DNA of 64,000 nucleotides from contig CM102290.1 in the NCBI GenBank assembly GCA_046563655.1, positions 4,092,001-4,156,000 of the forward strand, written 5' to 3'. The notes beneath the pieces were generated by a model that had not been told where the DNA came from, searched no databases, and was given only the letters and a program-made list of their open reading frames with translations. This document shows, one piece after another, positions 1-64,000 of the stretch. The stretch comes from Yuukianura sp. NJ FZ-2021 (lineage: Eukaryota). Both the position numbers and the translations under genes were made by a program. Numbering within the stretch: position 1 is the first letter of the stretch; every line of letters begins with the position of its first letter.

Positions 1-3000
1 GTGATTAAGGGGTGGATAAAGTGCTAAACTATGCTTTTTGAATTTGAGTATTGATAGACAAAGGGCCTTACGCTCAGAGTTCTGTTTTTGATGGTGTTGA
101 CTGAAGGGAAAGTGGGCAGGATGCTAACTTTTTTAAGATGTTCGGGAGAAAAGATCGGTGGAATTGAAGGGAGAGTTTGGTCAGAGTTGGGCGATTTGGC
201 ATAAGCTGAATGAGTAAGGAGGGCGAGGCGTTTTATTTTATTACCCCTGGGGGCCACTTCTGGAGGTGTGAGATAAAATGGAAATGGCTCCGAGGTGTGA
301 TGCATACATTTCCATATGATTACGAGCCTCAACGTCGTCGTTGAATGCTGGACGTAGCTCGAGACCGGCCTTTAAGTGGTAGTCGACCTAGCTCCGCTAC
401 TTCTTGAAGATGACACGGAACAGTTGATAAAAATGTGGAAAATAAAGATGTGCAGGATACGTTGTTAGTTTGCCGGCCTCAAAAGTTTTTTTTTTACAAT
501 TTCATGACAAAGAAAACTTTATATTCCGTTTTATTTTGCTGGAAGTTGCAGCATGGCTGGATTGCCAGCCGTAAGTTGCGACTGGTCCACTGTATGAGTT
601 TGGATTGACACGGGTTCCTAGGGTGGCTACACTCTTGCTGAAGTTTGAATGTTGAACAGTACAAGAATTGACAAAGGATGTTCTAAGCTGTGTGCCTGGT
701 GCTGGAGATAGAGCAATTGTCTTTTTAAAATAAGAATAGGAATTTGAAGTGCAGTAGTGCCATGGTTGGAATGACTTTTGAAAATTATAATTCAAAACAT
801 GACTCGTTCCTGCACAAAAGCAGAGGGTTCCATTGTTCCGGCCGGCTAGGCCACCAGAAAGGCTACTTATCCTTACACCTTGTAAAGCACCTTGCATTCC
901 ATTTTTTGAACTTCTCAGCAAATTTATTCCAAATACGACTTTGCCTCCAGGTTCCAGTGCTGTTTGACTGGAAGATAAAAATCAAAACGAGACAGGTTTA
1001 GAAAGCAGAGGCTCATTTTCTCAAATTTTGGTTGTCCTTTCCAGTAACAAGTAGAATTTTAACAATTGAAAATTCCTCTGAAATTTGGTGATTCAGCAAC
1101 TATACCTTAGGAATAGTGTGGAAATTTGTTGCTTTTTTTTGAATAACGTATTGGAGGAAACTGTTGGTTTGAGGGCGTAGGAAGTCGTTTGGGATGTGAG
1201 ATGAGTATTGGGAATTTACCGGTGGATGGAGTCGAGTAGTACCGTAAAGTTCCAAATAGTACATCACTTATACATTTCCTAATAGTACACCACCACCCAA
1301 ATGCTTTAAAGGGATTAGTAGATCACTAGCTTTACTATTTGGAACGTTACGGTATGTACTAGTTATTGGCGTACGAGCAGAAAGAAAGAGCGTACAGAGC
1401 CCAACTTCTGCTGGAATTCACTTGAATGGATTGGAGATGTGTGCTTACGGATTCCGGGAACCGGAGTGATTCTGTAAGTGGCGTTGGTGGGTAACAATGA
1501 GGAACCGGAAGAGATGGAGACTTGGTGGGCCTTTTGTTTGATATTGAGGCCAAGAGTATATAAGGACGGGGTAGAGGGGGCTGACGTTGACGGATCACAG
1601 TGTTCCTAAATTAAAACCCCCTTTGTCTCAACTTTTTCCATTCGTCATTCTCAGATTTTAATTGTGAAGGAAGAAGTGGGCTCTAAATTAATTCAGTTTC
1701 ACCTATTATTCTTACTCTTACACGCCAGACGACACATTTCACAACTTTCTAGGCTTCGACACGTCCTTTAAAAACATACTTTTTGTTCCGGACAACTCAG
1801 AAGTAGCAGGAGGGTTTTTTTCGTGTCAGAAATTGGGATTGACGGAAAACCGCCAAAGCGTTTCCTAACTTTTCATAAGTTTTTGCGTTTAGTCGAATGA
1901 AGGTACTGTAGGAATTCGGAGTACCAAAATTCATGGTCACGTCAGAAGAAAGTTAGCGTAGATTTTTTGCTATACTGATTGATAAAGTTGGGGCTCCAAA
2001 TATAGAAATCCAAGGTCACGGTGAAGAGAAAGTTATTCGCGATAATTGATAAAGTTGAGAAGACTTGAGAAGCGTGTGAAATAGATCAAGTGGTGGACTT
2101 ATGTTTTTGCAAGAACAACTTTATTTTTTTGGGATTTGGATTCTGACAACTCGTGGCATTGAGATCCAATGTTGGATTGGATACTAATCTTCTAACTCAA
2201 ATGGTTCTAAATCCAATTTCATCAAAATTGTCTAAACTTTGAAATTAATTTGGGAAAGTGTTCCGTTTTTAGATTCGTTGGACTGTGTGTAATTGAGATT
2301 TGGGTTTCTACTTTTGCTTGAGGCACAAGTAATCAAGTATTAATCCTTAGCTACTGTGCTAATAATTCTTGCTCAAGGCCGTTTCAAAAACTTACTCATG
2401 ATGGGAAGTAATTGGAATTATGAATTAAACCGAAATTGGAAGAGCGGGTTGATCGAACAAGTCGGGATGGCACAAATACTGTTCTGAATTTGATCAGATC
2501 ATACTGTTGACATGGACATGGTACGGCGGATTGAAGAGGCAGATGATGAAGGGGTAGGAAATGATGTTGGAAGATGAGATTTAATTTACTTTGTATACTT
2601 GTTTTGTAGATGGACTAGGGAGTGAATGCATGAGATTTTGATCTTATTATATGACAGTGATGATGACAGGATTAGTGCAAAATTGAGAGTTCCAGGTAGA
2701 TGCTTATTCATATACTAGTGCTGATTTGAGTGAGTCAGAAAGTCTTCCAAATTGGATTGGCTTCTCGTGAAATTGGAATTTTAAAACTGGGATGGCAGAA
2801 CACTGTGTGTCACAATTTCTGTTGTGGCTTTCCTTTTCGTTCTTAAAGTTTTTGAGTTAATTTCTGTTGGTGTTGTAAAAGGAGGTTATGCGTAAGCTAT
2901 TTTGAGAGATTTTGGGATCCAACTTATAAGGAAGATGCCAAAGACGATTTTTTTCCTTGACGGTTCAGAATTTTTATGACAAGCGAAGGTTGTTTTGGCA

Positions 3001-4253
3001 GACATCTCCACCTTGATTGAAGTTTGTATTTCGGAAATTAGCTTTCTCTAGGCTCCTTTGATCAACTAATTTCATACAGGAGATGAGGTTGGATCTAAAG
3101 GAGCAGCGATTTTTCAAGTACGAAATACTAAATCAAGCCCAGCAGAAGTGTTTTTACTTCTTTTGCTCCTGGAAATGAAGAAACTTCCGTTTTAGGCGGA
3201 TTCGATTCTACGCATGAGTTTTGTGTTTCACTAAATTTTTCCTTTTTAGGTGAAAGTCATATTTCCCAAGTCGCATTTAAAGACAATTTGGGGAAATTAG
3301 TTTAGGTTGAGGAAATGAGTGTAAGTAAGTAGGACTCACTGGACTTCTGGACTAAATGCTACCTTTGTTAATAATTGGCGTGTTAATTTCTGCGATTGTA
3401 CAGTGTTGGGCTTCTTGAGCCCAGGAGACGATGAGGATCGTGGAGCCTAAATCGTTTTGTGAAGCACTAGGGAGCTAAATCGCATGACGCTCATAGTCAT
3501 CACCGAGTAATTCGTAATTAGCTCCAATGTATTTTGGCCCAGCGGGGTTCTTGGCTGAGTCAATGAAGCTTCTCTGCTCTCACGGCTCTTCTACAGCCAC
3601 CATTACAGGACTTTTAAAAATCACAGGCTTAAAAATGTACATATATTGTGTATGAGAGAGAAGAGTTGCATTATTTAATGGGTCTGACATTGACTCTGTG
3701 GGATTTTAATTGATCCGCTAAGAGGAAGTTTAGAAGAGTGAAGGTAGAATGGAGCTGGAAGTTGTTTTTGCGCTGATTTTGTGTGGCTTAAAGTTCTTTG
3801 GCATCATCATGCCACATAATCGGTGAACATTCTGGGAAGTTGGCAGTTAGTTTGGAAAGAGCTGCTGGAGGGCTCGTTCAAATTACCCAACCCACCCACC
3901 TTTATTACCATAACTTCCCAGGGTCCTAATTATAACCTGTGCTTGGACATGGCTCTGTCGGATGAGATCCTAAAAATACTAACGTTTGGCCATAGACACT
4001 TTGAGTCATCCATATAATTCAAAGTCATTACGCAGAGCTTGGCAAAAATGTTTCCTATGTGCGCGAATCAATCTTCTCTCAGCATGAATCTCTTAAAGGA
4101 AAAGAAGGAGAGATTAGATGCAATTATTTTGGTCTCTACTCTATTCTTCTGAGCTCTCAGAAGAATAGAACATAAACTATTCTTATGCTTCTTGGTATTA
4201 GCTGAACAATTCCAATGTGTACTGATGCACTTTTTCTTGTTTGATTTTGACAG

Positions 4254-7200
4254 AGCGAACGCTGCTCACCTCCACAACGCCAAAGAGTCTAATTGGACGA
4301 CCAAACTTGAACACGCCGTGGCTCAGCCCCTCCAATTCCAATGACGAGGCCAAAGGTGGTGGAACTTCTGGAAGTGGAGCCACTCGTGACCTCGACAGTA
4401 GTTCAGGGTCTCAGCACATTTTTCCGTCGAGGGGCAACGAGTCCTCTTCCAGTTCCTATGGACAAAACAACTACGGCTTTCCAGGAAGAGACTTTGACGT
4501 TTCGCCTGTTGTGACCATCACCTCTTCGTCGTCCCTGCCAACAACAATGGGAACACAGACTCCTACTGCCAGTACGAAAGCCGTCCGAAATGATTTTCTG
4601 TCCCCAGTGGATCCTGACAAGGATCATCGGAGCGGCCAACACTCGGAGACGAGAGTCTATGACAATGATGAGGATGACTTTTCAAAGAGCAGCGATATGG
4701 ATTCGGATATTACGGACTCCTCTTATCGAGATTGGATGGAGCGGGAGCGTGGAGGGGGAGATGGAGACAGATTTAATATGGACGTCAAATGGCCAGACAG
4801 GACAGGAGAAAGTGAAGTCACGGTCAGAACGCCGTTGTTCCCCACGCCACCTCCACCTCCGCCGCCGGCTGAGTCGCTGGACGAAGATGCTGAGAGGCGG
4901 AGAGTTCGGCCAGCTCCAGGTAATTCCGTTCCCATGGTCATCCCTGCCACTTATTTCTATATTTGTATTATTTGGAAGAGGCATGAGTCAGCGTTGATCA
5001 AAAACATCTCGAATCCTGTCATGTCAAGACTTTCTTCTTGGAATGTGCATTTAGAGTAAATGGCTCAAGGAGCTCCCAGTCCTTAGCAACGGATAATTCT
5101 TTGCTTTTGGGAAAATGTTCTTTTGGAGAGGAAAAATTGAACAAGGTTTGAGTAGTAGGTTACGTAAGCTTTCTTTGTAGGTTGACAATATCGCTCCGAG
5201 CCCCTTCTTGACTAGCTGTCACTTATTCAGCCTTATTTCTCCCTGCTCTTCTTCCAACTTTTTCCTTATTTTTTCTTCTTTTCTTCTATCGTATCAATTT
5301 TTCCTTCCGTCATATCCTCTCTTCCTCACTCCACTCAATTTGATTTCATTTCTATCTTCATAATATTCTTTTAGGCTTCATTGCTAGCGGAAATTGAAAC
5401 TCCAATATTTTTTTCCTCTTGCCATTTTAATTTGATTTTGAGGAAGGAGAAAGTAGAGGAAGAGCAGAGAGGAAAGCTCTTACTTAAAATAATTTTTAAA
5501 ATGACTCTTTTTTTTCTTGTCGCTGATTCTCATTTTTCTTATGAAAATTTAGGCCGGGCTGCCACTACCAAAGATTTTTGTTCATCCAAACTAAACCGTG
5601 GAATGTTTTGGAACTGGACGGGAGTTGGACTTACGGCGAAACAACCTTGTCCTGGAGGTGCTTCCGGTGTGGCCAAATGGAAATGCATTGAAAGTGGTCC
5701 AAGTAATGTTGCTACTTGGTTTCCGGATTCACCTGATCTCAGTGACTGCAAGTCTGCTTGGCTGGGAAGTCTTCAGGTAAATTTAATTGGTTGTTTAAAT
5801 CATTAAATCTAATTGAATTTGTAGTTTAACCTGAAAAGTATTTGAGGCAACTCCTCTGGTAGGATTTAAGTCATCACGAGGACGACCGCAAAGTGTCAAG
5901 TTTATTGATTTGCACCATTTTATTTTGGATGGGTTCAGAGAATAGAGAATGAGTCAGGAAATTAGTAGATTTTTTCTAAATTTAGTCTGTCGTTTTTTGG
6001 GACCCGACCTAATTCTGTCTCAAAATTGTACACAAGCTGTTATTCAAGTGAAAGTTGTTCATTGGGATTTACAGGGAGAGAAGAGTGAAGCAGTTGGTTC
6101 CTAGTGACTCCTTAGCAGTAAATTCGCCTGCTAGGAGTCATCTGTTTTCTGTTTCTGTCTCCTAAGAATATTTGAATTTTAGGAGGAAAGCCAGATCTCC
6201 TTAATTTACGACTTGTTTGTTTTCTCCCAATCATAATCATTCCCTGGTTCAGGGAAATTAATAATAATAATTGGAGACAACGCCTCCGCACAAGCGACAA
6301 GGACGACCCGCTTCCATTTTTCAGTTTTTTCAAATTTTTAAAAAGATGAAGTTAAGCTTGGTACTAACTAATACTAGGGCACATGCGACATGTGTCGATG
6401 GAATGGATCGCCTCCAGACCTCATTTCTCTTTCTGTTTTGTGTGTTGCACAGTCGAGAGTGTTGGATCCGGAACAAATTCCAACTGTTCTAGCGGGTGAA
6501 TTGGCACAAGTTACGAATAATACGAAGCCAATGTACGGTGGTGACATTGCTGCCTCTGTCAAGATCATGAGAACGCTGGCTTCCAGAAAGAACGAAGAGT
6601 TGAGGACCCTGACGAGCCAAGTGAGCCGAGAGGATTTGGCTGCCGAGCTACTTCAGTTGATTCTGGATGCTGGAAGTAATCTTCTGGAGAAGACCAAGTT
6701 GGATCCATGGAGAGATCTAAGCTATGCTGATAAAATGGCAAACGCTACAGGTCTCCTTGTAGGTAGGTGCCTTACGCCATACTATGCAGCGCAATCCAGT
6801 AATGATAGTATATTAATCATATATTTTACTATATATTTATTATTATACATTTTAGGGCTCGAAGACAATGCCTTTCTTCTTGCCAATGTCATCTCATCCG
6901 AAAAGATCCTACGGAAGTCTGCAAAAAATATCTGTGAGGAAATGGACTTTCATTTTTCTTTTTTTTCTCAGTTTTGTTAATCCTATTTCGCTTCTTCCGT
7001 CTGCAAGTGGAAAAGAATTGAGGGAAAGTTTTTTTTTTGAAAAAGAAAATCATATAGTCTCTGTCGAGCATGTCCAGAAACTAATCTTTTCCCTCCGTTT
7101 TTTTACTTGGACAGTGACAACGATTTATGCAATTGAAGCCAGCAATGTCCAAGAAATTAATTTTCCATCTGAATCCATGGATCAGTGGGGCCGATTAAGT

Positions 7201-10200
7201 GATGTTCTAACGATGCCAGCGGAAGCTCTTCGAGAAAACAGTGACGGAGGACTCGTTAGACTTGTTTGTTTTGCTTACAACAACTTGGAACATGTAAGTT
7301 TTTCCTTCTTCTTTTACGAACTTGCTTATTATTTTAAAAAATGTGGAATCCAAAGTTTACATCGTCAGCCACTTCCTTTTCCATCCCCTTCTCCTTTGAA
7401 CTTTTAGAAATCATTTATCGATCTCTTCTTTTCTTGTCTAAAATTTCCGTGTCTGCTCCTTTCATTGATTTGTAGCTTCTTTTTTGTTCTCTCATCTTTA
7501 AGCATTTGTGTAATGAAGTGGCTCTATATTTATTATTAGGGAAATGGAACATAAATCTCCGAGAAAGAAAGGGAAAGAAAATAATGCTTCAAGTTTGTTC
7601 TCTCTCCACTTCTTTTTCTCATCCTTTGTCCTCACTTTTTCTATTAGTTTTTAAAGAAACGATGTCTTACAGGTATAAGTTGTAGTTTTCATAACAATGC
7701 TGCCAAAGTGCTTACTTTTTTTTAGGAGAAAAATGGCCGTTCTAAGTAGAAGGAAATAGTTTTAGCGCCAAGATTTTAGTTTTCTTCCGTTCCCTGTTGC
7801 CTTCCTTCCCTGTGATGACGATTTTGCACTTTGTGCTTTACTAATTGAATCTCGAGAAATAGCTACAAAACAAAGCCATTTTAGTCTTAACGCCCTCAGC
7901 AGCGTTCCTTCCAAGCCCCTGTAGAATAATTTAATTCTAAATTGAATTTGTGTGTTGAAGGTGTTGCAACCAATTGAGTCAGCGGAGATGCTGGAGGATG
8001 AAGAAAAGGAAAAGTCAGTTCGGAAGCGAGTCAACTCCCGCGTCATTTCAGCGTCCCTCAATCAGGGAAGACACATTCAATTAGCACTTCCCGTTCATCT
8101 CACGTTGCGTCACTTGTGGCTGGACAACGTGAGCAATCCACAGTGCGTATTTTGGGACTATACACTCAAGTAAGTACTTGTCACAAGAGGACTCTTAAAA
8201 TCTACAAAACCTTCTGAGAGCAGTTCCGAACCACTTTTGTGTCCAATTAAAGAATGTGACAATGACACTTATAAATTAAGGGAGGGAGACCTATTCCCAA
8301 GAACCAAATCTATTAAAATCCTAAGTTCAGGTTTGGTAGACGATTTCACAGTGTTTCACAGTGAGGAAATGACTTGGGGACAACTTTTCACCATTCCAAA
8401 GCCCTGCCCTCATCATTCGTCAGTGTCAGTTGTTAGAGTATGTGATACTGATTAGAGATCTCTATGATCTGATTAAAGAAGAAAGTGGGATGGTCATTGT
8501 CATTCTCACTGTTGTGGTGGATACTTTAGCAAAGGACAACGTCCCATTGTTTTTCTGAGAATTTCTTCAACTTTACTATAAGTATTCTGCTTGTTACTTT
8601 CAGCGCTTGGTCAGAAGAGGGATGTCGAGTTGTGAGAACGAATAGGACGCACACGGAATGCCAGTGTACACATCTCACGAACTTTGCCATACTCATGGAC
8701 CTTGCACCACCCGCAAAAGATGTAGCGTCAGTACAACTGCTCCAGGTATGTATAAATGTCAGTTTAGACGCAATTCTTGAAAAGAAGGTTTTGGACAATT
8801 CAACAATGGATTTTGTAGTGGAGACGGCTGGCATTTTGCCGACAGAGGAGGCTTACATAATAACGTGACGGCCACCCACCCAATGTCATCTCAAAGTATT
8901 CGCCTCCATAATTCGTAAGAGTCCAACAAAGACTTGAGCGAATTGCGAAATACTTGTAGTTCACGTTCGTTCATAAGGAGAGCGTATCAATTGACGGAAT
9001 CTTGGTTGTTATAAATCACCTGGATCTGAGTCGTGAAAGGGAGATGAGCTACAGATACGGATCAGAGGGTGAAACTTGGTTTACATGTCATCCTTGACCT
9101 TGTGTGACCCCTCTACTCTGCCATTATTCGCCAACCAATGATATTTTGGTAAATAAATAAAGCAGAAGATTCGTATCTGTATATCTGTCCCTCGTAAGTC
9201 ACCCCCGGAGTAGACCCATTTCGGAATATGATAAAAACATAAAGACAAAGAGGAAAGACGGCTGAAAGCGTTTTTGGTGTCTTACCAAAGTCATTTCCCT
9301 AATGGATATTTCTCCTTTTGTTTTCTGCAGGTTGTCATGTACGTTGCGTCTGCTGTTGTGATTCTGTGCCTTGTCTTCACATTGATCATCACTCATTTCT
9401 GTATACATGGCAAAGTAAGTTCCGGTTTTCTGTCTTTGACATTACAGTTTCTTCTTAGAGCGTTCCTTTGACGAGGAGCCACATTAGGGAGACCTATCCG
9501 TCAAGTACTGGTGTCAACCAGGAGGCAGTTCCGTTTTCTAAACTTAAACCTTGAGTCACCACTCTTTCTCATTATGATCTTTGATTTTGTGGGTATTAAG
9601 ACACAAGACTTGACTCCAGTACGTTTTCCATCAAATGAAATGGAGTGTGCATTCTGGTTGAAAAAAGAGAAAGCTGATGAAGAGAACTGAAGATGAGAAG
9701 GAGTTGGGCCTAAGTGTCGTTTTTGAAGAGTGATTGAAATCCTATTCATGGAATCATATCCTCTGATTCCGAAGTTCCTTTGATGTTTACTAATTGGGGA
9801 AAAGGGAGGGAGGGAAAGTAGGATTTTGGCATTGTTCCAATGGGAGTTTCACTTTCCCCGTCGACAGTAAGGGCTGGAAGAGAGAAGTTAAAGGTTATAT
9901 GCGTCGAGTAGTTGTATGGAAAGGAGACAGTTTTTGGAAGGGCCATTTAGAAAGTATGTTCTTTTTAGACTACGCAGAAATGAGATGGAGTACCGTATTT
10001 TCTCGCAGATAAGCCGCGGCTTATCTGTGAAATTTCAGAAAATTTGGAATGAGGGAATTTTTTTTTTTTGGAAATTCGTGAAAAAGCATTTTTAATAATG
10101 TGTGAAAGTGTTTTGAGGCCATCTAAGACTACACTAAACGCCCTAAAAAGTTCCAGTTTTTCGGACCAGTCTTCTGGAAGTGGTTGTCCAACCGAAGTTC

Positions 10201-13200
10201 TGCATCGAATCGAAAAGTTATTTCGTTTCATGAATTTTTCGTACCACCCATCGCTGGCAGAAAAGTCGGGTATTCCTTTGATTTGGGCCAAAACTTTTGC
10301 ATGGAGCCTGAAATCAAAATTTCAAAAAATTCCCGTCAGACTTATGTAAACAAACACTCATTGTTCAATTTCAAATTTTTTGTCACCTGACCGCAGTCCC
10401 AGTCACTCGCGCTTTCGCGTCCCGCTTGTCACGAATCCATTTGTTCAATTCACGTTCCAATTCAGGCCATTTTGGTATCCCTCTACGTAACGACCGTCGT
10501 TTTTTCTTCATTTTTGTCAATGCGAGTTCCATTTTTCTCCAAGCTCGGACACTGCGTTCGTTGATCGAAAACTCACGAGCAGCCTTACGGTTGCCAATCA
10601 CTGCAGCTCTTTGACAAACCAGAAGCTTGAACTCAGCAGTGTACGAATTTCGTCGCAACTTTGGCTTAGGATCCATGGTCAAAACGATTATAAATAATGT
10701 AAATGGTTGGTTAGACTTTAAAACAAAGTTAAGGGTTGTTGAACATAAATATGTGGGTTCAAACTCGTGTTTTTCCCGCTCTCATATCTATATGTGGTTT
10801 TGAGACTGCGGCTTATGCGCGAGAGCGGCTTATCTGCGAGAAAATACGGTAGTAAAAGTTACTGTTAGTTAATCTTCTTAGAAGAGAGAAAGATTGTCCT
10901 TTGAAGGAAACGGGATGCTCAATAGGTTAGGACGTTTCTGGGCAACAAGACCAAGACCTCCTTCCTTCCTTTAGACGTTTTCAACTCCACGAAAAGAAAA
11001 GTAACTAAACTTTACCATAGTCATGGCTCCTACACAGTTCTAGTGATTATTTTTTTCTTCGGTTTTTTCTTCTGGAGAACCGCAAGAGAAAGTTGGAAGG
11101 GAGAGTACTTTTGGGTGGAGCGGAGATCAGAGTCTTTTTTTTTCGTTTTCTTTTTTCTAGGATCGTTTTTTAAGGTTGATCGTTTTTTGTGTGCTCTTAA
11201 GCTTTCTTCTTGTTGAAGGAGTTAGGACGGAAGTGTGCCCTCTTCGTCCTTTCTTCGTTTCCTACGTTACAATTACCTTCCCCATTTTCTACTTCTAGTT
11301 TACTCTACGTTTTTTTTTTTGGATTCGGAAAATGGTCTAAAGTAAAAGTGAAAATTTTGTAAGACTATACAGAAATTCGTAACAAGAAGAAAAGCAAACC
11401 AATGGTGGAGCCGAAAAGACGATGCTGACACACGCCTTTTGAAAACTTAATTGCATGTTAGGCTTTTGCAAAAGTTGAATGAGAACGGGACTTTCTCTTT
11501 GAAACTGAAAAGTTGCGAAAATACATTTATGTCTTGAAAAAATTGTTTCATAAGTGGATCATTAACCACGTGAATTGTTAAGCTTACAATATTTCAATTT
11601 TTCTTTGTAGGTTTTCCAGACAATGATTCTAAAGAACTTATTCCTGTGTATGCTCATTGTGGAAGTTATATTTCTATTTGGAATTACGAAGACGGAGAAG
11701 CCATGGGTCTGCACTTCAATTGCTCTGATTGAACATTACTTTGCACTGGCTTCGATTCTTTGGCTATTTCTTCATGGTAAGTCCTCACTTTAACTTGCCA
11801 GAGACCGGGCACAAAAACTTACTTTGAAGAAAGAAAGATTTAATTCCCTCTTCCTTCTTAGGCTCCTTTTCTTCATCGGTTTTAGTTAACTTTTTTTTTC
11901 AGTAGCGAACTTTTTATATTACATGTTCTCTGAGGTCTTTTTTTTCTTCTGCTGAAGAAATCTTAGAATTTTCCAATTCTGCCTTCAAACCACTCTACTC
12001 CGAGTTGACTTTCTTCTTAGAAGTAGAAGAAAGAGAAAGTTAAATCCATGCCTCTCGTAAATCAACTCCCTTGGCATCAGGGCTATGACGATCGACATGG
12101 ACTTGACATCCTCCTCTAACTCCATTCCTTTAGTCCTCAGCTTCTTATATAACTTCTGGAAGTTCAAGTTTTTTTTTAGTTTTTCTAAAACCCAAAATTC
12201 TATAAATGATATAAAACTGAAATGAGCTGAAAAGTCTTTCTCTGCCCAGCACAACTTTTTCCCTAGAAAACTTTTTCTCATTTTCTTTTCTTTGTTTTAA
12301 GGTTTCCATCTGCATTTGATTGTTGTGGAGGCAGCGGAGAGTGGTCTTTCTCGTCAACTGTGGTACTATGGCGTCTCCTATGGGTCTCCCCTCATTGTCG
12401 TCCTTCTGTCCTTTCTACTGGATCCACGAGGCTACCGAAGTGAAAACTACTGCTGGATCCAAACTAGTTTTGGAATTTTGTGCTTCGTTGGACCAGCCAT
12501 TGTTGTGGCCCTTGTAAGTTTGCAACAACATGACACAGTTCCGTATCTTTTAAGCTCCCCCGCTTCTTTAAGCGTCCTCCCTCAGTTTTGTAGCATACTT
12601 TCTCCAAGTTATGTTTTGTGACTGTCTTTCCTATGTGTGATGAATAATGTGGCAGGATTGTTTCTAACATGAAGACTGTTTGGGAAAAGGAAGTTAGAGA
12701 GGCTTTCGTGTTCCTGTACTTTAACTAGATTAATACAGAGGAGTGGTTGGTTGGTTGTCTACTACAACCTGGAAGCTTTTTCTGGACAACTTGGAAAACC
12801 ACCGCTGCCCCAAAACTTGAGGTGGAACTAGCAGGGAAAGGTTCTTCTTTTTTTTGGTTGAATTCTATTACCTTGTAAATGTGGAGCAGAGGAGATTGGG
12901 CAGAAGGAAGTAAAGGGAAAGAGTATTAAGTATAGTTCTCATTTTTTACTCCCTTTGTTTTGTCGTAAAGGGTTTAATGGGGCAGGAAAGAGAAAGTAGG
13001 GAGAAAGTAAACCCTCGACTCAAACTGGGCACGTCACACCCCATAATAGGTTCTAGTCCAAGCTTTTTGGGGACGCACGGAATGAATATTATTATTCTCC
13101 GAAGCACTTTTTGGAATGTAACCACCACTGCCCAGTCCCGCTCTTTTTAAATTTTGTGAAGTAGTGGTTACAATGTGGTGGACAGCCTGGACAACCACTT

Positions 13201-15322
13201 TTTAGAGGTGAGGAGTTGGAAACATAAGCATAACGGAAGAGATTCGAGAACACTTTTAGGCTTAAAATATCTTCCTAATGGTCTCCTGTCCCTCTGTTTC
13301 CTGTGTCCCGTGGGTTAAGCCCACTTAGAAACGGGCGATCAATAGAAACGTGCTGTAAAATAATAATTTGATGAAATTACAGGCCACAGCTGCAGTTTTG
13401 GCGTACACGTCATACCGAGTCTGTGGACTTCTCTCTGCGATGCCAAAGAAGCCGAATGATGACAAGGCTCTCTACTTGTATGCTGGGTAAATAAATCTCT
13501 CCATAAATTGTGCACTTCCTTGTGGCTAAACGTCTTTTCTCGGGGTTTCTCTGGTGAAAGGCTCCACAAAATAAAGAGAGTTTAAGACACCTTTCACTAA
13601 TCACTCTTCAGCACAAGCGATCATTAGGCTCTTTCTTTCCTTTTTCTGGGTAGATCTCCAAGGAACTGACTAATTCACCCTCTTCTTTGTTTCTTTTCAG
13701 GACGTGGCTGCGAGGGAGCCTTCTCATCTTGGTTTTCATGACGCTTTCTTGGACACTCCGCCTCATCCAGTTAGATGCGGACTCTGAGGCCGTCACTTAT
13801 GCAGCTAATATAACACTGGCGGTTCAAGGGATTGCAATCCTCGTCTTCCATCTACTTAAAGCAGAAGATGTACGTTGGACATGATAAATTACTATTAGTA
13901 TTATGAAAAATAATGTTGTTACCTTGAATTTTGTTGGATTTGGATTGTTTAGAGCTTTGCCAAATTATGTGATTGTGGGAGAAGTTCAAGCAACAGCGAC
14001 ACTGAAATGTCAACCCATTCCCAGCAGCAACTTCAAGCTTCGGCGGGTAGCTCCCAACCGCCGGGTGGAATCGAAGCCTGTCACAGTAGTCATCTGAGCC
14101 AACAAAGAGGAATGGATGGTTCGGGCCTACTTACTCTAAATAGGCAGGCGTTGGAAGCCCGTAACCAAGAGAGTCTTTATGCGAAGCAATTGGGCTTGCA
14201 ACCTTCTCCTGGTAAGATTTCATGAGACACTCCGTAGAAATAGCAAATTCACAATTAAGTTATTAATGAATCCAATGATGGTTTAGGAGGAATGCCGATG
14301 GGGCCTAGATATGGTGCAGGAGACATGGGAGTCCTCGGGTTGTATGGTAAAGGAAGTGGACTAGACGGTAACTGGACCCGGGGAAGTAGCTACTCCGATG
14401 GGCTGAGCATGGGATATCATCATCGAAATGATCCAGTGTATGAAGAAATTGAAAAACCAATGTCACCTCGAGCTTCCGTTTCTGATCTCTCTGAAGATGA
14501 AATGAACGTATATCCACATGACCCAGATGTGTACAACAGAAGCCTCTACGGCCAACAACCGGTAAGACTAAGACAAAAATTCGCCGTCAGTTTCCATCTT
14601 TCATATTTACCGCGCGCTGCGAACTCTTCAACGTTATAACCTCGTTATAGTTATTTTTAGCAGTTTGATGCGAACTATTTGGTTAGCTTGAATAAATGTT
14701 TCTAACTTTCCTAAACGACAGTACTTTTCTGAAAGTTAGGTTGACAATTCAAAGCGGGTCGTTTAACGAAACGTCAAGAAAACCCTCCACCTTTTTCGTG
14801 TCCGCAGTGACCGATAGGGTTTTACTATTACAAAAAAAAGTTTAGTAGTACTAAATTGAAGCTTTTCCGAGAAGGTATTTTATGATGATTTTTCGGAAGT
14901 AAAGAAATGGAAAAAGTATTCCTTCTGTTCTACGTTTATGACTCCTATTTTTTATGACGTCTTAATGTCCCCATAAAACGGTTACAACAATTGATGTCTT
15001 CTTTTATTTTTTTTATCTGTAGAACCGGGGTACGCCCTCCCACTACCACCATCACCGTCACTTCTTTCAACCAAACAATGGAAAAGAACGACGGAAAGGT
15101 GACATTCATCTTCTTGGTGCTGGAGAGGCTGCCAATCCTCTTCTTAACAGAAGTCAACACTTCAACTCCAACCAAATACATCAAATGTCTCCGCAGGGAC
15201 ATCATCCAGGTCGCTACAATTCATCTAGACATCATGCCGGGCCCACCGACCACCTTCACCATGTCTCCCTCAAGGGACTTCATCCGGATGAACACATTCT
15301 TCAAAACGTTCACATGGTCTAA
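4254..15322 (+). CDS. Cirl: Latrophilin/Cirl-like adhesion GPCR, 5'-incomplete (lectin exon not found in window). Exons approx 4254-4919, 5553-5776, 6453-6762, 6856-6933, 7114-7293, 7961-8170, 8604-8745, 9331-9414, 11611-11776, 12302-12513, 13383-13486, 13701-13869, 13953-14211, 14287-14561, 15023-15322
   Basis: HRM-like domain ([26 protein letters not shown]...PDLSDC), GAIN region ([10 protein letters not shown]), GPS motif CVFWDY...[31 protein letters not shown], and 7TM exons ([10 protein letters not shown]...[10 protein letters not shown]...FVGPA). Exons join in phase through GT-AG sites; ends ...QNVHMV*. Confidence 0.88.
9965..10676 (-). pseudogene. Truncated transposase, DNA-binding domains only; exons 10676-10387 and 10307-9965
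   Basis: A 79 bp GT-AG intron (10386-10308) joins ...TGTAVR to [11 protein letters not shown]... in frame. Transposase similarity ends near LELFRAF and the frame runs through the TIR to a stop in host flank. Confidence 0.75.
9993..10849 (-). mobile_element. Internally deleted pogo-superfamily (POGK-like) DNA transposon in a Cirl intron
   Basis: Perfect 25 bp TIRs CCGTATTTTCTCGCAGATAAGCCGC (9993-10017 / 10825-10849) flanked by TA on both sides. Internal ORF pieces encode a Brinker-like HTH ([11 protein letters not shown]...[17 protein letters not shown]) and a CENP-B-type HTH ([12 protein letters not shown]...[20 protein letters not shown]). No DDE domain seen. Confidence 0.92.
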
Positions 15323-16010
15323 TTTAAGTTTCAGTGGGAGAATCACAAGTGGCAGCAGGGCAGCGGAAATCATATTAGATTTTGACGCTGAGATTCTGCC
15401 TCTAATTTATAAGAGACTGACTTATCTTAATTTAAACGTACCCCCGTAACATTTATTGTTCCATTTTCTAATTTATTATTTTCAGAGTTAAGATAGGCGG
15501 ACAGATGTACGTCAAATATTTTTGTTGCGAATCCCCGCTAAATAACTATACTAGCCCCCCTCCTCCCTGGATACTGTAAAACTTACAATGCAATGAGACT
15601 CAGGTATCACTAAAGTTAATATGCCGGTTGTACACTCACCTATTGCGTTCCTGACACTACTTAGGAACCATTTTTTACTTAAAATGGCAGTAAACCAGCA
15701 TGATTGTTGTCAGTGCCATGAGTTTCCTATTTGGGTTGACTGCTGGACGAGATAGTTGATTTCCGTGAACATATTAACAAAGAGATGATTAGACGGGATA
15801 AGATTGATGTTCACTTTACTTCCTAAGTCCTAGGCTAAAGTAGCGCTTAAGAATAACTTTTAGACTTTTTTTAAACTGAAAGTTCGTAACTAACGCGCAT
15901 AAAAAGCGTGTATAAATACAGCGATGATACAATAAAAGTGAGATCAACCAAAAATAAAAATGGATGAACAAAAAGTTTCGCCATTGAATTTATTATGTAC
16001 CATTCTTACC

Positions 16011-17345
16011 GTACCTTTTTAAAATTTCTAAAAATACTCCATATTTTTGTGAATTCAGGAGTGAAGAGTTTACCTCTCTATCACCTTCCGTTCCCAAGAT
16101 ATGAATTTTTAAAGTTTTTGAACAAGGTAAATAGAATACTACTAGGTAGTGCGAATGGAAAGTTTGTTTGGTTGCCATGTGGAAAAAAAAATGACGTCAC
16201 CCGCTGAAAATACCGGAATTCTGCCAATTATTGGTGGTGTCCCATAGAAACCCCTAAGACGCATCTTGTTTACATAAATGCCAGCGGGTTCCAATTTCAC
16301 GATTACGGTATTTTTCAGCTGGTGACGTCACAAACAAAAAATTGCGTTGGTTGCTATGGGCGCCATTTGCAGGGGGCTGGTTTTTGAAAATTAAAACAAA
16401 ATTTTGAAAATTTATATCTCGGCAACGGAAAGCGTTAGAGACCAAATCTCTTCGCGAAAAAGTTTCAACAAATATGAAGAATTTTTAGAAATATTGAAAA
16501 CTCCAAAATGGAACATCAAGTTTTTCGTCAAATTTTGAAAAAAACCATGGACTATAGTCCATGGTTTTTTGTGAAATTTGGTCAAAATCTGAGGGTACCT
16601 TTTTAAAATTTCTAAAAATACTACATATTTTTGTGAATTCAGGAGTGAAGAGTTTACCTCTCTATCACCTTCCGTTCCCGAGTTATGAATTTTCAAAGTT
16701 TTTGAAAATTAAAATGAAATTATGAAAATTTATATCTCGTAAACGGAAAGCGATAGAGACCTAATCTCTTCGCGAGAAACTTTCAAAAAACATGAAGAAT
16801 TTTTAGAAATTTTGAAAACTCCAAAATGGAACATCAAGTTTTTCGTCAAATTTTGAAAAAAACCATGGACTATAGTCCATGGATTTTTTCGAAATTTCGT
16901 CAAAATCTGAGGGTACCTTTTTAAAATTTCTAAAAATACTCCATATTTTTGTGAATTCAGGAGTGAAGAGTTTACCTTTCTATCGCTTTCCGTTCCCGAG
17001 ATATGAATTTTTAAAGTTTTTGAAAGTTAAAATAAAACTTTGAAAATTTATATCTCGGCAACGGAAAGCGTTAGAGACCTAATCTCTTCGCCAGAAACTT
17101 TCAACAAATATGAAGAATTTTTAGAAATTTTGAAAACTCCAAAATGGAACATCAAGTTTTTCGTCAAATTTTGAAAAAAACCATGGACTATTATAGTCCA
17201 TGGTTTTTTGTGAAATTTCGTCAAAATCTGAGGGTACCTTTTTAAAATTTCTTAAAATACTACATATTTTTGTGAATTCAGGAGCGAAGAGTTTACCTCT
17301 CTATCGCTTTCCGTTCCCGAGTTATGAATTTTCAAAAAAAAAAAA
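16011..17345. repeat. Tandem array of ~318 bp internally palindromic units (about 3 full units plus partial copies), probably transposon-derived
   Basis: CCATGGACTATAGTCCATGG at 16545 and 16863, and at 17181 with a 3 nt insertion; period 318. Each unit also holds two ~100 bp segments that are imperfect reverse complements. Partial copy at 16011-16122 and degenerate copy near 17747-17821. Confidence 0.9.
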
Positions 17346-17585
17346 TTTGTAAGTTTTACGTTTTGAAGTTTTTTAATTTTTTTGAGAGATTTAACATGGC
17401 GAAGCAGGGAGTCTGCTTGGAAACTGCCGGAACTATGCGGAGAGTAGACGGCCCAAAAAGGTTCCTTCCACTCTCAATTTTTTCCCGGCAGTCGTCTTCA
17501 TCGCAGAACAAAGGAGTGGAAGCCCTTTTCGCTCTGTATATTCCCCTGCCTAAAATCAATTTTCCGAATTCCCATTTCCAATTTG

Positions 17586-17632
17586 GAGCATAGAGATTCG
17601 GTTTGGAAATTCCAAACCGAATCTCTATGCTC
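17586..17632. repeat. Perfect palindrome, 23 bp arms with 1 nt spacer
   Basis: GAGCATAGAGATTCGGTTTGGAA-A-TTCCAAACCGAATCTCTATGCTC. Confidence 0.95.
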
Positions 17633-18153
17633 TTCAAAACACACCAAAGACGCCGCAGTTTTGGGAAATCCAGGCGCTGCAAATACTACAAAATAACGCA
17701 AAACAAAACGAATTTCTGAACACGCTCAAACTCCAAAGTACAAGACCTCCAAAAGCGAACATCAAGCTTGTCGTCATTTAAAAAAAAGAAAACTGTGGAC
17801 TTTGAAAAATTAAACAGTCCAACATTTTTAAAATCCTCGGATACGTAGTACGAGAGAGGTGATCTCGTGGTTTTTGAAATCAGGATTTACGGCAGTATTT
17901 TTGCAAGTACGTTAAGATTGCTTACGTTAATTTTAAAAGGTCATAAAATGAATAAAAGTTTCCCACGTATTTTAGAAAAATAACTGTGAACCCTTCCCAA
18001 AATGAAGTTTTGTCTTTCTTTTGTCTTTGGAAAATTTAATTTAGAAAAACATAATATGAAAAAGATATAAACTAAACTAAGAATGAATTAATTCGTAACA
18101 ACAAAAAGGAATAATGCTGTGTAGTCAATCGCCTGATGTTGGAAATCTACAAT

Positions 18154-19821
18154 CTACATATTCTCGTCTTCCTCTTGGATCATGGTTAGCACCTTGCCAC
18201 GCTTTCGCGCTTCGTTCAAATTTAGCTTCCCAAGTCTTTCGGATACATCTGGCGAAGTTGCCCGACCTTTGCGCGGGACAGACTCCATACTGTCGCCAAA
18301 ATCGTCTTCCTCGAAGCCAAGTTGGGCTTCAGAACCTGCTGCTGCTTCCTCTTCCATTCGTGACTCCATACGAAATTTCATGATGTCCATTTTCTGAAAA
18401 AAAAAGGTGATATATGTGAAAGAAAAAATAATTTGTTCCGCTCTATCCTAAACAGATCGATTCTAAACAGTAAATCGGTTAAGTAACGGCTATTCGTAAC
18501 TTCGTCAGTAGTCCGCAAATCGGTAGGTTGATTGATTAATTAGTTGCGTTACCTTTTGGGACGTTCCCGGTTTAATTTTGAAATTCTGAAGGGCATGACA
18601 ACTTGCTCCCATACTAACTTTATCCAACTCAACTTCGGTTTCCGTGAGAGCCTCAAAGACCATTTTGGCTGCAATGCGTTGTGCGATGTAGCGACTGTCG
18701 CTTTTCCCTGAAATTGATAGAATTGATTTGGATGAGTAAAATACTTCAGCATGATACGTACTAGTACATAAGGTAAGAAGATTTAATGCATACAAAAATT
18801 TGACTAACGCCAGCAGTCCCATATTTAGGTTGCAAGAGGTTTATTGTGCCATGCTTCCTGACGAATATTATCGGCGAAACTTAAGGCACGTTACAAATTA
18901 ACATTAGTTTAGGTTATGGCGTTACTCACCAATCCGAATCAGTTGGCCAACTTGACACTTGAACATAAAAAGTTCCGTCATTTCCTCTTCAGGGTCAATC
19001 GCCAGTTGGATGTACATAGGAGCGCACAGATTCAAAACCGAACAGAGTTCCAGTAAATCTCCGAAGATTGATGGGTTGATTCTTCCGCCTGGAACCATCC
19101 CGTAAAGTGGAACCTCAAATCCGCCACTCTCTACTTTCAAGAGCAGGTCAAACGCAGCAATTTGGAGAGCCAATCGACGTCTGGGAGCCTCTCCACGACC
19201 TGCGAAACAGGAAAGTAGTTAGATCAAAATTACGCTACTAAATAAACATTAACTTAAGGTTCTCGTTAAGGAAATCGAACACCCATACGAACTATTGCAG
19301 TATTTTGTGAACCGATATAAGTTGAACTCGTAGGGTGTAGTAGGCTTCGTGATCAAGCGTTGGTTGTTGACCGCTACATATATACCGCTACCGCATTCGG
19401 GGCTTTTACTGTAAGTTCCCAAGAAGAATTGCTCGGAAGAACACTTACTTCATCTGACAAGCTAGGTTGCCCTAATCGATCGGCATCCGGAGACGTTGCA
19501 GTTATTAGCTCTTCCGGATCCGGCCTGGTACCTTTTATCATTAGCGAGCTCTACCCGGTTTACTTCCAGAGCCAATCGCAATTTGACCTATCAGTATATA
19601 AAATGCCTACCCCTGATTCTCCCCGTATACATCTCGATCTGATGAATAACGCAGCTTGGCGAAACATGAATCTCATGGCACTCCATATGAAGTGGAGTAC
19701 CGTATTCCTTGGCGACCTCTCGTAGAACCACTAGCGGGGTTCTGATAGATCCATCGTCACAAAGTAGTCTTCCCCGATTCTTACTGTATGCGGCCTCCAA
19801 TGCTTGAATGGCGTCAGTCAT
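18154..19821 (-). CDS. Divergent two-dsRBD protein (TRBP/PACT/Loquacious/R2D2-like layout), ~291 aa; exons 19821-19611, 19199-18930, 18707-18553, 18393-18154
   Basis: Spliced product has dsRBD1 TPLVVLREVAKEYGTPLHMECHEIHVSPSCVIHQIEMYTGRIRGRGEAPRRRLALQIAAFDLLLKV and dsRBD2 IFGDLLELCSVLNLCAPMYIQL...FMFKCQVGQLIRIGKSDSRYIAQRIAAKMVFEAL, then an acidic tail. All three introns are GT-AG with compatible phases (1,1,0). Confidence 0.75.
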
Positions 19822-20645
19822 CGTTACAAAACAGTAGTTCACGTTCTACAAATGTCGGGTACTCCGTCGCTTTTGCTAGTAGAGGTCAAATTGGAAATAC
19901 CGAAGAAAGGATGATGAAAACTTGCCTCAGGTTTCGGGTACTAAGGTTATTATAACAACCTTGTTCGCTTCTGTGACAATGCCAATGTGTACTCAGAGCA
20001 CAGACAACAGTGATCTCCTCTCCCTCTCCTTCCTTGTTATAAATTACGCGGGAAGAGAAATAACTGATAAGAGAAGTCGACGTGACGCGCGCGTGGGAGA
20101 TGAATGGAATGAGTGAATGCGATTGGCCATACCATACCATAGGCGGAAGCACTACTAATTTGAATTTCACAGAAGGCGCGCGTTTACATTCCCTCCAAGT
20201 CCAACCCAATCGAACTCAAGTTGACGTTACGTTATTCCTGCACAACGTTATAGATTGCCACCGAAGTCGTTCTTGAATTACTGAACCTTCAATCGAAAAA
20301 TATCATTTTACTACTATTTAACAAATGGTAAATGTAAATTAATCGGGCGTGAAGTACGGGAATATTGCTGACAGCCTGTGAGTCACAGGATGGCAGGCAC
20401 ACAAACTGACATACGGAAATGCATAAATGAAGCCTATGAGCAGTTTTACATAGGAAAAACCTTTTAATAGTGCAAATAAGTTTTACATAATTTTCTTACA
20501 AACTGTAAACTCTTTCCTATTGAATTCACTCTAAAGCCATGAGGCTTCCTAAATTTGTTATGTCAAGCTACCCATGTTTACAAAAGAAGAACGTCTAGAT
20601 TTATATTTAACTATCTTAAGAATTAAGTAGAAGAATTTACAGAGT

Positions 20646-20984
20646 TCAGCATCTAATGCCCGTTCCAATTGCCATAAATGTTCCAAATGTTCCTCCACCC
20701 TGAAGCATTACTTTTCCAACGCTATTGATGAGTTCTCGTCCCCTCATGCCTTGTCTATTGAGTAATCAATGCAATTTTACATCACATTAAATCTTTCTTA
20801 TAGTCATAGGTATATAGTTATAGATGCTTGGTAAATTGAAATACCTCAGTGCTCCGAAACCACCAAATATGGCTCCTGAGGCCATCCCAATGCAGAAACC
20901 CAGTAGAAACCCGGTTTTCATTCTATCGAAACATGATGGACCTTGGCCATGTGACTGGTACATTCCTCCTGCTGGTGCTGGCAT
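20646..20984 (-). CDS. ROMO1: Reactive oxygen species modulator 1 (Romo1/Mgr2 family), 82 aa; exons 20984-20845, 20754-20646
   Basis: [32 protein letters not shown] + [35 protein letters not shown]. Confidence 0.95.
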
Positions 20985-21603
20985 CTTCACAGCTTGACTT
21001 CAGACAGTTTGGGCACCTAAGTCAACTGACAAACAAATACACGTGAGTTACGGATAATTACAAATGACCTTTGTAAATTGTTTCACGAATTACCACAGTA
21101 GTATAAAGTTGATAATGTAAACCGTGTTCGTCGATGTCGTCTAAAAAGCTGAATTCGGAGAACTGACTTGTTAGCTCTCTCCTTTCCTCTGAAGTTCGCG
21201 CGTCTAACATCTTTCCAACCAGATACTGAGACTCCCATATGATAATGTACTTTACCAAGTTCAATTACTTTGTGTTATTACTAAAAAAAAATAGTAAAAT
21301 ATTGAACTTGGATTAGAGTAATTACAAACAAGTTTACGTTAATCGGCTGAAATAATAATGAAATGAATATAATTTTGGAGACTAAAATTCGCAGTAGCGA
21401 CGACATCAATTCACTTTTACTAGAAGTGTACTCTTGAATTACAACCGTTCATGCAGCGTTTAATAAAATACTGCGATATTTAATTTCTTTAAACTCATAT
21501 AAAGTCAATAAGACTGACTACAGGATTGGATTGTGTGTGATGATAGTCCAAAAGATGTAGTTAGGTATTAGGTAGGATGTGTCAGACACCGTATATTTCG
21601 AAA

Positions 21604-24607
<3,004 letters not shown>

Positions 24608-27600
24608 TTTGGAAAACAATTTCCGTCTTGGCTTCCTATTAATTCAAGAACATAAAACATATATTAATACATTTAGCATATTTTCAGAATTTCCCCTGTA
24701 ATCCCCACTGTATGACAACCACAATACGTTAATGGTGTCAGTCAATTCCATATTTTTAGTTTTCGTCGTAAATCATTTTTGACAAATTAGCAGATCATTA
24801 AAACTGCCACTGGCACCCCTCAGTGTTCGATCCTCTGTTTTTAATCCTTAACTTCATGCCCAATGCTAGCAGCGAGCTAGTATTGTTAAAAGTTTGACCT
24901 ACTAACTTAGTTTATTCGCCGAAACTCCTTGAAGATATTTGACACGGCCAATGTCAAGGTGATCGTGAGAAAGAGAGCGCTCTTAAGGGCAAGCGACACG
25001 ACCACATACGAAGTGAGAACCAATTATCGATTCTCAAGTCAAAGTTCACTGATTACTACTAAGGAATACCATCTGACAATAACTTGCGTCAGAGTTTAAT
25101 ATGATTTACTGGTATTATCATGTATACTATGTATCGCAAAATCACCTGGATCCTGGATGTTCTGTTCGTCGATTATTACCACCAAATAATATACCGTTGA
25201 GACTAAATGTATTTTGTACCAATGATATCAGCGCAAAAGGAGGTAATTGATTGATTGAACTAAAAAAAAACGTAACAACGTACTTAGAAAATGAAGATCT
25301 TTACGAGTCTGAGCCAAAAGCAAAGTGCTTTTCCCATACCCATTCCCACGTAAAAAAATTGCGAGAGTTATCACCTTTTTTCAACCATTCCGGCTCTACT
25401 CCTCTGCTGAAGTTGTATTTTCGTGTCTCAAATATCCAGGAACAGTAAGGTGCTCGTCACGACTTGTGTATTCGGCTTTAAATGTTAATAAATTGATTAA
25501 TTTAGTTAATGTTGAAACGAAGTTTATCACCAAATCTCTAATGATTTCACGGTTTAATTTAAATCGGTTTGCGACAGAAGTATAAACGCCAAGTATTCCG
25601 ATGAATGTTTGCCGCAATGTTTAGTTTCAAGTCGGTTGAAGATTGGACATCACGATTTGTACATCGTAGAACTACGATGCGATCTAGTTTATCTTTATGC
25701 TCAGGATTACTAAACCAAAGTACGGAAGATTACTAAAGTAGCGGAATTTTCAGTCAACGAATGGTACTGGTAAGTACTGGTAAGAAACTAGAAACCACTA
25801 GTGAGTTGTTAGATTGACAATTTGTCAAGCAATTGGGACACAATGGATAATTTGTTCAGTTTGTTTACATTTTTGAACTTTGTTAAACATGTTCTGGGAA
25901 ACGTTGTAGCAATTTGAAATGTCATTTTCAAGGTCACAGTTTACAATGTAGGTCGAAAAGAACAATGTGACGACTGACGACGCTAAAACAGACACGTACG
26001 CCTAGGTTTACATTTTTCCCATTATTTTTATCCATCCATCCTCAATCAAACTTAAAGTGTAATTAATTAAAGTTTTGTTTAAGGTTTAAATGTGACTGAT
26101 CTCTTAATGAGACTTGCTACACATTAAAAATTAATAGGTTACAGCCTAGAGGTCATGCGTATAAAATACACATTAAGCATTAAGCAAGACTAAAAACGGC
26201 CTAATCCCCTATTAAATAATTTTCTTTAGGCGTTAAATAAGTTGGAACATTATAACGCCAATTGGGTGTGTCATGCGCGGGTACATGCCGATGTTCCTTG
26301 CGGTTTAAACTTCCAAAAATATTTAAAACTTTTATTATAATGTAAATAATTTCAAATCATATCACATTCAAGCAGGCAATAAAACATTAATTTCCAGATG
26401 TTAATCCTATTTCGAACTGATTGGTACACATTTTCCTGTTTTGATATTTTTAAATAACCGAGCCAAGCAAATTATTTCCCATAGTTTCCATATTTTTCGA
26501 AAATGTTTGCAAAATGTTCAATGTCTGAACAGTAAAAACGTTAAGAAAGCATTCAAAAAAACCTTTCTCTTGTGCCCTGAACTTTAGAGAAACCTTAGCG
26601 TCGCTGGATTTGGCCTCACTCAAGGTCAAGACTCAACAGAACCATTGTTCCACTCCTCGACACCGTAAGAAAACGTTAAAATGCCGTGAATCTTTACTAA
26701 TTGTAAGCATTTTGTACAGAATTAGCATCAGCATTAATCAACTATTGAATGACTTACGTGTCTTGTTCAGGCTTGATCTCATCAATGACCGGAAGACGAG
26801 AGGTCGTTCGTGGAAGTCCTTGCTTGACCCCACTAGTAGAAGAAAAACCGCGACGAAAGAAACTGACGTCTTGTCGCCGTGTTACGAAAGAAGCTACGCC
26901 AAAGTCAATAGGAACTTGTCTTGCGACAGCATTCATCGTAAAATAGTCCTTGAAGAATTTCAGTAGTTTAGATCCCACTGCAAGTTCAAATCACAATCTT
27001 TGTTCAATCATTTCAAAATGAAACGAGGTCACTTCAGGATTTATGGGTCATTAGGTATATGTCAACGACTTTCGCATTGTTAACACACACTTCTAATAAA
27101 TGTGCCCTTAGATTTTTAAACTGAAAAAACTAAGAAGGGACTTAAGTGGGGTTCAAACTGCGGAAGCTGAGGAGCAGCAATGCAAAATAGAAGTGACAGG
27201 AGATTCGGAACATGACAATTGGAAACTAAACAGTGTCAATTTTAATGTTTGTAACAATGCATGGAGTGACTAATGCTTTTTCTTACAACCCAACAATGCC
27301 TGCTTTTCCCTGTGACTAATTACCATTTCTGGAACTCTCCATTAAAATCATCAAAACAAACGGCTAAAAACATGTTTTAATTTGATTGAAGTACTTTAGG
27401 TTTAAGTACCCTGTTTATTTTTCTTCAAAAGTTTTCTAGTAGTTCCCAGACAATTATTAATTATACTTCACAAGAACCTCTTTATATTAGGAATTTTGAG
27501 TAGTACTTCAGTTTAACTGTTATCGGGGAATTTATAACTTCATTGCCATTGTGTTACCCTACGCTTTGTCCTCAGTCCACAGTGACCGCGGTTTAGCGGC

Positions 27601-29960
27601 TCTTGCGCAATTATAGGCTGGTATGCTTGTTTACAATTTCCAGGAAATACTATTTCTTATCGAAGTGACGAATTGTGAGTTAATGGACCTGTGAAGTTAC
27701 GCGAATTCTTCACTAGCTGTGAGACGACGCATTAATCGTCAGATGACTCAAAATTAACAGAAAATTTGGTAGTAATACCCGGTGGAGGTAACGGAGGCGG
27801 CGGTGGATTGAGGTAATGCTCATAATCCTCTGTGCAAATCCCCATGCGCTCCATTGGATACTTCCACTTAAGAATGCTGATCATGGTGCCGTTTCAAAAC
27901 TTCGTTTCAAAAATTTGTTTAAAAACTTCTGGGAACTATACGACTTGAATTTGTTTTAACTTAAAGTCACAATGGCGATTCTACAGAGTACAAACGCTAC
28001 TTTCACTGAGGAAAAATATGGTTGTTTGAACTTATGGCTTCCCAGCGTCTGCAGAAGTACTGTGACACACCCTATTCACTTACAAACGAAATAACTTATG
28101 AGACCCCAGGTACTGAGGTCATTCTATCATAAACGCCACTGCAAGAAAGCGGTCAAGCAGGGGTTGACGCTGAATCATGAACATTGGGAATTGGTACATT
28201 TAAGCAAAACGAATTGGTCTGGAACAATTAAAAAAGTCCATAAGATCAGTTGACAGTCATAATGCGTTGGAATTTAGTCAAACATTGGTCACAAATAGAC
28301 GCCGTCATACGAGTAAGTTCGGTGGAGTCCAATGTACCCTGAAACACAATATCGCCTAATGCCATTCTTGCTGACAATTGTTTTAACTGAAGTCCAATTA
28401 TGCTTGCGTAGCATTTAAGTGGGTAATTTTAGAAAAAATTACATCATCATTCCTGACCGCAACGAACTTTAACAACGAATTGTTTCACTAATCCTTTAAA
28501 ATTCATTTCACTTATTATTGTTTAGGTTTGTACAACTTGCTTGTAGTAACATTAGCATTGATTAATTAGAAAAACAACTAATGTTTCGCTCAAGCTTATG
28601 TTCTACTGTCGCTTTCCAACTGAAATACGAATGGTACTTAGCATTTTTTAAAAATTCGTTTCGCTTTCAATGAAAAGTGGAAAAGTGGTCGCTCGTGATT
28701 TTTAGATGGAATATTGAAGACTACTTTTTTTCAATAATTTATTTTCTATTGTATAATTTTTAAACTAAATAAGATATTTTCTTAAGTATGAGTCGACGGG
28801 TACTCATTTTTGCGGAATCTGAAGTGTTACCTAAATTAAAAAGTTCAAGTTGTCTTACCAGAAACGACGTCGGCCATTTCTAATCCATTTAAGTGCAATT
28901 CACTAATCCACTTTCGATCTGAAAGGATGTCGCCGCTTGAGCAATTGACTCAACGTGTATTACTAAATAACGATGATTGAAAAGTGAACTGGAAAGTAGG
29001 AAATCCAAATTATTGGTTGCGTTTTGTCAAAAGATGAAATATTCCAACGAAGCCACGACATCATTTAGATTCAGAAAAAAAAAACACTTTTATAAAGTAA
29101 TGTTCACTAGACGAAACTGTAGAAAATCCTTCTTACGGAATTGTCAAATTTTGAGGTATTGGAATTTATTTTCTTGAACTTGTTGACGTTGCTGAAACTT
29201 TGACAATGCCTATGATGAGGAGTGGACATGTCCACCCGAAGTGTCTCTCGAGTCGTGAATGACTCTGCCGGTTCTAAAAGAACTTTGTTTTGTCCAATGT
29301 CGTGATGACGCTGTTACTCAACTGTTAACTGTTCTCAAGATTTCAGGATGACGAATGCTCTAAAATGACCTTCGCCAAAACTCAAGCGTGTAGATCATTT
29401 AGAAACAATGGAACATTCAGGAACTAAGATCTCCAAACTACTCGGGGAATGAATTTCCAGCATCTAATCTTTCCAATTAGTAAAAAGAAATTGAAAAAGC
29501 ATCGCAAGCTTATCAATGTATTTCTATTTATTGTAAAAATTCATATGCTTGACCCTAAACTCAAATTGAAAATAGCGAATACGCTTGATGACCTAACAAT
29601 TCAGCACCAATTTGTTTCGCACTGTTTGAGTTGTGTTGCTCTTGCTGGTTTCTTTTTGGTTGAAAACTGTTGGCAAGCATCCAACGTCAATTCAATTTAT
29701 AATATTCTTAAATGTAAGCTGAATCAGAAATAGTAACCAGTCCAGAAGTCCAGATAGAGCGTTTGTGCAGCGAGTATGAGAATTTGTTTTGAAAATTGAA
29801 TTTCTAGAGGCGCTCCACACAGAATTCTTAAAAGACCAAAATAAAGTTCAAATTCGAACTTTTAAGTTTTAGGACTAGCACACAGTGTAGATTGTCTGTT
29901 GAACGCGTTTTTGTTTACTTACTATTTGATTGAACTTTATTGGTTACTCGGGTTGTTGAC

Positions 29961-31177
29961 ATGGGGTCAAGCCTTAGCCGTTTCGACTACAACCTTCCGC
30001 AGGAGGTAGCGTTATAATTGAAATGGATTCAGATTTATATGTACAAATACGAAATTATTTTTTTCTGTTACACAGTTTAATTGGCTGTCTTCAAATACAG
30101 ATGCATTTAACCCTTGCTTTGCCTTGCCGCTATGATTATTAACTCATTTTTTACTCTCTAATTCTAGTTGATCGAGGAGCTCCTGAAGTATTTGTCGCCA
30201 AGTGATCTCCTTAAATGTCGCTTGGTTTGTCACGATTGGAACGAACAAGCGTTGTTAACTGCATATCCAAAAGTAGTCTTCAATGTCGATTTCTCACAAG
30301 GTGATTCCAGAACCCTACTTGACGACAATACTGCTGGTAAATGGACGCAGTTCAAATTCATACGTTGCCAAGGACAGGAAATGTTTGGAAATCCCGGATT
30401 ATTTTGGGTGTCATTTCACAATCGTATAACGTCTCTAGAGTTTTACAGATCTCAGATATATCTAGGTGCCACCAGAGACAATTCGGAGCAGGGCTATGTA
30501 AGATGCAAAAATTCGGAAATTAAGTTAGCATTGAATTAATTTTTAATTCGTTTATTTCCCAGGAAATACTTTGTCCGAACCTGAGGAAGCTGTCAGTAGT
30601 AAATTGCGACGACTATTTCCGCGACTTCGGTAGTAGATTCGCACTGCAAGATACCTTTCAAGTTGGTGGCTTAGATACCCTGAACATTTCAGACAATTCA
30701 TATCTAACAGACAGAATCGTTCTCGGAATGCTTTTACGAACAAGAAATCTCAGATCGCTAAATTTAGCCAATACTCGCATCCAATTTTGTGATGTTATTT
30801 ACAAAAGATTTTATCCATTAGGTAAGTCATACTCATATCACTAACTATCAGTAACTGTTAATGTTAACGGCTTCGTACTATTACATTTAGGAAAGAATAG
30901 CCCGACGGAAGCGTCACTTTTAGACGAATTCAGCGACTACGTGTATACTTTTGAAGCTCTTAGAGCGGTATACTTTGATACCTCGAAGGCACAGAACTTG
31001 AAGGAATTAGTTTTTGATAACACAGAACTTTCGGGGTCAGCATTAATGAAGATCTTTGGAACAAAATTTATGCGGCTGGAGTCATTCTCTATGGTGGGAT
31101 GTAATGAAATCAAAGACGACTACGTAACTTATATTCGCAATATGTTTCCGTCAATTACAATCTTTAGAACTGAATAG
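29961..31177 (+). CDS. F-box/leucine-rich repeat protein, ~306 aa; exons 29961-30005, 30168-30497, 30563-30821, 30891-31177
   Basis: F-box LPQELIEELLKYLSPSDLLKCRLVCHDW, then LRR-like segments (CPNLRKLSVVNC, LDTLNISDNSYLTD, NLRSLNLANT, LESFSMVGCNEIKD). Exon phases are consistent. Confidence 0.85.
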
Positions 31178-31493
31178 CAGTATTGTAGTCTTTCTTAATT
31201 TATTGTTGTGTGATTATTTTCAAAAATTTTATCCCGATAATAACCGATCAACCGAGTTTAAATATAGACAGTACAAAATCAATTTTCAGTTTCAACAACA
31301 TACTCCTTAATTAGTTTAAATTTTTGATGTTAGCATAGCATAACATTACGGTTGTAAAATAATATCTGCAATTGGTGCAACACTACTTAGCGTCGCTAAA
31401 TGAAACGTCAAAGTGTAGCGGGAATTCCACATTTTAAATTCAATTTTTTAAGTTACAAGAAGAAAACACTGGATTAGTATGGCAAGCTGCATA

Positions 31494-31763
31494 GGGGTGT
31501 GACTAAAGATCGGATCCTGCATGAGGAGAGTCCAATATCATGTTGAATTTCTCGGATTGTATAGGTCGGACTTTTCGAAAAAAAACAGTTAAAAAATACT
31601 GGTTACACTTCAATAGCTAGATTTGCTGTTTTCCCTAAACCTAACCTATTCGTATTATTACTAGTTATTATAATTATTTATAGTTTATTAGAGTTTGGGA
31701 AATGACAGTAATACACCTCTCATACAAATCCGAGCTGTCCGACATCCGACGTTTAGCCGGACC
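31494..31763. mobile_element. Degenerate MITE-like element, same family as 38376-38672
   Basis: Ends GGGGTGTGACTAAAG...CTCATACAAATCCGAG...TTTAGCCGGACC resemble the termini and subterminal block of the 38376-38672 copy. Confidence 0.6.
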
Positions 31764-32097
31764 TGTTGCATTGCGGCGTAAACTTTAACTTTTAGGTTTA
31801 CACTTGAATTGCAAGTTGCAATCAATTCACATAATTGCTGAACTGGGTAATGTCAATCGCACACTAGTCTGTAGTTTCGTTGACCTCTGGCCTTTTTACC
31901 ATCCGAAGTACCAAGCGGTGGAGCCTCCCTTATCAGTTTTTGTGCGGGTACTTACCTTTTAAGTACCCGCATCCAACGCATAGCGTACGTAAAACGCGTA
32001 AGCATTAATTGGTCAACTTTTTTTTTATCGTTTCCATGCAAGTATTTGTTGGTTTACAGATTTTCTTAACTAATCACTCGGACACTCGGAATAAGAA

Positions 32098-35000
32098 ATG
32101 GCACTGGCAAGTTCGCTTGAACTGGGTCGAGAATATCATTCTCCTTTACTAAAAGAAGGCGAAGTGTCACCATGTAAAATCTTGACCTCCATCCTTATTC
32201 GGGAACATTTTCTACATGCTGATTACAAAGTCGTCGCTCCCCAATCTAGAATTGATGTCGCCTTCTTCATGTACCGACTTATTACAGTAAGGTTAGAATA
32301 AGGAGTATATTATAAGTTCTTGACGATGGGCAACTTCGTAAAGATACTTGACTGGGTCTAACCTAGCCTATTATAATAACTGTCATTTTTGTAGATGCGG
32401 GACATCAACTGCAAGGAGTTTTTAACATTGTGCCTGAGCCATGAGAATATCATCTCTCCAGAAATCATCCTTTCATTCCTTCATGTCATTCATAACTTGG
32501 TCTGGGGAAATCCTTGCTTTCTCAACGAACTTTTCATTTCAATCATCGACGTTGTTGATAGCTCACAGACAATACTCCTGCGGAAGTCAGTGGCGAAGGG
32601 TAGTCCAATCGGCAAATTTCTCCGGCAGGTTGCGCTTAGTATTCGAAAGATGACTTACCCACAAGTATCGTATTTATACAAGCAGTTCTGGGCCTATGTC
32701 CATGAAGATAATCTCGAGGCTCTTACAAGTGTACTGGAGAGCATAATGCCTGACGCACTGCCGGAAGATTTTCGACTGCTGTACTTCGAACAACACCAAC
32801 CATGCGTTCCTGGAAAAGTAAAACCAAAGCCTGGTCTTGACCACTTCAACAAATTAATTCGCAATCGAGCTAAAACTGGCAGAACGGGATTGGGTCCTTC
32901 TCTCTATGGGTTTCCATTTGCAGCCAAAGCGTCATCTTCTACTCCAACTACGACGAGGAAGAAATCAGCCATGGTGGCGGTACAATCAGTGAACAAGAAA
33001 TCAACTATCGCCAAATGGAATGGAAGAAGAATTATAGAACGGACAGTACGCACTTTGTGTTCAAACTTTTACACAACAGGAACTAGACGATATACTCCAC
33101 GGCAGATCTCAACGTTTCTTGATGCCGTCCGACACAATCCAAGTTCCGAACCGATGTATCCACAAATGGTAAGATCAATGCGTAGTTTATCGCTTGCCTG
33201 AGTGGAGCGCTTTCAATCGCAAATACTTTTGTTGAAAATTTTTCAGCACTTCTTGGAGTATTTGAATTCTATTCAAATAAAAGACTATAGTCGATGTACG
33301 ACTTCTTTGAGGACGACGTTCGATCTCAAAAAGAGGGCAACTGGTTCCGAGCTTAACAAAGCATATGCTGCATACAACTTTGCACTTTTGCATGACTTTT
33401 TTGGATACAGGTTTGTCTCAAAATGTTAAATTGTTTTTCATTTTTATAAGAGGCTGACACTGCTGATTTGGAATTTGTTTGAACAATTTTCAGGGAAGAT
33501 GCCGTGACATTTTTGAATGAAGCCTTTCAAGCCTCCCATGTCTGTGCTGATCAAAAGTGTCTTACTTATTGTAACCATTTATGGGCTGCTATGGAACATA
33601 TTCCTTACAAAGGAGGCATCATCAAAACTCAACTAACAAAACGTATGCACAAAACTCTGTCCTACATGCATTCTTTCAACGTCACTTCAGAGACTTTCAG
33701 CTTTCAAGCACAAGGAAGAAAACCGGTTGAAATTTTTAATGTAAGTTGTCAGTACTTAATCCATAGCTAAGTTGCAAACGAACGAAAGTACCATTAGTTT
33801 TACAATTTTTGTTTTCTTTTTCAGAGTATATGGAGAATTACAAATGGACTTGATTATGAAAACACGGAATCATTACTTCTGATTGCTTTGGCCAACTTGT
33901 TTAGCATTCTGGGTGATAATGAGGTAAAAGGAAACAATTTCTTTTCAAAACATGTGAAATAGGTATTTTTATTCTAAATTATTCTATTCTTAGAGCGTCG
34001 GATTCGTGACAGAAGTATTACTAAGTACTGCCAATGCTGTAAAGTGGCCACTTCGTAGCTACGCTTCAGCTCTTGTACATTTTAGCTCCAGTGCCCTCAT
34101 GCGTGCTGAGGTTAAATTCGCACAAACAATACTGGATGAATACGGGGCAAATCTTTTCAAGCTGGACGGATCCGTAGCTGGAGAACTGTTTACGAAACAC
34201 AATGCAATCTGTAAGGCTACGCGGAGTTTTCTTGCAAGGAAATCCATTGACGAATCTGTGATCGCCACAATACTTGCCTTTGATATTATGGAGTCCCATT
34301 ACTGGTCAGTTTTCATTTCAAACAAAGGAAGTTGTTGGAGAAACTTCTTAACTCATTACTCGTTGAAATATTTCAGGAATGCTTATAATCAAGTCTTGAG
34401 GCAGGATTGGCCTAGGAGCGAAAGATTAATTTCTCAACTATGGGATAATCTAAAAGTGAAATCCTGTGAGAACTCTGACTTAATAATAAGGTAATTAACA
34501 CAGTCTTGAATCGCTTCAATTAAATGGTTCGTATCAAAAACAATTTTTCTTTAGAATACTGATTCTCGAAGCGGAGATTTTTTGCGCAAATGAGAATCCG
34601 ACCGGGGCCCTGCAACGGTTATTTGAAGCTCATCGCCTAGCTGTGAAACTGTCTGCTGATTTCTACATTATGTTTTGTCAGCTCGGAATTTGTTCTATAC
34701 AGGTAAAACTGAGGTTTTAATGTTTTTTATCGTTAAACTTAAATGTAAATTCGATTTTACAACTGAAGTTCTATTTCCGTAGATATTTCTAGGACTACCT
34801 AGCACAGCAATGAAAACTCTGCATCAAGAAACGTTAGTCAAGTGCCGAGCTGCTTGTATGTTTCTTAGTGCCAAACTCTGTGTATTTACTGCCAAGCTAA
34901 CGTTGGGTGAAGACTTTGAGATTCCTTCTTCCGGCGGTGTGGCGGCTACGGAGATGGATATGGCAGAAACCATTGAATTATTCAAAGGGAACGGAGGTTC

Positions 35001-35295
35001 GCAGTATAAACACAAGCAACCCAAAATACCAAAGAAGTCTCGTAAGGCTCCAGTGGACAAACCGTTTGATGAAGTCAAGGACAAATTCATGACCAAGATG
35101 CAGCGACTCCTCGATTACGCAGATAAGACATTCAAGGCATTTGAAAATGACTATTTACGCTACGAGGTTTTGTGTCTAAAGAGGGACCTGTTTACCCGAA
35201 CGTCTAATTCTAAGGAATTGGAAAAAGTGGAGTCGGAAATCTCTCAAGTTCCTACCTCTGACTTATTCGATTTCAAAAGAATTTGTATTATTTAG
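32098..35295 (+). CDS. ANAPC5: Anaphase-promoting complex subunit 5-like (divergent, multi-exon)
   Basis: KSVAKGSPIGKFLRQVALSIRKMTYPQVSYLYKQFWAY and YAAYNFALLHDFFGYREDAVTFLNEAFQASHVCADQKCLTYCNHLW match APC5 hallmark segments; helical TPR-like exons follow. Confidence 0.8.
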
Positions 35296-35403
35296 GAAAT
35301 TTATTACTATTTTGGTACAAAAATAAATTATCATCATTACCTTACTTTTGCTAAGCCAAAAGTTGAATTCATTGAACGTACTAAAATGATTTCAAAATTA
35401 ATA

Positions 35404-38027
35404 CTAGTCACTGACTTCAGTGATTTCGTATTCCTCGGTTTCGTCTGGCGCAGTTCGCTCAATTTGTGTTTCTTCCAAGTCCGACACTGGTTGAGATATT
35501 TCCGTAACGACGTCATCTATGCCTCCACCATTCGCGGCGTCCAAAATATACGACTGCCCTCTCCTTAGTTGAGAAAAAATGTAAGTCAAATCACGTACTA
35601 CAGGTATCAGTAATAATAAACAGAACTTACCTGTACTTTCCAAACCTTCCGAATTCATCAAGAAAACGTCGTTTTTCTGCATTGATATAGATTTGTATCA
35701 TTATTTTCAACTAATCTAAATCTAAATACACTAAACTAAATCAACAACATAAGAATTCCAATTCAAGAATTGGGTTTCATTTGCTCGGATTACCATGCGG
35801 CATTTGTTGAGTAGAAAGTAAGGACATGTATGGAACGAGATCCGTGAAATAGTCCTGAGTCACCGGACCAGGGCAGAAAGCACGTGTATTCTGTATCCTG
35901 ATGTATCATGTCCAAAATCAAAATCAAACCATAAGAAAGGCATACGTGAATCACTGAAACTGATTTGTACAAAAGTACACTTGAAAAGGCTTACATTGTA
36001 TCTGAAGTAGCTGTCACTTCTCGGAACTTTGGTTTATTCAAGGGCTTCCAGCTAGAACCGGCAGGATTTTGATTGGCAAACATTAGGCCGCGAATAGCGA
36101 CGCTTAGACCGAAGTCTTCCCTTACAGCACTTTTATTCTGAAAATTGAGAGCAAGGATTTAACTAGCATTAGAACGGCGAAACAGAAATTGTCAAATACA
36201 AATGCGGGAAAATACTATAGCGATAACGGGCAACTTACGGCATTGTTCTGACTTCCCGTCTCATCCGCCACCCAATGAGAAAATATCGTGGAAGCATCCG
36301 CTAAGCAGCTAGCAGCAATTGTTACATCAGCGAGTGACGTAAAAAATGAAAGGTAATTCTGAGCCAGGAAATTGAAGAAAGTTTCGGGAGAAACTCCAAT
36401 CCTATCCCCAATTTCCTCTGGCACTTCTTTCAATGGGTGAATCCGGCGGTGCACTGCCAGTTTTCCTTCAAGCTTCTCCGTCTCCATTTCTACTACATCG
36501 GATACGTTGCCTGCAAATCACACGCGGTACGTCTTAAATGTCACAAAGATTCCTTTGGGTATGATTTTATCAAATGAAACCCTTACGTTTGCAGTAAAGC
36601 ACTTTGCCAATTGCATGGAACACAAACAATGATTCGTCTTTGGCTACTGCAAGGGATTTGGTGTCTTCGGTGATGGTGAGTTTCCGTTTCTTAGACAGAT
36701 GACCCTTGCGAATTTCTGTTCAATTAAAATGAGGCTTCTTAGATATGTGACATTATTTAGATATTTGTTGTGTTAGCAATTACTAGTAGTCTGGAGACGA
36801 AACTGTAGACTATTAACTGCAGATCTGATATCTCCACCAGACGATGCTAGGACGTCTGCGAGCAACATCGGATCCTTTATTTCGACACCAGCTTGAGACA
36901 GAACGCAGTTCAAGAACTTCGTCATAAATGATGGCGCCACTGGGTTTAAGCTGTAAGAAAAATCAACAGCAAAAACACTCAATACACTACAACTGGACTG
37001 GACCAATGGAAGAAATACTTGACAAACATTAATATTTTTATCTGTATCGTACGCAATTTCGTGGATATCCAACTCCAACAATAGAGACTTCGGAAAGAGT
37101 TTGTAGGAGCTCAGGTCTGAAGACGTTGTATCAGTCATAATAAACACCAGTGGAGACTCCCCAGCGGTTTTATAATTTCTGTGTTGAGAAACAATTAGAA
37201 GAAGTATGTCAACATAATGTTTAATCCATACCTGAGAAATCCATGCAAAAGAGACAGGTCTGTGTAGAAGAAACTGGGAAAGTCCTCTACAAGAATTAGA
37301 GACTTCCTTCGTGCTGCCCCACTCTTCCCTTTAATTGGCAAGGTTGCGTACTGTGAAGACCTGAGCAGGAACTCTACAAAAGAATCAACGGCTGATCGCC
37401 ATTGAACCTCGTCAGAAGTATAGTCCTTAGTATACCCTGCATAAATAAAAATTGTATCAAGATTCACGAATTTAAGAAATGATGGTCACATGTTCCGCAC
37501 AAACCTTCGGCTCTGTACTGTGTTAATGTCATTGGGTTGACCCACTCCTTGACGTGATACCCAAGTTGCTTAGCGACAAGATAAACGGTAGCTGTCTTCC
37601 CAGCCCCAGCAGGTCCGGTGAGAAGGCACATTTTACTCCCCTAAACATACAAACAGGGTCAAAGTCAAATGGCATTGAAGAACATCCTACACTCAATATC
37701 CAAGTTATGTAGTGGTGCAGTTTGCTATTTGGAATCGATCCTTACCTTTGCATTGTCCAACCACGATTCAAACTGTTTGACTTTAGTTTTATGCACAAAA
37801 TGGTCCTCCATGGACTTGGGAAAATACCGTTCTACCCAAGCGGATTCCTTTGATCCGGCCAAGCACAGCTTTCCAATGTTCACCGAAACAGAATTGTTCC
37901 TTTTCCATCCGCCGCTTTTCAATTTGCCAGTGGTTCCAGGATTAGGACTACTTCGATCTGCCCTTGCCATCATTTCCAATTTCTTGAAATTGGTCCCAGC
38001 ATCACGAGATGACTTATGAAATGGCAT
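35404..38027 (-). CDS. RAD17: Cell cycle checkpoint clamp loader Rad17 (multi-exon)
   Basis: WVERYFPKSMEDHFVHKTKVKQFESWL, Walker A LLTGPAGAGKTATV, SLILVEDFP, SGGDIRSAVNSLQF, VFHAIGKVLYCKR, acidic C-terminus. Confidence 0.93.
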
Positions 38028-38375
38028 TTTGTATCCGGATTACGCGTCGTAGATGTAACCCAATCAATCGGTAATACTTCTTCACCACCTACATATCAAA
38101 TATCAACACAGAAAACAACAATTTAGCAAAGGTACTACTATGAGGCCTCTTCTAGCGGCCCTGTTGGGTTTTCAAATTTCATGTATACGTATACCGACCG
38201 ATGCCTGCACTTACCAACCACCAGAAGTTTAATTAGACTCCCAAGTAGTCAAAGTTCGTCGCATCGAATCGAATATAATCGAAACTTAGTTAGCAAAAAC
38301 GAAACAACTTATTCTCGGTTCAATTTCTGGATAAGTTCTCTGTTTGACCTTTTCTGTTCAATCTTTGAAAGTGCG

Positions 38376-38672
38376 GGGGTCTGGCTAAAAGTCGGATATC
38401 CGACTCCTCCTCGGACTCTTCGGATTTGTACGAGGGCTACTGCACAGCGTCATTCCGCGAACTCAACTTTAATAACAAAAGGATTAGGTTTGGTCAAAAC
38501 CCTACCAAGCCTGCCCATTGAAATATAATTTCAAATCGGTAGTTTACGCCAGTGATTTTTTAAAAATCCGAGGAGTCCTCTAGTTAAATATTCCTTGGAA
38601 TCCAACGCGAGGACAGTGTGCACCCCTCATACAAATCCGAGGAATCCGAAATACAACTTTTAGCCAGACCCC
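38376..38672. mobile_element. MITE-like element with terminal and subterminal inverted repeats
   Basis: 17 bp TIR GGGGTCTGGCTAAAAGT (38376-38392 / 38656-38672), plus inner imperfect IR TCGGACTCTTCGGATTTGTACGAGGG vs CCCTCATACAAATCCGAGGAATCCGA. No clear TSD. Confidence 0.75.
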
Positions 38673-39041
38673 ATCGTGGTTCAAAATTAATTCATGTTAG
38701 TAAAAACAAAAACACAAAACAGAAACTTTTTTCCCGCAGTTTTATTTGAAAATTTTGCATTAACATTTACTACGGAAAATAGTACTGAAAAACGTGTGGT
38801 TGAATGGGTTTTAAATGAGAATGTGTAGTATAACAAAAATAAAATTAATCAGGAATCCAATCATCTACTGTAATTTAGTAACAATGGATTCTACCTTCAA
38901 ATCTTAGTATTAAAAACACGCAAGACTTATTTTTATCGGTATGAAAGCGGAATGCTTAATGATTTTTATTCTCTCCATTTCAGTTTATTTGCAAATTGAA
39001 AAACAAAGGGTTAAAGGATAAGCTGTGAATTCTTATTAGTG

Positions 39042-40883
39042 TTACATAAAATCATCGTAATCATCGAATTCCTCATCTAGGCCACCTTTGAGCATTGCAC
39101 GATCTCCCTCGACGTGCAACTTCACTTTTGCTTTCACTGCTTTCCCTGGAGGTCCCTTGGTTGTAGCTTTCTCTGCCTTAGTCTTTTCAAAATATAAAGC
39201 TTCTACAGTAGTTTTAACTTTCTTGAGACGTTTGGCAGGCACTGTATGTTAAATAGAAAATAATAATAAGTTTCGATGTTCCCAATCTTAGATACATATT
39301 GCTTGTGAAACTCTTACACATGATGGCTAAATCCTGAATCAAGTCTTCAACGAAGTCCTGATATGGGGGACGTTTCTCAAAGGGAAGAAGGTCGTTCATC
39401 ATTCTTTTGCGCAGAGCATCAAAGTCATCTTTGGTAATAGGATCTGCATCATTAATAGCACTTGAGCCTAGAAAAGTTAGAAAAAAATTAGTTTTCAGAA
39501 TTGAAAATCTTCAGCGGAACTTGTAATTCGATGTCTCACCGAAGGCCTCTTTGACAATCAGAATCTCCTGAGCTTCTCTCTGCTTTTGCTCCTTGATCTT
39601 GAGATGAGCCAATTGCTCCGCTGTTAACTCTTCCTCTTTCTGTGTATAAACATAATATTTCAATAACACTGACTCATTTCAAAATTCAGCTTCAGTTCTA
39701 TTGTCTAACTTGTTCTTTCTCCTTAATTTTCGCAAATTTCTTCTTCTTTCCTCGCTGCGTAGCCTTTTCTTCACCACCTTCCTTATCTACCGGAGTAGTT
39801 TTTTCAGCGTCATCCTCATCATCCCAGTTGTCCTGAAAGCAGAGTAAAAGAAATAACTGCACTTAAATACTACTCCTCCCATCAGTATATAAGCCACCCA
39901 TAAACTTCACTTGACCGACCTTGACATCCACGTCCTCATCTTCTCCAGCCCATTTGTCGGACTGTCGCGGCGGTGGTTTCACCAGAATTTCATCAAAGTC
40001 CTCTCGACTTTCTGCAAAAAAAACACAAGATGTAAGAGAAGTATTAAATAAAGTGATCCAAAGAAGCGTAAAAGGATTGTATCTAAAGCACAAGGACTAA
40101 ATACTCTATGCGCTTTCTCCGAGTTATAATATGCTCCATCGTGTATCCATGCAAAACTTTGCCGCCGAACGGAGTTTACTGCCCCCGCCAACTCAATGTA
40201 AGTAATACGTAGCGATAGAGCCTGTTAGTTAGTTGGTTCTGTTTCTAATGCAGCTATCTCAATTTCGGCACAATAATAATAATAATAAAATACGATAATT
40301 TCGGCATAATAATATGCTGACTATAACTTTAAAGGTAAGTTAAGTTTTAAGTTAAGCGAGTTTTAGTACCCTGTTGCGAAAAAGAACGGTAAAGGATGTA
40401 AGGCAATAGTATATTACCTTACATCCTTTACCGTTATACTGCACGTTATTAACAAAACTGCAACACTAGGAAGTATCGTTATTGTAATTGCACGAACGAT
40501 GTAAATAAAGTACATCGTACATGTCCCACACATCAAATATACTATCTAGTATGTATTCTAATATACTCCTTCCATATTGGCCCATTTACATCATTTAAGT
40601 TTTGGTATTCGATATTCAATCGTATGTTGGTGCGTGATTCATAACCACAAATCACGTACAATGTAATGATCGTTCAAGCTGTCGGTCATGCAGTAAAGGA
40701 AAAGAGCACATGCTTCGCTTCTCACACATTTTACGTCTTTTTCGAAAAGAAAAGTACGAACCGAATTTCCGCTGAGCTGACCATTATTTCACCAGTTTCA
40801 TGTTCTATATTCAGTTGCGTTATCCATGCATGAGTGAAATTACAATTACTTCTAATTAACTTACCCCAATCGTCGTCAGCCAT
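39042..40883 (-). CDS. eIF3j: Eukaryotic translation initiation factor 3 subunit J (multi-exon)
   Basis: MADDDW micro-exon, DKWAGEDEDVDVKDNWDDED, PITKDDFDAL, EKAT...KAKVKLHVE...DEEFDDYDDFM*. Confidence 0.95.
40385..40435 (-). repeat. 51 nt hairpin (24 bp arms, 3 nt loop) in eIF3j intron 1
   Basis: AACGGTAAAGGATGTAAGGCAATA-GTA-TATTACCTTACATCCTTTACCGTT; the single mismatch is a G-U pair on the minus (eIF3j sense) strand. Confidence 0.9.
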
Positions 40884-41909
40884 CGTAAATTGGTTTTACA
40901 GAAGTTCCTTTCGTCGAAGAGCCGAAGTCACCACCCCGTGAACTACTACTCTACTCTCACACGTCTCCGAAACTGAACTGACGGTGATTGTGATATCCAC
41001 TTCAAGATACACGGCAAAATCTGTGTAATACAAAAACATACTTTACACAACAACGGAGGCAAGGGTACCCATGTATGCCTGGACACATGTACCCATGATT
41101 CATTTTACCTAAATTGTGAATGCAATAAGTACTTCAAATATTTCATTAATGCTTAGATTAGATTAGATTAGAATATATTTATATAAAAACCAAAATGGGG
41201 TTTAGTGCTTCCCATGGAAGACTGTCCGTGTCCGTGTCTTTTATTATGAGAAAGGCACGAGGTTTTTTGCATGCAATTTTTTCGGGTTTGTTTGTATTAT
41301 GGTATGTTATTGCAGTATCCGTTAGTACGGCCGAACGAAGGTGAAAGGACAAGGAGTATCATAGGCTTCAGATTCCGTGAATCATGACTAATCAGGTGAG
41401 TGTTTAGTGCACTAAAATGTCCATCAATTGTGGGAGTTACGTCACTTACAATGACCTGCGATGTTGACATTTCTGCAAAGTATAGGAACTTAATATGAAT
41501 TTGAAGTTGTCGCTTCCGTAGAGACGTGGGAAACCCAAGTAGTGGGGGAGATGACGAAATGGTGATAACACTGATCAGCTGATTATACAAGGACCAGTTT
41601 AAACTCAATTATCATCAGCTGTTTGAACGAAGATTGTGCTGACACTGAATTTAACTTTATATCTCTTTGAGAAGACGAAGATTTACTGAATGGTAACAGA
41701 CGCAATTGGAATTCACGACAGCTGCTGAGCATAGGATACAATGTATTTAGTACCATGGCATGACCTAGAAGAGGGGTGTCCAGTTTCAAGTAAGAGCTGC
41801 ACTATTTATTGGAAAAGAGGTTTATTTTTGTTGTTTATGTAATTTTTGATGTATATTTTTTTTCTGTCAGGTTAAGAGTCCAAAAAAAACATAATTGATA
41901 ATCAGTGAA

Positions 41910-44477
41910 ATGAGGAATTCCAACAATCATCATGCTGTCTCGGGACAGGTAAATGAGATTGTATGTCTTACGCATGCTCTCATCAAAGTTTACCATTTAT
42001 ATACCCCGAGAAACTACTAACAGTGAGTTTCGTTTTGTTAGAGAAACCGAGCGTTCACGGAAGATGAGGCGCTGATAAACCTGAAATTACCGAAGGAGCT
42101 GTTGCTGCGAATATTTTCATTCCTTGACGTAACCGCTCTTTGTCGATGTGCTCAGGTTTCTAAGACCTGGAATTGCTTAGCATTAGATGGCAGCAATTGG
42201 CAAAGAATTGATTTATTTAACTTCCAGAGAGATATCGAGGTATGCTTTTTCTATGGATTACAAATAATCAAATATAATAATATCAAATATAGTAATTACT
42301 CTTTGTTCCTTGTTCGTATCAGGGTGCTGTAGTTGAAAATATAGCCAGAAGATCAGGAGGTTTCCTGAAGAAGCTGAGTCTTAGGGGATGCCAATCAGTT
42401 GGGGACAATGCGATGAAAACATTTTCTCAGCAGTGCCACAACATTGAAGACTTAAACTTGGATAAATGCACAAGAATAACGGATATGTCAGTATTACCGC
42501 TACCTGCCCCCTTTACAATAGTTTTTAAATGCTGTTCTACTGATACTAATCAATTACTTTGACGATTTTTTGTAGAACGTGTATCAGCCTTGCGCGGAAC
42601 GGCAGGAAGTTACAGAAATTGGATTTAACGTCGTGCTCAAACATAACTGATGAATCCTTGAAAGCACTTGGTAGCGGTTGCCCGATCCTACATCATATCA
42701 ATATATCTTGGTGTGATAATATCACTGAACGAGGTATGCTCGATAGACAGAAATACTTTAACATCTTTTCTAATTTTAATGTTGTTTCTGTTTGGATTTT
42801 GCAATTATAGGAATTGAGCACCTTTCAAAAGGATGCACTAAACTAAGGACTTTCATAGCTAAAGGACGATCCTTTATTGACAACGAATGTGTTATTCACC
42901 TAGCCAATAACTGTCCTAATCTAGAAGTTGTTAACTTGAACGGAGCAATTGTAAGTTTTCTGATTGAAATCACAAATGCTAACTCCTGTTACAAGAAATT
43001 TATGGTTCTCGGCATATGATCGTAGGCCTTAACTGATGAAGCAATTCAGAAGTTGTCCCAGAGTTGCACAAATATTCGTTATTTGTGTGTTTCGGGGTGT
43101 GTGAACCTGACGGATGCTACGCTGATATCGCTCTCCCAACACTGTACTCACCTTAGTACATTTGAAGCAGCAAGTTGTTCGCAATTTACAGACAACGGGT
43201 TTCAGGCTCTTGCTAGGGTGAACTCAAACTTGCTAACAACTACGGCTTACAACAAACGTAACACTCAAATTTTAAAATTTAAATGTCTTAACTTGTGACA
43301 AATAGAATTGTCACTATTTGGAGAAAATGGACTTGGAGGACTGCGTTTTGATTACCGACAGTACACTCGCACACCTAGCAGCAGGGTGCCCTAGGCTGGA
43401 GCAACTTGTAAGCACAGGACTCGACTTTATTCCATTGGCGTTTGCATCGTCTTCAAGGAATATAATTTTTTTTTGTTTTTATATAGACCCTGTCACACTG
43501 CGAACTGATTACGGACGACGGAATTCGGCAACTAGGCATTGCTCCTTGTGCTGCTGAGCATCTTATGATTCTTGAGCTAGACAACTGTCCATTGATTACT
43601 GATGCCTCTCTGGAACACTTGGTTTCTTGCCATAACCTTCAGCGGATTGAGCTCTATGACTGTCAAGTCATTACCAGGGCTGGAATACGTCGACTACGAG
43701 TACGTTGAATTCCTAATTCCTAATTTGATAATTTCAGAATAGTAGTTTTTTTTTTTCATGCTGTGGTTTGTGTGAAGAATTTCTAATTGACGATCTGAAG
43801 AATCCAGTAGACGTGATCTGTTCGGTAGCAGATAGAGCGAATATGAGAACGTCGGTCTCGATTTTGTTTAAATTTTTTATCATTATTAACGTTTTTGTTC
43901 GTTATGCTTGGTGCATTTTGGGGCACTCTGAGATTTTTTGGTACAATTTCTCGAAGACTGGTGCTAGTAGTTTTAGGGGGAATCGGAGACGTTAAACATT
44001 ACTTACGCACTAGACGGGTGTCGTTCACTTGGCTGAATTACTTGTTCCCCGCCAGTGTTTTACGTGCAGAGATCGCACTGGCAAACTGGAGGAAAATATT
44101 TAAACTGTGTACAACCTGCCGCTCTAGGTTCTAGTGTCAACAGAACTTGTACTGTACATTTATATGCGATTGCGTTTCTGTTTATGGGGAAATGTGAGAC
44201 AGTGCTCCTTACCGTATTATGGTAGCTTTGAGTGTACAAGTTCTGGGGTATTGTGAGACGTAGACGCTAGAAAGACATACACATTGTTATTCATAAATGT
44301 TATTCCTTTTTGCTAATTATCCTTTCTAGTCAACTTAGTTACTATAACTGTTTGTTCTTGTCGTTTCAGAATCACTTACCAAACATCCGGGTCCATGCAT
44401 ACTTTGCTCCAATGACACCACCTCCCCCAGTTGGTGGATCAAGACAAAGATACTGCAGATGCTGTATCATTCTTTGA
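41910..44477 (+). CDS. FBXL20: F-box/LRR-repeat protein FBXL20/FBXL2 (multi-exon)
   Basis: LINLKLPKELLLRIFSFLDVTALCRCAQVSKTWNCLALDGSNWQRIDLFNFQRDIEG, LRRs, C-terminal VHAYFAP...RQRYCRCCIIL* (CAAX). Confidence 0.96.
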
Positions 44478-45755
44478 ACTTTGTCCGGAACAATTTAACT
44501 TCTCTTCGTTGGTGCACAGAGTATCAACTCCATTCTTTCGGAATGCCTTAGCTTCCTTAATTTCGACTGGGCGTAAGGACGCTATTATCCATGAAATCTT
44601 GCGTAACTACTTATCGTTCCATATTACAGTAATCCTTTAGCTACTCCAGACTCCCTGTATGGAAGCGTAGCAAGGTAATCGAAAGAAAGTAATTGTTGTA
44701 CAATTGGACGGTATGCGTACATTCTGGACTGTACTTCAGTTACATTGTTTTTACTTATAATAAGTATCTCTAAATCTCGAGAGGTAATTCTGACTCGCTT
44801 TCTAGAATTTCCAGCTTTCTGATTTCCAAACGATTCGCAATTTCGATTTAGCTATTTGAACGTAGTGCGCGGTGTTACTTTAGAAGTCGTTTCTCCTGTC
44901 AGTTTATTATTTAACACCTTCACTTGCTCTTAGTTTAAATTAAACGGTACTCGATTATACGCTTAGAAGTTAGGAGACGGCATAGCATGCTGCGCTGATT
45001 GGAGAACTTTGATAAACTACAAAGTCCAGCAGGGTCTTTTCCATTTCTAGTGGAGTTGTTCCTTGCAGTTATTTCGTTAAGGTGCGTTTTTTAGTTACTT
45101 TCGTAGGCTTTTACCATCAAAAACAAATGTAGTAGATACATTAATAAGTAGAAGTAGAGTGAACGGCATCTTATTGACTTTTAACGTAATTTGAAACGTT
45201 GTATAAGACGCGATTGTTATTTTAATATCTAAGACGCTTTATACTCGAAAGTCGAAATTAAATCAGTGTCACTGATAAATTCACATTTCACGCGAACGAA
45301 TCAATGGATTTAGTGAAATTGAATCTATTTATTTAAAATTGAATTTCGGTTTCACGTGATACTGCAATTCTATCGCCAATTTAAAACACTGTAGTAGTAG
45401 TTATTCTGTTAGGGTAGAGTCAGTACCTGACAGTAAATTGATTTGTCTAATCTCGTAAACAAAACACTGTCAAATTGTAATGTAACAATAGGCTTTTGAT
45501 ATCACATTCGCAAGGCGGTTTGCCAGTTCGTGATTTTGACAAGAATTGGAAGGGCTGGGGCAATGTGAGAAAGAACTGGAATCGTTGTAACTCACGATTT
45601 GACCTGACCCTACATGCAAGTTCAGAGTTTCTTCTTTTCACCGAATGCTTCATTAATTGAAAGTATAAAATAAATTAGGTGTTCTCGTCAGTTTGGTATA
45701 GATGGATGAACATTTGACTGAAGATGGTGCGATTCTGTGCTAGTAATCCCAATTG

Positions 45756-48700
45756 TCAGTGGTAAACTTCTGGTTCCAAGTTGAATAACTCCATGCTGAC
45801 ATTTGTCCAATGGATACCAGAACGTTGAAAAACTAGAGACCATACATATGGAACGAAGAATGCTTCTGGAGAATCCTCTTCCACATACCGAAACTTTAGC
45901 TCTGGAAATTTCTGGAACATTAACAAGTCATTCTTAAAACAAGGTTCTACAATCTTAGTGAATTGAATCTCACATTACCCACCTTTAATATGTCTGGCTT
46001 CCAGTGAAGGAATCCATCTTGGAGAACGTCCATAACTTGACCAGCACTGTAACTATGATAGTCTTCTCCAAGTCGTTTTGTAAAGTAGGCTATCACCTAA
46101 ACAGAAATCAGGTTCATTAGTACAAATGGAATCCGTGCATGGTTTCTAATTTCAAGTCGTTTCACATTGCCCCATTTCAGAGATCGTAAATTGGTTGGTT
46201 CCATAACCGAAACGGCACAAACAGAAAATTTACCGCGTCTAAATTAGCGACTAGATCCTGCGTTGCTTCGTGTGTTCGGAACGGTTCGAGCGTATCTTTT
46301 TTGTAGAGCAGTGTGTACACCAAATGTCGATTTTGAGCAAGTTGATGACTGAGAGTAGAATTCAAAATCTCTAGGACCATCCGTACCACCTCTTCTAATA
46401 CTGCTATGTCTTGAGCCTGAAATAATTCGTATTCCAAAATGTTAGAAACTAGCATCAAAAGTTCAACATTCAATTGAGATGACTGATTTACTAACCAGCT
46501 CTGGTTCCGCCGTTTCATTGGGCTTCGTTTCGCTAACGCGTTGTAGTAGTTTCATATACCGTTTCCCGAGTGTCTCGAAGAGGCTGATAAGTCGTTGGGC
46601 GACATAGGGGTGCAAGGAATGGAATTTGGAGGACATATTAGCCAATGACGCCAGACAGTTGGTGTGGAGATACTTGTCCTGCGTGAGTAAAAAGAACTTG
46701 TCGCATTAGAATGCACTAGTCGCTCTAGAAGTTACTATTAAAAAGTAATAAATAAATTTTTAATAGAAATTACCCGCATCTTCAGAATGTTGTACTGGAT
46801 AGTTCGAATGATAACAAGGATCATGAGGCCACCTAATGAAATGTCTCCTACGTTCCGTTCGGTGTACCATTGTATATTTTTGAGAGACTATAACATGAGA
46901 AACACATTACTTTGTATTAGCATTGATAATGGATTTAGGGGCAAGGTGAGACTTACAATCTCATGAATTTGGTGGTTGAACAGTTCTTCTTCGCTCAAGA
47001 TAAGAAGAATAATAAGCGTCATGTAGATGTGGTGTGTTGAGTTAGTCGGAGCGTTGTACAAAGTTTGGATCATTGGTAGAATCTAGAAAACAATCGAAAC
47101 GAGTTTTTTTGTATGCTCAAGAATTCTTTTTCAAAATAGATTTCTGAAACTCATGATTATCAGAGAGCTCCTAGAACACTTTACTTTGTATTTTGGGTGT
47201 GTTAAAACGTTTTTTATGATTAGCCCTAGTACCAGTGTCTCGATGTCGGACCGAGCCATGATATAAGACATGAACTCCACATTCTCAAAGGTAAGCAAGT
47301 ACAGTAGAAGCGTCGACTCATCTGTATTTATGTGTCTACAAATCGTCCCGTAAAGCCTCGCGAAACTGACTCTGAACGTTGCGTGGCGGACACCAGGGAG
47401 AAGCTCAGTGTCGTCAATAGGATCTGGAATATCAAATCAGAGTGTATGGTGAGCTTAGGCTGTACAATGAACTCATGTTTGTGTATAAGCCGATATGGAT
47501 GAAGCATAATGTCTAACTTACCCCCAGTTTCATTTGCACAAAAAGTGATAGCTGCCCGGTATGGATTAACAAAGCCGTCACTTGGACCATGTCGAGTACA
47601 GTGATTGACAAGTATAAGAAGTAAGTTGAGAGACTGTTTTGCCAAACTGTGCTCTTGAAGACCTTCCATGATCTCATCACTGTACGGAGCCAAACCAACG
47701 CCCTTTCGAAGAATGTTCCAAATTCCACCTGCACCACAATCATAGTAAACCACTCTTTAAATAACAACGTTTTTGTGGAATGTAGTCGTAAAAGTATCGG
47801 CAATTACTAGCAACCCCGATAACTATACTTCCTGAGCCCTCATTGTTCCAACATGGATAAGGTGGATCAAGTTGCTCAATGTAGTGAGACAGCAACTTTC
47901 TTGTTAAGGCAATACATGCACTTGGGGCAACACCCTGCATCAGGTATCTAAAAAAAAACATATTACCCCGTTCATCCACTAATTTCAAATGTTTATGTCA
48001 AAAATTTACCTAAAAGACGGCAGCTTTATAGCCGGTTTGGCTGGGACGAACATTTGTTGCGATAAGACAACGATCAGCGTATTGACAGCTTCCAAGTGAA
48101 GCATGTACGTGATATTAGTGACTGGAAGATCCGTCGTGAGGACAACTAACGAATCCATCAATAGCTCAACAGGATCGGAAGGCTCCGATAGTGGAAAAGC
48201 TTCAGATGCCTTTACTGAAGTTTAACGTCAAAATTCCGGCGGCAATAGGTTTAGATTAACTGAAATATTGAAATTACCTGATCGTTCCAACTGCTTTGTG
48301 CATTCTTCATCAGACAGACTTGAATAAAAACATTTCAGAATGCTCCGTATCATGAATAAAGCATTGTAAGCTTGCCAGATAAAAATATTACTGAAAAAAT
48401 ACAACCCAAATTAGATTTTACGCTAATGCACACCAACTTTATAAAGTCGATGACTGTCGCCAAGATCTTACTCAGAAGTTTGAACAGAGATTTGGAGTTC
48501 TTTTGCCCTGGCAGCAAAAACTTCGATAAGTGATATAACGTTTCTTGTATTAAGATTGTTCTGGATTAGATTTGTTCGTAGTTTCTCTAGTGTCGTGTCA
48601 AGGAGAAAATCGTCATCCCTAAAGCAGAAAACGATAAGAATTTGAAACATGAAATCAATCGCTTTTTAGCTGATTGCTACTTGTTGTAGTCGTTTACCGA

Positions 48701-48837
48701 ACAAGTACCGGTTTGACGGAATGTGAAAATAGTTTGTTCCAGATAGGATCCAATGGTGACAGTGCTTCTTCTCCGCAGAATCTCTCCAAGTATTCATTGG
48801 TTTCCAGCGCCTTAAGTGAACTGGCTTCTAGGCCCAT
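45756..48837 (-). CDS. DYM: Dymeclin (multi-exon)
   Basis: MGLEASS...[97 protein letters not shown]. Confidence 0.96.
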
Positions 48838-50374
48838 GGTGTTCCAAAGTTTTCCAGAGCCAAAGCTTGTAATGTCAAAGAGCTTAACCTTGCCAGCTCT
48901 AGGGTCCGGTGCTTTGCCAGTCTTGAACGGTATCTTCATTTTTAAAAAGAGGAATAAAAATGATAAATAGGTTATTGAACTCACGTTGAAGCACTGACGA
49001 TTGACGTCTACAGTTTCTGACAAAATTAACAGGGAGAACGAAGCGTAAATTGATATCATAAGCACCTTCGCAACAAATTCGTATTCAACCCTAACCATGA
49101 CAACCTTCTAACTCCAATCATTTCAAAAAGGCTCAATTTTCCGTTAATTCCAATAAAATGGAAAGTTATTTAAAATAATTCGCAATTACAAAAATGTGTT
49201 TACATAAATGTATTTAAAAATAATTATAAACATTAAAGTATCACTCACCGACGGCTTATTGCCCACAAAATTTCATCAGTGAAGAAAATGAAAGACTTGG
49301 TGTCGATACTAATTCAAACGTAATGCACCTTCAGTTTAAACCTAACCGTTACTCAAAAGTTTAGCCTAGCCAGTAAGTACTCAAAGTTCAACTTTAGTTC
49401 CTAACCTTACGAGACCTCTGTATTATGTATTTAGTCTGTCGCTCCGAAACCAACTTTAAACACAGCGAAGTAATCAATTAATTTCTCGATTTCGATGCGT
49501 AGGGAAAGTGCACCGCACACAATATGCTCATTTTTGAGAATTATTGACATTTGATATTTCTTCCACTTATTTTGCTGGAACTTCATTTCCCGCCGTGTGT
49601 CGTGTCAAACTTATTCCGATGAGACATTCAACATCCACAATTTTACCAGGCGAAGCCAGTATTTCTGAAGTTTAAGTTAAATCGGCGATTTTAATGGTTT
49701 CACTTTCAGGTCAAATGCTATTCATTTTTTTTTTTGACGTATGACATGACCCGTTTATGTTGGAAGTTTGGGTGCACTTGAAAACTAGTAGCACTTGCAA
49801 AAGTGCTCGACTTTTGCATGCATTACGATACATAAAATACAACATATTTTTGTCAGAATCCAAATCGGTAACGCCCAAGGATTAACATTATATTTATGGC
49901 TTTATCTTCCACTTCAACGATTACTGGAATTGGTAACAGTTGGTATTTCGGTTACCTATTGGTATTGCACGTTAGAAAGAAGTAAATTGGCGAAAACTCG
50001 CCTGTCTGCGTATCCATGTTTGTGACGCTTATACCGTTTGTTTATTTGGACCCGACACCCGAGTGATTCCGAGTTAAACGCGGATGAATTGACTTTCCTC
50101 ATTTCCCTCCTTGGGATTTTTAACTTGAGCAAAGAGGAGCAGAGCTAAGCGCGCTTTCCACTGTGAGAGGCCTCTTTTATTTTGGAAAGTTCTTTCTAGC
50201 ATCGCATCATCTGAGTGATCTGATTATTCGTTTGTTTAGTTACTAAACTCATTCCTCATGGAATTGTCAACATCTTAAACAGGAGAACGTTTGTGAATTG
50301 TGATTCAAAAGTAATTCCAGATAAAGGTCATCTAAAGCACAGAAGTTCCCAAAGGTCAGCTAGCAAGCAGCAGC

Positions 50375-53300
50375 ATGAGTACTGGAAATGCACAGGGAGT
50401 CGGGGTCGGAGGAGTACCAATACAACAACCCTATGGTGCCTCAGCTGTTTCGGGTGGTCAGCGGTTCAGTTCGGATCAAATCACTACTATCACACATAGT
50501 GGGCTGTCTGCCGGTAGTTCGTTACAACCGATTGGTCCTGTGGGGTCTAATACCATGCAGTATCAACCTGGACAGATAGTGCATAAGGTAAATCAGACCA
50601 CATCACAAGTTTTAATCGTTGATGAAGTACAGTGACTAATCAAGTTTCCTTTGGTCAGGGTGCACAACCACACTTCATTGCCGTGACTAGCAGCAGAACC
50701 CGGATGCCGCTACAGAAGGATGACATGAAACAAGTCGATCAAGAAGAGCAGCCAATGGAATCATCTGGTCCATCTTCTATGCCGGTCGGCTCTGATGTTG
50801 GTTCCGGTGATGCATCCTCAAGCGGCGGATCACAGACGGAGGTAAGTATCTTTCTTCATTTTAACTCAATGTTTAAAATGTTTACTGCAAAAAATACTTT
50901 TAGCAACGACTGAAAGTGGAGGATGCGTTAAATTATCTGGATCAAGTCAAATACAAGTTTGGAAATCAGCCTCAAGTGTACAATGATTTTTTGGATATCA
51001 TGAAGGAGTTCAAGTCCCAGAGGTTCGTCGTATTTTAACTAACTTATAGCTTCTAAAATGGAATTGTTAAGCTGATAGTTGCCATCCTTATTTTCAGTAT
51101 TGATACTCCTGGAGTAATTGCACGAGTGTCACAACTCTTTCGCGGTCATCCCGAGCTGATTGTTGGATTCAATACATTTTTGCCTCCCGGATACAAAATC
51201 GAGATTCAGGCAAACGACTCGGTAAGTTGCTCCAGTTTGGTTTCTTGAGATTATTTTTATGTATGTTTTTAAGTAAGATCATGTCTTTTCATTGCCAATT
51301 TTCTTTCAGATTTCCCTGAGTATGATTGGGCAAGGAGGTGGCTATGTGGTTACTACTGTCCAACCCGGGTTGCCAGGACCTGGTGGCCATCCTTCAACTC
51401 AGAGTACGGTTATTCATCAACATACAAGCGTACCTGTGCCACCACCAGCTCGTCCTACTATTTCCAAGTAAGTAATACGTAACTTAACCGAAAATAAACA
51501 AAATTACTACTTTGTTGATCTTTATTTATGATTCTGTGTTCAAAACAGTCTTGCCCCCAGTGCTGTGACAAGGTTGTCACCTATTCCTCCGCCACTTCCA
51601 GCTGTCGCTACCAATGTCAACACTGCCGGCACCTCTGCTTTTACCCATTCCTTTACTTCTCCATTTGTTCAATCTGCATTTCCCAGTTTACAGACACAAC
51701 CAGTTGAATTCAACCATGCGATCAATTACGTTAATAAAATCAAGGTACGTGAACAATTATTTGTTGCCGATTAAAAAGGAAACAACGAGTGGCGGAACCG
51801 AATAGAGAACGTAGCTGATAACCTAATCCTTTTATGCTAGAATCGATTCCAAGGACATCCGGATAAATACAAGCAATTTCTTGAAATATTGCACACCTAT
51901 CAAAAGGAACAACGAAACATCAAAGATGGACAGCCGCCTTCCAACAAGCACCTTACGGAACACGAAGTCTATTCGCAAGTCGCAAAGTTGTTCGAAAATC
52001 AGGAAGATCTTTTAAAGGAGTTCGGACAGTTTTTGCCTGATGCCACTAATCATCAAAATACGGTGAGTGTAGAGACATCATATTATCAGAAGATTGATCT
52101 TTTGTTTTATTTGTTTCCGTTTACACTCTATATTTTAGAGCGCAATCGATCAGGCGAAAAAGAGCGTAAAGATGAGTAGAGACAGAGAGTTTGTGACTAC
52201 TCAGCCGACTAATGTGGGTAACCTGCCGCAAAAACGTCCAGCGCTGCAGCCTTCTGGAGCCCAAGACAGAAAGAAGCCAAAGGAAATGGCGAACGTTCAT
52301 TATGGCAAGCACGTCAGTCTAGTTGAGGCCGCCCGTTATGGAACATTGAACGATTTTGCGTTCTTTGACAAGGTAAGATCCATATCATTTACTCGTATTT
52401 GGATATGATATAGCATTCGCTAGATATTCTGTATACTTTAATTGTTTATTTCCATAGGTCCGTGTTATGATGAAATCGCCAGCAATTTACAACAATTTCC
52501 TCAGATGCGTGAATCTATTTTCTGATCAATTGTTTTCCGCCAATGAACTGCTAACGCTGGTGAATCCCTTCTTGGCGAAAAGCCCTGAGCTCCACAACTG
52601 GTTTAAGGAGTTTATTGGAGTGAAGCCTGAATCTGCATCTGGCTACTATGACATGGGGCATCCTGCTGCAGTTAAGTCAACTGAGAAACTTACCGAAGAG
52701 CAAATGGTTGAAATTGGTAATTTTATTTAAATAACATGCGTTGATTGTGATCAATCGGTATTAAACGTTGTTTTTATATTTCCAGATTATACAACATGCA
52801 AAAGGTTAGGAGCAAGCTACTGCGCAATGCCCAGCAACAATCTGCCACCTAAGTGCAGTGGGCGGAGTCTTCTACCTCTGTGCAGTGAAGTGCTCAACGA
52901 TGTTTGGGTTTCGTTTCCGTCTTGGTCTGAAGACCCGTCGTTTTCAAATTCCAGGAAAACAACGTTTGAAGAGTGTATGTACCGAGTAGAAGATGAACGG
53001 TTCGAGGTTAGTCTCTTTTATTTACAAGTTCTACACAACTACATCCCACATCCAATGTGTATTTGTTTCAGTTGGATGTCGTTATTGAAACAAACGCGGC
53101 GGTAATAAGGGCTTTGGAGTTTGTTGCCAAGAAAATGGCACGCATGAGCCCAGAGGAGTTGGCAGACTTTGAGCTGGATGACTGCCTTGGTGGTACGTCG
53201 CAGACAATACATCAACGAGCAATCAGACGAATTTATGGTGAGAAAGCAGCTGAAATTATTGAGGGATTAAAGAAACAACCAGTGACTGCCATTCCACTGG

Positions 53301-56300
53301 TTCTGCGTCGACTCAAAGCGAAGGAAGAGGAATGGAGAGAAGCGCAGAGACATTTCAACAAGGCATGGACTGAGCAGACTGAAAAGTTTTACTTGAAGTC
53401 ATTGGATTTACAAGGAATAACCTTCAAACAGACGGATGTGCGTACATTGCGTTCAAAGGCCCTGCTCAACGAAATAGAAGCGTTATTCGACGAGGTCGGT
53501 TTCTAAATAATAATGTCGGATTATATCGTACTTATTGTTTAGGCAAATGAAAAGGATAGATGGTGCTAATTATATTTGCTGTTTTGTAGCGCCAGGAACG
53601 CGTAATCACGAATCCGATGCCGAATGCGCCTCATTTGACTCTGCTATATCGAGACAGGAATCTTCTGGATGACGCTTGTTTGCTTCTTCTCCACCATGTT
53701 CGGAGACAGGCTAGCATTCATAAGGAGGATAAAAGAAAAATCAAACAACTTTTAAAGCACTTCATTGCCGATTTGTTTCACCACACCAGGATGGAATTGT
53801 CTGACGACGAAGATGAAGGTAAGCTGTTATACACGCTCCAAGTTTTCATGTCACCAAAACAGTGTACAATTTTTAGTTTCGTTGTTTTCTTCAGGGTCTC
53901 ATGAAGATAACGACGGCAGACGAAGCCCTCACGAACCTGTCGGCACTACAGGGCGTAAAAGGAACGGAAACGGCGGGAAGAAGGGCAACGGCAAAGCCGC
54001 AAAGAAGGACATTGAAGATGAGGGTGCCAAAGAAGCATCCGAGTCACAGGCTGCTATTCCTTCCACTGCTAGTGTCTGGTCAGAACTGACCAAGCAAAAG
54101 AAGTTATCAACTGCACATGAGTCTCAGGAGTCTCGTCGTACCATTGCGAAACGAGAACTCAAGCTACTGCTCAGTGATGCTAAAGCGCATGAACTAACAG
54201 ACGTCGGCCGAACATCGTTGCGGGATAAGGTGAATCGGGAGTATCTGAGCGAAATGTCCAAAGACGATAGTGCTCCAGCAACAAGCTCCGAACAGCCTTC
54301 AACTACCAAGAGACGAGCTGGTAGACGAAGTTTTTCGCAGCAACAGGGAACAGAAGGGACGGCAACTGCCAGACGAAGAGTCGAAACCAATACAACCAGT
54401 GCTCAACGCAATGTCGTTTCTCAAAGTCCGGATGAAGTATGGTTTTTAGTAATTGATTTCAACGAAATAAGCAAAAACTGATTTGTCGCAATGTTTTACA
54501 GGACGAGGAGTACAGTCTGTTCTTTGCAAATAGCAAGTTGTATGTCTTCCTCAGGCTTCATCAGATTCTTTGTGAGCGTCTTTCAAAAATTCACGAGAGA
54601 GCAGTATTTCATCTCCAAGAATTCCAAGATATGGAAAAGAACTCTGTTGCAGACTACTTGAGATTGATTCCACCTCGTAAGCAATTATGAACGAAACCAT
54701 ATATGTCAAAATGTTAAAAAAAATTTCTAAACGATTGAACAACCATTTTACTTTAATTAGCTGTCTGTGACGTGTCCAATTACTACCAGCACTTTTTGGA
54801 ACTCATTCGAAGTCTCCTTGATGGTAATATTGAAAGCAGTGCTTATGAAGATACACTCCGGGAGATGTTTGGGATCCATGCTTACATTGCCTACACGATG
54901 GACAAAGTAGTGACCAATGCCGTGAGACAGGTAATGATGGGATTCAATCGCATATTAAACGACGTCGGAAGTGACGATGACTGAGTTTAAATATCTGACA
55001 TTATCTCTTCTTCTCAATTTTCTTTAGTTACAAGGAATAATGACGGACGAGACAAGCCTAAAGTGTCTCGAACTATTCCACCAAGCTGGAAAACGAAATG
55101 GTAACGGTGGATTTTTTCAAACAATGGCGAATCGGGCCACCCCTGAAATCATTTATCAGAAGCAAGCAGAAAAATTGTGTGCAGAGGAGACATTTGTAAA
55201 GATCATGATTGTAAGTAAACTCGGGGTGTGTTCATAGGTGTGGGGAAGCGGAATAGATGTGAATGTGACTAGGCCAGTCACATCGAGTAATGCAAAGTAT
55301 GGTTGTTCTCCTCCAGTAGGCTAGGAGGTAACCGTGGTACATTAGGTAACGCCACTGCCAAGCTTACAAGCATTGTCCCAGGTAAGGGTTTAGACGAGTT
55401 CATTCCCCGATAGCTTGAGATATGTTTCTTTGATTCCCTCCTCCAAGTCATTCCTCTCCTGGACATCAGAATAGTGAAATGATCTTTCCTTAAGACCGAC
55501 TTTATCAGATTGTCCCCGCTGATAACGTGCTCTGTAGACCTGTCCAGCATTACTCTGAAGGTTGAAGGAGACATGGGGGTAATGTCTTGGAGCGGGGGAG
55601 GATGTAGGGAAGCCGAATAGATGTGACTAGGCCAGTCGCATCGAGTAATGCAAAGTCTTGTTCTCCTCCAGTAGCTGGCTAGGAGGTAACCTTGGTGGAG
55701 CGGCTAACCCTGCTGCCAGCCATACTTCTGCATTCTCGTATTGGATTATCAAACGTTACGAACGATTTTATAACTAAATTGTTTATTTTGAATTCAGTTT
55801 AAGAAGCATTGTCGCATAACCATGGAGCTACTGGAATGTGATACTCCCTCCGAAGAGGACCATGATCAAAAAGCCAAATACTCTAACTACGTCACAAAGT
55901 TCTTGAAACCGGACAGCAGCATTCCAGAAAATATCATGTCTGCCCTAGGAGCAAATCCAGTGTTTCTTGCTCGAAATATTCGGAAATGGAGGAAGAGAAA
56001 TTTACTCGAATGGACATCAGACAATGCAAAGCGGAATCAAGCTGGAGGTCATCTCAACGTTGTGAAAATTGAAAAAATGGATGAAGCACCCCGAGAAGAA
56101 AGTGTAACGTCACTCTGCTATGAGAATATGGATGTGGTTTCGGAACCGGGCACCAGCACGGGTCCCCAAGAAGCTGGTACGTCTCAGGGCGAGGCTAGTT
56201 CTGAACCAACAACAGCAAAATTGGCGGATGCAGTTGAAGTGACTGGGTATGTTGACATTCGGAACAGTTCGTAAAAGGTTATGTTTTAGTTTTCACATCT

Positions 56301-56860
56301 TTTACGAGTCTTACTTCGTTTCAGGGTTTTTAATAAAGCTACCGAGGATGGCGGTGACCAATTGGTGATGAAATCTGTTGAGAAGTCTCAAAAGGAGAGG
56401 ACTGCCGAGTTTCTGATGCAAGAGAACCTGCAATGCCAATTCAATCTGTCGTCCTATAGGATGGTCTATGTAACAAATAGTGAAGACTTAATTTATCTAA
56501 AGGGTGCAATGCAAAGAGCACGAAAGGTAAAAATCTTAAACAATTCCAATTTATATTTATATTTTTATGTTTAGACAGATTTTCCTGAAAAAAAAAGTAA
56601 ATTAAAACAATCTTCGTTTGTTTACCGCTACGTTTTAGGCCCACAAGAAGTTGTCCGTGAAATGGTCAAACACGTTCCGGGCATGGCACCACAAATGGAT
56701 TACTACGAATGTTCCTGAAGCTTTATCTTCCATGTGTGGCGACTTCTTTCTGGGTAAAAACAACCCTGGGTCACTGAGGAAAACGTCCAGGAAATCCGTT
56801 TCACGGTCAGATCGTCCACCATATCGGAAGTACCACAAGTACGTCCTTGACAAGGAGTAG
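50375..56860 (+). CDS. Sin3A: Paired amphipathic helix corepressor Sin3A (multi-exon)
   Basis: PAH1 [42 protein letters not shown]2 [27 protein letters not shown]...[16 protein letters not shown]...[38 protein letters not shown]. Confidence 0.97.
55224..55738. mobile_element. ~515 bp insertion in a Sin3A intron with two diverged ~130 bp direct repeats
   Basis: Repeats at ~55242-55374 and ~55607-55734 share GGGAAGC.GAATAGATGTGA...CTAGGCCAGTCRCATCGAGTAATGCAAAGT...GTTCTCCTCCAGTAG...GCTAGGAGGTAACC. GC-richer than neighbouring introns; possible CTCG target duplication. Confidence 0.6.
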
Positions 56861-57088
56861 GTGAACCTGACGTTCCCATTTTCCCTCTCCTCTCAAATAA
56901 AGTTTTTTTAAGGAATCCAGCTATAGAGTTTCTTATCTCTTTTTTGCATTCCAATTAAATCACAGGCCCTCTCTAAAAGTAATATAATAATAATATATAT
57001 TCTTTAATATTTATCACCTACAGATTTTGTTTGTGTACAAACTTCTTTGTGAAATAAAATAAAATGTATAATGTCCTGGTTTCCAAAG

Positions 57089-58535
57089 TTAGTCAAGCTG
57101 CGTGAGAATTTCGGCGCCGATGGGAGTAACAAGAATGGTATGCTCGAACTGGGCAGTTCGTGAGTTGTCTGTAGTAACTGCTGTCCAGCCATCTTCTTGA
57201 ATTTCGATGCTTTGCTGTCCTTGAGACAAAATTGGTTCAATTGTGAACGTCATTCCGGACAGCATCACTCCACCGTAGGAATAATCTAGTTCACAAAATA
57301 ATGTTGTATGAAAAGTTCTGGAAGAATCAAATTAAAACCAATGTCATGTATACCAAAGTGGAAAATGTCCGGCGGCCCATGGAAGTACTCTCCAATCCCA
57401 TGTCCAGTAAATGCTGGAACAACTGTAAATCCCTTGTCCTCAGCATAAGCCTGGATCGCTTTTCCTGAATACGGAACATACAATAATAACAGTTTTAAAA
57501 TCAATTCAAAACTTCTGGATAACAACCGATTGCTTGAAATGGAACTCCAGATCGACAAACTCCGATTCCTTCATACAGGCAGTCTTTGGTAACTTGAACC
57601 AAGTTTTGGCCAATTGGATCAACGTTACCGATGAGCACTGTCTCCGAACAGTCACCATGAAATCCATTTAGAAAGACCTAAAACAAATTGCAATCACATC
57701 ATGGAACAATACGTACTGTCATTTACGTGCTGTTATCTTACGGTCACATCAATATTCACAATGTCTCCGTCTTCCAACTTTCGGTTGTCAGGAATGCCGT
57801 GACACGCTACGTTGTTGACGGAAGTGCAAATGGATTTCGGGTAACCTCGGTAGTTGAGTGGGGAAGGAAAGGCACCGTTGGTGACGATAAGATTGTGAGC
57901 AAATTCGTCGAGTTCATCGGTTGATACCCCGATCTAAGAACATGCAGAATTTTTCGAAAAAGTTGAACTCTAGAAGTGACCTTTAACATCTCACACTACC
58001 TTTGCGTGATTGATGACGGCATTGAGCACGCGCCTGGCAAGTTTGCAAGCACTTCTTAGTTTCTGAATTTGTTCGTCTGACTTAATGTCAGGTTGCCCCT
58101 TTGTCAGTGTAACTGGAATTCCAGTCTTATAATAATCCGGAGTAGAAATGTGTGAAGGGACATTACGAAGTGATCGCACAGATCGTGGCGGTGCATCGTT
58201 GTGAGAGGTCACAACTTTATAGTTTCCAAAATCCCTAGCAATTGAATGAATAGATAGGTTATATTTTATTAATTAGTTTTTCTTAAATGAATGAATGAAA
58301 CTTACGCTCCAAATTCTGCTGTGATAATTTCCGCAGTTTCAATTGTTTTCCTTGGCCAATCCGGAAGTAATTTTTCTGGCGTTGCCGTAGCTTGAGCAAG
58401 ATTCCGTGTCAGCTTTAAACTAGGATAATGTGACACTGCTCCAAGAGGAATCAGCGATTCCTTGTGTCCATTCGCTCCAATAGTTATACCACGGCTAGGT
58501 GCGAGTTGCCAAAGTTTCTGAATTGAACGTAACAT
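57089..58535 (-). CDS. METAP1D: Mitochondrial methionine aminopeptidase 1D (multi-exon)
   Basis: [81 protein letters not shown]; basic presequence-like N-terminus. Confidence 0.95.
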
Positions 58536-59571
58536 TTTCCTAACGGTGAACACCTTTAGCTTGACCGTCCACTATTAATAGATGAGTTGCCTTCTTCTGA
58601 TGATTCCTTGCTTCCTGTCCAAGAAAACAATAATTTTTTGTTTTATCAGATTGCATAATAAGATTTTACAATAATTGTATAGATAGGACAACTATTTAGT
58701 AATTGGTTTTACCCACTTCTGTTTACTTCCTTCCTTGGTAGGCACGATTTACCTTATTCGATGAAGGTGAACCGGTTTGTCGAATTGCGAAATTGCGATC
58801 CAGCAGCTATTCCGTGTGAAACTATTCGTCAAAAAGTTGCATAAGAAATTGCAAACCCAGAACAAAAATTATTTTAAAATTATTTTGGCCCTTTTCGTTC
58901 CGGCACATTAATCATTCCTTACCAGGATTGCTATAACTAACGCCTAGTGTGACCGGATTTTAATTCAACCTAAGTTAATTCGTAAACGTCGAAAACCAGC
59001 GTCTTACGTGTTGCCTTAATTGGTACTAAAAGATAGCATTGTCTTTTTGTCTTGACCCTCTGTCAGACCCTGGCTGGATATCGAGGCGTCATTTATTGCT
59101 TGTATATAATATGCAGAAAACAAGCTTACTTTATAGTGAAGCTTGTCTAACTATGAAAGAAGCTTATCAGGCAAGTCACTGACCTTAACAATAACACGCC
59201 CGCATCATGTTGTAGACACTAGTCCAGAAAGTGGGATCTTTCATGGCACAATTTTAGGTATAAGCTTGAAATCATGTTTGCTGCAATTTTGTATTTTCCT
59301 TGTTCCGGGCAATAATGAATGGTCTGTTTCTTTTGTTTATAAATATGCTTAAAATATATTTCATAAAATATTCAACCATTGAATTAATAAATTATTAATA
59401 AGTTGAAATTATTTCAATACTAGAAGTCAATTTCAGGCAGTTTAGATTTTTAGTAAGCAAAAAATTAATTGGTTGAATTCTGTATGCTTACAATAACGGC
59501 CATTCAACCTTTACCGGAATCCGCGTGTCAGAGAGTTGACGCGTGTAGTTACTGACAAGGTGTAAAGGTGT

Positions 59572-59592
59572 AACAGCTGACAGTCAGCTGTT
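59572..59592. promoter_or_regulatory. Palindromic double E-box (CAGCTG) in the divergent METAP1D/ALG10 promoter region
   Basis: AACAGCTGAC-A-GTCAGCTGTT about 160 bp upstream of the ALG10 ATG; function inferred from position only. Confidence 0.4.
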
Positions 59593-59753
59593 GGCGTTCG
59601 TCGCGTTCCGTCTTTGATTTTTTAAATCCGGTTTCCAAATTCGTCGCATTAAGGTACCGATTACTGATTAAGTGATTGTTAAATGTGTAACTAATTGTTA
59701 CCTGCAAATATGCTTCTTTACAGGTACGTAATTCATTTACTGCTACAGCAGAG

Positions 59754-61896
59754 ATGCCGGCTAGAATCAGAAATCGTCAAGCAGATACAGCGGTGCAGAA
59801 GTGTTCTCCGTCAGCTGTTGCAGGTATCTGTTCCTTCTGGCCTTCAGTATTCTTCGGAATTTTAGGCATCGTCGCGTTAATTAATCATGTTGCCATCAGC
59901 ATGGTACAGAAGACACCGTACATGGACGAAGAATTTCATATCCAGCAGACTCAACAGTATTGCAGAGGGAATTATCTAGAGGTAACATTGAAAGCGAATA
60001 CAATTTGTGAAAGTTATACCGAACACAAACGCTAACATTAGTTATTATTACTGTTTCAGTGGGACCAAAAGATTACTACTTTACCGGGACTTTACGTACT
60101 GCCGAGTGTAATTGCCGCATTACTTGGTTCTTATTTTCCATGCACCACGTTCCTTCTGCGATCCACTAACTTGATCATCACATTTGCAATATACTGGACG
60201 TTCTACGCCATTATTGGAGCTACGAAGCAGGTACTGAATGATTCAGAGAAAATCGTAGCAGGTAATTTGGTCGGAAGTGAAATGATGGGAATGACAGAGG
60301 TCGGCAGGTATATATGGGATTTAGGTTAGGTTTGGTTAATCCTTCTAATGCAAGGGATAGGGTAGGTTTGCCGACCTCTGCGTTTTCGACCAATCCAATT
60401 CCGACCAAATTACCTGGAACCAGAGAAAATCAATGCTAAACGTAGCAGAATTTCTTTCAATGACAAACAATATGCCATATTTAAAATATCATGTTCATAA
60501 ACTTTTATAGTTACCGGAGAAGAAACGAGCGTTTATGGCATACACGTTGACCTTGTTTCCGTTGAACTATTTCTTCACTTTTCTCTACTACACTGACCAA
60601 CTGTCAACTTTACTTGTGCTACTGATGTGGTACCTAGTGCACAAAAATCGTTATGTTCTGTCAGCTATTGCTGGTAAGTTGCAGTTAGTTTATAGCCCGA
60701 TTAATCCGAAAGCAAACTAGGCTGCGTAGAACACCAATTAATTGTTTCGAGAGTGCCAAATCATTTGTTGATTGTATGGTGTCAAAATAACCATACCGTT
60801 GAGGCTATCTTATAGGACTTCTAATGTCCGAGGCCTCAAGGGCTTGGTTATTTTGGACATTTAAAATCACCAGCCAATTTATACACACATATTTTGCCAA
60901 TTATAACAAAAAATTTGTTATTAATTTAAAATTACAAAGTCGGTGAAAATAATGTCGACGTTATAGATGCGTTGTTCTCGTTTTTCAGGTGCATATGCTG
61001 TGTTTACGAGACAAACGAATATTGTTTGGGTGATGTGGGTTGCATTCTTCGTGACATGGGATCTTCTACGTCCAGATTTGACTTCATGGAACAAAAAGCT
61101 CGTAGCAAAACTTAGAGGTCATGGAAACGATGTCAAAAACAAGAAAACTGCACGGAAGAAAGGAAATGGAACAATTCTAAGTGAACTGGAGGACAACTTA
61201 ATATTTTGGTCCAAATGCATCATCAAAATTGCACCGAAAGTTATACCCTACGCTATGACTGGAATTGCATTTCTGGGATTTATTATTGTCAATGGTGGAA
61301 TCGTCGTTGGAGACCGTCTTGCTCATCAAGCAACGATCAATTTACCACAAGTATTTTACTTTGCCTTCTTCACTGGGTTCATGCTGTCACCACTACTGGC
61401 GTTATCCGGATCAATTCCAACGCTTCGTCAAATCAAAAAGCGCTGGATCATGTTTTTGCTGTTCGTCGCCCTGGGGATGGCAGTAGTTTCCTTGAACACC
61501 GTAGTTCACCAGTATCTCCTTGCTGACAATCGACACTACACATTCTACGTGTGGAAACGCTTCTACGAGTGGTATCCCATCAGTCGATACTTGCTAGTCC
61601 CTTGTTACATCACCGTGTGGTTTTGGATTTCCGCCAGCATTAAGTGGGATCCAGTACTTTTTGTTGGATTTATCCTCTGCCTTGCCGGAAGCGTCGTTCC
61701 TCAGAAGCTACTGGAATTTCGCTACTTTATAATTCCTTTCTATTTCCTACGACTGAATATTGAACATACAGAATGGAAGCATTTAATTTTTGAGTGTTTG
61801 TTCTACACTTTACTAAATGCGTTCACAATTTATCAGTTCCTTATGAATCCATTCTTATTGGAAGGAAAATCTGAAGTTTCCAGATTTATGTGGTAA
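59754..61896 (+). CDS. ALG10: Dol-P-Glc alpha-1,2-glucosyltransferase; exons approx 59754-59981, 60060-60230, 60511-60673, 60989-61896
   Basis: PYMDEEFHIQQTQQYC, WDQKITTLPGLY, FFTFLYYTD, RQTNIVW, NGGIVVGDRLAH, YLLADNRHYTFYVW, PQKLLEFRYFIIP, SRFMW*. Confidence 0.97.
60259..60416. mobile_element. Small foldback/MITE-like element in ALG10 intron 2
   Basis: Perfect 18 bp outer IR CAGGTAATTTGGTCGGAA (60259-60276 / 60399-60416), perfect 12 bp inner IR CAGAGGTCGGCA (60295-60306 / 60369-60380), central TTAGGTTAGG. Confidence 0.75.
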
Positions 61897-64000
61897 AATT
61901 GTTATTACAGAAGAACTTCTCATTCCGCAACACGCGTAGACTGATTCTTTGAGAGGAGCCTACCGTGAACTCTCTCGTAACAGTCCTCATCCTGGACCAA
62001 GTGTCGGGAAGCAGTTGAGTTGTTTAACATTCAAATCTCTACACAAACTTGAAGTTTAACGGTGACCTACCATGAAAAACGTTTTGCAGAATGAGAGGTT
62101 TTTCTGTACATTATTTAATTATGAAGGCTTGAATTATTCAAGCACCTAACAAAGGCTGCTTCATTGTTTTCTAAAAACTTCTGTCCAGTTTTAATATAGT
62201 ACACATTTTTCACCTATGCTACAATTAGAACACACTTAGTGACCAACTTTGTGTTAAAAAATTGTGAATTAAAGCCAACATATTTTTTTATGAAAAAAAA
62301 TTGAATTTTGTTGCCGTGTGGGATTATTATTTACAGTTACCTGTCAGTCCGTTGGCAAAAAATTGCCCCTTTTGAAACTATGAAAAATTTATTTTATGAG
62401 GAAACGGAATCTGTCCGGAATTTCGTTTCCTTTTTGCATTAACTAGGACGGATGCATTAATAACAGTTCCATCGATTATTCCAAACATGTCTCCTTGCCA
62501 AGGTTCCTTGACAACCGAATTATGATTCCTACAATAGGTTATCCAAAAACTCAAGGTTTTCAAAAATCATGCGTCAAACAATTTTTAGCACCAATTTTGT
62601 GTATTCTTTTTCCCCAATTTTTTTTTCACGCTAAATCGCCATAGGGATGGAAGAAAAGTTCAAGGGGTTTCAATTTTGAATGTTTTTACCCAAAATCAAA
62701 AAACCCGAGTTATTGGACAACCTGTTGTAGAAGGAAAACATTTTCTTTTGTTTACAGACCTTGTCTCCTTGCAACAACGTATTATCACAACCGTAGCTTC
62801 ATCTCTGAATCTCAGCCGGAAGAACTTGTCACCACAACATATCTTGCGGATGTACACATTTTTAGTAAACAACATAAATCCTGGAATTGTAATTTGAAAA
62901 TCATTTTAAATTAATGTGACTGTTGGAAATGGGAGTGGCTCGTAGAAAGTGACGACCTGTCCCATGCCATGTCCATTTGACATTCTGTTCCCACGCTAAT
63001 CTCCTTCTTTGAGTGACACTTGATGAATACTTAAATATAGTTTAGTGCCTAAAAAATCAGTAGATCTCTAAAACAGCTCACGCATCAACTTCCGTTGTTG
63101 TCCATGCCAGCCTCAGGGTCACCAAAAATTGGAACATGATTTTGCTCATTAGATGATTCAAAATAATTTTGGAAACAATACAGTTTCAACAGTTGGAGGG
63201 ATATCGTCTATGCACATTGTTCCAGTTTTACAGAGAATCAAGTCAAGGTTTCTGTATTGAATTTTGACAAAAAAAAATCTGTCTAAATTTTGCATTTTGG
63301 CAACAGAAGTTGTCAAAAATTTACTCAAATTTTCGACAGTAGTAGTTATAATATCACTTTTACGTACCTTGTAAAGGTTCCGTCTGTTGAATATTTCCCG
63401 TTAGGTTTAACACAAATTCAGTAACTGCTTTGTACAATTTAACAATACTAGGAATGGATTCCAATTCTTGAAAAATTTTAATGATTCAAGTACAATATAG
63501 TAGTACGTAGAAACGTTAAGTAAAGTAAGTTGATGTTCTTTTTTTTTATGTAAGAAGCTGTTCTTCAAAAATCATTGTGGAAATCAATTGAAAAATACTC
63601 TTGCAGTTAATTTTTTGTCAATACTTTTAATATCCCATAACTTTTTATATGTAATCGTTTCAGTTACCTTCAGTTTTGTTTTTGTTTGTTATTATTATAT
63701 CAGTCTCTTTCGATTACATAACTCATAACAAACGTTACCTATTTACCGTCATTGCCTAATACCACCACTACTACGGTAGAAGAATGGATGGAGAAAAATG
63801 AAGAAAAAAAATGTGAAAGTTCTACTTGCTCATTTCACTTTCAGCCGCCAGTCAGTCTGAGTTGAGCACTTCTCCGGTGAGGACGTCAGAGTCATTGGCT
63901 CCGTCATCTTTACTTCTTTAGGTAATTGATACAGTTATTCCAAGTTATTATTGTTCTGCACTGGAGTTTAATTAACACCGTACTAACTTTAGCAATGAAC

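Follow-up and report, generated by a model that had tools for sequence, protein, structure and literature searches.

Proteins with tandem dsRBDs set the specificity of Dicer enzymes. In TRBP, PACT and Loquacious (Loqs) the dsRBD1-dsRBD2 pair is followed by a further dsRBD at the C-terminus, which binds Dicer; this third domain of TRBP or Loqs and dsRBD5 of Staufen are protein-binding versions of the fold, engaged in partner binding or self-association. Type A dsRBDs display three RNA-binding regions, with a Glu in helix alpha-1, a GPxH motif in loop 2 and a KKxAK motif at the start of helix alpha-2, and in type B dsRBDs it is chiefly the C-terminal portion that is conserved (PMC11309768). Smaller proteins with just two dsRBDs include R2D2, which is reported to be missing from wingless hexapods, from Ixodes and from Daphnia (PMC5521735), and Loqs2 of Aedes. 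The latter is described as carrying two canonical dsRBDs that each arose from Loqs dsRBD1 some 31 million years ago, and as occurring in one mosquito subgenus only (PMC10809485).

The window analysed here, a stretch of 64,000 nucleotides from Yuukianura sp. NJ FZ-2021 (contig CM102290.1), was originally predicted to hide a degenerate two-dsRBD gene in the form of four unannotated ORF fragments. Our best explanation, to which we assign a probability of about 0.6 when family membership and an adaptor role are included in it, is that the window carries here an intact predicted protein-coding gene of an arthropod-type genome, one that is under selective constraint.

Gene structure, orthologs and selective constraint

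The four fragments do splice in phase into a protein of the predicted length of ~291 aa: the four exons on the minus strand (Table 1) join into 876 nt of open frame, comprising 291 codons and a stop, across three GT-AG introns, each with a pyrimidine-rich acceptor. The ATG is preceded by an in-frame stop 8 codons upstream, and the start Met aligns with those of two orthologs, namely a library protein of 297 aa (P0005) and the product of a gene on a metagenome contig (L001). The joined window protein aligns with P0005 end-to-end, with 181 of the 289 aligned columns identical (63%; 70% in exon 2), without gaps at any of the three junctions and gap-free through residue 212. Moreover, a family profile built without P0005 recovers the window protein over residues 1-289 with a score of 229.6 bits (E 5.6e-63, computed for a library of 1.8e9). 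Chance ORFs are ruled out by this alignment and score, together with the constraint described below. An Rfam search of the window returned no match.

Table 1. Coordinates of the gene and its domains in the window
Feature	Position	Strand	Details
Start codon	19821-19819	(-)	
Exon 1	19821-19611	(-)	211 nt; residues 1-70 and first base of Gly71; encodes N-terminal helix, then alpha1-beta1-beta2 and part of beta3 of dsRBD 1
Intron 1	19200..19610	(-)	411 nt; GT-AG; phase 1, splits the Gly71 codon in strand beta3 of dsRBD 1
Exon 2	19199-18930	(-)	270 nt; residues 71-161, codon shared at both ends; encodes helix alpha2 of dsRBD 1, conserved linker, alpha1 to beta3 of dsRBD 2
Intron 2	18708..18929	(-)	222 nt; GT-AG; phase 1, splits the Gly161 codon in strand beta3 of dsRBD 2
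Exon 3	18707-18553	(-)	155 nt; residues 161-212; encodes helix alpha2 of dsRBD 2 and conserved C-terminal extension (Gly194 invariant, Cys197 nearly invariant)
Intron 3	18394..18552	(-)	159 nt; GT-AG; phase 0, after Lys212
Exon 4	18393-18154	(-)	240 nt including stop at 18156-18154; residues 213-291; encodes a helix, then acidic tail (net charge -6)
dsRBD 1	19123..19740	(-)	residues 28-96; spans intron 1
dsRBD 2	18637..19089	(-)	residues 108-184; spans intron 2
Possible polyadenylation signal ATTAAA	18035..18040	(-)	114 nt past the stop codon; pattern match only

The gene on L001, found by a metagenome scan with a closer alignment (A3), consists of exons of 211, 270, 155 and 264 nt, the first three of which have the same lengths as those of the window gene; all three of its introns occupy the same positions and phases. 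A metagenome scan with P0005 as the query gave no confirmed relative, and none of 76 pattern matches in viral contigs was confirmed. Orthologs with this exon structure are 55-63% identical. The same boundaries recur in nine library proteins beside the evidence from L001: in fragments P0014, P0018 and P0020 the match ends at residue 71, in P0009, P0015, P0021, P0026 and P0027 it begins at residue 71, and in P0024 it begins at residue 161. Between the window gene and L001 the proportion of synonymous differences is 0.835, which is saturated, and we accordingly give no dN/dS ratio; the proportion of nonsynonymous differences, 0.318, is far below this, which indicates that the protein is constrained and under purifying selection. 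The linker has the lowest nonsynonymous proportion (0.121), followed by dsRBD 1 (0.238).

A profile search retrieved 26 library proteins at E <= 1e-3, 16 of them at E <= 1e-10. Counting P0005, 21 of the 26 align along the tandem-dsRBD architecture and fall at 50% identity into 10 full-length and 11 fragmentary clusters, one of which is from the springtail Allacma fusca. Nine residues are invariant in the alignment of the family (A2), G24, P29, G71, G73, A85, D88, C123, A169 and G194, and the translated exons of the window carry all nine. The only source names seen for these proteins were 'unnamed protein product' and 'Uncharacterized protein', and word-based protein searches returned just P0005 and P0030. 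In the protein atlas only dsRBD-type clusters were recovered, the best of which (0.91) is an arthropod cluster automatically named 'tarbp2 family'; a search among unnamed clusters gave nothing above 0.81. Judged by these sequence comparisons, the window gene is a member of an unnamed, conserved tandem-dsRBD family of arthropods and, given this conservation, no one-off oddity. The view of the gene as a lineage-specific, fast-evolving paralog is not supported, given the identity and common exons of its orthologs, the presence of a springtail member and the purifying selection.

Domain architecture, RNA-contact motifs and intron placement

From the N-terminus on, the protein consists of a helix, dsRBD 1, a linker that is short and strongly conserved, dsRBD 2, an extension of roughly 30 residues that is likewise conserved, and an acidic tail that is modelled as disordered and in which two motifs are conserved, a short acidic one and a hydrophobic-basic one. 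The evidence for the fold comes from the 63%-identical ortholog P0005 and from profiles rather than from the joined window protein itself. The AlphaFold model of P0005 displays two alpha-beta-beta-beta-alpha units with pLDDT mostly above 85, the first made up of H29-39, E44-52, E58-66, E69-75 and H78-94, and the second of H115-125, E132-136, E148-154, E157-163 and H166-182. Across residues 41-140, including the linker, nine of the ten ten-residue blocks average 85-96 and one averages 74, and in the tail (residues 226-297) pLDDT is below 50. The Pfam dsrm model (PF00035) matches P0005 in two stretches with 28.8 bits (cut-off 23), covering residues 40-92 in domain 1; among the 11 full-length members it exceeds the cut-off in four, stays below it in three and gives no match at E <= 0.1 in another four. 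None of the four exon pieces of the window matched Pfam when searched singly.

Foldseek returned TARBP2 (8.9e-10), TRBP dsRBD1-2 on siRNA, Loqs-PB and R2D2 as the best matches of the P0005 model. With VIA-align, its individual units match dsRBD structures at Z 9-11, those of dsRBD 2 reaching Z 10-11 to dsRBDs of TRBP, Loqs, R2D2 and Staufen, and the two domains superpose together on Loqs-PB (Z 11.4, rmsd 3.6 A over 139 residues), R2D2 (Z 10.8, 3.4 A over 136) and TRBP on siRNA (Z 10.3, 4.2 A over 143). At the sequence level the family profile matches solved chains of Staufen1 dsRBD3-4 (8.1e-9), RDE-4 (1.9e-7), TARBP2 (2.9e-7), Loqs (1.3e-4) and R2D2 (2.3e-4). The proposal of two tandem dsRBDs laid out as in TRBP, Loqs and R2D2, for which a Pfam and structural check had been suggested, is therefore borne out through the ortholog and the family profile. 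So, too, is the replacement of a third dsRBD by an acidic tail, since no third dsrm stretch was found by Pfam in P0005 or 10 other full-length members and the tail is modelled at low confidence. The model places the two domains much as on a duplex, an arrangement that may be a carry-over from the solved complexes of TRBP, Loqs and R2D2, and a homodimer prediction for residues 1-230 of P0005 scored 0.00, which speaks neither for nor against self-association.

The degeneracy of the RNA-contact motifs was described accurately at the outset: RRRLAL (residues 77-82), SRYIAQ (165-170) and DPEEE (139-143) are all present, and GPxH is missing from both domains. Each domain of the window protein keeps the Glu of helix alpha-1; the position of KKxAK is taken by R-R-L-A-L in domain 1, where two of the three basic positions are kept, and by R-Y-I-A-Q in domain 2, where one of the three is kept and loop 2 is acidic. 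Neither domain thus shows the canonical type A set of Glu, GPxH and KKxAK. What is mainly retained in both is the C-terminal third of the dsRBD consensus, the type B pattern. This C-terminal bias in conservation is also that of type B dsRBDs such as PKR dsRBD2 and the third dsRBD of XlrbpA, but in the window protein both domains are of this kind and there is no type A neighbour. That loop 2 is acidic in domain 2 and that most of the basic contacts are gone both argue against an ordinary affinity for dsRNA.

One intron lies within each dsRBD, in strand beta-3, and the original description is correct in that both are in phase 1 and inside a Gly codon; the two Gly codons, however, are not equivalent. 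In a profile-profile alignment of the two domains Gly161 falls opposite Gly73 rather than Gly71, and in the P0005 model helix alpha-2 starts 7 residues after Gly71 and 5 after Gly161, placing the introns two codons apart. The internal duplication that the introns had been taken to suggest is not upheld, given this offset, the mere 16% identity between the domains and the collinearity of the pair with the tandem dsRBDs of Staufen1, RDE-4 and R2D2 in profile alignments. The dsRBDs of ADAR1 may each be intron-split at the same position, but our literature search found no paper that states this and we place no weight on it. In PKR genes the coding sequence of each dsRBD is divided between two exons (PMC2291453), and a split dsRBD is thus not peculiar to the window gene.

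Comparison with named proteins and candidate roles

TRBP, PACT and Loqs share the dsRBD1-dsRBD2 tandem with the window family and supply its best Foldseek and VIA-align matches. Unlike them, the family lacks the third, Dicer-binding dsRBD, GPxH and most of KKxAK, and adds the N-terminal helix and the conserved extension past domain 2. The linker of Loqs is also longer, 161 residues of the model aligning to a 189-residue span of Loqs-PB. Staufen1 dsRBD3-4 and RDE-4, which give the best profile E-values, each align in a single collinear stretch that covers part of domain 1, the linker and domain 2, with a 16-residue linker insertion needed for Staufen1; however, their own domains carry the canonical basic motif and they are larger proteins with further domains. 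Loqs2 resembles the window protein in being small, in having two dsRBDs and no third, and in the intron inside each dsRBD that is recorded for Ae. aegypti (PMC10809485). The window domains, in contrast, are degenerate and 16% identical to each other, and the family reaches a springtail. An origin of the Loqs2 type, with both dsRBDs as recent copies of Loqs dsRBD1, was considered and rejected on account of this low identity and the lack of any Loqs match that stands out from those to other dsRBD proteins.

Taken together with the motifs, the structural matches point to a duplex-RNA-associated adaptor with weakened canonical contacts as the likeliest role of the modelled protein. The two domains would form a pre-organised pair, arranged as in TRBP, Loqs and R2D2 when these are bound to an RNA duplex; through it the protein would associate weakly or non-canonically with duplex RNA, and the conserved extension and the motifs of the tail would recruit or regulate a partner. 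The most probable setting for such an adaptor would be a small-RNA or dsRNA pathway.

The strongest competitor, which we regard as possible though clearly less probable, is a pure protein-protein scaffold, in which type B dsRBDs that no longer bind RNA would act only in partner binding or self-association. The absence of GPxH from both domains is in line with such a role, as are the acidic loop 2 and the motif counts across 12 aligned sequences, in which the Glu of helix alpha-1 is kept in just three for each domain and KKxAK of domain 2 has lost its opening two basic positions in nine. Domain 2 also matches the protein-binding dsRBD3 of Loqs (4x8w, Z 10.6), dsRBD3 of TRBP from its interface with Dicer (4wyq, Z 10.2) and dsRBD5 of Staufen (5cff, Z 9.4). 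However, of the same 12 sequences 11 have a basic residue at the first KKxAK position of domain 1, eight have one at the second, and 10 keep the third basic position of domain 2; moreover, the modelled pair can be superposed on TRBP, Loqs-PB and R2D2 bound to RNA.

We consider it unlikely that the family represents a very divergent counterpart of R2D2, that is, a Dicer-2 partner that loads siRNA duplexes in arthropods in which no R2D2 has been found. The layout is the same (~300 aa, two dsRBDs joined by a short linker, and a C-terminal part that is non-canonical), the superposition of both domains spans almost equal lengths (residues 28-183 of the model against 5-163 of the chain, Z 10.8), the lowest single-domain rmsd values are to the R2D2 domains (1.6 and 1.7 A), and the profile match runs as one 157-residue stretch. 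A family member is also known from a springtail, and R2D2 is reported absent in wingless hexapods (PMC5521735). Yet at E 2.3e-4 the sequence relation is weak, with Staufen1, RDE-4 and TARBP2 all scoring higher. The region past domain 2 of the window family gave no match to R2D2: a profile of helix alpha-2 of dsRBD 2 with the extension found neither an R2D2 chain nor any other dsRBD chain at E <= 10, exon 3 alone likewise found no dsRBD or R2D2 chain, and the tail is modelled as disordered rather than as a folded C-terminal domain. A canonical R2D2 may, besides, coexist in the source genome.

It is similarly unlikely that the family constitutes an unrecognised Dicer-partner-like class, in which a rigid, pre-organised pair of degenerate dsRBDs might serve as an R2D2-type cofactor for siRNA loading or dsRNA sensing, or as the regulator or decoy of one, where R2D2 is reported missing, as in springtails. 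A conserved family of R2D2-like layout that is barely detected by Pfam is a candidate for the missing cofactor or a regulator, and provides a natural experiment on the function of a dsRBD pair that no longer has its canonical RNA contacts. If the family serves as no more than a structural adaptor with no link to small RNAs, the result would amount to an ordinary gene annotation.

Finally, a nascent pseudogene, in the form of a canonical dsRBD gene's paralog that is decaying or drifting neutrally, would account for the degenerate RNA-contact motifs and the failure of the separate exon pieces to match Pfam, but it is rendered highly improbable by the ortholog and constraint evidence, as the frame, start, stop and six splice signals are all intact, L001 keeps the exon structure with three exons of identical length, nonsynonymous differences are far fewer than synonymous ones, and the degenerate pattern and the nine invariant residues are common to the family.

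Gene structure, relatives and constraint

Translation of the minus strand across 18154-19821 reveals four open stretches which, joined by script, give an 876-nt frame of 291 codons and a stop, with no internal stops (see the table). All three introns have a pyrimidine-rich tract before their AG. Since an in-frame stop lies 8 codons 5' of the ATG and no AG intervenes, Met1 is the start of the encoded product (the window protein); an ATTAAA lies 114 nt 3' of the stop. Exon 2 alone as query retrieved P0005, a 297-aa relative (70% identity); aligned with it over its full length from Met1, the joined window protein is identical in 181 of 289 columns and shows no gap at any of the three junctions. 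The open frame, the GT-AG introns and this junction-gapless alignment bear out the original prediction that ORF fragments splice in phase into a protein of about 291 aa; the motifs it quoted all occur in the exon translations, and its observation is essentially right. The contigs recorded for P0005 do not exceed 1388 nt, and an uninterrupted 297-codon frame on so short a contig suggests a transcript as its source.

Features of the four-exon gene and its neighbors (window positions)
Feature	Position	Strand	Length	Details
Exon 1	19821-19611	-	211 nt	
Intron 1		-	411 nt	GT-AG, phase 1, within Gly71
Exon 2	19199-18930	-	270 nt	
Intron 2		-	222 nt	GT-AG, phase 1, within Gly161
Exon 3	18707-18553	-	155 nt	
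Intron 3		-	159 nt	GT-AG, phase 0, following Lys212
Exon 4	18393-18154	-	240 nt	stop included
Adhesion-type GPCR gene	5375-8868	+		exons with HRM, GAIN, GPS domains
Two ORF pieces	9965-10781	-		Tc5 transposase DNA-binding domain, Brinker DNA-binding domain
F-box protein exon(s)	30168-30539	+		
Dymeclin exons	46177-49107	-		
Sin3-type co-repressor exons	51841-56274	+		PAH, Sin3_corepress, Sin3a_C
ALG10 glucosyltransferase exons	60967-61896	+		226.8 bits

Run against 1.84 billion representatives, P0005 recovered 26 proteins at E <= 1e-3, of which 16 reach 1e-10 or better and 5 reach 1e-30 or better; the set includes 10 full-length relatives including P0005 and 11 fragments, all of common architecture, as well as four canonical multi-dsRBD proteins (P0019, P0025, P0028, P0029). 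Against a profile of the ten relatives other than P0005, residues 1-289 of the window protein score 229.6 bits (E 5.6e-63, scaled to the same library). The one member carrying a source name is P0030, from the springtail Allacma fusca, entered as 'unnamed protein product' or 'Uncharacterized protein'. We conclude that this is a genuine, conserved gene; the family it belongs to, although uncharacterised, is a variant of a well-known kind.

An ortholog on a 2584-nt metagenome contig (898-2117, plus strand) shares 159 of 290 residues with the window protein. Its exons of 211, 270, 155 and 264 nt match the first three of the window gene in length, and all three intron positions and phases are common to both, although its GT-AG introns (105, 111 and 104 nt) are much shorter. 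Further, in fragment proteins from other sources the matching begins or ends exactly at residues 71 and 161. Between the two orthologs the proportion of nonsynonymous differences (0.318) is far under that of synonymous ones (0.835), which are saturated, and hence the suggested dN/dS check yields this disparity but no ratio. By region, the nonsynonymous proportion is 0.121 in the linker, 0.238 in dsRBD 1, 0.293 in dsRBD 2, 0.366 in the extension, 0.376 in the N-helix and 0.404 in the tail. By these codon comparisons the window protein is clearly under constraint, on which evidence we reject a decaying paralog. The proposal of a lineage-specific, fast-evolving paralog is not supported, given the conserved family, the ortholog and the constrained protein.

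Fold and origin of the two domains

The family is at the edge of Pfam detection: the dsrm model matches P0005 at 28.8 bits (cut-off 23) in two stretches, while among ten other full-length members three score above the cut-off, three below it and four have no match, and the four exon pieces of the window gene, each run singly, gave no Pfam match. An AlphaFold model with P0005 as query and the family alignment as input (mean pLDDT 74, pTM 0.64; 17 of the 20 ten-residue blocks in residues 1-200 average at least 85) has an N-terminal helix (2-19), the alpha-beta-beta-beta-alpha unit twice (29-94 and 115-182), a further helix (211-227) and then a low-confidence tail. The dsRBD fold is thereby recovered for P0005 by both profile and structure prediction. 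In Foldseek, the model is matched best by TARBP2 from the Dicer complex (8.9e-10), the siRNA-bound dsRBD1-2 of TRBP, Loqs-PB and R2D2. With both domains taken together, VIA-align superimposes it on Loqs-PB (Z 11.4, 3.6 A, 139 residues), R2D2 (Z 10.8, 3.4 A, 136 residues) and TRBP on siRNA (Z 10.3, 4.2 A, 143 residues). Against solved chains, the family profile matches Staufen1 dsRBD3-4 (8.1e-9), RDE-4 (1.9e-7), TARBP2 (2.9e-7), Loqs (1.3e-4) and R2D2 (2.3e-4), those to Staufen1, RDE-4 and R2D2 each being one collinear stretch spanning both domains. Fold and sequence matches together therefore support the predicted Dicer-partner-like layout.

That the family is a divergent R2D2 counterpart is improbable: PMC5521735 reports that wingless hexapods, Ixodes and Daphnia lack R2D2, but sequence scores are higher for other dsRBD proteins and a profile built on the part that follows domain 2 has no R2D2 match.

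Profile-profile comparison relates the two domains to each other (probability 91%, E 9.8e-7, 16% identity) in an alignment free of gaps between the beta2-beta3 turn and helix alpha-2. Here, Gly161, which houses intron 2, pairs with Gly73, while intron 1 sits in Gly71; in agreement, the P0005 model sets the intron-bearing Gly 7 residues ahead of alpha-2 in domain 1 and 5 ahead of it in domain 2. Accordingly, introns 1 and 2, placed by the original prediction at an equivalent Gly codon, do share phase 1 and strand beta-3 but are offset by two codons in this alignment. Split dsRBDs occur elsewhere: two exons encode each dsRBD in fish and human PKR genes (PMC2291453), and an intron lies within dsRBD1 of Aedes loqs and one in each domain of loqs2 (PMC10809485). 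Given this offset, the split domains of other genes, the low interdomain identity and the collinear tandem-dsRBD matches, the two-domain layout is better read as inherited than as the recent internal duplication surmised from intron placement.

RNA-contact residues and possible role

Canonical dsRBDs contact RNA through a Glu in helix alpha-1, a GPxH loop 2 and a KKxAK motif opening helix alpha-2, and in type-B domains conservation is confined to the C-terminal part (PMC11309768). Across 12 aligned sequences, the Glu is present in 3 in each domain, and in both domains of the window protein, while GPxH was found in neither domain of any. In domain 1, the KKxAK positions are basic in 11, 8 and 4 of the 12, respectively (R, R and L in the window protein); in 9 sequences domain 2 has no basic residue at either of the first two positions, whereas Lys or Arg occupies the third in 10 (Gln in the window protein and P0005). 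Domain 2 has an acidic loop 2, and the net charge of the window protein is +2 in domain 1, -3 in domain 2 and -6 in the tail, which, modelled with low confidence in P0005, stands in place of a third dsRBD. The degenerate contact motifs and the missing third domain were thus correctly perceived. Conservation is unusually strong in the linker, where helix alpha-1 of domain 2 begins, and in the extension that follows domain 2; all nine residues invariant in the family are present in the window protein, and cysteines 123, 152 and 197 are invariant or nearly so. Domain 2 holds Cys123 (helix alpha-1) and Cys152 (strand beta-2), and Cys197 is in the extension.

What is established is a constrained gene whose product has two dsRBD folds with degenerate contacts, conserves both the linker and the extension and lacks a third dsRBD. 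We infer that the domain pair may be kept in a geometry compatible with a duplex, the protein acting as an adaptor whose RNA association would be weak or non-canonical, with the extension and tail recruiting partners. A pure protein scaffold, which would no longer bind RNA, is a less favored though appreciable alternative.

Genomic surroundings

The gene is single-copy within the 64-kb window, where its neighbors are ordinary animal genes. The domain set of the adhesion-type GPCR indicates a latrophilin-like protein, and the two pieces at 9965-10781 are probably the remnant of a pogo/Tc5-type transposon. An ORF piece at 24293-24643 (minus strand) closes with a glycine-rich loop and then Val-Lys, resembling by eye the start of a protein kinase domain; Pfam gave it no match at E <= 0.001. 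Between ALG10 exon-like ORFs, ARAGORN calls a 93-nt tRNA-Ile (60315-60407, plus strand, anticodon AAT), which is doubtful or a gene with an intron, since no part of the window matches an Rfam family at gathering score. About 0.8 kb past the 3' end of the window gene lies a tandem array (16011-17337) of units of about 320 nt, whose copies are 93-95% identical and match one another inverted at about 72%; between it and the gene is a 47-nt near-perfect palindrome (17586-17632; 97.9% self reverse-complement).
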